From positions 896,001-960,000 of the forward strand of contig CAWJWJ010000002.1 of assembly GCA_963846575.1 (NCBI GenBank): a DNA stretch of 64,000 bases. The letters run 5' to 3'. The position numbers were made by a program, and so were the translations under genes. The stretch comes from an uncultured Nitrospiraceae bacterium. GTDB taxonomy: Bacteria; Nitrospirota; Nitrospiria; Nitrospirales; Nitrospiraceae. Positions 1-64,000 of this stretch are shown here, piece after piece; position 1 is the stretch's first letter, and every line of letters starts with the position of its first letter. The notes under the pieces are model-generated. The model did not search any database, was not told where the DNA came from, and saw nothing but the letters and a program-made list of their open reading frames with translations.

Positions 1-242
1 TTGGCGGAATCTCCGGGAGAGAGCCACCGGAGCGTCTGCGTCCCGACTTCATCCGGTAGACGATCCAACGTATCGGCCGCCACGGGGGGATTCATCGAGG
101 AGAGGAGTTCGGCGACGATCCGGGGAGGGGTGGTTTCCACGAGGTGGACGATGTCATCCGGATCGAACGATTCCAGCAGTTGCCCGGCTTCCTCCGCATG
201 GTCGACGAAAAACGCTTCATGAAGTTTTTGGTGGAGTGCCAT
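1..242 (-). CDS. MgtE-like magnesium transporter, N-terminal part (runs off the window)
   Basis: Manual translation from ATG at 242: MALHQKLHEAFFVDHAEEAGQLLESFDPDDIVHLVE..., a helical MgtE_N-like pattern; overlaps the upstream MgtE_N/CBS gene. Confidence 0.6.
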   Translation of the reverse strand, partial: MALHQKLHEAFFVDHAEEAGQLLESFDPDDIVHLVETTPPRIVAELLSSMNPPVAADTLDRLPDEVGTQTLRWLSPGDSA

Positions 243-1110
243 CGGGGGTCTCGCCTTCCTGGTGCAGCAAAGGCGCTGCATCCGATACTGTCGTACCGAC
301 TGCCTGCGCCACATCGGTCATGATGTGCAGGCCGATCAGTGCATAGGCTTCCCACATCTGCAACAGGGCCTCGGGAAGGGACCCTCCCGTGGGCCGCACC
401 TCGGACCGGTCGCCGATCTGCCGAAGCGTCCGGTATCGGAGCGCCCCGAGAAAATGTCCTTCCCGGTCGACGACCGGAAGGGTGTGGTAGAGCTGCCAAT
501 TGGGGTTTTGCAACAACTCCCCTTCGGTGGCCTCGGCGGTCACAGTTTCCAGCTGGTTTCTCATGATGGTGGCCACCAACTCGTCGGGAGCCGCCACTAC
601 CAGTTCTTTCGTGGTCACCAGGCCGACGAGCACGCCATCCCGTTCGACGACGTATTGGTAGTAGGTGGCCCGTCGGGGGTCGCGCTTGATGCGGTCGATC
701 GCCGCCGATACCGCGATGTCGGGCGGCAGGGTGACGACACGAGGGTCGGACAGGCTCGCGGCGGTGCCTTCAGGATAGGTCACGCTCAACCGGAGACCGG
801 GGCCGACGGTCTGATCCAGGGAGGCGAGCAGGTCTCCCTGCAAGGCCGGCTCGAATTGGCGCAGGATCCCGGTCGCAGCGTGGGTGGGCAGTGTTGCAAG
901 GATGTCCACGGCTTGTTTCTGAGGCAATAACAACAGGACCGGGGCAGCCAGGTCCGGGGAGAATTGTTCGAGCACCCGAGCCGAGTCCTGCGCGGCAAAC
1001 TCCGCCATGACGGCGGCGATGTCCACCGCGGTCCAGTTCTCCATATGTTTGGTGGCTTCGAGCGGGTAGGCCCTGAGATAGGTCAATGTTAAGCGTGCGT
1101 CCGCGTCCAT
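217..1110 (-). CDS. MgtE intracellular N-domain plus CBS-pair protein (no full membrane domain)
   Basis: Helical repeats followed by CBS motifs (YVVERDGVLVGLVT, LPVVDREGHFLG). Confidence 0.75.
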   Translation of the reverse strand: MDADARLTLTYLRAYPLEATKHMENWTAVDIAAVMAEFAAQDSARVLEQFSPDLAAPVLLLLPQKQAVDILATLPTHAATGILRQFEPALQGDLLASLDQTVGPGLRLSVTYPEGTAASLSDPRVVTLPPDIAVSAAIDRIKRDPRRATYYQYVVERDGVLVGLVTTKELVVAAPDELVATIMRNQLETVTAEATEGELLQNPNWQLYHTLPVVDREGHFLGALRYRTLRQIGDRSEVRPTGGSLPEALLQMWEAYALIGLHIMTDVAQAVGTTVSDAAPLLHQEGETPDGTPPKTS

Positions 1111-1113
1111 AGT

Positions 1114-1943
1114 TTACCTGGGATTTTCGATGGTCGCGCTGGACTCCTGAAAACTGGACGCCGGCACGACGACGCGGCCTCTCGGCGTATCGACGACGAT
1201 GGCGACCGGGGTGAGGGCGACGATCTGTCCTTGTACGTCAGCCACGCGGATCGTCTGTCCCACCCGGAACAACGGGTGGAGATAGTGCGCGGCGATCAGG
1301 TTGGCCACGGCGCTCCGGGCCCCCAGTCCAAAGGACAGGGCGGCGCCCGCGATCAATCCGCCGAAGGCGATCATGATCGTGCTGTTCAGCAGCGTCGTGT
1401 CGATCCCCAATTCGTTGATCCCCGTCACGAAGACGACCAGAATGGCCGCGACATAAAAGGTCTGGGACACGATCGCGCCTTGGGCGACGCCGGCCGAACT
1501 GCAGGCCAGGGCAATGAGATCCTTGATATAGCCGGCCGCCAACATGCCCAATACGATGATGAGGATCGCGGTGCCGATCCGGGAAGGTAGAAGGCAAAGG
1601 TGGTGAGGGCTTCCGACACGGCCGGAAGGCCGATCGTTTCGGTGGCCGAGATGCCGAAGAGCAGAAAGATGAGCCAGAAGACCAGCAGGCCGAGAATGTC
1701 GGCGCTGGTCCTGTTGCCTTCGGCTTTCGCCAGGAGGGTTTGGATCGGCGTCTTGGCGAGGAGGCGATTGAAGCCGATCAGCTTCAGCAGTGCCGCCGTT
1801 CCCGCCGCGACCATCCGGGCCAGGAGATATCCGGCCAACAGGAGAAGGACCGCGCCGAGCAGTTTGGGCAGGAATGCGACGATCATGGCGAGGCTTGCTG
1901 CCACCGACTCTCGAAAGATGTCCAGCCAGTCGCGAAAGTTCAC
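1114..1943 (-). CDS. Small-conductance mechanosensitive channel (MscS/TM-helix family), frameshifted near 1582
   Basis: ORF 1425..1964 gives the N-terminal TM helices and ORF 1114..2082 the C-terminus (ALSFGLGARSAVANLIAA, VGQTIRV). One extra C in CTT CCC (C)GG joins them as FYLPRIGTAIL. Confidence 0.75.
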
Positions 1944-2218
1944 CTGGTTCCCTTTCCGGCGCATGACGCGCTGCGCGCCGCAGCCAAAGGTGGAGGATGC
2001 CGCGCCAGTATGCCTGAGTACGTGAGGGAAAGCAGCCCACCGTACCGGGTCGGAGCATCGTGGCCCAGGGAGTTTGCGTCACCCTCGGCGGGGAGTTCCT
2101 GGCGCTCCGTGTGGAGAAGCGGCGACCGGATCGTGCCTCATCCCGGGAATGTGTAGAATATCGGGATAACGATGCCTCTGATTTCCCGGCCTGCCCTCTT
2201 GCGTCCTTGGAGGACCCT

Positions 2219-3472
2219 ATGGATACACATACAGTTCGGATAACGCCTGACAGAGACGAGAGTCAGCCGGGCTTCGGATCGTTCCGGGCTGCGGCTCCTT
2301 ACGCGGCATCCGTGAACTCATTGTGGCCGGAGCCCTGGCCATCGTCTGGGCTGTATTGCCTGCCACGCCGGCCGGGGCAAATCATTCCGGTCACGCCGGT
2401 CAGCACGAGCCGGACATGTCACCCGTGACCGGTGCCGGACATTCGATCCCGGGCGCAGCCTTGGAGGTGTTTCTAGGGCCAGGCAAAGAATCTCGCGAGG
2501 GCCCCGGACTCGACCGGGACCAGGCCGATGCGGCCGTCCGGACTGTCATCCAGGCCTTCACCCACATGTTGCAGCACCGGACGGACTATCCGCGATTTGA
2601 TGAAAGCCTCAAGAAGAGGCACTACAGCAGGTCATTGTCGAGCCGTTCGTGGTCAATCAGGAGGGCAAAGAGTTCCCATTTTTGGTTGCGCGGACGAAGA
2701 AGCCGGGAAAGTCAGACTCCTGATCAGCGCCTCGTCGCTGAAGGAGAAGGACTTCCTGGACCATCCGGACCGGCTTGTCCCGGTCTTGGCCAGAGAGTTC
2801 CAATGGGTCGTCAGCAAAGCGGATACGGCGCCCAAAGCGACATCCGTCGCGGTCGAACGCGATCTCATCCATGCACCGGTACGTCCGGATCAGGATATTC
2901 TGTCTCTTCCGCCCGAGGCTCGGCTGCAGGTGCTACAAGGATTGTTCGACAGGTATCTGCGGACCGTGGATGACCAGAACAGTTTGAACGGACAATCGTA
3001 TTACGAGGTGGGGAGTACGAGCCTGGTGGCGCCGGCTCAACCGGAGTCCACGACCAGGTTGTACGACATCCGGGTTCGGGAAGCGCTGCAGAAGATCGTG
3101 CACGATCCCTATTTCGCGGAAAATCAGCCTCAAGCCGTGCGAAGCCTGTTGAATGGAAAAATCTGGAATGTCGCCTTCGTCAAGATCGATCAGCGGGATT
3201 GGGCCACGCGGACCAGGGTGCTGCCGGAAAATAAATCGGTGGTGGTCGGCGAACGGGCGCACCCTGTCCAGCCCGCGTCCATTCTGGTGAATACCTATCG
3301 GACGGCATCGCCGGACGATCCGTTTTATCCGGACAGCGGAGGATTGCCGATGGGGGCACTCTCGGCGGATCGGCTGGCGCGGGTCATCGCATCCGAAATT
3401 GAGCACAATATTCATGAGAAATCACTCAGCGGCCACGTGGCCCAGGATGCACTCTCCGCCCCCTCCAAGTGA
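2219..3472 (+). CDS. Hypothetical exported protein, broken by apparent frameshifts
   Basis: GGAGGA RBS before ATG 2219; coding-like segments in ORFs 2323..2973 and 2528..3472 join through two -1 slips in AAGAAG contexts (about 2615 and 2700). Confidence 0.55.
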
Positions 3473-3714
3473 TGGTCGGACAGAGTCACGCTGTTGCAAC
3501 CGGCAAAGGGCACAGGCCGCTGCTTGTTGCCGATGGATGGAACATTCGAATCAGAATGCTCAACGGCCCGGCGCCTCCCGCAGCGCCGGAGGAGTGGACC
3601 GCAAAGACCCTGAGCACGTACAATACGCATCCGCGGTCGCTATTCCTCTCGCCCTCACGGTGCTCCGGAAGCGTCCTACTCGCGTACTATCAACATGACC
3701 AGGAAGGGATCGTC

Positions 3715-4806
3715 ATGAGTGTGAAATGTGGAATCGTCGGGCTGCCCAATGTGGGCAAGTCCACCTTGTTTAATGCGCTCACCAAATCGGGGATTGCGGC
3801 GGAGAATTATCCGTTCTGTACCATCGAGCCGAACATCGGCATCGTGGAGGTCCCCGATGCTCGGATTCAGGCCCTGGCCGATATCGTCAAGCCGCAGCGG
3901 GTGCAGTATGCGACGACTGAGTTCGTGGATATCGCCGGGCTCGTGGCCGGTGCCTCGAAGGGCGAAGGCCTGGGTAATCAATTCCTGGCCAATATTCGCG
4001 AAACCGACGGGATCGTGAACGTGGTGCGCTGCTTTGAAGATGACAATGTGGTTCACGTCTCGGGCAAGGTCGACCCGATCTCGGACATCGGGACGATCGT
4101 GACGGAATTGGCCCTGGCAGACCTCACGACGGTGGAGAAAGCTCAAGAGCGGAACATGAAGGTCATTCGCTCGGGGGATAAGGATGCCGCGAAACTGGGT
4201 GAGGTGCTGGTGCAGGTGGCCGCCTGTTTGAACGAGGGGAAGCCGGCACGCACGCTCAAACTGGACGCCGCGCAACGTCTCTTGCTGAGGCCGCTCTGTC
4301 TGCTCACGATGAAACCCGTGATGTATGTGGCCAACGTGTCGGAAAAGGGATTCAAAAACAATCCTCTGCTGGCTGCCGTGGAGGACTATGCCGCTCGCGA
4401 GGGCGCGCCCGTCGTCGCCATCTGCGCGGCGCTGGAATCGGAGATTGCAGTGCTCTCCGACGAGGAGAAACGGGAGTTCCTCGTCGACATCGGCATGACC
4501 GAACCCGGCCTCAACCGCCTGATTCGCGCGGCCTACCAGCTCTTGGGCTTACAGACGTATTTCACGGCGGGGGTCAAGGAAGTCCGCGCCTGGACGATTC
4601 ATATTGGTGACACCGCTCCACAGGCGGCCGGCGTGATTCATGGTGATTTCGAAAAGGGTTTCATCCGCGCGGAAGTCATCGGGTACGACGACTTTATCGG
4701 GTGCAAAGGGGAAGCGGGGGCGAAGGAGAAAGGAAAGATGCGGCTGGAAGGGAAAGAGTATGTGGTGCAGAACGGCGACGTGATGCACTTCCGCTTCAAC
4801 GTGTAA
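3715..4806 (+). CDS. ychF: Redox-regulated ATPase YchF (Obg family)
   Basis: [35 protein letters not shown]-terminal HFRFNV. Confidence 0.97.
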
Positions 4807-4826
4807 CGGCCCGCAACCCATCCATC

Positions 4827-5393
4827 GTGGCATCGGCATTTTCGCATGCGCTCGTGGCCCTGGGGATGGGCAAGGTCTCCCCCCATGCCGTCATGGACCG
4901 CCGCGCCCTGTTGCTGGGTGCCCTCTGCGCGGTGCTGCCGGATCTCGACGTGATCGGATTCGGATATGGCATTCAGTACGGCGACCTGTGGGGACATCGC
5001 GGGCTGACGCATTCGCTGGCCTTTGCCGCGCTGTTGAGCGCAGGCCTCGTGGCCCTGTTGTACGGACGGGAATCCGGTGCGGTCAGGCGAGGCATGGGCC
5101 TCTATCTCTTTCTCTGTACCGCTTCACACGGGATGCTCGATGCGCTGACCGATGGAGGGTTGGGTGTCGCGTTTTTCTCCCCCTTTGATCCGACTCGATA
5201 CTTTTTCCCATTCCGGCCCGTGGCGGTGTCCCCCATCGGCGTCCGTGAGTTTTTTGACGAACAGGGTCTGGCGGTGCTGGTCAGCGAAGTGACATGGATC
5301 TGGCTCCCCGCCGGTCTGTTGTTCTGGGGCCTTCGAGCCGCGAAAGCGGTGTGGTTGCGCAGGCGCGCTCCACTGGCCTCTCCCGCCGAGTGA
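4827..5393 (+). CDS. Inner-membrane metal-dependent hydrolase (YdjM/YbcI family)
   Basis: LPDLD, HRGLTHS, SHGMLDALTDGG motifs; GTG start. Confidence 0.85.
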   Translation: MASAFSHALVALGMGKVSPHAVMDRRALLLGALCAVLPDLDVIGFGYGIQYGDLWGHRGLTHSLAFAALLSAGLVALLYGRESGAVRRGMGLYLFLCTASHGMLDALTDGGLGVAFFSPFDPTRYFFPFRPVAVSPIGVREFFDEQGLAVLVSEVTWIWLPAGLLFWGLRAAKAVWLRRRAPLASPAE

Positions 5394-5426
5394 ACGGAGC
5401 CTGCGCCGGTTCCCTCCGGAGGGCGA

Positions 5427-5870
5427 TCAGGGAGACTTCATTTCCAGCCGCACCCGGTCGATGGACCAGCGGAGGTCCTTCAATGGAAGGTTGTGCCCAT
5501 CCAGCGCCTCGACTTCGATGATGACTTGGGGGGTGCGTTCACGGCCTCCGGTGATCGTCTTCAGAGCCTGCGTCACGTCCAGGCGAATGAGGGGCAGGCG
5601 TCGTGGCTCCGACATGGTTGGTCGCGCCGCCACGATGCCTGCCGAGCCCAGGACCACGGTCTGGTGCCGGTCCGTTACGCTGATCACGCGAAGCTTGAGA
5701 GGTTGATCTCCCGGAACAGTCACTCCCTCCAACACAAGGTGAATCCTGCTCGCGTCCGAGGATGCCGGCGGCAAGGCCAGGGTGAACCGGGGATTTCCTT
5801 CATCGGCATGAACCGGCATGCAAAAGCTCGCGATCAGGAACAGCGTGGTGAACGCCACTTGTCTCGTCAT
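5427..5870 (-). CDS. Sec-exported hypothetical protein resembling a PPO C-terminal beta-sandwich domain
   Basis: Signal peptide ending in VHA; 4-bp overlap with the stop codon of the oxidase gene. Confidence 0.65.
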   Translation of the reverse strand: MTRQVAFTTLFLIASFCMPVHADEGNPRFTLALPPASSDASRIHLVLEGVTVPGDQPLKLRVISVTDRHQTVVLGSAGIVAARPTMSEPRRLPLIRLDVTQALKTITGGRERTPQVIIEVEALDGHNLPLKDLRWSIDRVRLEMKSP

Positions 5871-7303
5871 TTGTCCTCGCGTTCCACCTCCGCGACTGTG
5901 AGATGGACGTCCTTCGCTCGCACGGGAATCACCGTGCGAGTTTGAGTCTTGTCCGTTCGTTCTACCAAAGCAAGCCGCACAGGGCCTTGCATGCCGCTTA
6001 ATGCATCGAGCATTGGCAGGGACAGATTCATGGCCACGTTCCGAGCCTGTTTGGAGGTATGGCGTCCTTCCCGATCGCTCAGGACGACCGGGACCGTCCC
6101 CAGATAGCCCTTGCTGCCTGGACCCTCGTCAGCCTTGGCTGCCTCCGGCGTGGCATACAATCGATAGACCGCACTCTTCTTCAATGGCAAGGAGAGCGCA
6201 GTCAGGTGGAGCCGCGCCCGTCCCCCCTGTTCCAGCATCTTCACGATCTTATCACGCGTAGCGCGGGCCACCGTCACCGTGTTGCTGATGCGCCAATCAG
6301 TGCGGATCACTATCCAGTCCAGGAGGCAGGGCAAAATCTCAAAGAACCGCGAGGGGCCATAACTGTATCGCAACTGGTTTTCGTGGTTCAGCACCTGTGC
6401 CGCCGTAATCGAACGCCAGACTTTATTTTCATCGAAAAAGTTCCAGGTCAGATTGAGGAAGGCGCTGTCGGTGGAGTTCGTGTGGCTCGAGGAGGCCTTG
6501 TTCCAGTCGGACCAGATCTTGTCCACGTTGGCATGGTGGGCGTAAAACACGGGATCCTTGCCTGCTGAGTCGAAGAACCCCATGTCGCCGCCCACATCGA
6601 CATGTACGGAGCCGTGCGGTGCGCCCTCGGGGATGCCGCTGCCTCCGGCCGTTCCGCCGAACTCGGCGAACGTTCCGGCGTTGAGCGCCGCGTCCATCAC
6701 AGTGTCTCCCACATCTTCGTCCGGAATCACGTCAGTCGGGCTCATGGTTCGAGTGCCGTTCCACAGTGGATTGCTGCCATCGTTGGGAGACGTGTACCCG
6801 CCTGGAAGGGTGCGATGGGCCGGACTGTCCCAATCCCAGTAAGGGAGCCGGAAGTTCATATCGCCGATGAGTTTGCCGAGTATCCGTTCATGAAAATACA
6901 GGTAGGCCCGGTGCCATGCAAAAAACTGCCAGGAGAAATGCACCTGCGTACCCTCGCCACAATACCAGCAATGGATGTTCGCCTGGCGTGTGAACCCTCG
7001 CGGATCGGCGGGGTCGCTCGTGTCCAGGGCGCGCATGGCCTGATAGGCCTCCTTTAATTTTTTGAGTTCATCGGCGCCGAGGGTCGAGGCCGGTCGTCGA
7101 GGCTGTATGATGCGGCAATCCTTTCGCCACCGTTTCGCCGTGCCGGGATTCCCGGGCGGCTCACAAACGGCCAGGACCGATTGCGGTAGCGCCAGGCCTG
7201 CGAACAGGCTCACACCGAGTGCACCTGCGCCAAATCCGAGTTGGCGCAGGAATGCTCTGCGCGACGACATACCTGCGTTAGGGTTGTGTGTACCGGTGGA
7301 CAT
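5867..7303 (-). CDS. Tat-exported tyrosinase / polyphenol oxidase (type-3 copper)
   Basis: SRRAFL twin-arginine motif; CuA HCWYC...HFSWQFFAWHR; CuB PHGSVH...DPVFYAHHANVD; GAGGAGG RBS. Confidence 0.9.
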   Translation of the reverse strand: MSTGTHNPNAGMSSRRAFLRQLGFGAGALGVSLFAGLALPQSVLAVCEPPGNPGTAKRWRKDCRIIQPRRPASTLGADELKKLKEAYQAMRALDTSDPADPRGFTRQANIHCWYCGEGTQVHFSWQFFAWHRAYLYFHERILGKLIGDMNFRLPYWDWDSPAHRTLPGGYTSPNDGSNPLWNGTRTMSPTDVIPDEDVGDTVMDAALNAGTFAEFGGTAGGSGIPEGAPHGSVHVDVGGDMGFFDSAGKDPVFYAHHANVDKIWSDWNKASSSHTNSTDSAFLNLTWNFFDENKVWRSITAAQVLNHENQLRYSYGPSRFFEILPCLLDWIVIRTDWRISNTVTVARATRDKIVKMLEQGGRARLHLTALSLPLKKSAVYRLYATPEAAKADEGPGSKGYLGTVPVVLSDREGRHTSKQARNVAMNLSLPMLDALSGMQGPVRLALVERTDKTQTRTVIPVRAKDVHLTVAEVEREDK

Positions 7304-7394
7304 TGACCGACCTCCTCTGTGGTTGGATTGAACGTGAATGGCCGACGTGCAGGAAGATCTTCCTCGCTGGCACGCGTCGGACCAATGGAGATGC

Positions 7395-7410
7395 ATCAAT
7401 AAGCGTGCCT
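7395..7410 (-). promoter_or_regulatory. Possible sigma54-like promoter for the oxidase operon
   Basis: Minus strand AGGCACGCTTATTGAT: good -24 element, but -12 is GA rather than GC. Confidence 0.25.
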
Positions 7411-7708
7411 AGCGGGCAGTGAGATCATGAGTCTTCCAGGAAATCACGTGGACGCCACACCAGGTCATCGCCGCAGCTCCATCTTCGCGCTGGTGTATCT
7501 GATGCGATACGGGCCATGACCGATTGGATACAGTGTGGAACCCGGTGAGCCCCTGCGTAGTTCTACAACCCATGTGTTGACAGGCTTCCCGGCTCGGGCT
7601 AGCCTGCATCGTCTTTCGCCCGGGGGCCCACGCCTGCTGATGCGGTGCCTCGAGCACCACCGCAGCAGTACGTAGACCGGCGTTGCCTCATTCTCACAGG
7701 AGACCGCC

Positions 7709-9187
7709 ATGCCAGAGTCTCTTTCGCCCGGAATCTACGTCCCTGAAATCCAGGCCGGAAGCCAGGCGATCACAGGTGTGGCGACTGGCACGGGGGGATT
7801 TCTCGGCATCGCCGAGCGTGGGCCGACAGTGCCGACTCTCGTGTCGAGCGTTGCTGAGTATCGCGCAATGTTTGGAGACTACGTGATGGATGGCGCGCAG
7901 GACCGTTACTTGACCTACGCCGTCGAGGGCTACTTTCAAAACGGGGGGCGGCGCTGTTATGTCCAACGGGTGTGTGGAAGAGGGGCCGCGGCGGCCGGCG
8001 CGACGGTCTCCGGGAAGCTCAGGGTTTCCGCGGTTGGGCCTGGAGCCTGGGGAAATCGCATTGCGGTGGACATCCTACCGGCGGGGTCGCGCCATCTGTT
8101 CGGACTCACGGTGAGGTATTGGGGTCCCCATACCATCCACCCGGGCGAAGCCACTGTCCGCGAAGAGTACGCCCATCTATCGTCGGACGAAGCGTCGCCG
8201 GACTTCTATGTGAAGAGGGTCAATGGCACGTCACGTCTGGTGAGGCTTGAAAGGGCGGGCAGGGGCGGTCGTCCGGCAGCCGCCACGGAACGATGGTTGT
8301 TTCGAGGGAGGGACGGCGGGGCCTGTGCCGACAGTGACTGTCAGGCGGCCCTGGATCTCCTTGGGCAGGTGGATGAGATCGCTCTAGTCTGTTGTCCGGA
8401 TGAGCCGGGTTTCCCATCCGTCACGGGGCAGCTGCTGGAGCACTGTGCACGCCTCAAGGATCGATTCGCCATCCTGCAGGCTCCGCTGTCGGTTCCCGAC
8501 CTGCTGCATCACCGGCCTCCACGTGATTCGCGCTACGGGGCCTATTACCTGCCCTGGGTGCGCGTCAGGCATGCCATGAATGGCCGGGAAGTACTCGTTC
8601 CACCGGGAGGGCACATCGCGGGTATCTATGCCAGGACGGACCAGGAGCGAGGAGTGCACAAGGCTCCCGCGAATGAAGCGGTTCGTGGTCTGCTGGCCGA
8701 TCCGCTGGATCCTGAGCGAGGACTAGCCCTCCGGATCACTCAGGCGCAACAGGAAGCGCTTCATCCGCAGGGAGTCAATCTGCTCCGGTATTTTCCGGGG
8801 AAAGGAGTCCTCCTGTGGGGGGCGAGGACAATGGCATCGGATCCGGAATGGAGGTATGTGAACGTCCGGCGGTTGCTCATCTTCGTCGAAGCCTCCATCA
8901 GAAAGGCCATCGGATGGGTGGTCTGTGAGCCCAATGAGGAGCCGTTGTGGGCGACGCTGCGGAGCAGCGTCGGTAATTTCCTCACGGAGTTGTGGAGAGC
9001 CGGCATGTTTCAGGGACAAACTCCGGATGAAGCGTTTTTTGTGAAGTGTGATCGAACGACGATGACCCCAGCCGATCTCGACCAGGGCAGGCTCGTTCTG
9101 GTGATCGGCATTGCTCCGATCAAACCGGCCGAATTTGTCGTCTTTCGAGTCGGACAGTGGGCCGGAGGATCCGACCTGACCGAATGA
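7709..9187 (+). CDS. Phage tail sheath family protein (contractile injection system type)
   Basis: N-terminal SPGIYV; PPGGHIAGIYARTDQERGVHKAPANE; LWGART; WRYVNVRRL; C-terminal GIAPIKPAEFVVFR. Confidence 0.9.
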   Translation: MPESLSPGIYVPEIQAGSQAITGVATGTGGFLGIAERGPTVPTLVSSVAEYRAMFGDYVMDGAQDRYLTYAVEGYFQNGGRRCYVQRVCGRGAAAAGATVSGKLRVSAVGPGAWGNRIAVDILPAGSRHLFGLTVRYWGPHTIHPGEATVREEYAHLSSDEASPDFYVKRVNGTSRLVRLERAGRGGRPAAATERWLFRGRDGGACADSDCQAALDLLGQVDEIALVCCPDEPGFPSVTGQLLEHCARLKDRFAILQAPLSVPDLLHHRPPRDSRYGAYYLPWVRVRHAMNGREVLVPPGGHIAGIYARTDQERGVHKAPANEAVRGLLADPLDPERGLALRITQAQQEALHPQGVNLLRYFPGKGVLLWGARTMASDPEWRYVNVRRLLIFVEASIRKAIGWVVCEPNEEPLWATLRSSVGNFLTELWRAGMFQGQTPDEAFFVKCDRTTMTPADLDQGRLVLVIGIAPIKPAEFVVFRVGQWAGGSDLTE

Positions 9188-9314
9188 CCATCTCCGCAGT
9201 CCGCCACTTCCGGTGCCATTGTGCGGACATCTGCACATCAGAGTTGAGGTCGTCCAGGTCGGACGTGCTAGACTGCGCCAGTTTCGTGAGGTCATCAATC
9301 CGGTTACTCGCTCC

Positions 9315-9779
9315 ATGTTCGACGTCATTCTGTATCAACCTGAAATTCCTCCGAACAGCGGCAACATCATTCGTCTCTGCGCCAATACCGGCGCGAGGCT
9401 GCATATGGTCAAACCGCTGGGATTTACGCTGGAGGACAAGCAATTGCTGCGGGCCGGACTGGACTACCATGAATTCGCCAGCCTGACGGTGCACGAAAGC
9501 TGGGGGGAATGTGTCGGGCAGTTCCAAACTCGGCGGCTCTTCACCGTGTCGACCAAGGGGACTCAGCGCTACGATCTGGTGAACTACCTTGAGGACGACG
9601 TGTTCGTCTTCGGCCCCGAAACCCGCGGGTTGCCCCCCGAGATCCTGGGAAGTGTGGGCCCGGACCGGCGGATTCGCGTGCCGATGGTGAAGGGGAGCCG
9701 CAGCCTCAATCTCTCCAACGCGGTGGCGGTGGTCGTCTATGAAGCCTGGCGGCAGCTCGATTTTGGAAACGGTTGCTAG
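9315..9779 (+). CDS. trmL: tRNA (cytidine/uridine-34 2'-O)-methyltransferase
   Basis: PEIPPNSGN, RAGLDYH, FGPETRGLP, RSLNLSN. Confidence 0.92.
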   Translation: MFDVILYQPEIPPNSGNIIRLCANTGARLHMVKPLGFTLEDKQLLRAGLDYHEFASLTVHESWGECVGQFQTRRLFTVSTKGTQRYDLVNYLEDDVFVFGPETRGLPPEILGSVGPDRRIRVPMVKGSRSLNLSNAVAVVVYEAWRQLDFGNGC

Positions 9780-9981
9780 CTGAGTGGGGCGTCTGACCCT
9801 TCTGTTCCGGTGCGACGTCTGCCAGGCCGTTCGTCCATGGCCGGTCACGCGCTCAGGGATTCGTCGGGACAGAGCACCAAGGCACGCAACTCTCACAGAG
9901 GTTAGACAACGCGTCGAGGGTATGAGGCCCGTTGGAAACCGGGACCTCTCGATGCACGGCTGATTGTTCGAAGGAGGCATC

Positions 9982-11589
9982 ATGTCGAACCCACACGCAC
10001 CGTTTTATCCAATTATCTATGTGCGCGGTTATGCGATGACGCCCGGAGAGATCGACGAGACGACCGCCGATCCCTTCTGCGGCTTCAACCTCGGTTCCAC
10101 CGTGTACCGCGCCGTGCCGGACAAGACCCGCCAGCCGCGCAAATACATCTTCGAATCGCCCGTCGTGCGGCTGGCCTCGGACTTCAAATATTGTGACGTC
10201 TATGAGGATGGGTACGACATCCTCGACCCCGAGTGGAGCACGGATGAGAGGAATGTGCTGACGAGCCGGTCCATCATCATCTACCGCTATTACGACGAAG
10301 CCTCGCGTCTGCTTGGATTGGGAAAGACGCCGGCCATCGAGGTGTTTTCGACCAAGCTGGGCGAGTTGATATTAAAGGTCCGCGATCTCGTCTGCGCCAA
10401 CCCCGAGAACGGCATCACGCCCAAGGATTTCCGTTGTTACCTGGTAGCCCATTCGATGGGTGGTCTGGTCTGCCGCGGCCTGTTGCAGAATCCCAAGAGC
10501 GACAAAAAGAATGCCCGGCAATACGTCGATAAGCTGTTTACCTATGCGACGCCCCATAACGGAATCGAGGTTGCGGGGGTCAATGTGCCGTCGTGGCTGA
10601 CGCTCGCCGACATGAATAATTTTGATCGCAAGAGGATGGCGAAGTACCTGGGTCTGGAAGCAGCGTACGACAAGACCGAGAGGGTCGATTGGATGCCCGA
10701 GGATCGCTTCGATCCGGCGCGGATCTTCTGCATGGTCGGTACCAACCGGATGGATTATGAAGCCGGCCTGGGCCTCTCGCGCACGTTTGCGGGTCAGGGC
10801 AGTGACGGCCTGGTGCGCATCCATAACGCGACCCTGTGCGGTCTGAAGGAAAACGGCGCGCCCGGTTCCCCCTGCGCGAAGGCCTTTGCGTATCGCGCCC
10901 ATTCGGGATTTTTCGGCATTGTGAACAGCGAAGAAGCCTATCAGAACCTGACGCGGTTTCTGTTCGGCAACGTGCGCGTCGACGTGTGGGTCGATGTGGA
11001 AGAGATCAAGCTCCCGGTCACGGTGCAGGAAGCCGTCGATAAGGGCCGGAAGGTGAACGCGCTGTACCAGTTCGAGGTGCTGGCTTCCACGCGCGGCAAA
11101 CTGTGGTTTCTCACGCGCCGGACCTCCGAGGAAGATTCTGTCGCCTGTCTCACGCACGAGGAATGGCTCGCCGCCCCCAAAAAGAACGGCTCGTTGTACG
11201 TCTCGAGCGTGTTTCTCGCCAACCGCGCGAAAGTCATCAAGGCCCGGCGGTCGCTGGCCTACAGCATGTCGCTCGGCGTGCGAGTGCCGGATTATGAAAT
11301 CGATCGCAAACTCTGGATCAATGAGCACTATGAAGGGGGCTATTTGTACCGGAATACGATCTTGATGGAGATGGTGCCGCCGGAGGCGAAGGGCGAGCGA
11401 TGGAAGGTGACCTACGCCTGGCAGAATCAGGGCAAGACCCTGCCGGACAGCGAGATCGATCCCAAGAGTCTCAGGAGCGGCAAGGTGGAGGTGGCTGTGC
11501 CGTTTGAGAGCGGCACCACGCCCGGTATCCGCGGGACGCTGCGGTTCGTCATCTCGGCATGGAATACGGATGCCGTCATGGAGGAATAA
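9982..11589 (+). CDS. Alpha/beta hydrolase (lipase/PGAP1-like) with an uncharacterised C-terminal domain
   Basis: Nucleophile elbow LVAHSMGG, TPHNG, SDGLV, AHS; AGGAGG RBS. Confidence 0.75.
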   Translation: MSNPHAPFYPIIYVRGYAMTPGEIDETTADPFCGFNLGSTVYRAVPDKTRQPRKYIFESPVVRLASDFKYCDVYEDGYDILDPEWSTDERNVLTSRSIIIYRYYDEASRLLGLGKTPAIEVFSTKLGELILKVRDLVCANPENGITPKDFRCYLVAHSMGGLVCRGLLQNPKSDKKNARQYVDKLFTYATPHNGIEVAGVNVPSWLTLADMNNFDRKRMAKYLGLEAAYDKTERVDWMPEDRFDPARIFCMVGTNRMDYEAGLGLSRTFAGQGSDGLVRIHNATLCGLKENGAPGSPCAKAFAYRAHSGFFGIVNSEEAYQNLTRFLFGNVRVDVWVDVEEIKLPVTVQEAVDKGRKVNALYQFEVLASTRGKLWFLTRRTSEEDSVACLTHEEWLAAPKKNGSLYVSSVFLANRAKVIKARRSLAYSMSLGVRVPDYEIDRKLWINEHYEGGYLYRNTILMEMVPPEAKGERWKVTYAWQNQGKTLPDSEIDPKSLRSGKVEVAVPFESGTTPGIRGTLRFVISAWNTDAVMEE

Positions 11590-11756
11590 GCTCCGGGCCG
11601 GACGGGTGCCTCAGAGTGTTGGGCCTCTCCCTGTGAACTGCGCGGGTCAACAAGGTGGATGCCAGGCTGCTCGTCTTGCTCTGTTCAAGAGCAGTCTGCT
11701 AGGGTGATGTCTTCTGCTACGAAGCAGGTCAACCCCGAGAACGGAGGAACGCTACC

Positions 11757-12191
11757 ATGGGAGAGGTCGATACAGCCCCGGAAGTTGCCGCCAAGGTCAT
11801 CGAAGATCTGACGGCGTTGGAGGTGGATCCGGCCAAATGCGAGCGTCTTTTTAAGGCCGCGCTGGTGCAGTCCCAATCGGGCACCACCTATCGCATGCTG
11901 GCCAAGGTGGCACAGACTGGAAAGGTGGATCTCGTCCACTACGGCTGTGCGCTGGATGCGGATGGGAACCCAACCACGAAATGGAAGATCAGGCGCATCC
12001 TCGAACAAAAGCCTGAGCGGTTTGACAAAGAGCTTGAGGCGATCAAGCAGGGAGTCGCGGACGATGGTGAGGTTGTGCAAGGCGCATGGGTGCATGATAT
12101 GACCGGCCTCCCGGACGTCGCCGCACAGGGCAAGAGTCTGGACGAATGGTTTCGGACTACGATCGCGGAGCTTCGCAAGAAACCGAGCTAG
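11757..12191 (+). CDS. Hypothetical protein
   Basis: GGAGGA RBS, protein-like 144-aa ORF. Confidence 0.65.
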   Translation: MGEVDTAPEVAAKVIEDLTALEVDPAKCERLFKAALVQSQSGTTYRMLAKVAQTGKVDLVHYGCALDADGNPTTKWKIRRILEQKPERFDKELEAIKQGVADDGEVVQGAWVHDMTGLPDVAAQGKSLDEWFRTTIAELRKKPS

Positions 12192-12226
12192 CCGATGCCG
12201 GGCCGCCATGGCTCCACCGGTGGCAT

Positions 12227-13519
12227 TCAAAAAATCATCGGCGGTGAGCCCGGCGGCAGGGGCGACGGGCCGGTTGCGGCCCGTGGTGAGGCGGTGATGA
12301 CGACCGTCAGCCGGCGATGGGCCTCCCGTAGCGACCGCTCAACATCCTCCGGGGTATTCCCGCGTGCCAGGAGAAATCCCAGATAGCGCGTCCCTTCCGG
12401 GAGCGGGACCAGTTCGTCACCGGGCGTTGCCGTGATCGTCAGTTCCTCGACCCCCGGCACGGCCTTCGCTTGACTCTGTCCCCGTACCTCGTGGAGCCGG
12501 CCCCCGTAGGGAATAGGAAGCATCATCACGCCCGCCGAGCGCGCTTGCCTGGTGAGAGCAGGAAGCGGCATCCGTAACGCGTGGCGGAGGATCAGCTCTT
12601 CGAGCGACATTCCGGCGGCGAAGTCCAGCGTCCTGGAGCAGCGTCCGCCGATGGCTCGCGCCGCCATCTCAATGACCCACACCCCCTCCTGATTCACCCG
12701 GAATTCGGCATGTACCGGTCCCTCCCGGAGATCGAGAGCTTCGGCTGTCCGGCCGGCACAGGTGACAATGTCCTGCTGTACGTCGGCCGCGAGACGAGAG
12801 GGAGTCACATAGATCGTCTCCTCGAAGTAGGGGCCGTCGAGCGGGTCGGGCTTGTCGAACAGCGCGAGAGGCTGGAGGACTCCGTCGGTGAGCAGGCCCT
12901 CGAGTGCAAACTCCATCCCGGGTACAAAATCTTCGACAAGCACCCAGCGGGCCTGTTCATCGGCTGCGGTCAGACCCAAGGTAGTGAGGAGCGCGCCTAT
13001 CCGACGGAACGCACGAATATATTCCTCCTCGTCATTCGCGCGAATGACCCCGCAACTGGCGGAGAGGATCAGCGGCTTCACGACGCAGGGATAACGCACC
13101 TGCCGGGCGAACGTCGTCGGATCGCCATCGAGCGGGAATACGGCATGCAGGGGGACGGCAATGCCCCGGGCCGAGAGCAACTCGCGCATCCGGCGCTTAT
13201 TGCCCGCGGCGGTCACGGACGCGATGGAGTTGTGGGGTAACCCGAGCGCCTCTGCCACGACCGCGGCGGTGACGGCGGTGGCATCGTTCACGCCGATCAC
13301 CGCATCGATCGCGTGGCGGCGGGCGAATTCCAGGGCGGTTCGTGCGGCTGCTTGCGGATGCCGGAGATCCAGCGTCAGGACATTGCCTGACAGGTCAGGC
13401 AGCGCCTCGTCAGCCTCCTCCGTCCCGATGGTCACGGCGACATCAGTGCGGCGGGCTGCCTCGAGGAATGCCTCCGCTCGATACGTTCGCGTCGGCAGGA
13501 GAAGCAGAAGTCTCGACAT
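12227..13519 (-). CDS. ATP-grasp domain protein (L-amino-acid-ligase-like)
   Basis: NKRRMRE, YPCVVKP, LVEDFVPG, HAEFR, VIEMAAR, C-terminal RYLGFLLARG. Confidence 0.85.
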   Translation of the reverse strand: MSRLLLLLPTRTYRAEAFLEAARRTDVAVTIGTEEADEALPDLSGNVLTLDLRHPQAAARTALEFARRHAIDAVIGVNDATAVTAAVVAEALGLPHNSIASVTAAGNKRRMRELLSARGIAVPLHAVFPLDGDPTTFARQVRYPCVVKPLILSASCGVIRANDEEEYIRAFRRIGALLTTLGLTAADEQARWVLVEDFVPGMEFALEGLLTDGVLQPLALFDKPDPLDGPYFEETIYVTPSRLAADVQQDIVTCAGRTAEALDLREGPVHAEFRVNQEGVWVIEMAARAIGGRCSRTLDFAAGMSLEELILRHALRMPLPALTRQARSAGVMMLPIPYGGRLHEVRGQSQAKAVPGVEELTITATPGDELVPLPEGTRYLGFLLARGNTPEDVERSLREAHRRLTVVITASPRAATGPSPLPPGSPPMIF

Positions 13520-13634
13520 CGTTCGCGACACCGGTGAATCGTGCAACGTCTCTCGTTGCGGATAAGCCTATCTGACGACTGGCCTTGAGCCGGTTCGAAA
13601 AGATCCTGCTCCGGCTCATGTCAGGAACGGCCTG

Positions 13635-14351
13635 TCACGAAGGAAGCGCGGCGGCTGCGCGGGCTTTGTGAAACGCCTCTAACTGACGATTGGCCTCGGT
13701 GATGACGCCTAATTGTTGCACCACGGCGGCCACTCTCTCGCCGGGTATCGCGTAATAGCCCTCATCATCTCCGAGTCCGGTATAGACGCGGTTGCCGATA
13801 CAACCAAAACTGGTGGCCGTCCGTCCCGACTGCAATGATTCCGGCAGCACGGCGCAGGTCGGCCGGCCCATCGTCGCGCCGCCGCCGGCCACGCCCGCGG
13901 CCTGTGCGGCTTCCGCCAGCAGCATCAGTTGCTTGACGGTCCCGCGAACCAGGACCACGTCGGGCGCGAAGCTGGCCTTGGTGAGTGGCGCATAGATGGC
14001 CACATGAAACGGTTTCTGTCGCCGCGGGATCATCGGAATATCTGCCATCGTGAGATACTGCAGGCCTACCATGGTCTGTACCAGGCCGTTCAACTCAGTC
14101 GCCACCTGCGGCGGTAGCTCCACACCGTGGGTATGGGCGCCGACCGGACAGGTATAGTGATCCGTGGCTTCCGTGTAGAAGACCTGTCCCTCTGCCGCCA
14201 ATTTCCAGTACCCGCAGCCCGCCGGCGCCGGCGTGGCGACATGCGGAATGCCGACCGGAGCGGCATCGCGAAACGCGATGGCGACGGCCGGTACCTGTAA
14301 ACCCAGAAGCTCTTGTATCTGCCTGCCTTGTGTCGTTGATTCAGCGTTCAC
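13635..14351 (-). CDS. DUF169 family protein
   Basis: Cys motifs AGC, HYTCPVG, PTCA, GCIGNR; PDVVLV. Confidence 0.75.
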   Translation of the reverse strand: MNAESTTQGRQIQELLGLQVPAVAIAFRDAAPVGIPHVATPAPAGCGYWKLAAEGQVFYTEATDHYTCPVGAHTHGVELPPQVATELNGLVQTMVGLQYLTMADIPMIPRRQKPFHVAIYAPLTKASFAPDVVLVRGTVKQLMLLAEAAQAAGVAGGGATMGRPTCAVLPESLQSGRTATSFGCIGNRVYTGLGDDEGYYAIPGERVAAVVQQLGVITEANRQLEAFHKARAAAALPS

Positions 14352-14546
14352 CGGTCGTTCCCCTCTCTCCTGTATGTGACTCCATCCGAACGTGTTTGTT
14401 CCCGCTGTGCGCAGAAGTCGCGCATGAAGCTTTGCCTGAATCCACGTCAGACCAACCGGGATCCGTTCTCCTGAGTCAGTCTGTTACTCGACTCGTGCGC
14501 CTGCCGGAAGTGGAAGCGGAGCCGGCCATCTCTGGTCGGCACGCCG

Positions 14547-16066
14547 TCATATTTCCCCATGCCCTTTCGTGACCAGCGGTCTGAATTGCCGGCTCGTCGG
14601 CTCGGCACAACAGAACCATGATTCGGTCAGGCGAGGCGGTTTCTGACGGTCAGTCTGGCGCGCGATGGTCCGGGTCGTCGGGCGTGGGGGACGGCCTGCC
14701 GTCTCCTCCGCCGCCGCCCTGATACGATGAAAGATCAACAGGGCATCATCTTCGGCTTTCGCGCCGGCCTCGACGATGGCGTTCACCGCCTGATGGAGCC
14801 GATCCATCCGCTCATCCGGGTGTGTCCATACATATTGAAATGCAGCCTGATCCAACGGCCCGAGGAACCGCCGAACATCGGAATTCGTGAGCAGCGCCGA
14901 TCCGGGCGGAATCAGCAGGCGAATACTTAATTGGACGGGGTCGGTCGCATCGATCAGGTCATGTGCCTCCAGCATATCCAGCATATGAAGGTAATCATCC
15001 AGACTGGTCCATGGGGTGAACGCCACCAGTGAGGGACGCAACGAAAGGCCGGCTTCACGCAGGATGCCGACTGTCGTGATGATGTCAGCCTCTGTGTGCC
15101 CCTTATGGAGTGTTTCCAGCACAGGGTTACTGAAGGACTCCACTGCGGAAATCACGAAGAGGCATCCGTGCGCGCTCAGCTCAGGGATCAGGGATTGCCG
15201 CTTCAGCAGGTGCTCGACCTTGGCGGTGACATCGAAGGTCAGGGACGGAAACTCCGCATGCAGTGCGCGAACGATACTCATGGAGTGGCCGGGGCCGTTG
15301 AAAAAATCAGGGTCGCCGAAGGTGATGTGCGTGGCGCCCGCTCGCACCTGGCGTCGAATATCTTCCAGGACGACGGCCTCCGGGACGAGGACGAAGCGCC
15401 CGTCATAGACCGGGACGATCGGGCAGTGGAGACAATGGTGGAGGCATCCGCGACTCGCCTCGACATAGCCGACCAACCGTTCCCTGCCGTGGTGTTCGAG
15501 CCGCGCATACCGGTCCAACATCGGCAACCCGCTCCGACTCGGTATCGGCTGTGAGGGACTCGAGGTCGTGGACTTGTAGACACGCTGCAGCGAGGGCTCG
15601 GTGATACGCCCCGGTGAACTGACTCCCTCGAGATGACCGATCGGCTGCCCGCGCTCGAGTGCCTCGATTAACGAGATCAATGGCAGGTCGTATTCGCCGC
15701 CCACCACCGAATCGGCCAGGTTTTGAAGGAGATATTCCGCATTGATGGAGGCGTACAACCCGTAAAAACAGATGTGGCTGGAGGGATTGATCTTGCGGAT
15801 CAGCTCGGCGACCCGCACCCCGAGCCGGAGCGCCGTGTGCATGGGCACCGAGATGCCGACGAACCGAGCTGTTTGAAAGGCTGATTCGTCGATGTTGTCC
15901 ACTGCGATGTCGAGGCCGACCGGGGCCCATCCCCCTGTTCGAGAAAGCCGATCGGTTGGGCGATGCCGAGGGGTTGATGGCCCAACTCGTAGCAAGAGAC
16001 GAGCATGATCGCGCCCGGTTGTCTCAGGTCCCGCCACTCTGCTGGGTTGTCCGCACTGCGTCCCAT
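14547..16066 (-). CDS. CCAEP-tail radical SAM protein (B12-binding-like N-terminus), frameshifted near 15932
   Basis: SRGCLHHCLHC (CxxxCxxC) and C-terminal WFCCAEP. The N-terminus (SCYELGHQP) lies in ORF 15800..16090 and joins by adding one base in a G5 run. Confidence 0.85.
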
Positions 16067-16242
16067 CGCACGCTCCTCCCGCTCGGTCATCGGTCACTCT
16101 AACTCACCCCCGAGAGCAGGCGCAATGTGCCGCAGGACAGCGCTGGTTGAACCGGGTCGCCCGTTCTTTCATAATGAAGACGCCGACAGCGGCAGACGAT
16201 CCATCACTCCGTTCTCCGTTGCGCATCCATTGTGGAGGGCCT

Positions 16243-16929
16243 ATGAAAATTCTTCCGCTCATCACCATTGTCATGGCGGCGGTCGTCAGTCTGAGCGTTT
16301 CCGGGTGCGCGAGCGGCCCACGCGAGAAAAAGATCGAGTTCGTCTACCTCGCGCTCGGCGCCAGTGACGCGACGGGGGTCGGGGCTACGCCATTGACGGA
16401 AGGGTACGTGTTCCTGATCAAACAGGATCTGGACCGGCGGATGGCAGGAGTCTTTCTGATTAACCTGGGGATACCGGGGGCCAGGATCGATCTGATCAAG
16501 GAGCAGGTGCGCGTGGCCGGGCAACTTGGCACCAAGGCGAATCTCGTGACGGTGTGGACCGGGGCGAACGATCTCGTGCGCGGTGACGATCCGAAGACGT
16601 TCCGTCAGGATCTGCGGTTTATTCTTCAGATGCTGCGGGACGACGTGTCGGAGAATATCGTGATCGGCAATCTTCCCGATCTCACCCGGCTTCCCCGATT
16701 CCAGCGGGCCCCCGATCCGCGTGTGACCCTGGCACGGGTCACTGCGTATAACGACGCCATTGCGCAGGAGGCGCGCGATGTCGGGGCGACAGTCGTGGAT
16801 CTCTTCACGCAGCCGGTTCGCGAAGAACTCATTTTCGATGTGGATGGGTTCCACCCCAATGATGCCGGTCATCGCGAAATCGCCCGCCTGTTCCTGCAGT
16901 CGATCCTGACCAAACTGGGGGTGAGGTAA
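16243..16929 (+). CDS. SGNH/GDSL hydrolase lipoprotein
   Basis: Lipobox VSGC; LGAS, GAND, DGFHPN. Confidence 0.85.
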   Translation: MKILPLITIVMAAVVSLSVSGCASGPREKKIEFVYLALGASDATGVGATPLTEGYVFLIKQDLDRRMAGVFLINLGIPGARIDLIKEQVRVAGQLGTKANLVTVWTGANDLVRGDDPKTFRQDLRFILQMLRDDVSENIVIGNLPDLTRLPRFQRAPDPRVTLARVTAYNDAIAQEARDVGATVVDLFTQPVREELIFDVDGFHPNDAGHREIARLFLQSILTKLGVR

Positions 16930-16936
16930 AAGAACC

Positions 16937-17251
16937 ATGGCACAGCATGCCTACAAGACGCTGGCCGAAGCCGTGGAGGGTCTCAGGCAGAGAGGCTTCG
17001 CGGCAAACTTTGAGTTACTCCATACACAGTTCAGGGCGGTCAACAGCGGCCGGACATTTACGGCCGATCAGTTGACGATCGTCGAGCATCACCGGTTCGA
17101 AGGAGCCAGCGATCCGGACGACATGTCGGTGGTGTATGCGATCGAGGCGCAGGACGGCACCCGCGGGACCATTGCCGATGCCTTTGGTCCTGAAGCCGAT
17201 CCGGAACTCGGCCGGTTTCTCAAAAGCGTAAAGATGCTCGAAGACGTCTAA
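16937..17251 (+). CDS. Conserved small hypothetical protein
   Basis: HRFEGASDPDDMSVVYAI motif; 7 bp after the SGNH gene. Confidence 0.75.
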   Translation: MAQHAYKTLAEAVEGLRQRGFAANFELLHTQFRAVNSGRTFTADQLTIVEHHRFEGASDPDDMSVVYAIEAQDGTRGTIADAFGPEADPELGRFLKSVKMLEDV

Positions 17252-17300
17252 GGCGTCAGCCGCTACTCCGGCCCTCTCCGGACCCCCGTTGTCCGGCGGG

Positions 17301-19220
17301 TCAAATCTCCAGCACCAGCCCTATCTCGACGACCTGTTCCGCCGGCAGGTTGAAATACGAACTGGCGCGCTGGGTGTTTCGAGAGAGGACCACAAACAGT
17401 TTCTCCCTCCAGATCGCCATCCCCGGTTTTGGCGTCGCCAGGAACGTGATCCGACTGAGAAAGAACGTCGTGTCCTCGACCGGAAGCATGTGGCCGTGCG
17501 CCGCGAGTTGGGTCAGGACACGTGGAATATCCGGCCGCTCCATGAATCCGCATCGCGCCACGACCTGAAACAGATTATCCCCGATCGGGGTGATCTCCAG
17601 GGGGCTGCTCGACGGGACGAACGGTACATGTTCCGTGTGGACCGTGAGCAGGTAGACCTGTTCGTGGATCGATTTATTATGTTTGACGTTTTGCAGCAGG
17701 GCCGGCGGGGTGACATCCGGATATTGCGAAAGAAAAACGGCACGTCCGGCTGTTCGGCACTCCACCTTCGACAAGACCTCCCCGACGAATCGCCGCAGGG
17801 GAGGAAACTGAATGCGCAGGTGGTCGGCCACGATCGCGCGGCCTCGAGCCCAGGTGCTCATCACGGTAAAAATAGCCGCGCCCATGAGCAACGGAAACCA
17901 TCCGCCATGCGGAATCTTTTGCGCATTCGCGAGAAAAAAGGCCAGGTCGATGAAGAGAAATCCGCCCACGGCCAGGGCCGCCACCGGAGGACTCCATCCC
18001 CAATGGGTCTGGACCACGCGGAACATGAGCAGCGTGGTGATCACCATGGAGCCGGAGACCGCGATACCATAGGCGGCCGCGAGGTTGCTCGACGATCCGA
18101 AGGAGAGAATCAAGCCAACGGTGCCGATGAACATCAACCAGTTCAGCACACCAAAATAAATCTGGCCATGTTGCGCTGCGGAGGTGTGGGTGATCCGGAG
18201 CGGCGGGAGATAACCGAGTTGGACGGCTTGTAAGGTGAGCGAGAAGGCGCCGGACAGCATGGCCTGGGAGGCGATGACCGTCGCCAGGGTCGCCAGGATG
18301 ATCAGCGGGTAGAGCATCCAGTCAGGAGCCAGGTAATAGAAGGGGTTTGCCAGGGCCGCCGGGTTTCGCATCAGAAGCGCGCCCTGACCGAAGTATTGGA
18401 GGAGTAGCGCCGGCAGGGCGACCACAAACCAGCCGAGTTGGATCGGGCGACGGCCGAAATGCCCCATGTCGGCATAGAGCGCTTCGGCGCCGGTCAACAC
18501 CAGAAAGACGCTTCCCAGCACCAGGAATCCGATTCCCGCATGGTGAGTGAGGAACTCGATTCCGTACAGGGGATTGGCGGCCAGCAACACCTCGGGAGTG
18601 TGCCACAGACTCACCAACCCCAACAGGGCCATGGTGGTGAACCACACCAGCATGATCGGACCGAAAATACTGCCGATCTGTCCGGAGCCTTTGCGCTGGA
18701 TGGTGAACAACAATGCCACCAGGGCGACGGTGATCGGCAGAATGTACGGAGTAAAGAAATCTGTGGCTAACGTGAGCCCTTCGACTGCGCTGAGCACCGA
18801 AATGGCCGGCGTGATGATACCGTCGCTGTAAAGAAAGGAGACGCCGATCAACCCGAGCGTCGCGACCAGGCCGAGTCCCTTTCGAAGGTTCGCCGGGCGG
18901 GAGCGCTGGCTGAGCGCCATGAGCGCCAGCATGCCGCCTTCGCCGTCGTTATCCGCTCTCAGGACGAACAGAAGGTATTTGACCGTCACGACGAGCACCA
19001 GCGACCAGACGATCAGGGAGAGGATGCCCAGGATATTGCCGGTGGTCACCGCCAACCCGTGTGAATCATGAAAACATTCGCGCAGGGCATACAAAGGGCT
19101 CGTGCCGATGTCGCCATACACCACTCCAAGGGCAGCGACGGCGAGTGAGACGGGTGGGGAGGGGGCACCTTGGGGTTCGAGCAGATGCTTGTCCCGGCGC
19201 AATGAGGTAGCCACGGTCAT
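17301..19220 (-). CDS. kup: Potassium uptake protein Kup
   Basis: GVVYGDIGTSPLYA, ADNDGEGG, GAEALYADMGHFG. Confidence 0.95.
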   Translation of the reverse strand: MTVATSLRRDKHLLEPQGAPSPPVSLAVAALGVVYGDIGTSPLYALRECFHDSHGLAVTTGNILGILSLIVWSLVLVVTVKYLLFVLRADNDGEGGMLALMALSQRSRPANLRKGLGLVATLGLIGVSFLYSDGIITPAISVLSAVEGLTLATDFFTPYILPITVALVALLFTIQRKGSGQIGSIFGPIMLVWFTTMALLGLVSLWHTPEVLLAANPLYGIEFLTHHAGIGFLVLGSVFLVLTGAEALYADMGHFGRRPIQLGWFVVALPALLLQYFGQGALLMRNPAALANPFYYLAPDWMLYPLIILATLATVIASQAMLSGAFSLTLQAVQLGYLPPLRITHTSAAQHGQIYFGVLNWLMFIGTVGLILSFGSSSNLAAAYGIAVSGSMVITTLLMFRVVQTHWGWSPPVAALAVGGFLFIDLAFFLANAQKIPHGGWFPLLMGAAIFTVMSTWARGRAIVADHLRIQFPPLRRFVGEVLSKVECRTAGRAVFLSQYPDVTPPALLQNVKHNKSIHEQVYLLTVHTEHVPFVPSSSPLEITPIGDNLFQVVARCGFMERPDIPRVLTQLAAHGHMLPVEDTTFFLSRITFLATPKPGMAIWREKLFVVLSRNTQRASSYFNLPAEQVVEIGLVLEI

Positions 19221-19266
19221 GGTTGTAAGGCGGCCATCACGGGAGTGATCCGATCGTCCTGCTGCG

Positions 19267-20352
19267 TCATTTAATGAGTAGGTCGCTCGGGTGGTCTTGA
19301 AATTCGTCCTGATAGATACGGAAGGTTTCCAGGAGGACGGCCAAAATAATCGGGCCGAGGAACAGCCCCAGGAGGCCGAAGGAGGCCAGCCCGCCGAGCG
19401 AGGCAAAGAAGAGAAAGAGCATCGGCAGCCGTGCCTTGTTCCCGATGAGAAACGGCTGGAGCAGATTATCCAGCAGGCCCACGAGCCCTGCCCCGACTCC
19501 GATCATAATAAAACCTTTGACGATCGACCCGGTGAAGAACAGGTAGCCCGCAACCGGAATCCAGACGAGGGCGGTACCGCCGAATGGCAGCAGGGAGAAC
19601 ATGGCAGAGATAGCGCCGAGGAAGATGGAGAATCGCACGCCGAGGGCCCAGTAGGTCAATCCGGCCACTGTGCCTTGCGCCAACGCGGTCAGCAGGGTGC
19701 CCTGCATCACCGCACTGATCGTGCCGTTCATCCGTTCGAAGATCTTCGATTTGTGGTCGGGATCCAACGGAATGGCCTTGTACAACCCGTGATACAAACG
19801 ATCGCCGTCGCGAAAGAGAAAAAACAGCGTGAAGATCATGACCAGAAAATCGGTCAGGAACAATAGCGCGTTTTTGGCGAGATCGGCGCCCTGTGACAGG
19901 AGAAACGAGCTGATGACTTTTCCGCCTTCCAACACGGATGATTCGAGTTGGCCCTTGTTGGACAGAATCAGACGGCCGAAGAGTTCCTGGCTGAAGCCGC
20001 CGATCAACGGTAATTGCGAAATAGACACACCCAATTCACGCAGCCGGCCTTCACGAAACCACTGGGTCACGGAGTCATAGGCCTGGACCCCTTGATTGAT
20101 GCCTAAGAAGATCAGGTAGAGCGCGGGTAACACCGCGATCGACATGACCATGGCCGTCATCACGGCGGCAGCGGGTTCACGTCGCTGTTTCAAGATCGCG
20201 AGAATCTTCAGGTAGAGCGGGTAGAAGGTGGCCGTCAGGATCACCGCCCATACGATCGGATAAAAAAACGGGCTGAGGATGACGCCGAGTTGCCAGATGA
20301 GAATGAGGACGATGGCGAAGAAGGTGAAGGAGAAGATCTGCTTGCGATTCAC
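19267..20352 (-). CDS. AI-2E family transporter
   Basis: Multiple TM segments, LFFLFRDG, DNLLQP, GLFLGP. Confidence 0.88.
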   Translation of the reverse strand: MNRKQIFSFTFFAIVLILIWQLGVILSPFFYPIVWAVILTATFYPLYLKILAILKQRREPAAAVMTAMVMSIAVLPALYLIFLGINQGVQAYDSVTQWFREGRLRELGVSISQLPLIGGFSQELFGRLILSNKGQLESSVLEGGKVISSFLLSQGADLAKNALLFLTDFLVMIFTLFFLFRDGDRLYHGLYKAIPLDPDHKSKIFERMNGTISAVMQGTLLTALAQGTVAGLTYWALGVRFSIFLGAISAMFSLLPFGGTALVWIPVAGYLFFTGSIVKGFIMIGVGAGLVGLLDNLLQPFLIGNKARLPMLFLFFASLGGLASFGLLGLFLGPIILAVLLETFRIYQDEFQDHPSDLLIK

Positions 20353-20685
20353 AAATCCACCAGGGTTGATAGAGACCTCAGCCGGGCACCGCGAGCGGGC
20401 GATGCCGTAGCCGGGAGCCTGTCCGCACTATACCATTTCTACTGCCTGGGTGAAGCGCTCTTCGGCGGCGGACCGTGGCACCCTCGTGGTTCCGGGCGGA
20501 AGCCGGCGTGGTTGTGCGGCCTGGAAGTTCCCGGCATCTTCTGCTAGATTCCCCGACGGCCATCGCACAAGAGGATGGTCATCACCCGGGTCCGGATATT
20601 CTATTTCACCTGACAAGAGAGCTTCCCGGGACCGGTGGATCGCCATCGGTTGCCTGTCGCTTTCGGAAAGCCTGACGCCAGCCAC

Positions 20686-23085
20686 ATGACTTCTTCAACG
20701 ACTCAGACTCTCTCAGACGCTGCACAACGGAACATCGTCGGCCTCCTTGCCAAGGAACTGGGCGTCACTCCCCCGCAGGTCGCGGCGGCGGTGACCCTTC
20801 TGGACGGCGGAGCCACGGTCCCCTTCATCGCCCGGTATCGCAAAGAGGTCACGAACAACCTTGACGATACCCACCTGCGCACGTTGGAAGAGCGTTTGCT
20901 GTATTTGCGCGAGTTGGAGGAGCGGCGTATTGCGATTCTGACGTCGATTGACGAGCAGGGGAAGCTGACGGATGAGCTGCGCCGCGCCATCGAACAGGCG
21001 GCCACCAAACAAACGCTGGAAGACGTCTACCTGCCCTACAAACCCAAGCGCCGGACACGCGCACAGATTGCCCGCGAGGCGGGATTGGAGCCGTTGGCCG
21101 AGGCGCTCTTCGCCGATCCCACGCTCGATCCCGAGCTGGAGGCCGCGAAGTACGTGAAGGTGGTGCCGGCGGCTGAGGGTGTCGAGGCCATCAACGTTCC
21201 CGATGCGAAGGCCGCCCTGGAAGGAGCCCGGGATATTCTGGTCGAGCGATTCGCCGAAACCGCGGAGCTGCTCGCGACGCTCCGGGCCAAACTCTGGAAC
21301 GAAGGCATCGTCAGCTCGGCGGTGATGCCCGGCAAGGAGACGGCTGAAGAAGAGAAGTTCCGTGATTATTATGCCTATTCCGAAACGATTCGCACCATTC
21401 CATCACATCGCGCGCTCGCCCTGTTTCGCGGCCGTACGCTGGGAGTTCTCAAAATCGATCTCGGCCTGGGCGAGGGTCTCGAAACTCTCGTTCCCCATCC
21501 CTGCGCCGCCATCATCGCAGCACATTTCAGGATTGAAAACCGCGGACGCCGTGCGGACAAATGGCTGACGGACCTGTGTTACTGGACCTGGCGGGTGAAG
21601 ATGCATCTGCATCTCAGCACTGAGTTGCTGTTGCAAGTCCGTGAGGCGGCCGAAGCCGAGGCCATCAAAATTTTCGGGCGCAACCTGCACGAACTGCTGC
21701 TGGCTGCCCCCGCCGGCCCGAAAGCCGTGCTCGGCCTGGACCCCGGCCTCCGCACCGGCTGCAAAGTGGCGGTCGTGGATCCCACGGGGAAATTGCTGGA
21801 AACCGCGACGATCTACCCGCATCAACCGCGGAATGATTGGCAGGGGGCGTTGGCGACGATTGCCCAACTGATCATCCGTCATGGCGTCCAACTGATTTCG
21901 ATCGGCAACGGCACGGCGAGCCGTGAGACCGATAAACTTGCCATCGAGGTCATCAAGCTGGTGGCTGAGCAGAAACCGGAGCAAAAAGTGGCCAAGATCG
22001 TGGTGAGCGAGGCCGGTGCGTCGGTGTATTCGGCCTCGGCCTTTGCCGCGGCGGAGTTTCCGTCCTTGGACGTCAGTCTGCGGGGCGCGGTGTCGATTGC
22101 CCGGCGGTTGCAGGACCCGCTGGCGGAGCTGGTGAAGATCGACCCCAAATCCATCGGCGTCGGTCAATACCAGCACGATGTGAATCAGCGTGCCCTGGCG
22201 CGATCGCTCGATGCCACCGTCGAAGACTGCGTCAATGCCGTGGGCGTCGACGTCAATACGGCGTCACCCCCGCTGCTGGCTCGCGTGTCGGGCCTGAATC
22301 GCGTCCTGGCTCAAAATATTGTGGACTATCGCGATACGCACGGTCCATTTCCGAATCGTGTCATGATCCGCAAGGTGCCGAGGCTGGGCGACAAAACATT
22401 CGAGCAGGCGGCCGGCTTTCTGAGGATCAACGACGGCGACAATCCGTTGGATCGCTCCGCCGTCCATCCGGAGGCTTATCCGGTGGTAGAACGGATCCTG
22501 ACGCATCTCGAGAAGGGGATCGGCGAAGTGATGGGCCGTCCGGCGGTGTTGAGGGGACTCTCGCCCGCCGATTTCACCAACGAGACATTCGGGCTGCCGA
22601 CGATCCAAGACATATTGACGGAGCTGGAGAAGCCGGGGCGCGATCCGCGGCCTGAATTCAAGACGGCCACCTTCCGGGAGGGGGTCGAGTCGCTGGCCGA
22701 CCTACAGCCCGGCATGTTGCTGGAAGGGGTGGTCACCAACGTCGCGGCCTTCGGGGCGTTCATCGACATCGGGGTGCATCAGGATGGTCTGGTGCACGTG
22801 TCTGCTCTGTCACACACCTTCGTCAAGGACCCTCACGATGTGGTGAAGGCCGGCCAGATTGTGAAGGTCAAGGTGCTGGCAGTCGATGCGCCTCGCCAAC
22901 GGATTTCTCTGACCATGCGGCTCGATGACACCCCCGCCGCCGCCTCGCCTTCCGAACTACGCCCGGGAGCGCCACGTGAGGCGCGCGATCGACGTCCGTC
23001 GAACCAACAGCCGGCGCCTGTCCGGCAGCCTCAGCCAACCGGCGCATTTGCCATGGCGATGGCCAAGGCCAAGTTGAAGAAATAA
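20686..23085 (+). CDS. tex: Tex family RNA-binding transcription accessory protein
   Basis: [35 protein letters not shown]-terminal S1 domain. Confidence 0.95.
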
Positions 23086-23146
23086 CAGGCCTGTGGTCCA
23101 TGGACCGGCCAGCGTGGCGCCGGCGGCAGGCTGCTGCTGATGATTG

Positions 23147-23755
23147 TTACGGTCTGACTTTAAAAAAGTTTCCACCCTTGAGCCGCTCATCATCGGTGCC
23201 CCAGGCAATCTGTTTGTCCAGGCGCTTGAGAAGCGGGACATGTTTCGAGCAGTGGATGTACGCTTCTTCTACGTCGATGACGACCCAGGCGTCAGCACGG
23301 CGACCACCCCTATTCTGCGCCGCCTCGGTCATGCCCGGGGGAAGATTCGGTAAGGAGGCGGCTTCAGCCGAATCCAGCACGCGCGCCCGTCCGTTGACGT
23401 GCAGGCCGATGGTGGTCTGATAGTAGTCGAGAAAGATCAGGCCGACGTGCGGATTCTCCAGGATATTGCCGATACTGGCCAGCACGCCGTTGCCCCGGTA
23501 TTCCGGATAGGCGAGGGTCTTCTCGTCAAGCACCTGGACGAATCCCGGAGCTCCGGCACGAAAGGAACAGTCACACTCACCGTTTGCGTCGGCCGTGGCG
23601 ATGAAGGCCATTTCCATTCGCGCGATGAACTCCTGCATGGGCTGATTCAAATGGTTCAAGAGCTGATTTGCATAAAAGGCTTCCGCACGACTGGACGTGC
23701 CGAAACGCTCCTGTGCCCGACGTTCGCCCGTGGATCCCGGCCAAGTCATTGCCAA
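23147..23755 (-). CDS. Pyridoxamine 5'-phosphate oxidase-like FMN-binding protein
   Basis: CDCSFRAG.PGFV, PEYRGNG, EEAYIHCSK. Confidence 0.82.
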   Translation of the reverse strand: MAMTWPGSTGERRAQERFGTSSRAEAFYANQLLNHLNQPMQEFIARMEMAFIATADANGECDCSFRAGAPGFVQVLDEKTLAYPEYRGNGVLASIGNILENPHVGLIFLDYYQTTIGLHVNGRARVLDSAEAASLPNLPPGMTEAAQNRGGRRADAWVVIDVEEAYIHCSKHVPLLKRLDKQIAWGTDDERLKGGNFFKVRP

Positions 23756-23980
23756 TGCTCCTTTTCCATGCTCGCGTGTCTCCCGATCACCCAGTGATTG
23801 TCGCGCACCAAGGGGCTGGCTGTCGATGCCTGCATTGTGGCGTCGGCGAGCGGTATGTCCTTCCAGTTTCGATCAGGTGTGAACCGCGGCGGTAAAGGCC
23901 GGTGATGGGGGGGCGGGTGGTGAGGGGAGATCTCTCCGTGCAGAGAGCTTTGGGCGAAGCTCTCTGCACCAATCGAACGC

Positions 23981-24580
23981 CTACTTCATCTTGTTGGGAT
24001 CCTGATAGATCATCAGGTGGGCGTAGGGGCTGCCGTCGAACATGACGTAGGCGCCGGAGGGATTCGGGGACGTGGGCAGTTTGGTTGTCCCTGCATCGAA
24101 CGGCCACATCACCATCCAGTGCGGCGGCTCCTTGACGACCTGGGCTCCGGCTTCCTTCTGCATCACGATTTTCTTGTTCTTCTCGAAATGTGATCCGCCG
24201 CGTGCCATGTAGGCGATGCCCGGTATGGTGTTCGATGGCTTGGGTGCATTGTTCATAATGTCGGTCATCCACTGATGGGCCGCGCCGTCCATACAAATGG
24301 GATCCGGGTCCGGAAGATTCATGACCGTGGGGATACAGGTGAATCCGTTCTCACTTTTCCTGACCTCGGTAAGGGTTCCGTCCGCGCCAAACACCATGAC
24401 TCCGGCCTCCTTGGAGATGTGTTTCGGCGCCGCGCTGAGGGCCAGCGTGGTCTGTTCCTTTTCAGACAGGGCCTTGACGTCTTTAACTGTGGCACCTTTT
24501 TTCTTCGGCGCCGCATGGACATCGGCCGCTAAGCTGAGCGGCAGGACCGCGAGCAGCGAGAGCACGACAGTACGGATCAT
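23981..24580 (-). CDS. Secreted hypothetical protein
   Basis: AAGGAGG RBS, signal peptide, ALSAAP...NGFTC...PICMD...PPHWM. Confidence 0.7.
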   Translation of the reverse strand: MIRTVVLSLLAVLPLSLAADVHAAPKKKGATVKDVKALSEKEQTTLALSAAPKHISKEAGVMVFGADGTLTEVRKSENGFTCIPTVMNLPDPDPICMDGAAHQWMTDIMNNAPKPSNTIPGIAYMARGGSHFEKNKKIVMQKEAGAQVVKEPPHWMVMWPFDAGTTKLPTSPNPSGAYVMFDGSPYAHLMIYQDPNKMK

Positions 24581-24691
24581 AATGGCCTCCTTGGTGGGGT
24601 GAATAAATAGATTTGCCCGGGGAATCATGCTAGCGCGTTTCACGGCTGAAAGCTATGGCGTGGGTGCACGGGGAAGGGTAGTCGGCGGACA

Positions 24692-26050
24692 TCAACCGGA
24701 AAGGTTGTAGTTTTTGAGTTTCGTCAGAAGCGTTTTGTAGTCGATCTCTAAGGTATGGGCGGTTTTCGATTTGTTGCCCCCGTGGGCGCTCAAGACCCGT
24801 TGGATGTGTAGCCGTTCGATTTCGTCGAGTGATAGCTGTGACTGATCGACCGGCTGGTTCGTCGACCGTGATGGTGGGAGGACCTGCAGGACTTCCTCGG
24901 CTGTGATCGGTCCTGTACGCGGACTCATCAGCACGATCCGTTCGATGACGTTTCGAAGTTCACGGACATTGCCCGGCCAATGGTATGTCGTCAAATGCTG
25001 CAAGGCTTCTGCGGCGATCGTCCGTGCCGTGGTGCCTGCCACTCGAAGGTTGCCCAGGAGATGATCCGCCAGGGCCGGGATGTCGGCCGGTCGCTCGCGA
25101 AGCGGGGGTACCATCAGGGTGACGGTGTTGATGCGATATAAGAGGTCGTCGCGGAATCGGCCCTGCAATACCAGGTCCTGGATGTCTCGATTGGTGGCGC
25201 AGATGATGCGTACATCGGCACGGAGCGTGCGGGTGCTCCCGACGGGACGATATTCGTTGCGATCGAGAAAACGTAGCAGGCTCACCTGCATCGGGCCCGG
25301 CATTTCGCCGACCTCGTCCAGAAACAGAGAGCCGCCGTCGGCTGCGGCGATCAAACCGGCCTTTGCCGTGGTGGCCCCGGTGAAAGCCCCCTTCTCATAG
25401 CCAAACAACTCGCTCTCCAGGAGCTCGCGGCTCACGGCGCCGCAGTTGACGGCAATGCAGGGCCCCTCGGCCCGATGGCTTCGGGTGTGCAGCAGACGGG
25501 CCACGACTTCTTTCCCCGAGCCGGTTTCTCCTTGAATGAGCACCGGCGCTTGTGAAGGCGCCACTTGAGCGATTTGCCCGTTCAACGACCGCCAGGCCTG
25601 GCTCGTTCCCTCAACGATTCTGTCCTGTTTGTAACCGCCGTGGCGGGCGGCGAGATTTTCACGTCGCAGCCCCCGGAGGGTGCGCAGTTTGGCGAGGGCG
25701 GCCTTCACGGCCTCGCCGTCGAACGGGGTGTCTTTGACGAGGAAGTCCCAGGCCCCGTCTTTGATGGCCGCGACGGCATCCTTCACGTCGCCATGGCCGG
25801 TCAGGACGATCACATCGACATCCGGTTGATGTTCCTTCACCCAACGGAGCACTGTGCGGCCATCGATGCCGGGCATACGAAGATCGGTAATGACGCAATC
25901 GAACGAGGCCGTGCGGAGGCGCTCGATGCCCTGTTGTCCACCGCCCACGCTCTGCACCTCGCACCCCTCTTCGCGGAGCGTCTGCTCCACGATCAGGCGC
26001 ACGAATTCTTCGTCGTCGATGAGCAGAATGTGCATGCCGTGGATCGTCAC
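24692..26050 (-). CDS. Sigma54-dependent response regulator (NtrC family)
   Basis: REC domain, GETGSGKE, GAFTGA, WPGNVREL, Fis-type HTH. Confidence 0.93.
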   Translation of the reverse strand: MTIHGMHILLIDDEEFVRLIVEQTLREEGCEVQSVGGGQQGIERLRTASFDCVITDLRMPGIDGRTVLRWVKEHQPDVDVIVLTGHGDVKDAVAAIKDGAWDFLVKDTPFDGEAVKAALAKLRTLRGLRRENLAARHGGYKQDRIVEGTSQAWRSLNGQIAQVAPSQAPVLIQGETGSGKEVVARLLHTRSHRAEGPCIAVNCGAVSRELLESELFGYEKGAFTGATTAKAGLIAAADGGSLFLDEVGEMPGPMQVSLLRFLDRNEYRPVGSTRTLRADVRIICATNRDIQDLVLQGRFRDDLLYRINTVTLMVPPLRERPADIPALADHLLGNLRVAGTTARTIAAEALQHLTTYHWPGNVRELRNVIERIVLMSPRTGPITAEEVLQVLPPSRSTNQPVDQSQLSLDEIERLHIQRVLSAHGGNKSKTAHTLEIDYKTLLTKLKNYNLSG

Positions 26051-26059
26051 CGGACTGTT

Positions 26060-27634
26060 CTACTCCGTCCTCGATGGACGCCTGATGTTGGTGTCGGCTC
26101 GTTCGGGAAATGCGAGGGAGAACCTGCTTCCTGAGCCCGGCGTGGACTCGGCCCAGGCCCGGCCGTTGTGTTTATCCATGACCAGTTTCACGATGGCCAG
26201 GCCGACGCCCGTGCCCTCGTAATCCTGCGGGCCGTGCAACCGTTCGAAGAGGCCGAAAATTTTGTCATGCTGGGACGCATCGAATCCGATGCCATTGTCC
26301 TGCACCCAGATGATGCGTTCGTCCGCATTCTGGGTCCCGCCGATGGTGATGGCAGGTGTCAGGGTGCGGCGGGAAAATTTCGCGGCATTGTCGACCAGGT
26401 TCGCGAGCGCCTGGCGTACGCTTACCGGTTCGCCATAGAGGTCGGCAAACGGCAGTTCGACGTGCACCTTCGGCTTCGGCCCCTGGATGCCGCTGAACCG
26501 GTCGGTGATGAGGGTCGTGATCATCTCCAGGACGTTGAAACGCTGGCGCGGCAGGTCCTGTTGCTCCAACCGCGAATATTTCAACAGCGCGTCGATCATG
26601 TGCGTGAGGCGCAGGGCGGAGTTCCGGATCACGTCGATCTGATGACGCACCTGCGGATCGTCTGCATCGGAAAATCGCTTCTCCAGCAGGGAAGAAAACC
26701 CTTCGATTTCCCGCAGGGGGCCCTTGAGATCATGAGCCACTGAATAGGTGAAGGCTTCGAGCTCCTTCGTCTTACGCGCAGTGGCGGCAGTCTGTTCGCG
26801 GAGGCTGGTCACCATGGTCGAGAGCGAGGCGGCCAGCGTGCCGACCTCGTCGCGGCTCGGCCAGCTTTCGAACTGAGCCGTGAGGTCATGGTGGGCAACC
26901 CGGTCGGCGGTAACCGACAGGCGCTGGAGCGGCCGGGCGATCTGCCGATTGACCAGGATGTAGATCGTGGTGATGACGAGTCCGAGCACGGCCACCAGGC
27001 CAAGAGCGATCAGTCGAGCCTCCCGCAGCAGCAAATCGCCTTCCACCTTCATTTCCACATCGATATCGCGATGGGCTGCCACCAACTGATCCAGGCTATT
27101 CATTAAATCCACGATGAGTGCGTCGGCTTTCAAAAGGGGCGTCATGGCAGCCGCATTCGTCCGAGGAGCAGGCGTGAGCACGGTTTTCCATAAGCCCGCG
27201 AGCTCTTGCAGGGTCACATCGATCTGCGCGAGGGCGCGATCCTCCTGGCCGACGAGATCGTCCCGTTGATGTTCCGTCAGCATGCCGAACAGGACGGGAT
27301 GGGTCCGCGCCGCATGGGTGGATCGATACAGATCCAGTGCGCTACGTATCTGGTCGGCATGCCGGTTCAGTTCCGAGAGCGTGTTGGTGGCATTGCGTGT
27401 GCCAGCCTGTTCCATAAAAAGATGCAGGGCCAGATTCATTTCATAGGTGGAACGTTGCATGGTGGCCGCCGTGACGATGGCCGGAACGGTGATGCGTTTG
27501 TGGCGGTCGACGTAACTGTTGATGCGGCTGAGGTACAAGATCAGGGCCGTCAAACTCAGCGCCAGAAGGCTGAGAATGATTCCGAAGGAGACGAAGAATT
27601 TCTGTCCGATGGAGCGGTCGTGCAGCCAGCGCAT
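26060..27634 (-). CDS. Membrane sensor histidine kinase (periplasmic domain, HAMP, HisKA, HATPase)
   Basis: Two TM segments, SVAHDLKGPL, NLVDNAAKF, DNGIG, GTGVGL. Confidence 0.93.
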   Translation of the reverse strand: MRWLHDRSIGQKFFVSFGIILSLLALSLTALILYLSRINSYVDRHKRITVPAIVTAATMQRSTYEMNLALHLFMEQAGTRNATNTLSELNRHADQIRSALDLYRSTHAARTHPVLFGMLTEHQRDDLVGQEDRALAQIDVTLQELAGLWKTVLTPAPRTNAAAMTPLLKADALIVDLMNSLDQLVAAHRDIDVEMKVEGDLLLREARLIALGLVAVLGLVITTIYILVNRQIARPLQRLSVTADRVAHHDLTAQFESWPSRDEVGTLAASLSTMVTSLREQTAATARKTKELEAFTYSVAHDLKGPLREIEGFSSLLEKRFSDADDPQVRHQIDVIRNSALRLTHMIDALLKYSRLEQQDLPRQRFNVLEMITTLITDRFSGIQGPKPKVHVELPFADLYGEPVSVRQALANLVDNAAKFSRRTLTPAITIGGTQNADERIIWVQDNGIGFDASQHDKIFGLFERLHGPQDYEGTGVGLAIVKLVMDKHNGRAWAESTPGSGSRFSLAFPERADTNIRRPSRTE

Positions 27635-28015
27635 GCGGGCCTCATGGTGAACCGTGAACGTACCATAGAGACCCGGCGCCTGTCAGTCTGAAGCTGCTGT
27701 CTCACGGCTCTCCTACTCACTGCAGTGTCCACTGCCGGGTGAATGCGGAACTGCAGAAGCTCTGATCCTGATCGGCTGCCGGCGCACAAGGGACGCGAGT
27801 GCCCTGCCTGGGTCACGTGATCGCCCGCCCTCTGCCCGATAGACCCGCCGGGGCCTGGACCGATCGCCGCACTCCGTGCTGAGCGGGAGTCCTTGTGCGT
27901 CGGCAACGGGTCTCCTCTGCCCTGATCAAGGCCTGGCCGGACCGGCATGACGGCCAGCGGCTCGCGATACAGGATCTGCATTTCTTCACGGGTCGTCGTG
28001 AGTGGTTCTCAATAC

Positions 28016-28044
28016 TTGACATAATTTAACATATCGTGATATCC
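28016..28044 (+). promoter_or_regulatory. Putative sigma70 promoter with a small inverted repeat
   Basis: TTGACA at 28016 in an AT-rich patch; ATATC-GT-GATAT at 28031-28042 just before ATG 28056. Confidence 0.35.
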
Positions 28045-28055
28045 ACGGCCTATCC

Positions 28056-29249
28056 ATGAGCGAAAAAAGCAAAGCCGAACCTGCCTCCAATGTCGTCAAT
28101 TCGCTGCGTGCATTACGTATGGCGAAGGGCCTGTCTCAGGGTCAGCTGGCGGACGGGGCTTTGGTCACCCGCCAGGCCGTGTGCGCTATTGAGGCCGATC
28201 AGTATCTGCCCACCACTGCGGTGGCCCTGCGCCTCGCCAGCGTGTTGGGATGTCATGTGGAAGACATCTTCAGCCTCAAGACGACCGGCGAATTGATTGA
28301 GGGCGATTGGGTCTGGCCCGGGATGGCCGTCTCGGCCGTGCAGCCTCGCACGCGCGTCAAGGTGGCCAGGATCGAAGATCGGTTTGTCGTCCGTCCCGTT
28401 GCGGCTTTGGGTGAAATCCTGAACTACACCGTCCCCGCAGACGGCCTCATCATCGGGAAACCAGGCGCTGCCGGGCGCTCAACCAAATCCGGTAGGCGTG
28501 TGCCCGTGCGTCTCTTGCGTGAGCGCCAGCTCGTCGAACGGGAAATCGCAGTCGCCGGTTGCGATCCCGCCATCAATCTGGCCAGCGAATATCTCCATCG
28601 GCATAAGGATACATCGACGGTCGTCGGGTGGTCGATGGGAAGCGCGGCGGCGCTGGATGCGCTCAAGCGTAAGGAAGTGCATATGGCAGGACTGCATATC
28701 CTGGATGAAAAGACGGGGGAATCCAATCTGCCCTATCTCCGGCGTCACCTTCAGGGAGATGACTATATCGTCGTGGCATTTGCCGCCTGGGAAGAGGGTT
28801 TCATTGTACGCGCGGGGAACCCCAAGCGGATCCGCGGCGTCGAGGACCTGGTTCGTCCCACTGTGGTGGTGGTGAATCGTGAAGAGGGTGCCGCAGCCAG
28901 AATGCTTCTCGACCAACGCCTCCTGAGCCTGGGCATCGATGGTGGTGGAGTAAAGGGATACGGGGTGAACGTCAGCTCCCACTTTGAGGTCGCACGGCAC
29001 ATCGCGGAAGGCCAGGCCGATACCGGGATCGGCGTGCGATCCGCCGCGCAGATTTTCGGCCTCGATTTTATCCCGTTGCAGCAGGCACGGTACGATCTGG
29101 TCCTGCCAAAACGCTATCTGGCTACGCATCCAGGCCTGGCGCATCTTCTGGATGCCATTGCCAGCCGGCAGTTTCGAACCGAGGTCGAAGCCTTGGGCGG
29201 ATATGACATGACCGAAACCGGGAAGGTGCGCAGCCTCCGTGCCGGGTAG
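28056..29249 (+). CDS. XRE-HTH regulator fused to a molybdate-binding PBP-like domain
   Basis: N-terminal HTH (LSQGQLA...VTRQAV); AGCDPA, GSAAAL, VNREEGAAAR, LDFIPL, GGYD. Confidence 0.85.
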   Translation: MSEKSKAEPASNVVNSLRALRMAKGLSQGQLADGALVTRQAVCAIEADQYLPTTAVALRLASVLGCHVEDIFSLKTTGELIEGDWVWPGMAVSAVQPRTRVKVARIEDRFVVRPVAALGEILNYTVPADGLIIGKPGAAGRSTKSGRRVPVRLLRERQLVEREIAVAGCDPAINLASEYLHRHKDTSTVVGWSMGSAAALDALKRKEVHMAGLHILDEKTGESNLPYLRRHLQGDDYIVVAFAAWEEGFIVRAGNPKRIRGVEDLVRPTVVVVNREEGAAARMLLDQRLLSLGIDGGGVKGYGVNVSSHFEVARHIAEGQADTGIGVRSAAQIFGLDFIPLQQARYDLVLPKRYLATHPGLAHLLDAIASRQFRTEVEALGGYDMTETGKVRSLRAG

Positions 29250-29318
29250 ACGGCGGGCGGTTCTACGTCCGCGACTGTCTGCCGGATCGAGGGCATCAGC
29301 TGTCGGGGGAGGATATCG

Positions 29319-30158
29319 ATGGAACGGAGTGATCCCGGCAGGAGTCCCGGTCGGATCATGTTGTGGGTTGCAGCCTTCGTGCTAGCCGGACTTGTCTTGA
29401 CGACTGCCGATGCGACAGCCCGAGAAGCGTTCGTCATAGCGGCGTCGCCGAGTCTCAAGGGTGTACTGCAGCGGCTCGCGAACGCGTTTGAGCAAACTCA
29501 TCCTGGCGTGCGGGTGCAACTCTACTTCGGCTCGGGACTGGATCTCCGGCAAACCATTGCCGGCATGGAAAACAGCATGGTGGGCCGGTATTCCCTCGGG
29601 AAAGGTCCGATACACCTCGTCGCGCCCGGAGGCGATGAGATGCTCACCCGATTGGAACAGAAATATTATATCCTGCCGGCCACGACGCACCCCTATGCGG
29701 TGGACCAGCTTGTCTTGGTTGTTCCGGAGTCCCTGGTCGAAGGGCCTGAGTCTCTCGAAGACATGAGCCGCAGGACCACCCGGCTCGCCGTCGCAGATCC
29801 GTCGCAGACCCGACTCGGTACGCAGACTGCCGAAACCCTTCGCTCGCTCGGTCTTCGTGAGTCTTTCAACGGACGGCTGGATGTGGCGACCGATTCTCGC
29901 GGGGTCATCGATCATGTCCTGAGCGGACAGGCGGAGGCGGGAATGATCTTCGGAGACGAGGCGGTGAGACAGCAACAGCGTCTGCGTGTGGTCGCACGTG
30001 TCGAGAAAGGGTACGTGGCGACCGTTCACTCGATGGCCATGGAGCGTTCCTGTCCCAATCGTCCGCTGTGTATGGATTTTCTCTCCTTTCTCCACAGCGC
30101 CGAGGGGCAGGCCGCAGTGCGTCAGGCCGGATATGCCGTACCGGCAGGCAAGCCGTAA
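29319..30158 (+). CDS. ModA-like periplasmic oxyanion-binding protein (atypical)
   Basis: IAASPSL, FGSG, LAVADP, C-terminal FLSFLHSAEGQA; located in the mod locus. Confidence 0.75.
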   Translation: MERSDPGRSPGRIMLWVAAFVLAGLVLTTADATAREAFVIAASPSLKGVLQRLANAFEQTHPGVRVQLYFGSGLDLRQTIAGMENSMVGRYSLGKGPIHLVAPGGDEMLTRLEQKYYILPATTHPYAVDQLVLVVPESLVEGPESLEDMSRRTTRLAVADPSQTRLGTQTAETLRSLGLRESFNGRLDVATDSRGVIDHVLSGQAEAGMIFGDEAVRQQQRLRVVARVEKGYVATVHSMAMERSCPNRPLCMDFLSFLHSAEGQAAVRQAGYAVPAGKP

Positions 30159-30244
30159 GGAACGATTTGTTTATCGCATGATCAAAAATAGAAGAATTGA
30201 TGAGTCGTACCCATGACGGTCGGACCTGCCGTGAAGGAGGGGGT

Positions 30245-30922
30245 ATGAGGAACCGAATGGCCGGAACAGGTTGGCGAAGCGCTGTGCCGCTTGCGCTCGC
30301 TCTCGCATGCGCCACCGGGTTCATGATCACCGGCTGCGCGAGGTTACCCTACACGACGAGGACGGTGCATGAGGATGAGCGGACGGTCGTCAGCGTGCAA
30401 CAGGAGGTTCAGTCGCGTGGGTACACGCATCCGATCCGGGTAACCGCGACAGGTGTCACCGCGATTCTCAGGGGATTTTCCATACGTGAACAACAGCGTT
30501 TGCCCTTGCGGTGGTTTGCCGAAGAGACGCCGCCCAAACCCTTATTCCGGGAGGATGAACTTCAGGCGCTGGTGCCCCCCCTCACTAAAGCCGTTCAGCA
30601 GTTAGGAGCCGATGAACGGGCACATTTCGAGGTCCGTGGGCCTGGCCTCAATCCCGAGTACGGACGCGATACCGTGGCCGGCTGGATCGCTGCGCGGGAC
30701 CCCTACCTGTATTTGACGGTCGAATACTTTCACGTTCAAATTCCGATCCGGAAGTCAGACCAGTACGATTACAACTATCCCCTGCCTCCGCCTACGCCGA
30801 AAAACTACATCCTCTATTTCGAGCCGGGCCGCTTTTGGGTCACCGACGACAAGGGGGGCCGTGCAGTCGAGTTTCGACAATTTCTCAAATCGGGAGAGGC
30901 CGGCGCAGCCGGTGCCCATTAA
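30245..30922 (+). CDS. Hypothetical lipoprotein
   Basis: Lipobox [15 protein letters not shown]. Confidence 0.7.
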   Translation: MRNRMAGTGWRSAVPLALALACATGFMITGCARLPYTTRTVHEDERTVVSVQQEVQSRGYTHPIRVTATGVTAILRGFSIREQQRLPLRWFAEETPPKPLFREDELQALVPPLTKAVQQLGADERAHFEVRGPGLNPEYGRDTVAGWIAARDPYLYLTVEYFHVQIPIRKSDQYDYNYPLPPPTPKNYILYFEPGRFWVTDDKGGRAVEFRQFLKSGEAGAAGAH

Positions 30923-30997
30923 GGTTCTCCTTGCCGGCATCTCTGCCCGGACGTTGATGACCGCAAGGGACTCTTTGCCCATACAGGAGACGGCCCC

Positions 30998-32722
30998 ATG
31001 ATCAGACGATGGCCACGCAGCCATAGCGACCACGACCCGGGAATCAGAGTTCTGCTCCAGCTGCTGATTGTGTTGGTCGCATCGTTCACCTGCCCGGCGG
31101 GGATACTGGCGGCAGAGACCGGCAGGTTGGTGGAAAAAAATGGCAACTACGTCTTCGTCGAGAGTATGGATCCGTCCTTGAAGCTCCTGCTCGAACGGTC
31201 GGTCCAGAACGGCATGATCACGCAAGAGGAATATAACCGCGTGGTCCAGGACTCGGAGGAACGGGCGCAGTTGTTGATGCCGAGTTTTCGTGGTTGGTAC
31301 GACCGCGGATTCAACCTCTCGTTCAATGACAACGCCTTTTTTCTGAAGATCCGGTTCCGGAGCCAGATGCGGTTTACCCAACGGCTCAGGAACGAGGCCT
31401 GGCGCAATCCCGGAGAAGCCAAGAACTTTCCCGAACTGCTGGGGGTGTTCGGCGATTACCGCGCCAATCGTTCGGAGAGCACCGCCTCATCATTCAATAT
31501 CAGGCGGTTGCGGTTGTATTTCATGGGGCATCTCTTTGATCCGGACTTCAAATACTATATCCAAATGCGGGCAGAGACGGCGGAGAATGCACAGTCTCCC
31601 GGGTCCCTCTCGCTCATGGACGTGAATTTCACCTCCACGCACGTGCCCTGGATGAATGTCCAGTTCGGCCAGTACAAAGTGTATTTCAACCGGTCACAGA
31701 TCAATTCGACGGCCTCGATGCAGTTTGCGGAACGCGCATTGGTTCAGGATGCGTTCACGGCCAGCGGCCTGGATCGACGCGATGTCGGTATTACGATCAT
31801 GAATGACGAAGAGCTGTTTCCCGTTAACTACTACTTCGGTGTCTTCAACGGCGCGGGACCGAGTTTCAACCGGCTTGGCTCGTTCGGCTCAGAACAAGCC
31901 ACTGAGGGCTGCCCCGGCGGCCAGACCGGCGGGAATCCGTTCCCGTCTCCGGCCAACTGTCCCGTCAATCAACGGAATTTGAACGCGAATCTGCGGCTCG
32001 ATGTGGATCGGCTCATGTATGTGGGGCGGTTGAACGTCAACATTCTAGGCCGGCCCGGATATGGCGAAGGCGATCTCGCCTATTCCGAAACACCGCAATT
32101 GGCGGTGGGTGGAGGCTATTCCTACAATCCCGGCGTCAATACCAGCTCCGACAACGCGTTTGTCGGTCTGGACCTTGCCAATTTAAACATCCGGCGCCAA
32201 CTGGCTGCCTTTGGAAACGGACGGCAACTCGGTCTCGGTATTGTGGACTATTCAACCTGGGCGGCCGATGGAATCTTCAAGTATCGCGGGTTCTCGCTCC
32301 AGGGTGAGTTTTATTTCAAGAACATCAATCGCCATGAAAAAGGTTTGGCCTGCATGAACGTCGCCTGTACGGCGACGGCGCCCAATACCTTCGGTCATGC
32401 CACGGGTTGGTATGTGCAGGGCGGGTATTATGTGGTTCCGCGCACGGTGGAGCTGGCAGCCCGGTTCGCCTATTGGGATCCTGATACCCACTCGGCCAAC
32501 GATCTGATCAGAGAAACCGATGTGTCCTTGAACTGGTTCTTGAACGGAACCTACGATCATCAGATCATGGTGATGTACAGCAACACCCAGTTCGGGACCG
32601 GCGGGTATGCAATCGGCCGGAGTGCTCCCTTACCGCCTGGTTCCGGCACGGTGCCGCTCGATGCGGTCGGCGGGACGTTGATTGAACATGCCATTCGGGT
32701 GCAGTACCAGATCTTCTTCTAA
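30998..32722 (+). CDS. Outer-membrane porin (OprO/OprP phosphate-selective porin-like)
   Basis: RRLRL, GQYKV, RDVG, GVFNG, GWYVQGGY, terminal Phe. Confidence 0.8.
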   Translation: MIRRWPRSHSDHDPGIRVLLQLLIVLVASFTCPAGILAAETGRLVEKNGNYVFVESMDPSLKLLLERSVQNGMITQEEYNRVVQDSEERAQLLMPSFRGWYDRGFNLSFNDNAFFLKIRFRSQMRFTQRLRNEAWRNPGEAKNFPELLGVFGDYRANRSESTASSFNIRRLRLYFMGHLFDPDFKYYIQMRAETAENAQSPGSLSLMDVNFTSTHVPWMNVQFGQYKVYFNRSQINSTASMQFAERALVQDAFTASGLDRRDVGITIMNDEELFPVNYYFGVFNGAGPSFNRLGSFGSEQATEGCPGGQTGGNPFPSPANCPVNQRNLNANLRLDVDRLMYVGRLNVNILGRPGYGEGDLAYSETPQLAVGGGYSYNPGVNTSSDNAFVGLDLANLNIRRQLAAFGNGRQLGLGIVDYSTWAADGIFKYRGFSLQGEFYFKNINRHEKGLACMNVACTATAPNTFGHATGWYVQGGYYVVPRTVELAARFAYWDPDTHSANDLIRETDVSLNWFLNGTYDHQIMVMYSNTQFGTGGYAIGRSAPLPPGSGTVPLDAVGGTLIEHAIRVQYQIFF

Positions 32723-32909
32723 GGGTGGACCTGTGAGAGGGTATTGGCAACGGTCCCGTTGTCAGCGTCTCGATCGGGCGGAGGAACGGTCCTTGGATGG
32801 ACGGCTGTATCCTGTTCGTGTTCCCATACCAGTCACACGATGACGTGCTGGCACAAACCCGGAAATGAGGTGGTGTCTCCGCCGCCTCGCGAGGAAAGGA
32901 GTAGGAGCA

Positions 32910-33710
32910 GTGCTTTTTAAGCAACATGGACGGATGCGGCGGGTTGCGGGCTGGATGGTGGCGTTCGCCATGACGGCGGTGTGCGGCGGAGGTTTCTCCT
33001 CTGCCCAGGCTGAGGAGGTGGTGGTTGCGGCCGCGTCCGACCTCAACTTCGCCATCAAGGAAATGATTGCTGAATTCGAACAACACACCGGTCATCATGT
33101 GAAACTCTCTCTGGGTTCCTCCGGGAATTTTTATGCGCAACTGCAGCAAGGGGCGCCGTTTGATCTCTATTTTTCGGCAGACATCGGGTATCCCAAAAAG
33201 CTGGAAGAAGCCGGTCTCACGGCGCCGGGCACGCTCTATCGTTATGCGGTGGGCAGGATCGTCCTGTGGGTTCCGAAGTCCTCGCCCCTCGATGTATCCA
33301 AAGGCCTGATGGTGTTGCGTGAACCGACGATCCGGAAAATTGCGATCGCCAATCCGAAACATGCGCCCTACGGTCGTGCGGCAGTGGCGGCGATGGAACA
33401 TGCGCAGGTTTATGCGGCGGTCAGGGAGCGGCTGGTGCTCGGGGAGAACATTTCGCAGGCGGCGCAGTTCATCGAATCCGGGGCCTGCGATGTCGGCATC
33501 ATCGCCCTGTCTCTGGCGATGGCCCCGGCAATGAAGAGCGCGGGCACCTATTGGGAAATTCCTGCGGACAATCATCCGGCATTGGAACAGGGCGCGATCA
33601 TCATGAAACAGTCCAAGAAGCAGGAGATCGCCCGGCAGTTTCTGGGATTCATGAAAGGCGCTCAAGGGCAGGAGATCATGACTCGTTATGGCTTCACAGT
33701 CCCGGATTAA
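32910..33710 (+). CDS. modA: Molybdate ABC transporter substrate-binding protein
   Basis: AAASDL, GSSGNFYAQL, ANPKHAPYG, GENISQA. Confidence 0.93.
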   Translation: MLFKQHGRMRRVAGWMVAFAMTAVCGGGFSSAQAEEVVVAAASDLNFAIKEMIAEFEQHTGHHVKLSLGSSGNFYAQLQQGAPFDLYFSADIGYPKKLEEAGLTAPGTLYRYAVGRIVLWVPKSSPLDVSKGLMVLREPTIRKIAIANPKHAPYGRAAVAAMEHAQVYAAVRERLVLGENISQAAQFIESGACDVGIIALSLAMAPAMKSAGTYWEIPADNHPALEQGAIIMKQSKKQEIARQFLGFMKGAQGQEIMTRYGFTVPD

Positions 33711-34086
33711 AAGGGCGCTACCCCAGCTCTGCCTCCTTCTCCTGATCTCCGCCGGGGGGTGCTCCGAAGCCGTGTTGTTAACCCGGGAGTCAGAGCAGGG
33801 CGGTGTGATGACCTACAGCTATCGAGACGATCGGGGCGGTCCCATGGGATCGCCGTACAGGAAGCAGGCGCTCGACGCGATTCAGAACAAGTGTCGTGAG
33901 GGATCTCGCATCCTGCGTGAAGGGGAAGTGAAGGGGTATTCCAGCGCCGGTCTGGGCATCGTCGAAGGAACCGAAGACGAATCGAGGGGCAGGCGATGGG
34001 GGATTCAGTTTGAATGTAGGGTCTCGGGCAGTACCGTGGACCGAGGTTCTGCTGCATCCCAATCCGGCGTAGCGGGGAAGAGCTGA
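33688..34086 (+). CDS. Hypothetical lipoprotein
   Basis: Lipobox AGGC, paired Cys. Confidence 0.6.
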   Translation: MASQSRIKRALPQLCLLLLISAGGCSEAVLLTRESEQGGVMTYSYRDDRGGPMGSPYRKQALDAIQNKCREGSRILREGEVKGYSSAGLGIVEGTEDESRGRRWGIQFECRVSGSTVDRGSAASQSGVAGKS

Positions 34087-34258
34087 GCTGCGGGCTCGCC
34101 GATGTCTGGGGTTCATGCCGGTCGGAGTGAAATGGTCGGCCACGACGCCTGTGCCGGGTTAGGTGAGTCTATGGGCGTCGTCGATCTGCCTGTCGTGGTT
34201 GTTAGTCGGCATGACCGATGTAGATCGAACGGTCGCCTCAACAGGAAGGAGAACTGCC

Positions 34259-34462
34259 ATGAAACTGAGCGCCAGGAATCAATTTCAAGGAACGGTGACT
34301 CACATCACTGAAGGCCAAGCCATGGCCGAGGTCGTCGTGAAGGTCGGAAATCTGGAGTTCGTGGCCGCCATCACCGAAGGGTCCGTCAAGAGCATGGGAC
34401 TCCAGATGAACGACAGGGTGACCGTCGCCGTGAAGGCCACGGAAGTTATGATCGGAAAATGA
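34259..34462 (+). CDS. TOBE/Mop molybdate-binding protein (molbindin)
   Basis: MKLSARNQFQG...AITEGSV..MGL...VKATEVMI; RBS AGGAG. Confidence 0.9.
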   Translation: MKLSARNQFQGTVTHITEGQAMAEVVVKVGNLEFVAAITEGSVKSMGLQMNDRVTVAVKATEVMIGK

Positions 34463-34544
34463 GCGGAGCGAAGTTGACCTTCTCCGGCGCTGTCCGTGAC
34501 AATACGCCGCCCGGAACGGCTCCGACGATGATTGGGACAGACGT

Positions 34545-35219
34545 GTGAACTGGATTGCAATCTGGGTGACGTTCAAACTGGCCGCGCTCACGGCGCTGGT
34601 GCTCTTGATCATCGGGCTTCCCATTGCCTATTGGGTCAGTTTTTCGCGGAGGCGATGGAAATTTATCGTGGAGTCGGTGGTGGCGCTGCCGTTGGTGCTG
34701 CCGCCGACCGTGCTCGGGTTCTACATCCTTGTCGCCATCGGCCCGCACAGTCCCTTCGGGCGGTTGTATAACGATCTCGTCGGGCATCCTCTGCCCTTTA
34801 CCTTCGAAGGTTTGCTGTTCGCCTCCATTCTCTACAGCCTCCCTTTTGCCGTGCAACCGTTTGCCGCCGCCTTCGAGCAGGTCGACCGGCGGCTCATCGA
34901 AGCGTCCTGGACGCTGGGCGTCTCGAAGCTCAAGACCTTTTTCAAGCTGATCGTGCCGCTTTCGAAGGCCGGTTTGGTGACCGGCGCCGTCCTGAGCTTC
35001 GCCCATACGATGGGGGAATTCGGGGTCGTTCTGATGGTCGGAGGCAATCTCGAAGGTGAGACACGCACGGTCTCGATCGATATCTACGATGAAGTGCAGG
35101 CCCTCAATTATGCCGGTGCCGCCAAGACTGCGCTCTTTCTACTGGTCGTCTCCTATGCCGTCCTGCTCCTGGTCTATGCGGTCAATCGAAATGTGTGGGC
35201 AGCATGGCCGCAGAAATAG
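34545..35219 (+). CDS. modB: Molybdate ABC transporter permease
   Basis: LPLVLPPTVLGF, FAHTMGEFG. Confidence 0.95.
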   Translation: MNWIAIWVTFKLAALTALVLLIIGLPIAYWVSFSRRRWKFIVESVVALPLVLPPTVLGFYILVAIGPHSPFGRLYNDLVGHPLPFTFEGLLFASILYSLPFAVQPFAAAFEQVDRRLIEASWTLGVSKLKTFFKLIVPLSKAGLVTGAVLSFAHTMGEFGVVLMVGGNLEGETRTVSIDIYDEVQALNYAGAAKTALFLLVVSYAVLLLVYAVNRNVWAAWPQK

Positions 35220-36298
35220 CCATTCAGATCCTCAAGACCTTCCCTGGCCGTGGGCCGATTCGAGCCAGGATCCGCTATTCCATCGAGTCATCGACCGTCT
35301 TGATCCTCTTCGGTCCCTCGGGGTCCGGCAAGACGACGATTCTCAGATGCCTGGCAGGGCTGGAATGGCCGGAAGAGGGGAGCATCCGGTTCGTGTCCAG
35401 ACTGTGGCTGGACACCAAAGCAGGAATACGAGTCCCGCCGCAGCATCGACATGTCGGCTACATGCCGCAAGACTATGCGCTGTTTCCGACCCATACCGTG
35501 GCAGGAAATATTGCCTATGGACTCGGTCATTTGTCCGGCGTGGAGCGTCAGAAACGTGTGGACGAGATGGTGGATCTGTTTCAATTGCACGGCCTGGAGG
35601 CCGCGAAACCCCGTGAACTGTCCGGCGGCCAACAACAGCGGGTCGCGCTTGCTCGAGCGGTCGCACCTCGGCCGCTGCTGCTCCTGCTCGACGAACCGTT
35701 GTCCGCGCTGGATGCCCCGACGCGGTTGCATCTGAGAGACGACTTACGCAGCCTCCTCAAGCAGTTGGCCCTGCCGTCGATCATCGTCACGCACGACTGG
35801 ACGGAGGCTCTGACGCTTGGCGACGTCATGGCCGTTATCAATGAGGGCGACGTGTTGCAGGTTGGAGCGCCGATCGAGGTCTTCAGCCGTCCGCAAGACG
35901 CAACCGTGGCGCGCATCGTCGGAGTAGAGACGGTGGTGAAGGGCAGAGTCGTCGGATCGGCAAGCGGCATGTTGCAGGTGAGAGTCAATGGCACGACATT
36001 AACCGCCGTCGAGGGTGAATCGGAGGGACCTGATGTATTTGTCTGCATCCGATCGGAAGATGTGGTCTTGGAGCGAGGCCAGACGCACGTCAGCAGCGCG
36101 CGCAATCACGTGTCTGGAATGGTCACGACGGTGACCCGTCTTGGGGCCTTGGCGCGGGTCACGATCGATTGCGGGTTTCCGCTTGTGGCCATGGTGACTC
36201 ATTCAGCCGTGGAAGAGTTCGGGCTGGGTTCCGGTGTTCCCGTGGTGGCGGCCATTAAGGCCGGCGCCGTTCATCTGGTGTCGAGACAAGGCGACTAG
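35204..36298 (+). CDS. modC: Molybdate ABC transporter ATPase with TOBE domains
   Basis: GPSGSGKT, LSGGQQQR, LLDEP, SSARNH. Confidence 0.9.
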   Translation: MAAEIAIQILKTFPGRGPIRARIRYSIESSTVLILFGPSGSGKTTILRCLAGLEWPEEGSIRFVSRLWLDTKAGIRVPPQHRHVGYMPQDYALFPTHTVAGNIAYGLGHLSGVERQKRVDEMVDLFQLHGLEAAKPRELSGGQQQRVALARAVAPRPLLLLLDEPLSALDAPTRLHLRDDLRSLLKQLALPSIIVTHDWTEALTLGDVMAVINEGDVLQVGAPIEVFSRPQDATVARIVGVETVVKGRVVGSASGMLQVRVNGTTLTAVEGESEGPDVFVCIRSEDVVLERGQTHVSSARNHVSGMVTTVTRLGALARVTIDCGFPLVAMVTHSAVEEFGLGSGVPVVAAIKAGAVHLVSRQGD

Positions 36299-36354
36299 AG
36301 GATGGTAAACGACCGAAGACGCGAGAAGTTGGGCTCAGGGCAGCTGGCGGTTGG

Positions 36355-37089
36355 TTAAAACGCCCCGGTGATACTGGCGCCGAACTTGTCCCGCACAATA
36401 GGGGTGGCTTCCTCGATGTTCAGATGTTTCTGGAGTACGTGGGCCACCGATCGCATTTTGTACGCTCGGGACGGACCTTCCTTTCCCTGCTCCGTGACCA
36501 GCACGTCGGCGACGCAGAGATAGGTCACATCATCGCTCTGTTGCGGCTGCGCCATGCCGGGATACCCGCCCCGGCCGCTCATGGCCATCCGCATCAGGGC
36601 ATTCATGTCCGGCATGGCCCCGCCATTCAGTCCCATGGCGCGCATCGCTTGCCCGTTCATGCCGCCGGGCATTCCCGGGAACAGGCCGCCCATCGCCTCC
36701 ATGTCGACTCCGCCAGCGTTGGCAAGAGGGGTTCCTCCGCTGCCGATGCCCGCGCCGAAACCAGCCTTGGCGACCGCCTCGGGTCTGACTCCCTCTCCTG
36801 CCTTGTGGCAATACACGACCTGGGTCTGTAGCCAATAGTCCGCGTCCACCGGGTCCTTGACGACGTGGTAGCCCTTTGCGCTCAGCCTGGTTGGAATGTC
36901 CGAGGGGGTTGCGCCTTGGTTTTCGGAGGTGTTGCGGATCTGCACATAGACGGTACGTGCGGCACTCGGAGGCAGCAGTATGGAGGTATCGTTGACCAGC
37001 CCGGATCGCAACACGTTGCTGCAACCCGTCAACAGAAGCAGGCCGGCAACCATGCTGCTCATTGCACCGTGGGTGAGGTGCCTGCGCAT
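36355..37089 (-). CDS. TraT-like outer-membrane lipoprotein with a Met/Gly-rich segment
   Basis: Lipobox LTGC; RTVYVQIRNTS, LSAKGYHVVKDP..ADYWLQ. Confidence 0.72.
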   Translation of the reverse strand: MRRHLTHGAMSSMVAGLLLLTGCSNVLRSGLVNDTSILLPPSAARTVYVQIRNTSENQGATPSDIPTRLSAKGYHVVKDPVDADYWLQTQVVYCHKAGEGVRPEAVAKAGFGAGIGSGGTPLANAGGVDMEAMGGLFPGMPGGMNGQAMRAMGLNGGAMPDMNALMRMAMSGRGGYPGMAQPQQSDDVTYLCVADVLVTEQGKEGPSRAYKMRSVAHVLQKHLNIEEATPIVRDKFGASITGAF

Positions 37090-37111
37090 CGTTGATCCCT
37101 CCAGCGCCAGT

Positions 37112-37831
37112 TCAGAAGTGTCCTGCCACCGCCGCGCTCAGTCGCTGCTGCACCAGTGGAGTCGCTTCCTGTTCATCGAGTTTCTTCTGAAGCACGCTCG
37201 CCGCCAATCGCGTTTGGTACACCCCGATCGGGGGCTGCATGCCGGCTTGGGACACAGGCATGCTCCCGCCCGTTTTGACGAGCTCTGTGATCTGAAGATC
37301 CGCGATGCAGGCGTAATTGATGTTCTCATTGGCATCGGGCCGCGACGGTCCGCCGAACATGTTGCCCACGGCACTTCCAAGCCCCTCCGCGGCATTCAGC
37401 CCCATGCTGGCCGCGCCCCCGACCAGGGCACCCTGCGGACCAGCCATGCTCGCCATTCCGGTCAATCCGTGCAGCCCGGACAGGATCGAGCTTCCGATTC
37501 CCGAGCCATACCCACCGGCGACCATGTCCTCCACCGGCAACTCGACCTTGGTTTGGTTGCAGTAGACGATGTTGGTCAGTACCACGTAGGCCGCGGCTTT
37601 GGGATCCTGCACGACCTGGTACCCTTTGGCGCTTAGTCGCGAGGCCAGGTCGGTGAGCGACACGTCCTGATTGTCGGAAGAGTTTCGATTCTGGAGGAAG
37701 ACCGTTCGCGCCGTTGAGGGCGCCAGGATGATGCTGTTGCTGGCCAGGAGATCGGTGTCGCGAACGTTGGCCGAGCAACCGGCCACCAGGAGTATCGCTG
37801 CCAGAAACCCAACGAAGGAGCCTGGAGCCAT
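37112..37831 (-). CDS. TraT-like outer-membrane lipoprotein
   Basis: Lipobox VAGC; RTVFLQNRNSSD, LSAKGYQVVQDP, Gly-rich hairpin, ADLQITE; start could be 37873. Confidence 0.75.
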   Translation of the reverse strand: MAPGSFVGFLAAILLVAGCSANVRDTDLLASNSIILAPSTARTVFLQNRNSSDNQDVSLTDLASRLSAKGYQVVQDPKAAAYVVLTNIVYCNQTKVELPVEDMVAGGYGSGIGSSILSGLHGLTGMASMAGPQGALVGGAASMGLNAAEGLGSAVGNMFGGPSRPDANENINYACIADLQITELVKTGGSMPVSQAGMQPPIGVYQTRLAASVLQKKLDEQEATPLVQQRLSAAVAGHF

Positions 37832-37965
37832 CTGCGCGTTCCCGGGAAGTGTGAGGTTGCCGGCCAGAGACAATCGCGGCGCATTCTAGGTGAATCCCGC
37901 CCGGCTTTGCAATCAAAAGAGTGGCAAAAATCACGGGATAAATAATGAAAAAAAATTCTCGAAAC

Positions 37966-38244
37966 CTCTCCCCAAAATCTGTGGATATCTCTGTTGATAG
38001 TCTCTCCGCGGTAGGCCAACAGTCCCGCTAATTCATGCCGCATACCATGTTGCCTATTTTTTAGGCATAGGAAGATATATTGTCTTGACCACAACATATA
38101 GTGGAACGCAGCGGCATTGTATGTATTAGCAAACACGTTCTAGACGGACGCGAATAACGTCCTGAACGGCGGGTGAGCAGCTTGTTTATTCGCGGAGGGT
38201 CGCAAATCTCTGTTGACTTATGCACAGAATGGTTCTGTGCAAGG
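37966..38244. promoter_or_regulatory. DnaA-box clusters with Fis-like and NrdR-like sites (DARS-like element)
   Basis: CTCTCCCCA-aaatc-TGTGGATAT-ctc-TGTTGATAG (37966-38000); GCCTATTTTTTAGGC (38052-38066); CCACAACATATAGTGG (38089-38104); TTATGCACA (38218-38226). Confidence 0.55.
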
Positions 38245-38642
38245 GGGTGATCACGACCCTGTAAGTTACAATAACCGCTTTGGAAGAGCCTGCCGGAATA
38301 GTCAAGAACGTACCGCCTCTATTTCTTGGACACCCGGTTGATGAAATCCACACCGTGCCCGCTATGGCCAGTCGGTCGCAGCGCACTTGGGCCGGAACGC
38401 GAACGTCATGTCCGTGTCATGCAATGAGCCACTCCTCACCGGTGGAGGCCGTTTGGGGCCCATGTGTGGTCGCCGGCGAGACGGGAGTGGCCTGACGGGC
38501 TTGTTGGGCAGAGAACGTCGCTTGAGACAGCCCGACTCCTCAGCGGAGCCAGGCCGGAGCCGATGCGTGCCTCGGCTGTTGCCAGGCACGCATCGCCCCC
38601 ACCTGTTTCAATGTACCTGCTTATGGACGCTTGCGGTCGTCC

Positions 38643-38993
38643 TTAGTAGGCCTTGCTGAATCCGGCTTCGCCGTCGTAGTTCCACAACTTTTGCGCGGCG
38701 GACCACCACCAGCCTTGTCGGGTCAGGGCGTCCAGGAACACATTGACATCCGCGTCCTGCACGTCTTTGGTCGCCATGAACCGGCAGCGGTACCAATTCA
38801 CCTGCAGCAGATCCGGACTCACGAAGCCGGGCCAGACCTTCGTGCCACGATTCGAGATGAATTCACATTTGAACGGTCCGATGTCCTCGAACGCCGGGAT
38901 CCCCTTCTCGGTGATAATGTACATATCGATCCCGACTAGGGTGATCTGGCGCTTTTTTTTCGTCGCTTTCGCAGTGTGAGTGAATGTCAGCAT
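38643..38993 (-). CDS. Stand-alone isocitrate dehydrogenase C-terminal domain protein (Thermus/Rickettsia-type IDH tail)
   Basis: LVGIDMY, ISNRGTKVWP, YRCRF, KLWNYDGEAGFSKA; own AAGGAG RBS. Confidence 0.8.
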   Translation of the reverse strand: MLTFTHTAKATKKKRQITLVGIDMYIITEKGIPAFEDIGPFKCEFISNRGTKVWPGFVSPDLLQVNWYRCRFMATKDVQDADVNVFLDALTRQGWWWSAAQKLWNYDGEAGFSKAY

Positions 38994-39031
38994 CGCGCTT
39001 CTCCTTTTCCATTCAGCGAGTGATCTCGCGC

Positions 39032-40048
39032 TTAGGCCGTTGCATGCATTTGATCTACGATGGCTTGCGCGTACTCATCCGTTGACGCGGTTCCACCGAC
39101 GTCATACGTCACGTGTTTTCGCTGATCGAGGACCGCAAACATGGCCTTTGTAATCCGATCGGCTGCCGTGTGCTCCTTTAGCCAGCGTAGCATCATGATT
39201 CCGGAGACCAGCACAGCCGACGGATTGACCTTCTTCATCCCGGCGTACTTCGGCGCGGATCCATGCACCGCTTCGAAGATCGCGCAGTCGTCGCCGACAT
39301 TGGCGCCCGGCGCGAAGCCGAGGCCGCCCACCAGGCCGGCGCACAGGTCCGTGAGGATGTCGCCGTACAGATTCGGGAGCACCAAGCAATCAAACTGCGC
39401 CGGATTTCTCACGAGCTGCATGCAGCAATTATCCACGATGATGTCGCCGGATTCGATATCGGGATATTTCTTCGCGACCTCTCGGAAGGCATCGAGAAAG
39501 AGGCCATCGGTCATCTTCATGATGTTGGCCTTGTGAACGCAGTAGACCTTCTTGCGTCCGTTCTCTTGGGCCCACTTGAAGGCGAAGTCGGCGATGCGAT
39601 AGGAGCCAGGCCAGGTAATGACCTTCAAACATTGCGCGACTTCGTCTGACACCATATGCTCGATGGCCGCGTAGCAATCCTCGGTGTTCTCCCGAAAGTT
39701 CAGGATATCGATCTTGTCCCAGGGCCGCTTGAGCACCGGGATCAGTTTCGCAGGCCGCACGTTGGCGTAAAGATCGAACACCTTCCGGAGCGTCACATTC
39801 GCGCTCTTGTGACCGGTTCCGACCGGCGTGGTGGTAGGGCCTTTCAGCGCGATCTTGTTTTTGGCGATGGCTTGCACTGTCTTGTCCGGCAGCAACGTGC
39901 CGTGCTTATCCAAGCAGTCCAGTCCGATCTCTTCATACTCCCATTTGATATCGACACCGCTGGCATCGATCACAAGCCGGACCGCTTCGCAAATTTCCGG
40001 GCCGGTGCCCTCTCCCGGTAACATCGTCACGACATGCTGTGTGGCCAT
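39032..40048 (-). CDS. icd: Isocitrate/isopropylmalate dehydrogenase family, probably isocitrate dehydrogenase
   Basis: PGEGTGPEI, LKGPTTTPVG, SANVTLRK, RENTED, HKANIMK, NLYGDILTD, FEAVHGSAP. Confidence 0.85.
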   Translation of the reverse strand: MATQHVVTMLPGEGTGPEICEAVRLVIDASGVDIKWEYEEIGLDCLDKHGTLLPDKTVQAIAKNKIALKGPTTTPVGTGHKSANVTLRKVFDLYANVRPAKLIPVLKRPWDKIDILNFRENTEDCYAAIEHMVSDEVAQCLKVITWPGSYRIADFAFKWAQENGRKKVYCVHKANIMKMTDGLFLDAFREVAKKYPDIESGDIIVDNCCMQLVRNPAQFDCLVLPNLYGDILTDLCAGLVGGLGFAPGANVGDDCAIFEAVHGSAPKYAGMKKVNPSAVLVSGIMMLRWLKEHTAADRITKAMFAVLDQRKHVTYDVGGTASTDEYAQAIVDQMHATA

Positions 40049-40110
40049 GAACAAATCTCCCTTAAGCAGCAAGAGGTGTCGGACCATCCGCTCCCTCGGT
40101 TGGAGATCAC

Positions 40111-40126
40111 TGCAAGTCAGGTTCCA
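40111..40126 (-). promoter_or_regulatory. Sigma54 (-24/-12) promoter of icd
   Basis: Minus strand TGGAACCTGACTTGCA versus consensus TGGCAC-N5-TTGCW. Confidence 0.7.
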
Positions 40127-40243
40127 GACTGGCCGACGACTGCCGTGGGCCAGGAGGCCCGGAGTTTCCCTGTTATTTCTCGGCTCGTCGCGGCCTGGAG
40201 TGTCCGGCGAAGCAGCATCCTTCCCGGGCCTGATGGACATTCC

Positions 40244-40288
40244 GTGCATCGCCACACGAGCTGCACCGCGGCCGGTGCGCCACTGCTC
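40244..40288. promoter_or_regulatory. Putative upstream activator sites (icd)
   Basis: GTGC-ATCGCC-ACAC (40244-40257) and one-mismatch GTGC-GCCACT-GCTC (40275-40288). Confidence 0.5.
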
Positions 40289-40706
40289 GACGCTCTCATC
40301 TCAGACTGTGATACGACGACAGATATCGGGGGTGAGAGAGGGGTAGGTCGCAGGGCACATAGTGCGCCGTGACTATTGGGCTTGACAGAGTTGCGCCCGG
40401 AATCGCTCGTCTAGGCTGAAGCGTGACGTGATGACCAGAGGCGGATAATCACCGGGAGAATCCGGCAGGCGTAAGTATGGTGACAACCGATGCCGGGGTC
40501 CTGAACTGCACAACGTCCTGGCTCTTGTGGTACGGTTGAATCGATCGGCTCCCGGACGTTCCCCCAGGTTTCGTATGCCGCCAACCGTCTCATTCCTCTA
40601 CACTCACCACCGCACGGCCCAGGGTATCTTGTGCAATCGGGTTCAGACAGTGTTTCTAACCCTTGCCACAGAACCTTGGCAGAAATCCCGCTGGTGCATC
40701 CCGCGG

Positions 40707-42107
40707 TTAGCCGCCACATCTCGAGATCGCAGCCTGCGCCAGGGAATGGCAATAGCCGCCTAACTCCAAGCTGCCGGTTACTACGACGAGTCCATGGGCG
40801 CCTGCTTCTAGGACAGCCCTCTCAAACGCGTCGCCAGGGTCGGTCACGACCTCTGCCGCGGCCCGCGTGTAGGAACGCCAGACACCGGCAAGATCCTGAG
40901 GGGCGACCGCGCGGTCGTGCGGATACTGGGTGAAGATGGCCTGGTCAGCTCCTGCGCCGGCCAGATGCCGGATGATCTTTTCAATCTCTTTCTCTCGCAA
41001 CAGTGAGACGACCAGGATCGTTCGGCGGCCTTCGCGGATGTTTCGAATGGTTGAAGAGAGACTGGCGGCAGCCGGAGCATTGTGCGCTCCGTCGATCACG
41101 ATCGCCGGTTGTCCGGTGAGCACTTCGCAGCAGGCCGGCAAGCGAATCTGCTCGAATGTGCGGCGAAGGGCCGGTCCATCCAATGGGGAGACCAAACCGC
41201 GGCGCCGGAGGACATCGTAGGCTGCGAGCGCATGCGCGGCATTGGTCGCTGTGAACTCGGCCGGGGAGGCCAATCTGATTCCTTCCCAAGTCGAATCCCC
41301 GACCCGAAGCGAGCAGAATCCGCCAGAGCCGGTGCGCATGATGTCCTTCGCCTCGTAGTCGCGACCGAACAACAAGACCGGGGCCTTCAACTGTTCGGCT
41401 CGAGACAGAACCACCGACCGCGGGCCGTCCTCCATGGGCCCGCACACGACCGGCGTGAGCGGCTTGACGATGCCGGATTTCTCCGCTGCGATCTGTTCAA
41501 GGGTGTCACCCAAGACATCCATATGATCGTAGTCTACGTTCGTGATGACCGAGACCTCCGGCGCGAGGATATTGGTTGCGTCTTGCCGCCCGCCGATGCC
41601 GACTTCGATGACGGCATAGTCTACCTTGGCGGCACGGAATGCGAGGAACGCGGCGGCGGTGAGGAATTCGAAAGGACTCATCTCGACGACGCCCCAGTCC
41701 ATTAGCGATTTGAGATGATTACAGGCGTCCACCAACTCCTGTTCGCTGATCGGTTGGCCGTCGATGGAGATACGCTCTCGAAAATGCCCGAGATGGGGAC
41801 TGGTGAAGCGACCGACCTTCAGGCCGCTGGCCTGGATGAGGGCCGCAGTCATCCGACTGACGCTGGTTTTCCCGTTCGTGCCTGTCACGTGCACGGACCG
41901 ATAGGCTCGGTCGGGACGTCCCAGTTCCTGCAAACAGCGGGCATTGGCTCCGAAGCTCACGGTGCCATCCGAGGGCCGGCCGCGCAGGATACAGGCTGTT
42001 TCAAGCTGGCGCAGAAAGTCCGTGACCTCCTCATACGAGGAAAAGGGCACGGTCCAGTACGGGAGCATCTTCTTCGACTCCGTGTCGTGCATAGATACCT
42101 CGTTCAT
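40707..42107 (-). CDS. folC: Folylpolyglutamate synthase / dihydrofolate synthase
   Basis: HVTGTNGKTS, FTSPHL, EVGIGGRQDATN, DHMDVLG, EKSGIVK, DGAHN, TGSL. Confidence 0.92.
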   Translation of the reverse strand: MNEVSMHDTESKKMLPYWTVPFSSYEEVTDFLRQLETACILRGRPSDGTVSFGANARCLQELGRPDRAYRSVHVTGTNGKTSVSRMTAALIQASGLKVGRFTSPHLGHFRERISIDGQPISEQELVDACNHLKSLMDWGVVEMSPFEFLTAAAFLAFRAAKVDYAVIEVGIGGRQDATNILAPEVSVITNVDYDHMDVLGDTLEQIAAEKSGIVKPLTPVVCGPMEDGPRSVVLSRAEQLKAPVLLFGRDYEAKDIMRTGSGGFCSLRVGDSTWEGIRLASPAEFTATNAAHALAAYDVLRRRGLVSPLDGPALRRTFEQIRLPACCEVLTGQPAIVIDGAHNAPAAASLSSTIRNIREGRRTILVVSLLREKEIEKIIRHLAGAGADQAIFTQYPHDRAVAPQDLAGVWRSYTRAAAEVVTDPGDAFERAVLEAGAHGLVVVTGSLELGGYCHSLAQAAISRCGG

Positions 42108-42122
42108 GTGCGCCGCAGCCTG

Positions 42123-45100
42123 TCAGGCCCGCTCGGCGGGAACAGCCTCGGTGGTGACGGCAATCCATCCGTCTGCGCCGTTGTAGCGATAATGGCGCCG
42201 TTCTACCGGCTCAAAGGCGATCAGATGAAGCCAGCGATTGTTGAACAGCTTCTCCAGTAACGGTTGGCGATTGATGATGGCTGAAATCCGGTCCCGCGGG
42301 GCTTCGACAATCGTCGCGAGGCGCATGGGTTCGTGATACGGACGCGTGCCGTTCATGACAGTCTGGACGGGCAGTCCCATCCGGAGATCACTCCGCCCTC
42401 CTGCCATCACCCCGATACGGCCCGTGACATTGTGATACACCTTGCTTCCGCTGCCATAGATCTCGGGGGCCACGGTCGAAAAATAGTATTCCAGGTTGAT
42501 CCATTGAGCCACGATCAGCGGCGCCGTCATAATGATCTCAAGGAGCTTCCCGTCGGTGTCCGGCCGATGGTCGTAGGAGTGCAGGAAGGACCGCCCCGCA
42601 AGATCGCTTCCCTGGGTCAACCGCCTGCTCCCGATGATGAAGAAGCTGTTCTTTGCCAACCCCCATTCAGGACGCACTTGCGCCCAATCCATGCTGCGGA
42701 GCTGCACGTCGCGTCTCGTGGGCATGGCCTGCAGCGCCCGGCCGCGCTCCGCAGAGGCCATGACCCCGGTTTCGTTGACGTCCTCCAGCACCTGAGTCAG
42801 TTCCTTGCGATGCGTCGGCGGCACATCTTCCAGGTCCGCGATCGTGACGTGATCCGTCGTCGTGTCGTGAAACGCCGCGAGAAAATGAGTGTCGGGCGGG
42901 ATGGCGAGTCCACGCTTCGCCAACAGTTCACGCACCTGTGGCCGATTGGCGATCATGGCGAACGCGCGCGCGTTCGGAAGCCCATGACTTCCTCCGCAGG
43001 CACCGCAATCCAACGCGGATTCGTAGGGGTTGTTTTGAGAGGTGCTGCCGTGACCGCACAGGATGACGAGACGGGACCATGTTTCGGTCAAGCCCATGAG
43101 CCGGAGCGACGTCTCCACGTAGTAAGCCTGCTCGTTCAGGGTGAAGCCCGTTTGCGTGATCCGATCGAGCTGTGCTGCCATATCACGCGGAGTGATGCCA
43201 CAGTCGCGGCGGAGTTCCTCGATCACACTCGTTTCATGATGCTTCGAAATGACCAGGAGGTGCCCGAGATCGCTCGGCACCATTTTCAAATCATGGTCCG
43301 TTCCCAGCGCTTGAAGCCGGATGCCGTCGAGGGTGTCAGCCGTTAATGTGCTGCCTGAGATCTGAAATCTGGTTCGCAGCCACCGGACGATCCGCATCCG
43401 CTGCTCGACCGCAACCATTTCCTCCGCTTCGCTTGTTGGGAGCTTGTCCACCGTCAACGTGGTCGCGACCGCCGGCATGAAGACCTGTTTCAAACGGCCG
43501 GCCAGGCGGTGATACCAGCGAGGACATAGTGTCCTCCCCAACAACGGCACGGCGAAGAACCATCCGATCGCTTCCACCATGACATAGGGCGTAATCACGT
43601 TATACTTAAGGTCGTGCAGAAGCTCATGTCCGGCCTTGGCCACCTGCGTACTGGTTTTTTGGCGCTGCGCGGCCTTGCTCTGATAGGTCCTCGGAACCTC
43701 CCGAATGATGTGCTTCGGCTTGAGGAGCACCGGGCACAGGTCCAAGGTCACGTCCGTGCCCAACGCGCGATAGGCAAGAGGCAGCCCGAAGAATCCGGCA
43801 AAACCAAAGGTCTCATAGCCCCCGCGCTGCTCGAGGTGCCGTCGAAAGACTTCCGACCGTACATCGATACAAAAAGCGAACTGGGCGAGGGGGCGCACAG
43901 GGCCCCGTTCTTGGCTCTTCAAGCCGACATCGTGACCGTGCACTTCCAGTTCTCGAAGGATGGTGTGCTGGTGTGCGAGCTCATAAGCCTCCAGCCACGT
44001 GGGGCCGTGCCGCCGTTCCGGAAACGCGCGAAGCCAGCGCAGCAGCGTCGTGAGATCGCTCGACGCCGTCGAGTGGATCCGCTCTTTCGGAACATCGAGG
44101 GCCTGAGCCAGACGGAATAACATGCGCGCCTGGTCGGTGGCGGCCTCCTTCCGGCGGAACATCCGGTGTTCATCGTACCATCGCCGGCCGAGATCTTCCC
44201 ACGCCTGGGAATTCGACGCGCGCCACCATCGCTGGAGACGCGCGGCTTCCGACGCCGCTTTCCTCGGGAGATCGCCCTGCACGAGCCGCCGGCGGAACCA
44301 CACCGCATGGGGAAACTGTCTCGCGTACGTCTGAGCCGTATCGACATCCCCCGAGCCGTGTAAGAGTTTCCGACAGGAGACTGCCACCAGTTCCCTCTCA
44401 TAAAACAGACGGACGGCGAGATACTTCACGAGGTCGATACGATAGGCCTCTTGCCAGGGATAGGATGTTTGCTCGGCGCGCCACTTGATAAAGCCTGCCC
44501 ACCCGGGGAGCGCCGCCACATGGCGTGACAGATATTCTCCCCACGCCGATCTGGGGATCTTTAAACGATCGAGCGATTCCAGGAGGACGTCTTCAGGACG
44601 GTCGGATAAGAGTCTAATCTTTTCGAATGCCCGTTTGATGCCGAGCAGGGACAGCCCCAGGTCATACTGCGCAGCGGCCTTCCAGGCACGGAAAAATGTA
44701 TTCTCGCGGCCGGGCATTGGCCAGGTGGCTTCCCCCTCGTCGCAAAAAGCGGCGCACCATTTGATTAATTGGCTGTCGATCCGGTCCTCCAGGTCGGTTC
44801 CGAACGTGCGATCGCACCAGGCCGCCATCGTTGTCCGGTTGGGCAACTCATCCGGTTCACCTAAGCGCAGGCTCTCATGCTCCTCCCAGGTCTCGGAGTC
44901 CGGAATCGACGCAAGCCGCTGCGTCAGTTGTGTGAACGAGTCCGTGTTCTCGTCCGGCGATTCGGCTGCAGCTGAGGCGGATCGGCCCGGGGACGTTGGC
45001 TCCACTCCATGCACCATCACCGCACGGAGCACGTCCAGGTGGAACAGCCGGCGATCGCCGAAGCGGATGTGTGTTTCCGTGGCCAGCGGGCGCAACGCTG

Positions 45101-45371
45101 CATCCACATGTCCTGATTGGATGCGGCCGCATCGAAACGCGTCGCGATACGCGGCACAGGAGAGGTACCCTCGCCCCCCGAAGAGCTGTTCCCCCCGCCG
45201 CACGGCCTCGTCGAAGTGGAGCTGTTCAAACCCCTGCAGCGGATTTCTCGAGATGAAGGTCCGCATCGGCCAGAGGGGCGCCACTACCTCGCCCGCGAGG
45301 TTGACATAGGAGCGCAACTCCATCCGCTGCACGTCGGTGTAGGATGTCGGCCTGCCGGTCGTTTGTGCCAT
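42123..45371 (-). CDS. dabA: DUF2309 inorganic carbon pump subunit (DabA/MpsB-like)
   Basis: APLWPMRTFISRNPLQG, LPGWAG, FCIDVRSE, GFAGFFG, GHGS...LDCGACGG, DWAQVRPEWGLA. Confidence 0.92.
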   Translation of the reverse strand: MAQTTGRPTSYTDVQRMELRSYVNLAGEVVAPLWPMRTFISRNPLQGFEQLHFDEAVRRGEQLFGGRGYLSCAAYRDAFRCGRIQSGHVDAALRPLATETHIRFGDRRLFHLDVLRAVMVHGVEPTSPGRSASAAAESPDENTDSFTQLTQRLASIPDSETWEEHESLRLGEPDELPNRTTMAAWCDRTFGTDLEDRIDSQLIKWCAAFCDEGEATWPMPGRENTFFRAWKAAAQYDLGLSLLGIKRAFEKIRLLSDRPEDVLLESLDRLKIPRSAWGEYLSRHVAALPGWAGFIKWRAEQTSYPWQEAYRIDLVKYLAVRLFYERELVAVSCRKLLHGSGDVDTAQTYARQFPHAVWFRRRLVQGDLPRKAASEAARLQRWWRASNSQAWEDLGRRWYDEHRMFRRKEAATDQARMLFRLAQALDVPKERIHSTASSDLTTLLRWLRAFPERRHGPTWLEAYELAHQHTILRELEVHGHDVGLKSQERGPVRPLAQFAFCIDVRSEVFRRHLEQRGGYETFGFAGFFGLPLAYRALGTDVTLDLCPVLLKPKHIIREVPRTYQSKAAQRQKTSTQVAKAGHELLHDLKYNVITPYVMVEAIGWFFAVPLLGRTLCPRWYHRLAGRLKQVFMPAVATTLTVDKLPTSEAEEMVAVEQRMRIVRWLRTRFQISGSTLTADTLDGIRLQALGTDHDLKMVPSDLGHLLVISKHHETSVIEELRRDCGITPRDMAAQLDRITQTGFTLNEQAYYVETSLRLMGLTETWSRLVILCGHGSTSQNNPYESALDCGACGGSHGLPNARAFAMIANRPQVRELLAKRGLAIPPDTHFLAAFHDTTTDHVTIADLEDVPPTHRKELTQVLEDVNETGVMASAERGRALQAMPTRRDVQLRSMDWAQVRPEWGLAKNSFFIIGSRRLTQGSDLAGRSFLHSYDHRPDTDGKLLEIIMTAPLIVAQWINLEYYFSTVAPEIYGSGSKVYHNVTGRIGVMAGGRSDLRMGLPVQTVMNGTRPYHEPMRLATIVEAPRDRISAIINRQPLLEKLFNNRWLHLIAFEPVERRHYRYNGADGWIAVTTEAVPAERA

Positions 45372-45411
45372 GCTGCTCACCTCTCCCTTCTGTCCCGCTT
45401 ACACCCAGCAA

Positions 45412-45427
45412 AGCAAGAAGAGGGCCG
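45412..45427 (-). promoter_or_regulatory. Sigma54-type promoter of dabA-folC
   Basis: Minus strand CGGCCCTCTTCTTGCT (GG-N10-GC with TTGC). Confidence 0.6.
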
Positions 45428-45538
45428 CGACACGGGTTCCCTTGGCCGCGGGGACGTAACTACTTCGTGTGCAAAGAGAAACCGACTCCTGGCGTCATCG
45501 GGTGACCAACGAGAACCGCACCACTCACCGAGGAAGGC

Positions 45539-45601
45539 GTGCGTCAGCACACGCGCGTGCATGCCTGCACGTAGCCGCCAACATCACGTGCGGTTGGGCA
45601 T
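45539..45601. promoter_or_regulatory. Putative upstream activator sites (dabA)
   Basis: GTGC-GTCAGC-ACAC (45539), GTGC-ATGCCT-GCAC (45557), GTGC-GGTTGG-GCAT (45588). Confidence 0.6.
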
Positions 45602-45667
45602 AGCGGGGCCGCGGATTGGAAGCCTCGGGGACGTTGGAGCGGAGCGTTCCGCCTGCATGGTCGGCGG

Positions 45668-46465
45668 TTACATGTGACCGAGTTTACGGAGTGTTTCCAT
45701 TCCACGGCCTTCGTCCTGCGCGCGACCTGCGCGTTCGGCGGTCTTGGTGCTCCGCAACTCGAAGACGACCTGCGGAATCGTCTTCGCGCAGGAGTTCACG
45801 GTGCCCGTGCAGGGCATGCAGCCGAGGCTGCGGTAGCGAGTGCCGGCCCCTTGGTCGAAATATAGTTCCGGAAGGGGAACCCGTTCCTGTTCGAGGTATT
45901 CCCAGATATTCAGCTCGGTCCAATCGAGCAGTGGATGCACGCGTACGTGAGAACCGGCAGGAAATGTCGTTTTGTATTGATCCCATAGTTCGGGCGGCTG
46001 ATCGCGGTAATCCCATTCCCCATGTTCGTCCCGGAGAGAGAAGTAGCGTTCTTTGGCTCGCGTGCCTTCCTCGTCCGCGCGGATGCCGAGAATGACGGCC
46101 GTCCACCCATGTTCGGCGATCGTGTGCTTGAGGGCCTCGATTTTCATGGCCGTGCAGCAGGTGACGCGCCCCTGCTCAGGGCCCATACCGCCCGCGAGGG
46201 CCTTCTTGTTCTGACCGACGACCAGATTGAGCCCCCACTCGCGGCAGAGCCGGTCCCGATAGTCGATTAACTCGGGCATCTCGTAGCCCGTGTCGATATG
46301 CACGAGAGGAAACGGTACATGACCGAAGAAAGCCTTTCGAGCCAGCCATAATAGCACCGTCGAGTCCTTGCCCATCGACCAGAGCATGGCGAGGTCATCG
46401 AAGTGTTTGTAGGCTTCGCGAAGAATGTAGACGCTCTGATCTTCCAGGGCTCTCAGGTGCTGCAT
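45668..46465 (-). CDS. cysD: Sulfate adenylyltransferase subunit 2
   Basis: [47 protein letters not shown]. Confidence 0.9.
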
Positions 46466-46791
46466 GAGTATGCTCCTCTTCAATAGGCTGCCGGCTCGGA
46501 GAACGTGCGATTCGACTCGAGGCCGAGCAATGGAGTCCTTCTGTCTGATGGTGCCGTGGTCTGCCTCACTGTGACCAGTCCGATCGATCCCTCCAGCGCG
46601 ATCCACAGCCTCCCGTTTCGTCGTGCGCGATGGGGGGCGTCCTAGCGTAGGCGAGGTTGACGATCGGAAGCTCCCTCAGCTCTCGTAGCGCCTCAGCGTG
46701 ACTCACACCCGGGGCACGGCCACGAGCGAGGAGACCTTGAGGAGCGGAGGGCATTCAGGAGGTCCTGTTGCATCGGGAGGTGGAGCAATGG

Positions 46792-48198
46792 TCAGCCCGT
46801 TGGTCTTCGCCGCCGGTCCAGCATCCAGCGCGTGATGCCGAGATGTTTGGCAGCCAGGGTCTTGTTGCCGTCCGACCGACGCAGCACCTCGGTAATGATC
46901 TGGTCTTCGAGGTCGTTCAGCGATTGTTCGCCAACTCGGAAAGAGAGGTGAACGGCGGTGGGATCGGACGCATCTGGCTCAGGACTCGGATGTTCTAGTG
47001 ACGTTGTGAGCGAGGTCTGGTTCGCGCCATGAAGATCGGAAGGGAAGTTGCCGGCTTCGAGGGTGGGGCCATGGCAGAACAGGACGGCCCGTTCCATAAG
47101 ATTGCTCAATTCACGGATGTTCCCGGGGAAGCGGTATTGGCGCAAGAGGGTCTGCGCGCTCCCGCCCAACACACGACCCGGCTTCTTGAGGGCGATGGCG
47201 GAACGGGCCAGGAATTGCTCGGCCAGCGGAATGATGTCCTCGGCACGTTCGCGAAGGGGCGGGACGACCAATGTGACCACATTGAGTCTGAAATAGAGAT
47301 CCTCTCGAAACTCGCCCTTCGAGACGGCTTCTTTGAGATTGCGATTGGTCGCGGCCATGAACCTGACGTCGACCGGGATGGTGGTTGCCCCTCCGACACG
47401 TCTCAGTGTTCGTTCTTCCAACACCCGGAGGAGCTTGGCTTGCAGAGGGAGCGGCAAATCCCCGATTTCATCGAAGAGAACCGTCCCTCCTTCGGCCAGT
47501 TCGATCAGACCGCATTTCCTGCCGATCGCCCCGGTGAAAGATCCCTTTTCATGTCCGAACAATTCAGACTCGAAGAGCTCACGCGGAATCGAGGGGCAGT
47601 CCACTTCTGTGCAAAGCTTGTCGGCCCGGGGTCCGTTAAAGTGGATCACACGGCTCATGTATTGCTTGCCGGTGCCGGTTTCGCCTTGCAAGAGGATTGT
47701 CACCCGGTCGTTCTTCGCCAGTTCGCGGATCTGTTGCAGGAACACCTGTGTGACGGGACTGTTCGCGATGATGCGATCGATCGCATAGCGTTTCGCATCC
47801 TGCCCGCTGTGCAGTTGGACCTGCCGGCGCAGCGTGAGCAGATCCGTCGCGCGGCGCAGCGTGTGATGGAGGTCGTCCATGTCGATGGATTTGGCGACGA
47901 AATCGAAAGCCCCGAGCCGCATCGCTTCCACCGCGTCCTTCACCGTCCCTCTGGCGGTCAGCACGATGACGAGAAGCTCCGGAAGGGTGTCTTTCACCCG
48001 GGCGAGAACCTCCAGACCCGAAAGGTTGGGCATGACGAGGTCCAGGATGAGAATGTCTGGTTCGAAGGAGCGAAGCAGCGCCAGGGCCTCTTCCCCCGAT
48101 CCGGCGGTTTGCACGGCATAGCCTTGCGCCGTGAGACGCAGGGAAAAGGCTTCCCGAACGGATGCCTCATCCTCTACGAGCAGAAGTTGCCAGCCCAT
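46792..48198 (-). CDS. Sigma54-dependent response regulator (NtrC family)
   Basis: REC domain, GETGTGK, GSFTGA, FPGNIREL, C-terminal HTH. Confidence 0.93.
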   Translation of the reverse strand: MGWQLLLVEDEASVREAFSLRLTAQGYAVQTAGSGEEALALLRSFEPDILILDLVMPNLSGLEVLARVKDTLPELLVIVLTARGTVKDAVEAMRLGAFDFVAKSIDMDDLHHTLRRATDLLTLRRQVQLHSGQDAKRYAIDRIIANSPVTQVFLQQIRELAKNDRVTILLQGETGTGKQYMSRVIHFNGPRADKLCTEVDCPSIPRELFESELFGHEKGSFTGAIGRKCGLIELAEGGTVLFDEIGDLPLPLQAKLLRVLEERTLRRVGGATTIPVDVRFMAATNRNLKEAVSKGEFREDLYFRLNVVTLVVPPLRERAEDIIPLAEQFLARSAIALKKPGRVLGGSAQTLLRQYRFPGNIRELSNLMERAVLFCHGPTLEAGNFPSDLHGANQTSLTTSLEHPSPEPDASDPTAVHLSFRVGEQSLNDLEDQIITEVLRRSDGNKTLAAKHLGITRWMLDRRRRPTG

Positions 48199-48199
48199 G

Positions 48200-50164
48200 C
48201 TAATCCTCGCGTTTCAGTGGAAGCCAGATGTCCACGACAGCCCCGCTCCCGGATGGACTGTGAACCAGTAACTGGCCGTTGTGCCGCTCGATAATGTCGC
48301 GGGTGATGGTCAACCCAAGCCCGACCCCCTTCGCTTTTCCATTCGTAAAGAACGGTTCATAAATGCGTTCCAGATCTTCGGCTGAAATGCCTTTTCCGGA
48401 GTCCGCAAAGGTGAGCAGCAGCCCCGCGCCTCTCCTGGTCTCCGGTCTCATGCTGATGGTCAATTCGCCCCCGTTCGGCATCGCATCGATCGCATTCATG
48501 GCAATGTTCAGGCAGACTTGGAGGATGTGGGCTCGCGAAGCCTCCATCGATGGAAGATCCGCGGCCGCGTGCTTTTTCACAGAGACGCGGTGCTTCACCA
48601 GGTTCGGACGCAGCAAGGCAAGTGCGTCATCGAGCAGTTCAAGAACGTGGCAGGGGGCTATCTCGAAGGGGCGCGGCCTCAACTGTCCGAGGTGGGATTC
48701 CAGGAGATCGTCGATCCGCGCCGCTTCGCGCGCGATCAGGCGGCAGCGGTCGCGCGCAGCCTGAGGAAGGGTGTCCTGGTCAGCTAAATGAGTGGCCAGA
48801 CTTCCGAGCCCGATGAGTGGATTCCTGACCTCGTGAAGGATGCCTCCGGCAAGTTGCCCGACGAGTTTCACCTGTTCGGTATGACGCAGGGCTTCCAGCA
48901 TTTGCTCGCGCTCGCTGAGATCGGTCAGGATCGCAAGAAAATACCGGATGGTCCCGTCCGGATCCTTGACCGGGCTCACGCTTTCCCATGCCAGGAACTC
49001 GGAGCCGTCCTTGCGGCGGTTGATGACACGGTCCACGAAGGCCGCTCCGGATCGGATCGCGCCCCACATGCGCTCGAAATATTCCGGCGGATGTTTTCCG
49101 GATCTCAACAATGCCGGCGTTCGACCGATGACCTCCGTGCTCGTCCAGCCCGACAACCGTTCCATCGCGGGATTCCATTCCAGAAGCGTCCCTTGGGTAT
49201 CGGTCAGCATCACGCCGTCCTGCACCAGCTCAAACATCCGGTGATAGAGCTGAAGCTGCGTTTCCTCCCGTCGCCATCGTTCGAGCACCGTGGCGACCGT
49301 GTTCGCGACTAAGCAGAGAAACTCCAATTCTTTCGGGGTGAAATCCCGCACGATCTTGCAGTGCGCTCCCATCACCCCGTACACCCGGTCCTGGACCATC
49401 ATCGGGACGCTCATGCCGGAGATGCCGCCATGTTCCGAGAGGAGCCTCGACGGCATAAAGCGCGTTTCGGTTCGCAAGTCCCGCACGACCACCGGCTGTC
49501 GTTCGCGGATCGCAAAACCCGCTTGAGAATGGGTACCGCCCTCCACCGTCAATGTTCCGATGAGACCGTCGAGCCAACCGGTGCCGGCGACGAGATAGAG
49601 ATGCTCGTCAGATTCACGAGGAATGAGAATTTTACAGAGTTCCACGTTCAGTGCCTGGGCCGTGAGTCGCGCGGCCTCGTTCATAATCTCTTGGACCGGG
49701 CTTCCGCTCACCGCCAGCGTTCCGATCTGCGCGAGCACCGATTGAAATCGGGCCACCTGGGAGGCTTCCCGTGACAGCAGGGCCCGCTCCGTGACATTTT
49801 CCAGCACGAGGAGCACACCCGTGGCGCTCCGGTAAGGAACGACGTTGAATCGGCATTCGTAAATGAGCGGATTGCCGGCTTGATCGGTCAGGCGATACTC
49901 CTTGGTCTCCCGGGCTCCGGGCGCGTCCTGACTCCAGGCCTTGACCGCCTCGATCAACCTCGCTCGCAATGAGGGTTCAGACCCTCTGAAGGGCGTGTCG
50001 ACCAATTCACCAAACTGCTTGTTTTCGAAGATCACGGTCTCGTGGGAAACAAAACAGAGGCCCCCCGGGATGCAGTCCCTGAGCCAGGCCAAGACTTCCG
50101 TGGCGGGCACTTCCGATCGCGCCTGGGCTGAAGGCTTGGGGTGTGATCGACGGGAGGAAGGCAT
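48200..50164 (-). CDS. Cytoplasmic GAF-PAS sensor histidine kinase
   Basis: GAF (SQAGFAIRERQPVVV), PAS (WNPAMERLSG, RRKDGS), HEVRNPL, NAIDAM, GVGLGL; no TM segment seen. Confidence 0.9.
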   Translation of the reverse strand: MPSSRRSHPKPSAQARSEVPATEVLAWLRDCIPGGLCFVSHETVIFENKQFGELVDTPFRGSEPSLRARLIEAVKAWSQDAPGARETKEYRLTDQAGNPLIYECRFNVVPYRSATGVLLVLENVTERALLSREASQVARFQSVLAQIGTLAVSGSPVQEIMNEAARLTAQALNVELCKILIPRESDEHLYLVAGTGWLDGLIGTLTVEGGTHSQAGFAIRERQPVVVRDLRTETRFMPSRLLSEHGGISGMSVPMMVQDRVYGVMGAHCKIVRDFTPKELEFLCLVANTVATVLERWRREETQLQLYHRMFELVQDGVMLTDTQGTLLEWNPAMERLSGWTSTEVIGRTPALLRSGKHPPEYFERMWGAIRSGAAFVDRVINRRKDGSEFLAWESVSPVKDPDGTIRYFLAILTDLSEREQMLEALRHTEQVKLVGQLAGGILHEVRNPLIGLGSLATHLADQDTLPQAARDRCRLIAREAARIDDLLESHLGQLRPRPFEIAPCHVLELLDDALALLRPNLVKHRVSVKKHAAADLPSMEASRAHILQVCLNIAMNAIDAMPNGGELTISMRPETRRGAGLLLTFADSGKGISAEDLERIYEPFFTNGKAKGVGLGLTITRDIIERHNGQLLVHSPSGSGAVVDIWLPLKRED

Positions 50165-50292
50165 GGCATCACTCCGTTCGTATCCCGCACATGATCAACG
50201 CAATGCTCGACCTTGCGTGGAGAGTATACCCAGTCCGGCTGCGGACCGTCGAGGGCGGCATCGCCCCGAGCAGCATAGGGGGGCGGTCTTCC

Positions 50293-50622
50293 TCACTTGG
50301 CGACGAAGTGCTCGCGGCGACTGACCGCGACGTCGGTGACGAACATCGCGCCGGAATGCTTGTTGAACAACGGCCCCAGGCCGGCCAGAATCGGTTCGAC
50401 CCGCTCTTCCGGCACCACCGTGAAGACAATCACCTGGCTGCTGATATCGTTGAACAACAAATGACCCTCATGGAAGCCGTGCTGGCCTTTGCCGGACACA
50501 TTGTTGATGATCGTGTAGCCGGTGGCGCCCACCCGATCCAGCAGATCAGTGACGAACTTCAGATGCTCGCCCTGAACCACCACCTTAATCTCTTTCATGG
50601 AATGCAGCGTTAAATTCATCAT
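50293..50622 (-). CDS. PII-like signalling protein (SbtB/DAB-associated type)
   Basis: GATGYTII..VSGKG.HG, PII length, GGAGGAG RBS. Confidence 0.85.
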   Translation of the reverse strand: MMNLTLHSMKEIKVVVQGEHLKFVTDLLDRVGATGYTIINNVSGKGQHGFHEGHLLFNDISSQVIVFTVVPEERVEPILAGLGPLFNKHSGAMFVTDVAVSRREHFVAK

Positions 50623-50797
50623 GCAATTCTCCTCCTACGTTACGGCATCCAGGTAGGCTGTCGTGTTGTATAGAACGCTCCTGATGGATGAATGTTCGCA
50701 TCGGCCGATACCGGGGGAGCACCCCTCTTGCGACCTGTACAGAGGAGCGTACCTCCGTGGGCTGCATCCGTCGACATCTGTCGAGGCCCTGTCGTCA

Positions 50798-52504
50798 TCA
50801 CAGCTCCAATTCAGGTGCGTCCCTCCGGCTTGTTCGAATCTTCATCCGCTGGGGGCGCTGTGCGAGGGCCCGAAGGACATCCTCAATATAAAGGCCGTTC
50901 AGGAAGGCGACATAGGCGCGCGTCTCGAGGGTACCGACCCAGTCGGGAATCGAGAACCGCATGCCGTGGGCCCTGCCGTATAAGAGGATCCACACGGCGA
51001 CGATGAGGCAGGTCGCGAGAAAGACAACCGCATCGAAGAGGCCGGTAGGCCAGGCTGCCGTTTGAAAATAGGCTGCAGCCTGTCCCGGATCGGGATAGAG
51101 GAAATGGGTGAAGGATTCGCCCGCCCATAAATAGGTCCAGCCTATCAGGGCAAGCGTCGAGACCATCGTCAGGGACACTTTCCACGAGGCCACCGCGTGG
51201 AGGCGATAGAGACTGAAGATCGCTTGGGATGAGGTGACCCAGGCGAAGAACAGAAAAATCAAGGTGCTCTGCGTCTCAAACAGCGGGATACGAACGAGGC
51301 CATGAGCGGCGAGCAGGATGATCAGCGGTAACAGCAACGTGACCCCTAATCCGGTCGCCCAGGTGACCAGGGAGAAGCCCGGTATTTCTTCGACATGCTC
51401 GTGCGCGGGAAGTTTCAGCTCGGTGCGCGCTTTCTGAATGGTGGCTCCCGAATTGAGAAACAATGCGGCCTTGAACAGTCCATGGGCGCAGAGATGGTAC
51501 ACGGAGAGGGCAAAGGCCCCTAAGCCACATTCCATGATCATGTAACCCATCTGTCCCATCGTAGAATAGACGAGCGTGCGTTTGATGCTGTATTGGGTCA
51601 GCATCGTGGCGGCTCCGACCAGGGCCGTCAGCCCCCCGATAAGAAACATTAGATGAAGCGAGGCCGGCGCCACGCCGTAGAGCGGGGCCAGCCGGTTGAC
51701 CAAAAATCCTCCGGCATTGACGATCCCGGCGTGGAGCATCGCCGAGACAGGGGTCGGCGCCTCGATGGTCTCCGGCAACCACACGTGAAAGGGGAATTGG
51801 GCGGATTTCGTCATGATCGCGATCAAGATCAACAGCGTAATCGCCGTTACCGAGTTGAGTTCGAAGACCGTTCCGCTCCACAACGAAGGCGTAGCAGACG
51901 ATTGGATCCTACGAAACAATTCCGGGAGATCCAGCGTATCGAATTTGAGATAGATGAGAACACAGCCGAGTAGCAAGGCCGCATCGCCAAGTCCCTGCAC
52001 ATGCAACGTAATTCGTCCCGCCTTGCGTGCGGCGAGACTCGCCGGATTGAACGAGAGCAGGGCCATCAGCAACCAGCTGACAGCGTGCCAAAAGCCGAAC
52101 AGCCAGAACAGATTTCCACTGGTCACTAAGCTCAAGAGCACGAAGGTCAGCAGGCTCAGCAGGCTGAAGAATCGGACATAGGCCTGGTCGCCTTGCATGT
52201 AGCGCTGTGAAAACACGTGAATCACCAGGCTCACACCTGTGATGAGAACCATCATGACGGCGGAAAGGCGATCAATCAGGACCGTATACTGAATAGATTT
52301 GGGAAGGAAGCCGGAAAACGTAAGGAACACAGGCTCGCTCTGCACGACATGATACAGCGAAGCGAGCGCCGCGACTGTTGAGAGCGACAGGGCGCTGACG
52401 CCGAGAGTGGAGCTTCTCTCGCCAAATCTGGTTCCGAGAAGCGCGATCAGGCCGCTGGCCAGGAGTGGCGCAAAGACCGCAACAAGTGGAAAGAGAATAT
52501 CCAT
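50798..52504 (-). CDS. dabB: NuoL/ND5-like membrane subunit of the DAB inorganic carbon pump
   Basis: IDRLSAVM, KSAQFPFHVWLP, APTPVSAMLHAG, YSTMGQMG, HGLFKA; DUF2309 gene in the same cluster and no other nuo genes. Confidence 0.85.
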   Translation of the reverse strand: MDILFPLVAVFAPLLASGLIALLGTRFGERSSTLGVSALSLSTVAALASLYHVVQSEPVFLTFSGFLPKSIQYTVLIDRLSAVMMVLITGVSLVIHVFSQRYMQGDQAYVRFFSLLSLLTFVLLSLVTSGNLFWLFGFWHAVSWLLMALLSFNPASLAARKAGRITLHVQGLGDAALLLGCVLIYLKFDTLDLPELFRRIQSSATPSLWSGTVFELNSVTAITLLILIAIMTKSAQFPFHVWLPETIEAPTPVSAMLHAGIVNAGGFLVNRLAPLYGVAPASLHLMFLIGGLTALVGAATMLTQYSIKRTLVYSTMGQMGYMIMECGLGAFALSVYHLCAHGLFKAALFLNSGATIQKARTELKLPAHEHVEEIPGFSLVTWATGLGVTLLLPLIILLAAHGLVRIPLFETQSTLIFLFFAWVTSSQAIFSLYRLHAVASWKVSLTMVSTLALIGWTYLWAGESFTHFLYPDPGQAAAYFQTAAWPTGLFDAVVFLATCLIVAVWILLYGRAHGMRFSIPDWVGTLETRAYVAFLNGLYIEDVLRALAQRPQRMKIRTSRRDAPELEL

Positions 52505-52547
52505 GGTCCATCCTACTGTGGTGGTTCGTGATGTGTGAGACTGTATC

Positions 52548-52563
52548 AGCAAGAATAGGACCG
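52548..52563 (-). promoter_or_regulatory. Sigma54-type promoter of the dabB operon
   Basis: Minus strand CGGTCCTATTCTTGCT, 14/16 identical to the dabA element. Confidence 0.6.
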
Positions 52564-52670
52564 ACAGGTTGCCGAGGTGGCTACCTGAGGCAAGTCTCTG
52601 AAGCATGGGAGAAATTTTGATGAGGAGATATGGGGTTGGAGAGTGTGATCGCACCTTGACCGGAAGGGCT

Positions 52671-52703
52671 GTGTATGGGCGCACTGACTGTGCGGCGGTG
52701 CAC
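52671..52703. promoter_or_regulatory. Putative upstream activator sites (dabB)
   Basis: GTGT-ATGGGC-GCAC (52671) and GTGC-GGCGGT-GCAC (52690). Confidence 0.6.
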
Positions 52704-52954
52704 GAGTGAGCCACGGCATGGCATCACGGCTCGTTCGGCACGCCACCCCCCGAGAGTCTGTTCAGAGGGCGGTCCAAACGGGGGGCACACGTGCTTGGAG
52801 TCTAGCCTGTCCATTAGAGCGAGACTGTCTCCACAATCGGTTGCCTCCCCCCTTCGCCCCTCTTGAGATGCATAACCTGCCGCGCCGGTCTTGAGGACTA
52901 TCCCTGCCAATAGAGAATAAAGAAAAAATGACCCAAGAAGCCGATCGAGGGTGC

Positions 52955-52993
52955 TTGACAGGGCCGGTAGAGACGTGTAACCATTGGTTACAC
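52955..52993 (+). promoter_or_regulatory. Promoter and perfect palindromic operator of the repressor gene
   Basis: TTGACA at 52955; GTGTAACCA-T-TGGTTACAC at 52975-52993, 1 nt before the ATG. Confidence 0.75.
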
Positions 52994-52994
52994 C

Positions 52995-53543
52995 ATGACC
53001 GCCGATGAATTTCGCCACATCAGGGAACAATTAGGGCTGACGCAGGAGCAGCTCGCAGAGGCTCTGCGTACCACGCGTGTGTCGGTCGCTCGTTATGAGG
53101 CGGGCATGCGGCGAATTGGCGGGGCCGTCGAAGTGGCGGTCACGCAACTCTCGCGCAGGGTTGAGGTTCCAATGGCCGGAGTCGTGGCGGCCGGTCTGCC
53201 GATTGAACCGGTAGCTCAATCGGAATGGGTCGAGGTGCCACCCAGCATGGTGCGCTCGGGCGACACCTTCGCACTGCGTGTGAAAGGGGATTCCATGATC
53301 GAGCATGGCATCCTCGCGGGCGATCTGGTCGTCATCCGAAAGCAGGCGACTGCCCAAAATGGTCAGACGGTGGTGGCATTGGTGAACCGGGAAGCGACGA
53401 TCAAAACCTACTTCAAGCGCGAACGCCACATTGAACTCCGTCCTGCCAATGCCGCGATGAAGCCGTTTGTGGTGACAGCCGCGGACGAATTTACCATCGA
53501 GGGGGTGCTGGTCGGCGTGATTCGTCATTGCGATAACAGGTGA
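52995..53543 (+). CDS. XRE-HTH plus S24 peptidase (LexA/CI-like) repressor
   Basis: LGLTQEQLAEAL HTH; VAAG cleavage site, GDSM catalytic Ser, ATIK catalytic Lys. Confidence 0.9.
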   Translation: MTADEFRHIREQLGLTQEQLAEALRTTRVSVARYEAGMRRIGGAVEVAVTQLSRRVEVPMAGVVAAGLPIEPVAQSEWVEVPPSMVRSGDTFALRVKGDSMIEHGILAGDLVVIRKQATAQNGQTVVALVNREATIKTYFKRERHIELRPANAAMKPFVVTAADEFTIEGVLVGVIRHCDNR

Positions 53544-53558
53544 TCCAAGGAGGGCACG

Positions 53559-53804
53559 ATGATGACTCAGCAGCAGGCAATGGTTGAACGTGTGGCTGAA
53601 CTGGAACGGATGATCGTCCGGCTGAACGGGCGGATAGGAGAACTTCAACGTGAACTCAAGCAGGGGAAGGGTGCGTTCATTGGGTGGTCCGGTGGCTCCT
53701 CCAGAATACGAACGTTTCTAGGAGGATTCAAACCCATCACCTCCACCCCGAGTCCAATCCGAGAGAACAGGAGGGTCCAACGCCATGATCTCTGTCTCTT
53801 CTGA
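53559..53804 (+). CDS. Small coiled-coil hypothetical protein
   Basis: AAGGAGG RBS, heptad-like N-terminus. Confidence 0.5.
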   Translation: MMTQQQAMVERVAELERMIVRLNGRIGELQRELKQGKGAFIGWSGGSSRIRTFLGGFKPITSTPSPIRENRRVQRHDLCLF

Positions 53805-53967
53805 CATTGACACAGCGACTGCCGGTTGTTGCGCTGACTGCGGTCAGATGGTTCTGCGGCGAACGCCGCTCCTCGACGAGCACATCAAAGTGACTCGGGA
53901 AGTCTGTATCCGCTGTCTGGTCCTGGCCTATCAACGTCGTCAGTTTGAATCGGGCTGTTGCGGGTGA
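53785..53967 (+). CDS. Small Cys-rich hypothetical protein
   Basis: AGGAGG RBS; CCADC...CIRC...CC. Confidence 0.55.
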   Translation: MISVSSDIDTATAGCCADCGQMVLRRTPLLDEHIKVTREVCIRCLVLAYQRRQFESGCCG

Positions 53968-54111
53968 CGGCTCTTTTTCAGGCGGGCGGCATGTGCCAGG
54001 CGCCGGGTGACGCGACATGTGTTAGAGTCTAATGGTCTGCCCGTAGCTGCTGAGTCCATAGAGCGCCATCGGGCCATGTTCTTCATGTCTCACGTGGAGA
54101 TGGAGCCAGCC

Positions 54112-54585
54112 ATGAAACCTTTCCGCCAGTCCTCTTCTATGTGTATGGCCGCAGCCGCCCTGGGAACGGTGCTTTCGGGGGGAATGTTGTTTGCCCAGCC
54201 CGACCCAAAAGACACGTTCGATCATCACGACACCCGGGTCTTCAAGGCGGCAGCTTGCACCAAAGATCATCGGCCCATGGAAGCCCTCTACTATATCGTC
54301 GCCAGCCGATCCGATCTGGCGACGGGAAAGCCGTCTCCATCAGCTCAGCTCATGAAAGATGAGGTTGATAACAATTGGCGGCAGGTAACCTCGCGGTTGA
54401 CCATGGAACAGGTCATGGAGGAACGCTTTGCAGACACCTACCACGCGCTCTTGAACGAGCTGGTTCCCCAGTTGCAGCAGACGGTGGAGGAAAAGACCGG
54501 CGTATCAATCTCCGTATCAGAGGTCAACAGCAGACCCATGGACCAGGCAAAGGACAACGACGTTCCGGCCTGCGCTTCTCAGTAA
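54112..54585 (+). CDS. Secreted hypothetical protein
   Basis: Signal peptide (LFA-Q), paired Cys. Confidence 0.65.
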   Translation: MKPFRQSSSMCMAAAALGTVLSGGMLFAQPDPKDTFDHHDTRVFKAAACTKDHRPMEALYYIVASRSDLATGKPSPSAQLMKDEVDNNWRQVTSRLTMEQVMEERFADTYHALLNELVPQLQQTVEEKTGVSISVSEVNSRPMDQAKDNDVPACASQ

Positions 54586-55131
54586 GCAACTTTCTTGCAA
54601 AGAGATCTTTGTGATGCGATAGGGCTGGATCGGCCGTGGGGTGACGTAATCCACAGCCCAACCTGTCCTGTGCCCCTTGCCGAGCTGAACCTATCCGGCT
54701 GAACCGTCATGTGTGAGTGCAGGCATCGGCTTGAAACCACGTGGCGAAGGCCGCAGGAAAACGAATCCCGTCGCTGATGAGGAACATCGGTCACCCGGCG
54801 CAACCTGCGGCGGATTTTGTGAGGACAAAGGGGCCTAGTTTGTAGGAAAGATCGGCGGGAACCCGGACGACCCGCGGCCTATTGGTTCCACCGGGCTTGA
54901 ACGGACTGGCTGAAAACCGCATGAACAGGGGGTGCAGCGAAGACAGAAGACCGCCAACGATGAGGCAGCGGTAGGCACCCGGCACCCTTCCGCACCCTGT
55001 TTTGAGGAAGGGCGTGGTCTCACCGCCCTAAAAAGGCATGGCTACAGAGGGCTTTTTCTATACAACAAAGGGGTTGGCTCTCTGTGGCACGGCCCTTACA
55101 TTTCGCCCTGCCTCGCCCGGCCTGGCAGTCT

Positions 55132-55536
55132 TTACAGTTGATTCAGATACTCTCGCATTCGTTCAACGATGGCGCGGTCGTGCCCAATCATTTTCAGCGC
55201 ATGGGTTTCGTCAGGAGAAAACCATCCCATCGCCTGTCCTTCACCTAATTGGAGGGGTTGGTCCTGATATTGTTCCACAAACACATACTTCGTGTTCATA
55301 TCCTCTTCATCTCTAACTGTCTGCTCCATGAGAAAGTATGGGTTTCGTACGTGATACGATAGTTCTTCTAAGACCTCGCGTTCCAGTGCGTCCGTCGGAC
55401 TTTCTCCTTCTTCAATACCGCCTCCAAAAAAGGCCCAGTAATTGGGCAGCCGAAACGCATCGTGCGACCGATGCTGAAGGAGTATTTGCCCTGAAGCGGT
55501 GTAGAGAATGAACAGCGAAACGTTTCGTACAGCCAT
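55132..55536 (-). CDS. NUDIX hydrolase
   Basis: GGGIEEGESPTDALEREVLEEL Nudix box. Confidence 0.88.
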   Translation of the reverse strand: MAVRNVSLFILYTASGQILLQHRSHDAFRLPNYWAFFGGGIEEGESPTDALEREVLEELSYHVRNPYFLMEQTVRDEEDMNTKYVFVEQYQDQPLQLGEGQAMGWFSPDETHALKMIGHDRAIVERMREYLNQL

Positions 55537-55747
55537 TGTTCACCATAACCTATGGACTCCGGACAGGTGAAGAACTTCTCACTCAACCGGAAACTCCTCT
55601 TAGTCAAACAGTTTCCTCACAATGCCTCATTCATGATGCTCTGTGCCTTATCGCGACATGAGCTGAACTAGGACTATCGCTAGCACCATCTCTCAGGAAG
55701 ATCGGGTACAAGCCTAGCCTGCACTTCATCTGAAGGGAGGCGTGGGT

Positions 55748-55924
55748 ATGGAAGCCGCCACGAACAGTTCGACCGCGAAGACCTGTGGGCATCTGGGGTG
55801 TTCGTGTCAGGTGGCAGGGGATTATCCTTACTGCAGCCCCGAGTGTGCGTCCACTGCAAAGGTGACCACCGAGTCGGTGACGTGTCCTTGCCCGCATACT
55901 GCGTGCACAGTCGTTCAACAGTAA
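55748..55924 (+). CDS. Metallothionein-like Cys/His-rich peptide
   Basis: GGGAGG RBS; CGHLGCSC...YCSPEC...CPCPHTAC. Confidence 0.6.
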   Translation: MEAATNSSTAKTCGHLGCSCQVAGDYPYCSPECASTAKVTTESVTCPCPHTACTVVQQ

Positions 55925-56576
55925 TCGCAGAGGTCAAGCCAGCGTCACAACTCGATTGTCTGGGGAATCGGCTGCGGTTGCCGCCCACACGAGCCAGAAG
56001 CTATTTTCGCGCCATTCAAGGGGGTGCAGGATGGCATCGAAGACCACATGGGCGGTGGGTGGCTTGATGGGTCTGCTGACCTGATGCGCTTGAGTGCGTC
56101 CCCCTAGGCTCAATTACACCTGGCTGTGAGCGGTTGAACCACGTTCCACCACTTCCGTGTTGGGCGTAACTCCACAAGTTGGCAGAGCGGGAATCAATCG
56201 TTGACGAATAGTCTAGGAAGGTTCGCGGTAGCTTCGGCTAGGCACGTCAGATGCACCTTTGCGGTAGGGGTGTGATTGAGGGGTACGTGTCACTAGCCGC
56301 TTGGATAGGATGGCCAGGATCGCGAGGGACAGCATTGTGAGAACACGGGCTAACATGTCTCACCATATCGCCCTGCGAGGAAGGTGTCAAACGCTACCGG
56401 GTCACGCAGTGTTGCGAATCGGATTTTGAAACTATCTAAACCACTCTCACTTCCCCACTTTTAAGCTCATAGACCCAATCCCCGGCAAAGCAGTCTCTGC
56501 GTCTAGTTGCATAGAGTTAAAGGCTGTGGCCTTATAGGCGATGTGACGCGCATCAAACCCACATGAGAGGACTATC

Positions 56577-56795
56577 ATGACGCCACTACAGATCAAGGTT
56601 TCGATGGTCGGCGTATTTGCACTTACTGCATTAATTGGCTGCGAAGGACATAAGCACGATAGGCAGCTCCCACCGCCTTCAGGGGCATCCGTTCACAAAT
56701 CCCCCTCTCATGCCGGATCACCGGCCACTCAAGGCTCAATGCCCGTCCCAGCGCCAATCGGACCTGATAACGGCGGTGATCAAACGATTCGGTAA
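56577..56795 (+). CDS. Small Pro-rich lipoprotein (paralogue of 62023..62244)
   Basis: Lipobox LIGC; GAGGA RBS. Confidence 0.65.
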   Translation: MTPLQIKVSMVGVFALTALIGCEGHKHDRQLPPPSGASVHKSPSHAGSPATQGSMPVPAPIGPDNGGDQTIR

Positions 56796-56829
56796 CGGCT
56801 GTGTCGCTTGGGAGGGATGGCGCACACTC

Positions 56830-56945
56830 ATTCGGTCTGGTCAGTCCTGCGCCAACGTCTGGAATCAATAGACGGGCGTCCCGACATCACCTCCGAGGTT
56901 GGAGCGGGGACCCGCGCCACGCTTGTGGTGCCTAGGAGCCGCTAG
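56830..56945 (+). pseudogene. Remnant of a NarX-type histidine kinase C-terminus
   Basis: FGLVS / RLESIDGRPDITSEVGAGTRATLVVP*. Confidence 0.45.
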
Positions 56946-57039
56946 GTTTGATTCTATATCGCTCGACGAGATGTGCCGCCGTGCCTTCTGCGGATAACGT
57001 CAGTTGATCTATCAATCCCTGACCAAGCCCGACAAGGGG

Positions 57040-57413
57040 AACCTACAGAGAACACTCTCGATGGAGCACGTCCACCAGTTACCCCGGAACGAGTTCCTTG
57101 GGCAGAAACGCTCGGGCACCGGCAGACAGGAACGCGCGCTCGACCCAGCCGCTCCTGTCTGAAGACATCCCAATGATACACGAGTCGGGCACGATCTCAC
57201 GAATTTGACGGGCCGCCTCGATCCCGTGCATCCGCGGCATCTGCATGCCCATCAAGACGACATCTGGCCGGACCGTTTGGCAGAGGTGGATCGCCTCCAT
57301 GCCATCGGCCGCTTCGCCGATGACTTTTAGATCGGGTGCCCGTCGAGGATGGCCCGCAATGTGCGTCGCATCGATGCATGGTCATCCACTACTCAGACAC
57401 CGATCGTAGACAT
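57040..57413 (-). pseudogene. Degraded response-regulator receiver domain
   Basis: VVDDH...VIGEAADGMEAI...PDVVLM..QMP.MHGIEAARQI with in-frame stops and a frameshift. Confidence 0.7.
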
Positions 57414-57709
57414 TGAATTGTTATAGCCTAGGGACACGATCGTCTACTGGCATGAAAGCATCAAATCAGGCCTGCCCCGCTACGGAGCGGCATCTGGGGA
57501 AGCCCCTAAGGCTCTTCCCCTCGCTGGCAGAAGCAGCGGTAGAGACGGGCGGATTCTATGGGAGGAGGATCTCATCTGTAGGCCGCAACAGGGGTTTGGC
57601 ATAGCTGCGCAGCCGGAGAATGAGGCGTCTAATAACAACTGGCGGAACACCCTATAAGGGTGAGCCGCCACGGTACACCACCCTGCTAGAAAATGAAGGA
57701 GAACGTCTC

Positions 57710-58003
57710 ATGCACAAAGAAGAAGTGTCTCGTACGCTGTTCGCTTTGATGGCCGGCGCCACGGTCGGGGCTGGCGTCGGGCTTTTATTGGCGCCCCAAA
57801 CAGGATCGCAGTTTCGCTCATCCCTGCGTAACTTGACGAGACAAGCCACGGACCAAGCGGATCAGTCAACGAAGGACCGCACGCAATCGAGTGCCATGCG
57901 GGAAACAGCCGGCGAGTCAGGCGTCCCCGAGCTGGGCCTGGAAGGTGGGGGGCGGTCAGCACAAAAAGATCATACGATCGGTGATACCGGACAAGACAAT
58001 TGA
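57710..58003 (+). CDS. YtxH-domain protein
   Basis: GATVGAGVGLLLAPQTGSQFR; AAGGAG RBS. Confidence 0.75.
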   Translation: MHKEEVSRTLFALMAGATVGAGVGLLLAPQTGSQFRSSLRNLTRQATDQADQSTKDRTQSSAMRETAGESGVPELGLEGGGRSAQKDHTIGDTGQDN

Positions 58004-58039
58004 CAAGACAACAGAAGCGCCGATGACGACATCGCTGCT

Positions 58040-58190
58040 CGTGGGCTTGTTGGCATTCTCATCGGCGGCGTCGCCGTTCTGTTACCGGCTCCTTCTATGG
58101 CGGCGCTCGTGTGGCTGTTCGGCGGCTATGCGTTACTGGACGGACTCTTCAACATCGTGACCGTGTGGCGACGTGGGCGGACGCGTCGTG
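58040..58190 (+). pseudogene. HdeD/DUF308-like membrane protein remnant
   Basis: ALVWLFGGYALLDGLFNIV fragment with no intact start. Confidence 0.4.
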
Positions 58191-58329
58191 GCGGCCTGCT
58201 GAGTCATGTTTCTACTCGCGCCTCAAGCGGGAGTGGTTGTGCCGGTCTGGCTCTGAGGGGCCTACACGGCGGCTGCGCACGGCGTGGCTCATGTCTAGGA
58301 GCCACTATACGGGTCAGCCGTCGCTCCTG

Positions 58330-58590
58330 GACTAGCACGCCATGTTGGACGCACTCTTCTCGGCCTCATTGACGGTGCTACGCCTTCTGACGCCTCGCGA
58401 CGCCGAATATCGAGGCGGTAAAGGTCTACCGCCCATATCACAGGCTGGTAACACCCTTGCCAAAGATGCGGCAGGACGCCATCTCGCTGATTCAACTGGC
58501 CACGGCCGCAGGCTGCCGCGCCTGTGTATTGGTGGATAACCGCACGGAGGGCAATGCGCCACGGACCATCCAGGCGCCGATAAATCGAAC
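58330..58590 (+). pseudogene. DUF72-like C-terminal remnant
   Basis: VLRLLTP...LPKMRQDA...VLVDNRTEGNAPRTIQA across frames. Confidence 0.4.
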
Positions 58591-58766
58591 AAGGAGTCCA
58601 CGCCACGACGAGAGCGTCACGTACAAGGAGAGTCTCTCGGGTAGGACACCATCGTCCCCTCTCACGGGGTCGCTCAACGCCTGAGGATACAAAGCAGAAG
58701 GCCGTCGAGGGCCTCACGAGGCAGTCGGTGGTAGAAATATCATTTGATCTGTTGGGAGAACATCAC

Positions 58767-59672
58767 ATGGCCATCGTGGCAGTGACGGCGAAGCAGGATA
58801 TTGCGCGTAGCATTGACGAAGCATTGGGACTTCTCGATCTGGACTTCCTCCGAGGCAAACGTGTCGCGATCAAACCCAACGAAACGTGGGCATCCAAAGA
58901 CGACTGCACCGGCGTGACCCAGCCCGACACCTTACGTGCCGTGCTGCGGCATATCAAACAGCATGGGCCACGGGAGATCATCGTGACCGGGGGCGCCGGA
59001 TCGGCTGAAACGGACGACGTGTTCCGCATTGCCGGGCTGATGAAGGTCGTCGAAGAAGAAGGAGCCCAGTTTTTCGATCATAACCGCGCTCCTTTTGTGT
59101 CTGTCGATCTCGACTACGGCGGGAATGCCGAAGTTCGCGGACCGCAACGCGCGGTCATGGTCAACCCGCGCGTGTTGGAGTATGAGGCCCTCATTGCGGT
59201 CAATCAATTGAAGCTGCATGAAACGGCGACCGTGACCTTGGGGCTCAAGAACATCGCCATGTCGTTCCCGGCTGCTGACTACTATGGGCATCCTCGATCC
59301 ACGCAGCGTCACGGCAATCACTTTTTTGAAGACATGCACTCCTTCATCGCCGCGATGGCCAAACGGTTCCCCACCGATCTCGCGGTGACCGTGGGACATC
59401 CGGCGATGATCGGGACGGGTCCGTTAGGAGGCCATGCGGTGGAAACCGGAATCACGATTGCGTCCACCGATGCGCTCGCCGCGGATGTCGTAGGCGCTCG
59501 CCTGCTGGGGTTCACGTCCCAGGCCGTCCGGCATTTATGGGAAGCCGCTCGTCTGGAGATCGGCGAAAGCTCCCTGGACCGGATGACATTTCCGGGTCTG
59601 ACCTTAAAGGAGGCGATCGGGGCGTTCACTGAAGCGGCCTATGGAAAGCGCCTCGACTTTGATCATGCGTGA
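58767..59672 (+). CDS. DUF362 domain protein
   Basis: VAIKPN, LKLHET..VTLGLKN, ASTDALAADVVGARLLG. Confidence 0.85.
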   Translation: MAIVAVTAKQDIARSIDEALGLLDLDFLRGKRVAIKPNETWASKDDCTGVTQPDTLRAVLRHIKQHGPREIIVTGGAGSAETDDVFRIAGLMKVVEEEGAQFFDHNRAPFVSVDLDYGGNAEVRGPQRAVMVNPRVLEYEALIAVNQLKLHETATVTLGLKNIAMSFPAADYYGHPRSTQRHGNHFFEDMHSFIAAMAKRFPTDLAVTVGHPAMIGTGPLGGHAVETGITIASTDALAADVVGARLLGFTSQAVRHLWEAARLEIGESSLDRMTFPGLTLKEAIGAFTEAAYGKRLDFDHA

Positions 59673-59706
59673 TTGCGCGCGGCTCATTTTCGTTCAAGGA
59701 GGGACC

Positions 59707-59991
59707 GTGTACATATTGTTCGGCTGGGCAGGAATCGCATTCTTGATCGCGATCACCGCCGCAGTGGTCGGTTTCACGGACTTGGCCCCAGGCGCTGCAG
59801 AGACTGCACGAATGGTCTTCTATCTGATTTTTGTTCTCTCTCTGCTCCTCCTTCTGATCGGATTCATCGTGGTCAGAAAGGTCACCGCGTTTGCCCGCGG
59901 CTTCGGTATCAATGTGAGCTTAGGAGGACTGTTGGGAATGATGAAGTGGGTCCAGCTTCTGCGGATGGGACGACGAGGGTTCAGGCGATGA
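59707..59991 (+). CDS. DUF1328 (UPF0391) small membrane protein with a C-terminal extension
   Basis: WAGIAFLIAITAAVVGFT.LA.GAAETARMVF. Confidence 0.7.
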   Translation: MYILFGWAGIAFLIAITAAVVGFTDLAPGAAETARMVFYLIFVLSLLLLLIGFIVVRKVTAFARGFGINVSLGGLLGMMKWVQLLRMGRRGFRR

Positions 59992-60289
59992 ATCAGGACA
60001 AGGACAAAACATTTTCAAAGGGCTGGACTGACGACTGCTTCCCCCGTCATACCCTACGCGGTTCGCATCATATCTAACTGGGGTGACGGAGACGTCGACT
60101 CGGCCCATGGATGCATCTCAATTACCATTCCATAGTGCGGAGGAGTGATCTCCAGCCCCCCTGCCGCGGCTCCCGTCTCTGATATTGTTCTCTTCGACAC
60201 ATCCACCTGGACCTTTGAAGGCTGGCAAGGGCACGTCTGTCGCCGCAAGTATGCACCCATGGCCCGCACGCGAGACTGTCTGTTCCTGA

Positions 60290-60766
60290 TTATGGTACGC
60301 CGCCTTGTCGCTTCCATTGTCGCATGGCCTGAAATGCCTCACCCGGCAGTACCTGATGATGCGTCATGAACCGCTCTCGTCCACTCGCGCACACCTCGTC
60401 GTACAAGGCCTTATCGCCGAATCCCACCTGTTCCGCTCTATCGGATGAACAGCCAAAGTAGATGGTACGGATGCCCGCCCAGTAGATGGCGCTCAAACAC
60501 ATGGGACAGGGCTGACAGGACGCATAGATCACACACTGCCCCAGGTCAATGGTGGCCGCCTTTTTACACGCTCTCCGTAACGCCACGATCTCCGCATGGG
60601 CCGTCGGATCCCTATCGAGCATCGTGCGGTTGAATCCGCGAGCGAGAATTTTTCCATTGGACACAATCACGGCCCCGAATGGTCGCCCATGTAGTTTACC
60701 CGCCTGGCTCCGGGCAAGCTGAATCGCCATTCGCATGAATTGTCGATGCTGGTGTTCAATCGTCAC
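60290..60766 (-). CDS. Nucleoside/guanine deaminase (cytidine deaminase-like)
   Basis: PFGAVIV, DPTAHAE, SCQPCPMC, AIYWAGI. Confidence 0.9.
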   Translation of the reverse strand: MTIEHQHRQFMRMAIQLARSQAGKLHGRPFGAVIVSNGKILARGFNRTMLDRDPTAHAEIVALRRACKKAATIDLGQCVIYASCQPCPMCLSAIYWAGIRTIYFGCSSDRAEQVGFGDKALYDEVCASGRERFMTHHQVLPGEAFQAMRQWKRQGGVP

Positions 60767-60881
60767 GTGCCCTCCTGATCCTGATTCTACATTGGCCTAG
60801 TTGCGGTCTGTACGAATCTGTGTGGGGTAGTGTCGCGTGAGCGTCACGTCGATGATGACCACTTCACGCGAGGAAAGTCGA

Positions 60882-61120
60882 ATGAGGACCGAGCGTGAGA
60901 AAATGCGGCCAGGATCACTGTACGAGCCGATGACCAGGGGACTCGTGACAGCACGGGGACGAGACCTCTAGCAGGACCTCAACGTCGCGCGCGAGGCGGC
61001 GCAGGACGAGCGGCGCCGCGTCCTGCGCGATCTGTTCGGCGCGGGTGGCGACTCGGTCTGGATGCAGCCTCTCTTTCATGACTATTCACCTACATTAAAT
61101 TGGGCGAGCGGGTCTACTTT
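60882..61120 (+). pseudogene. Maltose O-acetyltransferase remnant (5' part)
   Basis: MRTEREKM...LYEP / DLNVARE...LRDLFGAGGDSVWMQP / IKLGERVYF with stops and shifts. Confidence 0.65.
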
Positions 61121-61311
61121 GGACTCGTGGGGTGGCGATTGACGATGAACCGGCGACACTCGACACATGCATAACTAAATTCCATGTGCTTTGGATTGTA
61201 CTGTTCCACTATTTTCGCGCGGTCCACGGCTGTATCCGGCCACTCCATTTGATACGCGCTCGTAGCTATCGCATACCCACATGGGCATCGGACAATATCT
61301 GGAAGTATCAT
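61114..61311 (-). CDS. Small Zn-ribbon-like hypothetical protein
   Basis: RCPCG...CVECR; GAGGA RBS. Confidence 0.45.
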   Translation of the reverse strand: MILPDIVRCPCGYAIATSAYQMEWPDTAVDRAKIVEQYNPKHMEFSYACVECRRFIVNRHPTSPK

Positions 61312-61650
61312 CGTAATCCTCTCGGTTGCTGGGTGCCGATGGTTGCCACGTGAGCCGACATCAAATCGCGTGTTCCTCAGGGCAATCCTGCCATGATCTG
61401 ACCCCGATGTTCACCATCCACGGCATCCTAGTGTCTCTCAACCTCATGGATGGGATTTTAGGGTGGAGCTGATCATCAGGATACTAGGCCCAACCCCCGT
61501 TTTACTTGTACGAGACCCTCAGCCCTCAAGAGTCTTACGCGACGGGTCAAGGCACTTGGCCTCGTGCAGTAATTCATGAACAAGGGCCATTCCCAGTAGT
61601 GCCTCTCACCGGTATCTCGCAGAATGGGCCACACCCGCAAGGAGCTACCA

Positions 61651-62013
61651 ATGGAACCGCAGCGCTTTTGGATCCACTTCACACTCGTGCTCGCGGTGTT
61701 CATTGCGGTCACTGTCTCGCACATCGTGAGCAGCGCCGGAGCCGGGAACACGGCTGGCGGAACCGACGTGCCACCGGAGGGTGGGTTCGCCAATCCATTA
61801 CCGGGGGCTAGCACTGGCCCGACCGCCGGGGAACCAGACGACTCCACAGCAGCCAAGGGCGCCGTTCAGGAGCGGACGAGATCGGAGCCGGACGCTTCAG
61901 CGCATGACAGCACCTCGCTGCGAAAATCCCCTTCCAGTCAGCCGGATAACCATCCTGGTTCTGACCGCATAGACTCCGATCATAAGAAGGCCCGCGACAA
62001 ACTAAGTCATTAG
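61651..62013 (+). CDS. Secreted low-complexity hypothetical protein
   Basis: AAGGAG RBS, signal peptide. Confidence 0.55.
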   Translation: MEPQRFWIHFTLVLAVFIAVTVSHIVSSAGAGNTAGGTDVPPEGGFANPLPGASTGPTAGEPDDSTAAKGAVQERTRSEPDASAHDSTSLRKSPSSQPDNHPGSDRIDSDHKKARDKLSH

Positions 62014-62022
62014 CGAGGCGCG

Positions 62023-62244
62023 ATGTCGATCACATGGACACCTTGCACGATTGCATGCTGTGGCGTGGTTGTCATCGCTGCGTTGACCGGATGCGATCGA
62101 CAAGGACTCAATCGACAACCGCCTCCACCGGCCGGCGTGTCGGTTCATCAGTCACCCTCGCAGGGGTTCCCACCCGCGCCGCAAGGAGCTATGCACGTCC
62201 CGGCGGTGACACCTGCTGTCCCTGCAGATTCAGCCGCTCGATAA
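62023..62244 (+). CDS. Small Pro-rich lipoprotein (paralogue of 56577..56795)
   Basis: Lipobox LTGC; GAGG RBS. Confidence 0.65.
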   Translation: MSITWTPCTIACCGVVVIAALTGCDRQGLNRQPPPPAGVSVHQSPSQGFPPAPQGAMHVPAVTPAVPADSAAR

Positions 62245-62795
62245 GCCCGTCATTCAAGTTGCATTTGCCTCTTGGCAAGCGATCGCGAAATAAAGAAGCG
62301 GTCCATGCTGAAACTCGTTAGATGCGACCACGATAGGATGACCCCTGCCAGCGGCTCCTGACAAGGAATTAGGCCGGTGTTAATACTGCTCCTGGCTGTT
62401 TGGGGAGATTATGCCGGCCGAAAGGTGTGCAGCTGATCCGTAATGTCTGCCGGCCAGAGTGCGAAAGGAGCGAAAAAAAGACCTTTCTTCGCTGCTTTCG
62501 CTAATGCGCGAGCAAATGTTGTGAGGCGTTATACACACCTATGCAGCAGAAGCAGGGGACCCGGACAGAATAGAAGACCCCCAGGTACGCACACAGCACA
62601 TATGAAGAGATGTCAACGTACGATGCCGCCCGCAGGAGCGCCTCCTTTGATTGGAGACTTTGCGACAGCAAGTCATCGACCAGCACATCCCCGGGGTCTC
62701 GGCTTGCCGGTGTCGAGGCGAATACCGAAGAAGTGAATGTTAAACCGTGACTGCCTGAAAGAGGGCTTAAAGGAAGAGTAAGCCGTTGAATTATT

Positions 62796-62840
62796 TGGTG
62801 GCGGTGACCCGGATTGAACGGGTGACCCGCGGCTTATGAG
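62796..62840 (-). other. 3' half of a tRNA(CAT) (elongator Met or Ile2), probable att site
   Basis: Minus strand CTCATAA-GCCGC-GGGTC-ACCCG-TTCAATC-CGGGT-CACCGCC-A-CCA; no D arm or 5' acceptor strand. Confidence 0.85.
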
Positions 62841-62849
62841 TCGCCTCCG

Positions 62850-62872
62850 AACCGTGACAGAAACCGTGACAG
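62850..62872. repeat. Tandem 11-bp direct repeat (integrase arm-type site candidate)
   Basis: AACCGTGACAG at 62850 and 62862. Confidence 0.6.
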
Positions 62873-63045
62873 CTAAGAAGGCTGAAAGTCGGGTTCCAGT
62901 GATCCAATCCCGGGGCTATGTCATGCATGGTACTGGTGAGCTTCTGCAAGCGTACCAGCGAAGAGGCTGACGCGGTAAGACGAGGCTTATGAATTAAACT
63001 CATTCACTACTTCGGCTGTGCCAGGAAACATGTATAGCCAGTCGA

Positions 63046-63256
63046 GTTTTAACCGCCCTCGTGCGACGGCGGATCACCCCACACATTGCGGCCAAGACGA
63101 CGGGACGGGAGGCCATCCATCAGCGGGTGCGTCGGCTGAGTCGGACGGTGGGCTATCGCCTCTCGCAACGGGCGCGGAAGAAGATCGAAGAACTCTGAGG
63201 CGAGGCGAAATGCTGGCACGGCTTCCGGCGGTTTCAGCGACGGGGGCTGCTCCAGG
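63046..63256 (+). pseudogene. IS5/IS1182-like transposase remnant
   Basis: ITPHIA...GYRLSQRARKKIEEL*GEAKCWHGFRRFQRRG; truncated at the IS3 left end. Confidence 0.7.
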
Positions 63257-64000
63257 CGTAAGCTCCCCTTAGATTGAGACAGCCATAAGGAGAACATTCT
63301 GGCACAATCGTCACCCTAGCCAGGAGGTTCCCATGCGCCAGTCGAAGTTCACCGAAACACAAATCGTGTCGATCCTGAAAGAAGCCGATGCCGGGCGCCC
63401 GGTCAATGAGTTGTGGCGGCAGCACGGCATCAGTTCCGCGACGTACTACAAGTGGAAATCCAAGTACGGCGGGCTGGAAGCCTCGGATGTGAAGCGACTG
63501 AAGGAATTGGAACACGAAAACAACCGCCTCAAGCGGATGTATGCCGATCTCTCGCTCGAGAATGCGGCGCTGAAAGATGTCATCGCAAAAAAGCTCTGAA
63601 GCCCGCTGAACGTCGGGAGGTTGTCACGCATCTCGTGACCGTACACGGTCTCCCGGTTCAGCGGGCTTGTCGCGCAGTGGGTTTGGGACGGGCGACGTAC
63701 TACCGACCACTCATCGACTGGGCTCGGCGGGATGCGCCGGTCATCGAGGCGTTGACGACGCTCGTCGCGGCGAAGAGTCGCTGGGGCTTTTGGAAGTGTT
63801 TCGGCGACTCCGATTGGATGGACATCCGTGGAATCACAAGCGTCTCTGGCGGGTGTACTGCCAGCTCCGCTTGAATCTCCCCCGTCGGACGAAGAAGCGG
63901 CTCTCAGCTCGTCTGCGACAGCCGTTGGGCGTGATTCCGTACCCGAACGCCGTGTGGGCCGTGGACTTCATGAGTGACACTCTGTACGGCGGCCGACGAT
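63257..64000 (+). mobile_element. IS3-family insertion sequence (partial)
   Basis: orfA 63333..63599 (KFTETQIVSILKE, TYYKWKSKYGG); AAAAAAG slip site 63587-63593; orfB with WNHKRLWRVY and WAVDFMSD. Confidence 0.93.

Follow-up and report, generated by a model that had tools for sequence, protein, structure and literature searches.

The conserved unit of this locus is a radical SAM (rSAM) enzyme related to ArsL together with an ATP-grasp ligase; the pairing is near-obligate, and a DUF169 protein and Fe-S helpers are accessory. The association of rSAM and ligase is far beyond chance. Among 301 Nitrospirota genomes, the 13 with the rSAM were exactly the 13 with the ligase, and the ligase was also present in 30 of the 31 rSAM-positive Acidobacteriota genomes (31 of the 201 sampled carry the rSAM, ~15%) and in 45 of 50 rSAM-positive genomes of other phyla. 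Thermogemmatispora carboxidivorans and Thermomicrobium roseum are examples of carriers available in culture. The best explanation, put forward tentatively, is ArsL-type chemistry leading to an aminocarboxypropyl-X (ACP-X) amino acid, which the ligase would convert to a dipeptide, with arsenic as the first guess for X.

The locus and the interrupted rSAM gene

The window, i.e. the whole stretch of 64,000 nt that was analysed, comes from a nitrifying soil bacterium carrying this ArsL-sister rSAM and the ligase. Three co-oriented genes, encoding the rSAM, the DUF169 protein and the ATP-grasp enzyme, lie on its minus strand, as a reading made earlier from the sequence alone had described. The features were as follows.

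16066-14547, minus strand: rSAM gene, whole, in two frames
15935..16066, minus strand: rSAM 5' piece, with an ATG start at 16066 preceded by a GGAGGAG ribosome-binding site; NF040546 model positions 1-25
15927..15935, minus strand: rSAM frameshift, a one-base deletion in a G-rich run, accompanied by two neighbouring substitutions when compared with intact orthologues
14547..15932, minus strand: rSAM main frame (NF040546, 624.9 bits), with a B12-binding-like N-domain and TIM barrel; nearest fold AprD4
15423..15446, minus strand: rSAM CxxxCxxC [4Fe-4S]/SAM motif, reading CLHHCLHC
14598..14618, minus strand: rSAM WFCCAEP tail motif; in most homologues the second Cys is selenocysteine (TGA)
13635..14351, minus strand: DUF169 protein, accessory, with conserved C46, H65, C68, C166 and C184
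12227..13519, minus strand: L-amino-acid-ligase-type ATP-grasp enzyme of a dedicated subfamily, the core partner of the rSAM
11757..12191, plus strand: convergent 144-aa gene, a candidate fourth, lineage-specific component of the module

The 144-aa gene was also present in 17 other module loci, was not found in any of five complete module-lacking relatives in a search run without a positive control, and had no match in Pfam, NCBIfam or Atlas. A promoter and terminator scan of the locus gave results at chance level.

The rSAM gene was not a single open reading frame, one base being missing near 15930, ~45 codons past the start. The extra base was present at ~15930-15935 in all nine relative alignments among the matches listed (11 matches, 13 loci), and likewise in one Logan contig. 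The deletion is either an assembly error or a very recent lesion, with the chances of an assembly error about even, and only in the case of an assembly error would the pathway work in the host genome. For this genome only, a fresh pseudogene and an inactive cluster, whatever its role elsewhere, were given slightly less than an even chance. Apart from the deletion itself, this is suggested by the cleanness of the rest of the genome (4 of 157 orthologues flagged, with only one clear internal frameshift) and by the patchiness of the module in the host genus (2 of 11 genomes). Against it, the rSAM is otherwise under purifying selection, with dN/dS values of 0.10-0.19 for the rSAM, DUF169 and ligase genes; no second lesion was seen in the rSAM; its private amino-acid changes numbered 20 compared to 15 in the nearest relative; and the deletion falls inside a G-rich run, a typical place of long-read errors. 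The source strain was also sought in sequencing runs, where no match was obtained (best share 0.10) and no RNA run was listed.

Kinship of the rSAM with ArsL

The main frame alone exceeded the curated cut-off of 500 bits for NF040546 (CUAEP/CCAEP) and is therefore a member of that family; residues 28-52 of the upstream frame matched model positions 1-25 and the main frame positions 27-466. The CUAEP/CCAEP-tail family named in the sequence-only reading thus corresponds to NF040546, and the selenoproteins attributed to it were recognised by a C-TGA-xEP reading in 58 of 93 rSAM loci. The local copy is the Cys form, and a search of the host genome gave no SelB above the cut-off. The family motif C-(C/U)-A-E-P was present with its vicinal Cys as WFCCAEP, near the C-terminus rather than at its end as first described, because 20 residues follow the Pro. 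In the openly accessible literature searched, a single paper named the family as CUAEP, CCAEP or NF040546; it is uncharacterised according to the available part of 10.1101/2022.07.06.499078.

The proposed relationship to ArsL was supported by model scores, shared columns and a tree. The ArsL model (NF040542) gave 306.7 bits, under its cut-off of 450, compared to at most 38.5 bits for any other rSAM family model. Identity to three ArsL proteins was 34-36%, and 61 alignment columns held the same residue with at least 90% conservation in both families (86 CUAEP versus 118 ArsL sequences). A further 24 columns were conserved but different, including MHT versus LFD, and affected the N-domain and tail. 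In a quick tree with long outgroup branches, CUAEP and ArsL formed one group relative to four other rSAMs of the host genome (SH-aLRT 99). The rSAM has the domain layout of ArsL, a CxxxCxxC core behind a B12-binding-like N-domain, and vicinal Cys near the C-terminus. As regards functional cobalamin binding as in the cobalamin-dependent (class B) rSAM methyltransferases, the B12-binding Pfam match was 18.6 bits, under the cut-off of 32.1, and the closest solved fold is that of AprD4, a diol dehydratase; added B12 is unmentioned for the ArsL assay (10.1101/2024.02.01.577332).

The tails differ. All 118 ArsL homologues end in KRCCLKC, while the CUAEP family has C(C/U)AEP, i.e. two chalcogens instead of CCxxC. 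ArsL binds As(III) via the three Cys of its C-terminal motif, in line with the arsenic-binding role given to its tail in the sequence-only reading, according to the available text of two reports (10.1101/2024.02.01.577332; 10.64898/2026.04.29.721666). The CUAEP tail Cys align with these arsenic-binding Cys, but AEP replaces the third and the family has no further conserved Cys beyond the cluster motif, which counts against an arsenic reading. An ArsL tail variant called ‘MCCA’, which going by its name was read as a two-Cys tail, is described as the most efficient on methylarsenate in the accessible part of a review (PMC13598754). In the ArsL literature, as far as available, ArsL is the only canonical rSAM known for making an ACP radical; no sequence determinant of ACP versus 5'-dA cleavage is given there, and this weakens an ArsL-type assignment.

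Some ArsL clusters also include an LAL-type ATP-grasp. It was present in all three RCCLKC-type ArsL plasmid loci examined, adjoining ArsM in two of the three and ArsN1 (so annotated, 2/3) or ArsR. These clusters point to arsinothricin peptides, none of which were found in the literature searched for them. The ArsL-linked ligases were only 21-31% identical to the rSAM-linked subfamily, and common ancestry of the two was rejected as unsupported.

The ligase, DUF169 and the gene neighbourhoods

The resemblance of the ATP-grasp protein to L-amino-acid ligases held up. It matched PF13535, PF18603 and PF18130, all above the Pfam gathering score, and the ATPgrasp_N, ATP-grasp_4 and LAL_C2 architecture was complete. 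Against solved structures, the ligase profile matched BL00235 (3VOT) over its full length with E 4e-70 and BacD with E 5e-29. BL00235 has in common with the ligase the GPFFEE loop and, at the C-terminus, the P-P-x-x-x-x-Y-x-GF motif; however, it is without the DKPDPL part of the subfamily motif DKPDPLxGPxFEET and without GGxCS, and has no Cys at the place where the subfamily carries one beside the GG loop (49/49 aligned, 138/150 representative sequences). The Bacillus licheniformis enzyme makes Met-Gly and Met-Met, according to the available text of PMC6920838. By homology, the ligase is predicted to form dipeptides from free amino acids at the expense of ATP, and a nearest solved relative that makes Met dipeptides fits an aminocarboxypropyl-X product.

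The DUF169 protein matched PF02596 (E 2e-24, 86.8 bits versus a gathering threshold of 27), in agreement with Atlas. It had been called rich in Cys motifs, which is not so by count, but four Cys are conserved, each in 23-24 of 24 homologues. Fold searches gave no hit with E <0.001 (best Z 6.1) and hence no clear known fold. A DUF169 gene has been reported near Nitrospina hgcAB, and the literature passages seen were otherwise uninformative on function. The protein probably acts as a helper that binds a metal or metalloid.

Neighbourhoods were counted over 173 loci or, where so given, over 93 rSAM loci. The ligase recurred in 56/93, DUF169 in 27/93 and both together in 22/93. Of the three-gene co-occurrence previously suggested, the rSAM-ligase part therefore stands, while an obligatory unit including DUF169 was rejected. 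At E 1e-8, the 173 loci contained no homologue of ArsR, Acr3, ArsN1, the ArsL-type MFS or aquaporin, and an ArsM-like match of >100 bits occurred in only one. The gene set of arsinothricin clusters (arsQML type) was thus not found beside the rSAM, and the arsR-arsM-acr3 of the host genome sits on the other contig. ArsM was not enriched in rSAM-positive genomes of Acidobacteriota (15/31 versus 98/170 negative) or Nitrospirota (over the cut-off in 4/13 versus 92/301 overall); another count gave 37/50 genomes, with no matched background. ArsS was absent from five rSAM-positive genomes of other phyla. Dependence on a host ArsM or ArsS was rejected, since neither was enriched. A weaker ArsM-like match was present in all 50 genomes of the host's taxonomic family, so that Nitrospira could methylate arsenic regardless. 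One ligase (P0209) carries a fused ArsM-like domain that scored 228 bits and shares 51% identity with the host-genome ArsM. This counts for the best explanation; against it, the fusion is one sequence on one contig, lacking one ArsM Cys. NCBIfam includes ArsM selenoprotein families. With two tail Cys compared to three in ArsL and this context, the As(III) substrate of the sequence-only reading is neither shown nor favoured.

Proposed chemistry and alternatives

The overall architecture, an ACP-X amino acid followed by ligation, is rather likely. That X is a metalloid, arsenic first, is possible but somewhat doubtful, and arsenic is the best single guess, unproven. In this scheme, the rSAM would cleave the C-gamma-S bond of SAM as in ArsL, and ACP transfer to X would give a methionine-shaped amino acid, possibly containing arsenic, for the ligase to join into a dipeptide. 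The neighbouring YggX, NfuA and ApbC probably supply the Fe-S cluster of the rSAM. As neither an exporter nor a resistance gene recurs, the product probably stays intracellular. The earlier interpretation is partly supported overall: an unusual amino acid with peptide ligation gained from the closest ligase structure and from NRPS-flanked variants, the metalloid As(III) part did not.

With sulfur or selenium as X, the same ACP chemistry would yield a low-molecular-weight thiol or selenol dipeptide serving Fe-S or redox upkeep, an alternative considered rather unlikely. A persulfide or perselenide on the tail, or a sacrificial Fe-S cluster reloaded by NfuA/YggX, much as NfuA reloads LipA, would lead to homocysteine- or selenohomocysteine-type units. 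Consistent with this, Fe-S genes recur across phyla (YggX in 41/93 rSAM loci, NfuA-like in 47/173 loci, ApbC in 4 and aconitase in 17), and the recurrence of YggX and NfuA counts at the same time against the arsenic reading. MetE-family matches occurred in 7/173 loci and rhodanese in two. TusA/DsrE-like genes were read by eye in two NC10-type loci. The Cys by the ligase GG loop and the lack of a recurring exporter or resistance gene are also in keeping, and a Met-type ligase suits homocysteine or Met analogues just as well. However, no radical chemistry is needed for a cheap supply of homocysteine, and Fe-S helpers are expected next to the rSAM of any aerobe. YggX proved dispensable, being present in 18/31 rSAM-positive versus 57/170 negative Acidobacteriota genomes and absent from Nitrospirota loci, and was rejected as an obligatory partner. 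The CUAEP alignment had no conserved auxiliary-cluster Cys motif, and the HgcAB-like/CpaM cassettes described below would be left unexplained.

A carbon or protein substrate, reached by a canonical 5'-dA radical or by a Dph2-like reaction in which ACP is transferred to a protein or a metabolite, is unlikelier still. The CC/CU tail would then act as a redox arm, or bind metal together with the conserved MHT His and AEP Glu, and the ligase would cap the product. Identity of ~35% leaves the reaction unfixed in the rSAM superfamily, and the AprD4 fold, the conserved N-domain and tail differences from ArsL, and a formyltransferase in 11/93 rSAM loci, suggesting further tailoring, fit such a role; but the 173 loci showed neither a precursor peptide nor a target gene that was conserved, the tail Cys align with those of ArsL, and the ligase belongs to a type acting on free amino acids.

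Variant cassettes speak for the ACP-X proposal. In four Acidobacteriota genomes, genes for CpaM (NF043040) and fused HgcAB-like corrinoid proteins (NF043039), both absent from the window, followed rSAM and DUF169 in operon-like order. NRPS genes adjoined three of the four cassettes and the ligase was not found in three of the four genomes; counting against the proposal, one genome (G631) has two ligase copies elsewhere, and another (G383) has no NRPS within 20 kb. Fused HgcAB showed no mercury methylation in the organisms tested, according to the available text of PMC10087281.

These cassettes render the substrate question of fused-HgcAB methylation testable. Bialaphos, a phosphinothricin tripeptide, combines an ACP-heteroatom amino acid, heteroatom methylation and peptide masking. 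Similarly, the proposed ACP-X amino acid would enter a peptide via ligase or NRPS, with a corrinoid methyltransferase pair as an addition in the variant cassettes; unlike bialaphos, the module would be a two-enzyme route from SAM, with no resistance acetyltransferase or exporter. Taken furthest, a widespread, mainly selenocysteine-dependent pathway of soil Acidobacteriota, Chloroflexota, Methylomirabilota, Myxococcota and Nitrospirota may make metalloid-carbon amino acids (arsinothricin-type or of another element) outside ars operons, peptide-masked usually by the dedicated ligase or, in some genomes, by NRPSs with the fused HgcAB-like proteins as metalloid methyltransferase. This is unlikely as a whole; if true, these proteins would gain their first substrate. 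An ArsL sister family with a Cys-Sec tail and a ligase offers a direct test of the reach of ACP-radical chemistry, and would be new either way, as a hidden soil arsenic/metalloid branch or as a new small thiol/selenol.

An apparent rSAM-ligase fusion (P0275) was rejected, as its junction lacks the tail motif and the sequence resembles a frameshift join. Fusions to GNAT (one sequence) and sulfotransferase (three sequences) domains were also observed.

The radical SAM gene in the window and its relation to ArsL

The genes under study lie in the window (contig C2 of genome G000, 896001-960000) as follows.

16066-14547, minus strand: radical SAM protein (rSAM), member of NF040546
14351-13635, minus strand: DUF169 protein (PF02596)
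13519-12227, minus strand: ATP-grasp protein (ligase), three L-amino-acid-ligase domains present
11757-12191, plus strand, convergent to the module: 144-aa protein of no known family, tracking the module in Nitrospirota-type loci

Nitrospira and Nitrospirales genomes were among the nearest homologues (75-77%). Homologues of the convergent 144-aa gene were found in 17 other module loci and in none of five complete relatives lacking the module. The flanking genes, encoding an alpha/beta-hydrolase-like protein (9964-11589, plus), a GDSL lipase (16147-16929, plus) and a Kup potassium transporter (17301-19406, minus), did not recur at other module loci except in close kin. Also seen were a gene whose product resembles tyrosinase/polyphenol oxidase and appears to start with a Tat-type leader (5867-7399, minus), and a lone phage-tail-sheath gene (7709-9187, plus).

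The sequence-only reading had placed the rSAM in a CUAEP/CCAEP-tail family that is related to ArsL and includes selenoproteins, and this was confirmed. The rSAM matched the NF040546 profile at 624.9 bits (cut-off 500) and the ArsL profile NF040542 at 306.7 bits, below its cut-off of 450, with at most 38.5 bits for other families; by profile it does not qualify as an ArsL, and by its neighbours it does not qualify as part of an arsinothricin cluster. The CUAEP family and ArsL have 61 strongly conserved columns in common and grouped together in a quick tree against four other rSAMs from the same genome, whereas 24 columns differ, including the tail (CCLKC in ArsL, C(C/U)AEP in the family) and a site that reads MHT in the family and LFD in ArsL. 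The predicted model of an intact orthologue, of high confidence (pLDDT 93.6), had AprD4 as its top fold match, with no ArsL structure among the matches. The rSAM sample comprised 93 loci: 80 drawn from 560 confirmed GTDB matches, 12 Nitrospirota regions, and the window itself. The tail read C-TGA-xEP in 58, CCxEP in 31 and was truncated or different in four; the rSAM tree required at least seven switches between Sec and Cys forms. A short hairpin with a CAG-containing loop, 12-35 nt past the TGA Sec codon, recurs in many homologues (L036-L110) and appears SECIS-like.

The first ~45 codons of the rSAM are in a different frame from the rest. Relatives carry an extra base at about 15930-15935 in every one of nine alignments, drawn from 11 hits at 13 loci, and so does a 93% identical Logan contig. 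A search for sequencing reads from this strain yielded none. Against 157 orthologues from genome G243, four genes were flagged, one a clear internal frameshift, so the assembly is fairly clean. As dN/dS was 0.10-0.19 across all three genes and the rSAM had not decayed more than the others, the break is either a very recent lesion or an error of sequencing within a G-rich run.

A conserved radical SAM-ligase pair

The ligase is among the rSAM's neighbours in 56 of the 93 loci. Genome-wide, the pairing was much tighter. In Nitrospirota, both genes are confined to one shared set of 13 genomes out of 301 (rSAM above cut-off in 11, split or partial in two), the remaining 288 having neither; in three of the 13 they lie on separate contigs. 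Among 201 Acidobacteriota genomes, 31 carried the rSAM, 35 the ligase (E below 1e-100) and 30 both, and the ligase was found in 45 of 50 genomes that carry the rSAM and were picked from among the 80 loci. These tallies, which include the unpublished genomes G320 and G373 (one genome each), are given without p-values because kin genomes are not independent. DUF169 was near the rSAM in only 27/93 loci. Thus, of the three-gene unit first proposed, the rSAM-ligase pairing held and DUF169 did not: the conserved core is two genes, with DUF169 and Fe-S proteins accessory. The rSAM is a genuine member of a named, uncharacterised family within a conserved two-enzyme pathway.

Several variants were observed. 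At one locus the rSAM and DUF169 are joined in frame (759 aa; L116:8856-11135, genome G213). A formyltransferase, near the rSAM in 11/93 loci, is divergent from yggX and adjoins the rSAM or ligase, mostly in Chloroflexota (L034-L046, L189, L206, L217, L219). The ligase was not found in two alphaproteobacterial rSAM genomes (L058, L080), where an upstream gene instead encodes a protein of 545-564 aa that belongs to no NCBIfam family (L058:1452-3146).

The ligase profile matched BL00235 (3VOT) at E 4e-70, compared with 5e-29 for BacD. The products of BL00235 include Met-Gly and Met-Met, according to the available part of PMC6920838. Since an aminocarboxypropyl (ACP)-X amino acid is an analogue of methionine, the rSAM and the ligase would fit in series for X = As, S or Se. 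A Cys following the GG loop was present in 138 of 150 subfamily representatives, unlike in BL00235. In favour of a metalloid as X, a single metagenomic sequence (P0209) joins a ligase of the subfamily to a methyltransferase domain that is ArsM-like but lacks one ArsM Cys.

Identity of the heteroatom

ArsL splits SAM into MTA and an ACP radical, and it holds As(III) by the three Cys of RCCLKC (10.1101/2024.02.01.577332; available part of 10.64898/2026.04.29.721666). On chemical grounds, two ligands would suit arsenic already bearing one carbon substituent. An ArsL variant named MCCA handles methylarsenate best, according to the available part of a review (PMC13598754 section 5.1). The rSAM probably works like ArsL, coupled to a Met-type ligase. 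That an ACP-X amino acid is made and then ligated was considered reasonably probable; that X is a metalloid, arsenic first, is put forward tentatively. In its available part, 10.1101/2022.07.06.499078 treats NF040546 as uncharacterised and takes the CU motif to suggest heavy-metal contact; our literature searches, covering sources in part, found no other description.

In favour of a metalloid, an ATP-grasp was present among ars genes in all three ArsL plasmid loci examined; the combination of an rSAM with a ligase is thus a design that arsenic systems use too.

L124:5893-12947, Pantoea plasmid: RCCLKC-tail ArsL cluster
L125:2019-11538, Alicyclobacillus plasmid: RCCLKC-tail ArsL cluster
L126:2094-12472, Priestia plasmid: RCCLKC-tail ArsL cluster

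These ATP-grasps were, however, only 21-31% identical to the module subfamily, and the one tested also had 3VOT as top match, more weakly (E 6e-28). The clusters hold an LAL-type ATP-grasp, a small CC-tailed protein and a GTP-binding protein, and their products may be arsinothricin peptides.

Against arsenic, the As(III) substrate originally suggested was not upheld: the third arsenic-binding Cys of ArsL is absent from the family, and no homologues of ArsR, Acr3, ArsN1, the ArsL-type MFS or aquaporin were present in 173 loci (the 93 plus 80 of 593 ligase-anchored metagenome loci). ArsM occurred in 15/31 rSAM-positive versus 98/170 negative Acidobacteriota genomes and, above cut-off, in 4/13 rSAM-positive Nitrospirota genomes versus 92/301 Nitrospirota genomes overall; ArsS was found in 0/5 rSAM-positive genomes of other phyla. 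The arsR-arsM-acr3 genes of G000 sit on another contig than the module. Close to that operon, an ArsM-like gene is followed by a Cys-rich rSAM (G000:C1:144920-152318), a pair we take to be arsenosugar ArsM/ArsS-like; a similar ArsM-like match was present in 50/50 genomes of the bacterial family.

Also in favour of a metalloid, a search of 172 genome slots around two selected Acidobacteriota found an HgcAB-like fusion protein in eight genomes, in four of them downstream of a CUAEP rSAM, DUF169 and CpaM.

L237 (G338:C425): rSAM-DUF169-CpaM-HgcAB-like corrinoid cassette, HgcAB-like gene following directly, NRPS flanks
L238 (G341:C62): same cassette, order and flanks
L232 (G631:C285): same cassette, order and flanks
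L231 (G383:C46): same cassette, two genes intervening, no NRPS flanks

No ligase turned up in G338, G341 or G383, but G631 has two copies away from the cassette. In tests for mercury methylation, fused HgcAB proteins showed none (PMC10087281, available part). A small conserved ORF follows the cassette in three of the four genomes, and the G341 cassette is extended by genes for another rSAM, an aminotransferase and two TauD dioxygenases.

Sulfur or selenium as X is rather unlikely. The recurrent companions YggX (41/93 rSAM loci), NfuA (6/93; 47/173 overall), ApbC, MetE and rhodanese suit a sulfur/Fe-S reading, but YggX was only modestly enriched (18/31 rSAM-positive versus 57/170 negative Acidobacteriota genomes) and may merely maintain the cluster. 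Carbon or protein chemistry is a still poorer candidate and was judged improbable.

A secreted antibiotic is unlikely as the module product because no exporter or resistance gene recurs at its loci. In NC10-type genomes, transglutaminase-like, TusA/DsrE-like and MetE-like genes lie downstream of the rSAM (L063:6867-11776, L066:9453-13589), with an ArsM-like gene in L063.

Follow-up and report, generated by a model that had tools for sequence, protein, structure and literature searches.

The preferred reading of the island analysed here, to which we give a probability of about 0.7, is that it forms the trimmed core of a hitherto undescribed regulon, controlled by a sigma54 two-component system, with which reverse-TCA (rTCA) Nitrospirota would respond to a shortage of inorganic carbon. 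The window, i.e. the whole stretch of 64,000 nucleotides that was analysed, carries nine intact minus-strand ORFs (Table 1), and both ORF calls and Pfam/NCBIfam profiles agree with the order dabB-P-II-HK-RR-cysD-dabA-folC-icd-icdC and the common orientation given in a preliminary description. This description saw in them a CO2-supply module. The coupling of DIC uptake to CO2-dependent enzymes is retained from it; as corrections, the pump is not natively split, the P-II protein is not an obligatory part of the sensor, and icd, folC and cysD are second copies, not the main enzymes of the cell. The host was rightly described as an rTCA autotroph without carboxysomes: an ACL domain was found in the genome, searches of which gave no BMC shell gene, no beta-CA and only one partial RuBisCO-like match.

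In the proposed mechanism, CO2 shortage would lead the soluble kinase to phosphorylate the NtrC-type activator, which would bind tandem GWGY-N6-RCAC sites, recognised by their conservation and located some 110 bp before the sigma54 promoters, and so switch on three units: dabB-CPII-kinase-activator-cysD2, dabA2-folC2 and icd-icdC. DabA2 could then dock on DabB, as residues and loss patterns suggest, giving a second proton-driven CO2-hydrating pump besides that of a separate dabBA operon. The extra IDH and FolC, and in relatives Sua5, LarB, BioD and IlvD, would back up steps that depend on CO2 or bicarbonate, or on a lysine carbamylated by CO2. The kinase would most likely read the shortage indirectly, either as cell redox through a flavin-type PAS domain or as a small ligand in a conserved GAF domain.

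Gene order, promoters and targets

The gene order is not random. It is identical in two other genomes (G027 and G003, 79-94% identity) and, among the 20 stretches compared, 7 more genomes differ only by an extra dabA1 between dabB and the P-II gene. The co-oriented genes had been taken for one module; they form at least three promoter units instead, dabB, dabA2-folC2 and icd-icdC each lying downstream of a sigma54 promoter preceded by the same tandem palindrome. These shared elements tie the genes to the island regulator, and the activator would bind the tandem sites and drive the three units. RpoN is encoded in the genome. Sigma70 promoters and terminators are at chance level, and the window has no listed RNA holder.

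Table 1. Features of the island (positions in the window)
Feature	Position	Strand	Basis
Upstream activator site 1, two GWGY-N6-RCAC palindromes	52671..52703	-	conserved, alignment of 8 dabB upstream regions
Putative sigma54 -24/-12 promoter of dabB-CPII-HK-RR(-cysD)	52548..52562	-	GG-N8-TTGCT, fixed position before dabB in relatives
dabB, membrane proton-path subunit of DAB pump, 568 aa	50798..52504	-	PF00361/PF00662
Scar of deleted dabA1, remains of both its 5' end and its 3' end	50602..50794	-	blastx, blastn
P-II-like protein, CPII/SbtB side of family	50293..50622	-	PF00543; PDB 5D4N/5D4L E 7.5e-32, SbtB E 8e-4
Soluble histidine kinase: PAS-like, GAF, NifL/MmoS-like PAS, HisKA, HATPase	48200..50164	-	domain profiles
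NtrC-family sigma54 activator, REC-AAA-HTH (D53, GSFTGA, Fis-type HTH)	46792..48198	-	Pfam/NCBIfam, residues
Scar of lost larB	46644..46733	-	blastx 60% over 30 aa, E 9e-6
Scar, 3' end of lost ~800 aa exported-protein gene (U800)	46469..46605	-	alignment; tblastx E 1e-8 to L053
cysD2, second ATP-sulfurylase small subunit, 265 aa, no cysN	45668..46465	-	NF003587 351 bits, cut-off 195
Upstream activator site 2	45539..45570	-	conserved alignment, motif search
Putative sigma54 promoter of dabA2-folC2	45412..45426	-	motif search
dabA2, zinc beta-CA-like catalytic subunit, own clade	42123..45380	-	PF10070 (E 3e-267), tree, residues
folC2, second FolC-family ligase, 461 aa (466 from upstream ATG at 42107)	40707..42092	-	TIGR01499 330 bits, cut-off 163
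Upstream activator site 3	40244..40288	-	conserved alignment, motif search
Putative sigma54 promoter of icd-icdC	40111..40125	-	motif search
icd, second isocitrate dehydrogenase, dimeric type, 338 aa	39032..40048	-	PF00180; structure and motif comparison
icdC, stand-alone C-terminal domain, fused in Thermus-type IDH	38643..38993	-	PF18324

The joint activator-site and sigma54 signal has exactly three occurrences in the 4.2 Mb genome, always before island units, a count that is partly circular because these loci served to derive the motif. It is found neither in five simulated genomes nor in 1.19 Mb of unrelated loci, nor before folC2 and dabA1, both second genes. In a survey of 244 Nitrospiraceae genomes, 99 of which have the kinase, the signal is present in 93/99 genomes with the kinase vs 8/145 without, related genomes not being independent. 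A reversed-pattern control gave 3 matches across all surveyed genomes; a pattern with a 7-base spacer gave none, the actual spacer being 6. Two-component control of DIC uptake and CO2-dependent enzymes, as first suggested, is thus backed by common promoter elements, with induction proposed to occur at low DIC.

The first genes behind 166 distinct promoters are icd (49), dabB (27), dabA (26), sulP (23), U800 (13), a phosphodiesterase gene (12), an mpsC-like gene (5), cysD (3), and larB, folC, ilvD and icdC (1 each), 4 being unassigned. The neighbours of folC2 in 39 genomes are similar: dabA (32), icd (31), cysD (28), sua5 (18) and larB (12), more rarely bioD, ilvD and sulP (4 each), sbtA and a monomeric IDH gene (1 each). 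Among targets and neighbours are therefore DIC transporters of three unrelated types (DAB, SulP, SbtA) and six CO2-dependent enzyme families represented by second copies (IDH, FolC, Sua5, LarB, BioD, IlvD). Other members are CysD, exported proteins (U800, for which an Atlas search gave no family, and a TIG-repeat protein) and the phosphodiesterase, for none of which we know of a CO2 link. Order and content vary between genomes, any member can be absent, and in some relatives sulP takes the place of dabBA ahead of the kinase and activator genes. A second Nitrospirota family (f24) retains the core: the kinase is present in 11/13 genomes, and dab genes lie beside the kinase-activator pair in 7/8 loci, icd-icdC in 6 and ilvD with sua5 in 3. 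In 4/5 genomes of this family a single site plus sigma54 promoter occurs once per genome, before dabB (3) or icd (1); against the preferred reading, the tandem form was found in 0/5.

The DAB pump

The distance of about 5.4 kb reported between dabB and dabA is borne out (5,417 bp from dabB stop to dabA start), and the pump had been called split. The two genes appear split because dabA1, dabB's own partner, was deleted and left a scar, which rules out a native split. This scar matches DabA1 residues 7-40 (blastx E 2e-7) and, at about 72%, both ends of the dabA1 of a relative, G014 (blastn); dabB itself matches at 78% a dabB that has dabA1 next to it. In the tree, the dabA further away proves to be a different paralogue, DabA2. 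An ordinary adjacent dabB-dabA-P-II operon, lacking the island promoter elements, is also present (C1:322856-328174).

The zinc site of DabA2 (Cys-x-Asp-x-Arg, His, Cys: C504, D506, R508, H777, C792), whose putative ligands CxD, H and C had already been noted as retained, is invariant in 32/32 DabA2, as are NNPYE[SA]..DCGACGG, W899, L908, the elbow E603, the lid GFAGFFG and the gate C549. Retention of elbow, gate Cys and coupling motifs rules out that DabA2 acts as a soluble carbonic anhydrase without coupling. On the side of DabB, the proton-path residues H258, H337, H341 and K345 (NuoL-like His/His/Lys) are present.

The loss of dabA1 coincides with DabA2. Absent in 13/49 genomes on at least three branches, dabA1 is lost only where DabA2 is present (13/13), with no loss in the 19 genomes without DabA2. 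In 9 of these 13 (G118, G125, G170, G171, G173, G176, G196, G201 and G195, the latter with a second truncated context), this dabB is the only or main type-1 dabB found. DabA2 is therefore a likely stand-in, probably replacing the lost dabA1 as DabB partner.

The island shares with the DAB/DAC/MpsAB pumps (H. neapolitanus DAB1/DAB2, T. albus DAB1; 10.1101/476713, PMC13684180, 10.64898/2026.03.13.711513) the PF10070+PF00361 pair, zinc ligands, lid, elbow Glu, NNPYESALDCGACGG and DW..RPEWGL motifs, gate Cys and the DabB His/His/Lys path. Unlike in these pumps, the subunits lie in two promoter units under predicted sigma54 control, many relatives have two DabA paralogues per DabB, and the genome has no carboxysome. 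A tblastn search with one DabC-like query found no dabC in the genome; DAB1 complexes having DabC need it.

The regulator and the signal that it may read

The idea that the island has its own sensor system holds for the kinase and activator, tied to the genes by the promoter elements. The P-II protein is not an obligatory part, since no match was found beside the kinase in f24 or where sulP precedes the kinase gene. We take the 5D4N-group protein to be CPII (carboxysome-associated P-II), which is presumably bicarbonate-responsive. The complex prediction for a CPII trimer with the kinase scored 0.00, which carries no weight either way.

In the kinase, H444 is invariant and the ATP lid is present; its predicted model has a pTM of 0.42, and a fold search gave generic PAS/GAF/kinase matches only. 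The activator has its phospho-Asp REC, AAA+ Walker A/B and HTH; at the GAFTGA-loop position, 35/41 orthologues have GSFTGA, which we assume to be a natural variant, and 6/41 have GAFTGA. The system resembles NtrB-NtrC/NifL-type sensing by its soluble kinase, REC-AAA-HTH activator, adjoining P-II-family gene and NifL-like PAS. Unlike NtrB-NtrC, kinase and activator score below the NCBIfam cut-offs for NtrB and NtrC, the P-II protein is CPII-like and not GlnB/GlnK, and the targets include no nitrogen genes.

A bolder version, which we consider unlikely, has three parts: CO2 or bicarbonate would be sensed directly by the kinase, perhaps at its GAF-domain sites Cys177-Lys178/Arg235/His, which are invariant; DabA2 would be an exchangeable high-affinity pump head; and the second-copy enzymes would be reshaped so as to need less CO2. 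Within this version, a Glu of CysD2 (15/15 island-type sequences, 40/41 island loci), where housekeeping-type CysD has Lys (104/105), could be read as carbamate mimicry. If it were true, the regulon would be a natural list of CO2-limited steps, ATP sulfurylase being a new one, and would represent a carboxysome-free low-CO2 strategy for rTCA autotrophs.

The same regulon could also answer another trigger, oxygen/redox or acidity, the CO2 genes belonging to a broader stress or niche response. The closest structures to the kinase PAS domain are PDB 3EWK and NifL 2GJ3, which we take to be FAD redox sensors, with W367 kept in 18/18 and N382 in 17/18 sequences, and several targets are exported proteins without a carbon link. 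The clustering of three DIC transporter types with six CO2-dependent enzyme families makes this quite improbable, as does the lack of any oxidative-stress or pH-homeostasis gene among the first genes behind the 166 promoters (4 unassigned). Carbon shortage would itself over-reduce the cell, so this alternative overlaps with the preferred reading of carbon limitation sensed indirectly.

Second-copy enzymes and known low-carbon systems

The island icd, folC and cysD had been presented as carboxylation-related enzymes. They are second copies: housekeeping folC and cysD-cysN lie elsewhere in the genome, where a monomeric IDH gene also adjoins ATP-citrate lyase. The motifs KSANVTLRK and HGSAPKYAG, present in 60/60 island icd copies, are presumably the isocitrate-site Ser/Asn/Arg/Tyr/Lys/Asp and the Lys-Tyr coenzyme motif of dimeric NADP IDH. 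The best PDB match of icd is 2D1C (496 aa), and icdC falls in an Atlas cluster of 88. FolC2 is FolC-like and a putative ligase: like FolC (dihydrofolate/folylpolyglutamate synthase), it has the P-loop, the Mg-site Glu/His and K210 (54/54), which we take to be the lysine carbamylated in FolC. Unlike FolC, it has a Cys-Cys pair for what is presumably the ATP-site Arg (C-terminal domain; Cys in 49/52 clade members, Arg in 65/67 other FolC), and an altered N-terminal loop, and it is a second copy under putative sigma54 control. CysD2 retains the PP-loop (1ZUN match, E 3e-62). IDH is listed among CO2-using enzymes (PMC10880623, Table 1), and loss of folC in S. pneumoniae leads to CO2-dependence (cited in PMC10714769).

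Alternatively, cysD2, folC2, U800, the TIG-repeat protein and the phosphodiesterase could form a biosynthetic or surface-modification pathway for a sulfated or glutamylated product, the pump supplying bicarbonate. FolC2 does form a distinct clade (50-82% identity within, 39% outside), with its Arg replaced by Cys and occasional tandem pairs, and cysN is found in 0/51 island loci but sits with the housekeeping copy in 5/5 genomes. Such a pathway is nevertheless very unlikely: unlike a pathway, the set is mix-and-match, each enzyme has a housekeeping twin, and f24 loci keep pump, regulator and icd with no folC2 or cysD2 matches. That the island is merely decaying, its dabB orphaned and its genes adjoining by rearrangement alone, would fit the three deletion scars in the window (dabA1, larB, U800) and the complete dabBA operon elsewhere, but is extremely improbable given nine intact ORFs, conserved order and promoters, and dabA1 losses that coincide with DabA2.

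Cyanobacterial low-carbon control involves CcmR/CmpR and SbtB. The association of a P-II-like protein with a transporter is common to Calvin-cycle low-carbon systems and the island. Calvin-cycle regulons (LysR, Crp/Fnr in H. neapolitanus; 10.1101/476713) likewise place DIC transporters under one regulatory system. Unlike them, the island uses a histidine kinase plus sigma54 activator, and in place of RuBisCO or shell proteins it has as putative targets an rTCA enzyme and second copies of CO2-dependent housekeeping enzymes. A 2024 review (PMC10880623) treats low-CO2 coping of rTCA autotrophs as an open question; its section 7 notes that DIC toolkit genes can lie next to those of the rTCA cycle, with a mechanism that it describes as awaiting study. 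The text of this account, whose Fig. 2 may show a Nitrospira locus, names no regulator, DNA motif or accessory enzyme set, for all of which the island offers candidates. A full-text literature search, with subscription papers, PMC10880623 Fig. 2 and bioRxiv supplements outside its scope, gave no description of regulator, motif or gene set.

The island yields a candidate regulator, a putative binding site, three predicted promoters and a target list for the low-CO2 response. Nitrospira are drivers of nitrite oxidation and of complete nitrification, and in the soils, waters and treatment plants where they do so, they are often limited by alkalinity. The kinase, a candidate CO2- or redox-sensing kinase present in 99/244 family genomes, could serve as a genomic marker for low-carbon tolerance.

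In a published N. moscoviensis dataset, whose single condition (5% CO2/KHCO3) cannot show induction, most island-type copies are nearly silent. Island vs housekeeping RPKM are 6 and 17 vs 151 for folC, 7 and 21 vs 100 for cysD, 15 vs 615 for ilvD, 3 vs 42 for bioD, 6 vs 147 for dabA, and 2 and 71 vs 659 for icd. Counter-examples are an icd-icdC pair that is clearly made, with 14 and 9 unique peptides, and a kinase-adjoining dabA at 166 RPKM. The kinases and activators themselves are expressed at 137-244 RPKM.

Gene content, promoter units and sensor pair of the island

ORF calling and profile search of the window gave nine minus-strand ORFs of the expected families, in the order dabB-P-II-HK-RR-cysD-dabA-folC-icd-icdC already reported in the preliminary description, and the named relatives of their proteins are Nitrospira or Nitrospiraceae. 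The island holds three promoter units with shared elements. In an alignment of upstream regions, a GG-N8-TTGCW (sigma54) box lies at a fixed position before dabB, dabA2 and icd and was not seen before folC2 or dabA1; two GWGY-N6-RCAC palindromes, 95-130 bp upstream of the box, are common to these three unrelated genes. The host genome, which encodes RpoN, has many bare sigma54 boxes (1,045) and many single half-sites (791). The joint signal of tandem palindromes and box occurs three times in its 4.2 Mb, always within the island, and is absent from its other dabBA operon, from five simulated genomes and from 1.19 Mb of unrelated loci. The near-invariant 17-base stretch of the icd leader (Table) could be an RNA element or a protein site.

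The promoter signal co-occurs with the island kinase. Among 244 Nitrospiraceae genomes of completeness >=90%, 99 carry the kinase and 101 the signal (three matches for a reversed-pattern control). Both are present in 93, the kinase only in 6, the signal only in 8 and neither in 137, these counts coming from kin genomes that are not independent and from a pattern derived from the same family. A second family of Nitrospirota (f24) was used as a check outside Nitrospiraceae. There, 11 of 13 genomes have the kinase, which occurs in 52/351 genomes of the phylum sample (four being weak 34-36% matches). The f24 kinase loci are adjoined by dab genes (7/8), icd-icdC (6/8) or ilvD and sua5 (3/8). The tandem form of the palindrome was found in 0/5 f24 genomes; 4/5 have a single palindrome with the sigma54 box at one place in the genome, before dabB or icd.

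The kinase is soluble; its PAS domain is closest to those of 3EWK and NifL, which we take to bind FAD, and its GAF domain is strongly conserved in both families. The activator has D53 and a loop that is mostly GSFTGA, and probably binds the GWGY-N6-RCAC sites. The island P-II matches the 5D4N group, presumably CPII; since P-II is absent beside the f24 kinase, it more likely serves the pump.

A full-text literature search, covering text only for PMC10880623, found no description of the regulator or of the DNA motif, and the available text of PMC12542776 and PMC12516955 mentions neither. That DIC transporter genes can lie together with those of the rTCA cycle has been reported in general terms (PMC10880623), and the available text of 10.1101/476713 describes the pump only.

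Loss of dabA1 and the DabA2 paralogue

The island had been thought to encode a split DAB pump. Instead, dabA1, the native partner gene of dabB, was deleted between dabB and the P-II gene, and the distant dabA is a separate paralogue, dabA2. The 175 bp dabB-P-II gap contains decayed remains of dabA1, from both its 5' and its 3' end, and the window DabA falls in a separate clade (13/40 rows, support 100 in a quick tree). A gene-order comparison recovered the exact window order in 2/20 fetched genus stretches and the same order with dabA1 following dabB, hence two dabA genes, in 7/20. Two relatives (G027 and G003) have a different scar at this site and another (G026) a larger remnant; in the RR-cysD spacer of the window, larB and a gene for an exported protein have left scars.

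In the 49 genomes where dabB and the kinase gene share a contig and strand (G026, G232 and G204 being excluded for contig breaks), dabA1 is missing in 13, all with DabA2, and kept in 36, 17 with and 19 without DabA2. On a DabB tree of 27 rows, these losses map to three or more branches. DabA2 retains the zinc ligands, as previously noted, and the membrane elbow, gate cysteine and both DabB-coupling motifs known from solved DAB complexes (PMC13684180; 10.64898/2026.03.13.711513). We infer that DabA2 pairs with the island DabB, for which it would be an alternative head substituting for the lost DabA1.

A third CPII-like gene of the host, which lies behind a short, stop-containing remnant of dabA, appears to be what is left of a third, mostly deleted DAB operon. 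The repressor gene adjoining the island has a 79% homologue flanking a cysD-dabA2-folC2-icd cassette in a relative (G004), a possible sign of a common insertion site or of a mobile context.

Coordinates of features in and around the island and in related loci (G000, genome of the window, with contigs C1 and C2; L052 and L066, loci of relatives)
Feature	Position	Strand	Observation
LexA-like XRE-HTH/S24 repressor gene	window 52995-53543	+	adjoins island
Two tandem TraT-family lipoprotein genes	window 36355-37873	-	island 3' flank
modA-mop-modB-modC molybdate uptake cluster	window 32865-36298	+	island 3' flank
icd leader stretch	window about 40075-40100	-	17 bases between sigma54 box and ribosome site; 14/14 aligned relatives
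Island cysD2	window 45668-46465	-	Cys-Cys and CxxC motifs
Housekeeping cysD (cysD-cysN operon)	G000:C1:966244		Cys-Cys and CxxC motifs
Frameshift near its 3' end	G000:C1 about 966,970		outside window
Third CPII-like gene	G000:C1:692810-693502
MpsC-family (PF10057) gene	L052:18867-19529		after icdC
Exported protein, ~800 aa	L066:1682-4066		no Pfam family
Exported protein, ~590 aa	L052:11862-13628		IPT/TIG repeats
56% TIG homologue	G000 C2:1057778		no regulon promoter

Probable targets of the proposed regulon and their expression

The host genome (completeness 99.9%) has an ATP-citrate lyase domain adjoining a monomeric IDH gene, no BMC shell gene or beta-carbonic anhydrase in a genome search, and only a partial RuBisCO-like match; this gene content fits an rTCA autotroph without carboxysomes. 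The proposal of a CO2-supply module is partly supported, by this host type, the shared promoters and the targets (DIC transporters and CO2 enzymes); the island genes are second copies, since an ordinary dabB-dabA-P-II operon and housekeeping folC and cysD-cysN are encoded elsewhere.

The targets are mostly DIC transporters and CO2-dependent second copies. Among the matches listed, a sample biased towards loci picked around folC2 or motif matches and leaving 91 family-scan matches outside, the first gene after 166 distinct promoters is icd (49), dabB (27), dabA (26), sulP (23), the ~800 aa exported protein (13), a phosphodiesterase (12), mpsC-like (5), cysD (3), or larB, folC, ilvD and icdC (1 each), with 4 unassigned. 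In several genomes, sulP takes the place of dabBA ahead of the kinase. folC2 is present in 39 genomes; its neighbours there, within the limits of contig ends, are dabA (32), icd (31), cysD (28), sua5 (18), larB (12), bioD, ilvD and sulP (4 each), sbtA and monomeric IDH (1 each). FolC contains a carbamate, and Sua5, LarB and BioD use CO2 or bicarbonate; we know of no CO2 link for CysD, the phosphodiesterase or the two exported proteins. IDH uses CO2 and SbtA, SulP and DAC are DIC carriers (PMC10880623), IlvD has a carboxylated lysine (PMC9314677), and FolC loss makes growth of S. pneumoniae CO2-dependent (PMC10714769). Carbon shortage is the probable inducer.

The MpsC-family gene occurs in 23/39 folC2 genomes and was not found in the host. 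For the ~800 aa exported protein, a TPR-like and lectin-like fold is a lead; the ~590 aa protein also recurs in the regulon.

N. moscoviensis has two island-type clusters, NITMOv2_2959-2981 and NITMOv2_3280-3292, assigned by gene content and order in Table S1 of PMC8407350, whose culture received 5% CO2 and KHCO3. There, island copies vs housekeeping ones reach (RPKM) 6 and 17 vs 151 for folC, 7 and 21 vs 100 for cysD, 15 vs 615 for ilvD, 3 vs 42 for bioD, 6 vs 147 for dabA, and 2 and 71 vs 659 for icd; the island kinases and activators reach 137-244. These values, all from the high-CO2 condition, fit an off state of the island copies. Two observations count against a fully silent state: an Icd/IcdC pair is detected (unique peptides: 14 and 9), and a dabA that adjoins a kinase gene reaches 166 RPKM (PMC8407350).

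Icd, FolC2 and CysD2

In Icd, the Thermus-type enzyme occurs in split form; the motifs for isocitrate and NADP are present in 60/60 copies. FolC2 forms a distinct clade (about 106 of 120 clusters among the matches listed), whose named members among these clusters are all Nitrospira/Nitrospirota; it retains K210 and has Cys in place of a conserved Arg. In four related loci (L132, L134, L136, L140), genes of the FolC2 clade stand in tandem pairs, with about 75% and 52% identity to the window copy.

A Lys-to-Glu change is fixed in CysD2, a conserved paralogue that lacks a cysN partner gene. This Glu might mimic a carbamate, which is only a lead because some distant CysD carry Asn at that position. 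The frameshift in the housekeeping cysD is either an assembly error or real; if real, island cysD2 would be the sole intact copy of the host. The Cys-Cys and CxxC motifs of both Nitrospira CysD types, absent from P. syringae CysD, resemble APS reductase iron-sulfur sites.

Follow-up and report, generated by a model that had tools for sequence, protein, structure and literature searches.

The window analysed here, a stretch of 64,000 nucleotides from an uncultured Nitrospiraceae bacterium, encodes an inorganic carbon (Ci) pump, spare biosynthetic enzymes and a two-component pair, and raises the question of what controls these genes. A sequence-only reading had proposed a regulon of three sigma54 promoters (dabB, dabA2 and icd) co-activated by the embedded response regulator (RR). 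All three carry paired GTGYR-N4-YRCAC boxes and a GG-N8-TTGC element (Table 1). Such paired palindromes before Ci pumps and spare CO2-dependent enzymes most likely represent a previously undescribed Nitrospira gene switch with low CO2 as its trigger. The mechanism itself is textbook sigma54; an inorganic-carbon regulon run in this way in rTCA autotrophs was not found in the literature searched.

Table 1. Candidate regulatory sites and genes of the window (positions count from its first nucleotide)
Feature	Position	Strand	Remarks
dabB distal activator box (candidate)	52690..52703		in 23/23 dabB upstream regions
dabB proximal activator box (candidate)	52671..52684		19 bp spacing to distal box
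dabB sigma54 -24/-12 element, TTGCT class	52548..52563	-	predicted +1 near 52537
dabB, NuoL-like membrane subunit of DAB/DAC Ci pump, 568 aa	50798..52504	-	PF00361/PF00662
PII-like protein	50293..50622	-	PF00543; accompanies DAB operons, including those without kinase
Conserved sigma70-type promoter before kinase-RR pair	50223..50252	-	-10-like hexamer in matching position in 23/28 kinase upstream regions
Soluble PAS-GAF-PAS histidine kinase	48200..50164	-	His444; second PAS nearest MmoS/NifL PAS
NtrC-family RR/sigma54 activator, predicted box binder	46792..48198	-	Asp53, Walker A, GSFTGA, Walker B, Fis-type HTH
Second cysD	45668..46465	-	own box and sigma54 promoter in some relatives, none here
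One-mismatch third copy at dabA2	45588..45601		not conserved, probably incidental
dabA2 distal activator box (candidate)	45557..45570		two boxes in 13/13 upstream regions
dabA2 proximal activator box (candidate)	45539..45552		18 bp spacing
dabA2 sigma54 -24/-12 element, TTGCT class	45412..45427	-	predicted +1 near 45401
dabA2, beta-CA-like DAB subunit	42123..45371	-	PF10070; Cys501/Asp503/His774/Cys789; no dabB beside it
Second folC	40707..42107	-	TIGR01499; 35% to housekeeping copy; Lys210 of EKxGI motif kept
icd distal box, conserved one-mismatch form (GAGC half-site)	40275..40288		31 bp spacing
icd proximal box (candidate)	40244..40257		one or more exact boxes in 12/12
icd sigma54 -24/-12 element, TTGCA class	40111..40126	-	predicted +1 near 40100
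icd leader, highly conserved, alternative hairpins over ribosome site	40049..40095	-	no Rfam match
Accessory dimer-type isocitrate dehydrogenase (icd)	39032..40048	-	monomeric IDH also in genome
Separate gene for IDH C-terminal domain	38643..38993	-	PF18324

The three 16-mers (minus strand) and the five exact GTGY-N6-RCAC boxes of the earlier reading were re-found, with 14 of 16 positions identical between the dabB and dabA2 core elements. The boxes lie upstream of the -24 elements, their near edges 109–131 bp from the GG. One-mismatch copies 31 bp further out are present at dabA2 and icd as described; that of icd is conserved, that of dabA2 is not. The core elements (GGY or GGA) deviate from the TGGCAC consensus, and the predicted +1 positions in Table 1 follow from the usual sigma54 geometry. 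Further exact boxes of the window (at 15835, 28338 and 46290) were not paired with a promoter in the genome scan.

Exact boxes are rarer than the one per 10 kb estimated earlier, occurring once per 22 kb (190 in 4.2 Mb). This is near the background given by control patterns (127 to 181), and a single exact box therefore means little. Genome-wide, a single box with GG-N8-TTGC was observed 10 times versus 8 expected, and two boxes with the element twice versus 0.011 expected. The significance of the icd promoter comes from conservation, not from its own count. A fourth candidate in the same genome (C2:159170, single box, modA-like gene) was not counted; similar hits in G001, G007 and G212 did not align with it.

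Boxes and core elements (GG-N10-GC) are conserved in the orthologous loci, upstream of dabB in 23/23, dabA in 13/13 and icd in 12/12 cases, and of 26 distinct regions upstream of icd, 24 have G[AT]GY-N6-RCAC at 29–32 bp. Intra-operon control regions held 1 box in 119. When the window's clade was left out of matrix training, the three promoters of the window still ranked first of nine hits in the genome. Box-to-promoter distances are periodic (approx. 11 bp) among genomes that are related and not independent. Chance, or the neutral remnant of a promoter duplication, might account for the similarity, given single boxes at background frequency and the near-identity of the dabB and dabA2 elements. 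This explanation is largely refuted and highly improbable: boxes and cores are conservation islands in spacers that barely align, and the architecture recurs ahead of unrelated genes and keeps its helical phase. An rpoN gene was called from one match on C2 to the RpoN box. None of 105 spacers between boxes and promoter matched the IHF consensus; an IHF site in such spacers is common, not obligatory. Conservation, phasing and the presence of RpoN support the proposed sigma54 promoters with upstream activator sites, and the window very likely contains real sigma54 enhancer promoters. Two designs were distinguished, one with boxes 17–19 bp apart and TTGCT (76 of 78 short-spaced pairs) and one with boxes 29–32 bp apart and TTGCA (59 of 65 long-spaced pairs).

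Judged by promoter architecture in relatives, the predicted regulon extends beyond the three promoters first reported. The same architecture precedes SulP, SbtA/B, IlvD-BioD-LarB, TsaC, CysD and a secreted protein of no assigned function, and relatives have a fourth promoter after the RR gene that was lost in the genome of the window; a three-promoter regulon was therefore too narrow a description. The putative targets share a theme, namely Ci uptake and second copies of CO2-dependent enzymes. At the level of sequence, the pump matches the DAB/DAC type, with a PF10070 subunit containing Cys-Asp-His-Cys and a NuoL-like subunit. A carbamylated lysine is described in the IlvD family (PMC5770437) and its motif is retained; loss of FolC has been linked to CO2-dependent growth (PMC10714769). 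CysD, an AlkP-family protein and a 790-aa protein are predicted targets without a known CO2 link; an atlas search with the latter, secreted protein gave weak lectin-like leads only, below the bar for naming. The PII-like protein was set aside as kinase regulator, since it follows DAB and not the kinase. With compensatory changes in 0/9 pairs, the icd leader is not put forward as structured RNA; an Rfam scan of positions 38000–54000 gave 0 matches.

The RR belongs to the NtrC-family activators (group I bEBP) by PF00072, PF00158 and PF02954. Receiver Asp, Walker A (ending in GKQ), Walker B, the GAFTGA-like loop (GSFTGA), Arg fingers and the Fis HTH were all found. Among genus relatives, the paired box was present in 29/29 genomes with an RR ortholog and in 0/7 without, and in 0/24 of other families; across the family (244 genomes), it was present in 77/100 with and 10/144 without RR. 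These counts stem from genomes related to each other, and part of the co-occurrence is trivial, as the RR's own gene cluster contains most of the boxes. In G004, the boxes are kept on a cassette 1.38 Mb away from the RR, and eight DAB operons without an adjacent kinase-RR pair have no boxes. Six of the ten RR-less genomes with a paired box were inspected: three hits lie in coding sequence, two are intergenic without a sigma54 element and one, a cysD-SulP promoter on a 2-kb contig, is real. In G012 and G017, dabB is preceded by single boxes and no RR was found; both assemblies are fragmented and hence uninformative. G086 has an HTH variant, and an N gap covers its promoter.

The boxes might be bound by another activator, e.g. 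the paralog RR2 or a further sigma54 activator of the genome. RR2 shares 48% identity with the RR and has nearly the same HTH. Its own FNT promoter carries a related but distinct paired box, in which roughly one base of each half-site is changed; the genome has 16 or more activator-type motifs, and single boxes with an element occur in the RR-less G001 and G007. However, RR2 is found in genomes without the paired box (e.g. G001, G007, G015, G022 and G023), the FNT/HK2 promoter regions examined hold no exact box, and the recognition helix of the RR is nearly invariant, which makes this alternative improbable. The proposal that the embedded RR binds the boxes is supported indirectly by co-occurrence, unlinked targets and a paralog with a related box, and the RR is very probably the binder.

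We therefore propose, with the regulon's control system placed at this locus, that kinase and RR would be expressed from a conserved sigma70-type promoter in front of the pair. Ci shortage, or an accumulating cellular consequence of it, would lead the kinase to phosphorylate the RR. RR dimers would then bind the paired boxes approx. 110–145 bp upstream, which are conserved and phased sites, as known for the NtrC family, and loop to sigma54 polymerase at GG-N8-TTGC to open the promoter. One output would be Ci uptake, through DabAB here and through SulP and SbtAB in relatives; the other would be second copies of enzymes that use CO2/HCO3- as a substrate or require it to carbamylate a lysine, namely IDH and FolC in this genome and IlvD, TsaC, BioD and LarB-like proteins in relatives. 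On balance, a control system of a Nitrospiraceae inorganic-carbon-limitation regulon is the best explanation, and is favoured with some reserve.

The inducing condition was assessed with two published proteomes of N. moscoviensis, a single strain with two kinase-RR pairs, grown at 5% CO2 (PMC8407350 Table S1) or in air (PMC9381531 Table S1); they differ in laboratory, reactor and O2 (about 30% saturation versus air). With 5% CO2 and KHCO3, targets ranged from 1.7 to 45 RPKM and kinase/RR from 137 to 244 (PMC8407350 Table S1). Of 22 tabulated predicted members, 19 were higher in air (1.7–10 log2 per GroEL), a comparison confounded by O2 (PMC9381531 Table S1); one of these rows is NITMOv2_3254 itself (+1.7 on 1–2 spectra), and the TsaC and CysD rows rest on 0–4 spectra. 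Four housekeeping paralogs remained flat (-0.1 to +0.8 log2 per GroEL), and a DabA without box dropped by 3.7 in air. In ambient air, the accessory IDH ranks 5th in protein abundance (PMC9381531 Table S1). Ci limitation is probably the inducing condition. Nitrite removal raised most members 2–8-fold; it should reduce Ci demand, so this rise counts against the Ci-limitation reading.

Alternatively, the same regulon and regulator might serve a kinase that senses O2, redox or energy state via a flavin-binding PAS, with Ci genes induced because such states usually coincide with Ci shortage. The best PDB hits of the kinase PAS are MmoS (3EWK, 8.6e-22) and NifL (9QQ6, 2GJ3), with Trp and Asn positions kept; MmoS and NifL bind FAD. 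The inequality of O2 between the proteomes and the coherent rise of members upon nitrite starvation, when housekeeping ilvD, folC and cysD fell, also favour this alternative. Against it, the targets are mostly Ci transporters and CO2-using enzymes, and the PCN motif occurs in both IlvD copies, so that the spare copy is no obvious O2-tolerant isoform. It is possible, if rather unlikely. A fold search with the kinase model (mean pLDDT 72, pTM 0.40) returned only generic multi-PAS/GAF kinases (TM ≤ 0.25) and no ligand was identified. Quite tentatively, the PAS-GAF-PAS kinase may be a direct CO2/bicarbonate sensor running a family-wide low-CO2 rescue in rTCA nitrifiers, in which pumps are induced, a split, better-carboxylating IDH is swapped in and enzymes failing in the absence of CO2 are duplicated. 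If so, membership would predict unrecognised CO2 dependence, e.g. of CysD, the AlkP-family protein and the 790-aa secreted protein.

The claimed co-activation of dabB, dabA and icd is not borne out by the air proteome, where icd orthologs are abundant and the dabB-dabA1 and dabA2-folC orthologs low or undetected. DabA1 (NITMOv2_3254) had 1–2 spectra, DabA2 (3289) 0–2 and DabA 3004 1–2; dabB (3253) was undetected, and AlkP (3285), FolC (3290) and CysD (3281) were absent from the list. The three promoters may therefore not fire together. In a tiered activation, compatible with the best explanation, icd-type promoters would answer mild limitation and dabB and dabA2 would need a stronger or an extra signal. 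Spacing and core covary accordingly, the two designs probably give different thresholds, and in air abundant products came from the icd and dabB3 operons with long spacing, but not from the short-spaced dabB and dabA2 operons. However, genes of the short-spaced ilvD promoter were abundant in air, the long-spaced AlkP 3285 was unlisted, and the pattern stems from one strain with two kinase-RR pairs; we consider tiering plausible at slightly less than even chances.

Nitrospira, complete ammonia oxidisers among them, account for much of global nitrification. Section 13 of a 2026 survey terms their many Ci-uptake genes "mysterious" (PMC13147460), and a 2024 review counts among open matters how rTCA organisms express such genes (PMC10880623). 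The candidate regulator, its predicted binding motif, the promoters and the list of targets, for which a cultured strain provides locus tags, make the question directly testable. The data suggest that the carbon-fixation IDH in use shifts with CO2 supply, which is relevant to models and to alkalinity-limited nitrification.

Compared to known systems, the locus resembles NtrB/NtrC-type regulons (NtrC, AtoC, ZraR) in its receiver-AAA+-Fis HTH activator, cognate kinase and paired palindromes 110–145 bp above a -24/-12 element. The RR, however, stays under the cut-offs of all named NCBIfam families shown (AtoC 401 vs 714 bits; NtrC 379 vs 559), the box is another one, and the predicted targets comprise Ci transporters and CO2-dependent enzymes; the nitrogen system, AtoSC and ZraSR proper were ruled out by these scores and targets. 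NifL and MmoS have the solved PAS domains closest to the second PAS of the kinase (a likeness of sequence only), whereas the kinase has a further PAS at its N-terminus and a GAF with strong conservation, and several flavin-pocket positions differ. DAB/DAC systems (DabAB, MpsAB) share the NuoL-like and PF10070 subunits, intact Zn ligands and a PII-like neighbour, but dabA2 has its own promoter and no dabB beside it; orphan dabA copies in Nitrospira are noted, without regulation, in section 13 of the survey (PMC13147460). In CBB autotrophs, Ci transporters (DAB, SulP, SbtA) are likewise under shared control and induced at low CO2 (PMC10880623), and candidate regulators in H. neapolitanus are of the LysR and Crp/Fnr types (10.1101/476713). 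A LysR-type low-Ci regulon (CbbR/CmpR/NdhR) was ruled out here, as the linked regulator is a sigma54 activator. In contrast to the CBB systems, a sigma54 two-component pair would act in rTCA organisms without carboxysomes and include spare biosynthetic enzymes among its targets.

Three GG-N10-GC elements, the -24/-12 core elements of sigma54 promoters, and five exact boxes (palindrome GTGY-N6-RCAC) had been placed before dabB, dabA2 and icd by a sequence-only reading, and all of them were found (see table), with 109 to 131 bp from the GG to the near box edge. The single exact box is near background: the 4.2-Mb genome has 190 matches to it, and five control patterns gave 127 to 181. Two boxes above the core element refined to GG-N8-TTGC were observed twice genome-wide, both times within the window, versus 0.011 expected, while one box above it was observed 10 times versus 8 expected. 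For the icd promoter, comparative support was therefore required. The refined box consensus is GTGYR-N4-YRCAC.

Footprinting comprised 30 loci with an ortholog of the NtrC-family response regulator (RR), counted where the upstream region was present and including the window. Motif conservation in orthologous upstream regions, proposed earlier as a check, was seen at all three genes: two exact boxes plus core element precede dabB in 23/23 and dabA2 in 13/13 regions, and icd has the core element with one or more exact boxes in 12/12. For cysD, box and element were found within 450 bp in 5 of 14 regions, the own genome not among them. Of 119 control regions upstream of PII, kinase, RR, folC and dabA1, one contained a box and none a core element, and the box-to-promoter spacers hardly align among relatives. 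With a matrix trained without G000 (the own genome) and relatives G003, G014, G026 and G027, the window promoters ranked first of nine composite hits in the genome (48.9, 44.7 and 33.5; next 27.3).

Features of the regulon and its surroundings (window positions unless a genome or locus is named)
Feature	Position	Strand	Observation
dabB promoter	52548		boxes at 52671, 52690
dabA2 promoter	45412		boxes at 45539, 45557
icd promoter	40111		box at 40244
PAS-GAF-PAS kinase	48200..50164	-	
RR	46792..48198	-	
Region after RR	46466-46791		promoter of relatives missing, likewise in G003 and G027
icd and next gene	38643-40048	-	Thermus-type 496-aa IDH (PDB 2D1C) split in two
icd leader	40049-40095	-	near-invariant in 25/26 icd regions; two mutually exclusive hairpins foldable, one masking the ribosome site
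LexA-like HTH-peptidase S24 gene	52995-53543	+	79% homolog also flanks the G004 cassette (L081)
Second kinase and sigma54-activator pair	24692-27634	-	unrelated to boxes as far as tested
790-aa secreted protein	L112:636-3017		recurrent regulon target, 14 fetched loci
RR2-kinase pair beside formate/nitrite transporter (FNT)	G000 C2:2426886-2431483		has a paired box and a conserved sigma54 promoter of its own
Second dabB-dabA-PII operon	G000 C1:322859-328123		boxes absent, core element decayed
DabA NITMOv2_4856 (N. moscoviensis, G275)	L293 9683-12868		box-less

The minus-strand order is dabB, a PII-like gene, kinase, RR, cysD, dabA2, folC, icd and a separate gene for the IDH C-terminal domain. 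Most genus relatives have dabB-dabA1-PII-kinase-RR; dabA1 is absent at that place in the own genome, G003 and G027. The window carries second copies of cysD, folC and icd; the other cysD adjoins a cysN-like and the other folC an accD-like gene (neighbours recognised from sequence), and a monomeric IDH is encoded elsewhere. Kinase matches of at least 58% identity (36, full or contig-truncated, among 70 loci) are all labelled Nitrospira, Nitrospiraceae, Nitrospirales, Nitrospirota or "uncultured bacterium". The window cysD may depend on read-through. The icd leader is a possible translational switch; covariation was sought and not seen, and an Rfam search gave no match. A CsrA gene is present in the own genome.

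Among 150 distinct paired-box promoters from all fetched loci, boxes are 17–21 bp apart in 78 (dabB, dabA2, SulP, ilvD; TTGCT in 76) and 29–33 bp apart in 65 (icd and the promoter after RR; TTGCA in 59). Box-promoter distances of 105 de-replicated but related promoters peak near 111, 122, 131 and 143 bp, with a Rayleigh R of 0.51 at 11 bp versus 0.06–0.12 at 7–9 bp; the short-spaced class by itself has two peaks only. Upstream of the kinase lies a sigma70-type element, its -10-like hexamer at the same position in 23/28 loci.

Further targets with box and core element upstream are SulP-family transporters, an IlvD gene, an AlkP-family operon, sometimes with TsaC/Sua5 in it, and the 790-aa secreted protein upstream of cysD, which had no Pfam match and only weak lectin-like leads in a fold search. 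N. moscoviensis (L217) has the system twice; its ilvD operon continues into BioD and a gene resembling AIRC/LarB, and another operon, with SbtA and a PII-like gene at its end, lies behind a single-box promoter. FolC has a carbamyl-lysine, and TsaC, BioD and LarB use CO2 or HCO3-. In the parts of the literature covered, the IDH of the rTCA cycle carboxylates with CO2 at low affinity (PMC13147460), IlvD-family enzymes contain a carbamylated lysine (PMC5770437) and CO2-dependent growth is tied to FolC loss (PMC10714769).

The 18–19 bp paired pattern was present in 29/29 genus relatives with an RR ortholog, 0/7 without and 0/24 genomes of other families; among 244 family genomes (ortholog list compiled by hand from a table, six candidates scored per genome) it was present in 77/100 with versus 10/144 without, an association inflated by linkage. 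Six RR-positive, pattern-negative genomes that were opened (G064, G076, G077, G117, G134, G190) had single boxes or other spacings, and a seventh (G086) had no box. In G004, box pairs are retained at each of the three promoters of the cysD-dabA2-folC-icd cassette, which is located 1.38 Mb away from RR. Eight DAB operons without adjacent kinase-RR, among them the own genome's second copy on C1, lack such pairs; both observations offer "less trivial" support than bare co-occurrence for RR as the predicted binder. For the paralog RR2 (48% identity, HTH near-identical), 10 loci with FNT directly divergent from the RR2 kinase show a paired box of related sequence at the adjacent FNT promoter, which ties HTH type to box type. 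RR2 and FNT are predicted to form a separate small regulon; RR and RR2 may cross-talk. In another family of the order (L095-L097), an RR2-like pair and a DAB operon are 7–10 kb apart and have a SulP-type gene in the interval, hinting that the activator clade was linked to uptake of inorganic carbon (Ci) from earlier times.

Expression was compared in N. moscoviensis (locus tags assigned by gene order and molecular weight) from the available tables and text of two studies, one with 5% CO2, KHCO3 and about 30% O2 (PMC8407350), the other in ambient air with 0.01 g/L CaCO3 (PMC9381531). At 5% CO2, first genes behind the promoters reached 1.7–45 RPKM, compared to 659 for idh, 615 for ilvD, 151 for folC, 100 for cysD and 137–244 for kinase/RR (PMC8407350 Table S1); the accessory IDH (2967) was still detected as protein (rank 416). 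In air, it was 5th in the nitrite-deplete ranking (PMC9381531 Table S1), DabA 3005 went up from 2 to about 200 spectra and FolC2 was more abundant than the housekeeping FolC. Both parts of the split IDH were very abundant there. Per GroEL, 19 of 22 tabulated members were higher in air (1.7–10 log2, 17 of them 3.1–10) across different labs and O2 levels, in a table omitting members missing from the air list (dabB 3253, 3281, 3285, 3286, 3290) and some neighbours. Icd 3291 (shared peptides) and DabA1 3254 (1–2 spectra) were each 1.7 log2 higher; in a strict count, 19 rows without 3254 span 1.7–10 log2. Housekeeping paralogs differed by -0.1 to +0.8 log2. DabA 4856, abundant at 5% CO2, was down 3.7 log2 and almost gone in air, the reverse of the regulon's behaviour. 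Most members increased further when nitrite was removed. Since 3254, 3289 and 3004 were at trace level in air and 3253, 3281 and 3290 unlisted, the dabB- and dabA2-operon orthologs were not induced, while icd was, in this cross-lab comparison with differing O2; the three promoters may not be activated together. The portions of both papers covered do not discuss the cluster.

The feature is real and its mechanism of a known kind. In the favoured reading, a soluble kinase would be made constitutively, Ci shortage would lead to RR phosphorylation, and RR would activate the sigma54 promoters by DNA looping, probably in tiers. DAB-IDH co-location and an orphan DabA in Nitrospira are already noted in the covered part of PMC13147460. 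Literature searches, with subscription journals outside their coverage, found no report of regulator or motif, and the regulon is apparently undescribed so far. The main rival to Ci shortage as the signal is redox sensing by the kinase, favoured by its strongly conserved GAF domain and by its second PAS domain, to which the PAS domains of MmoS and NifL are the most similar.
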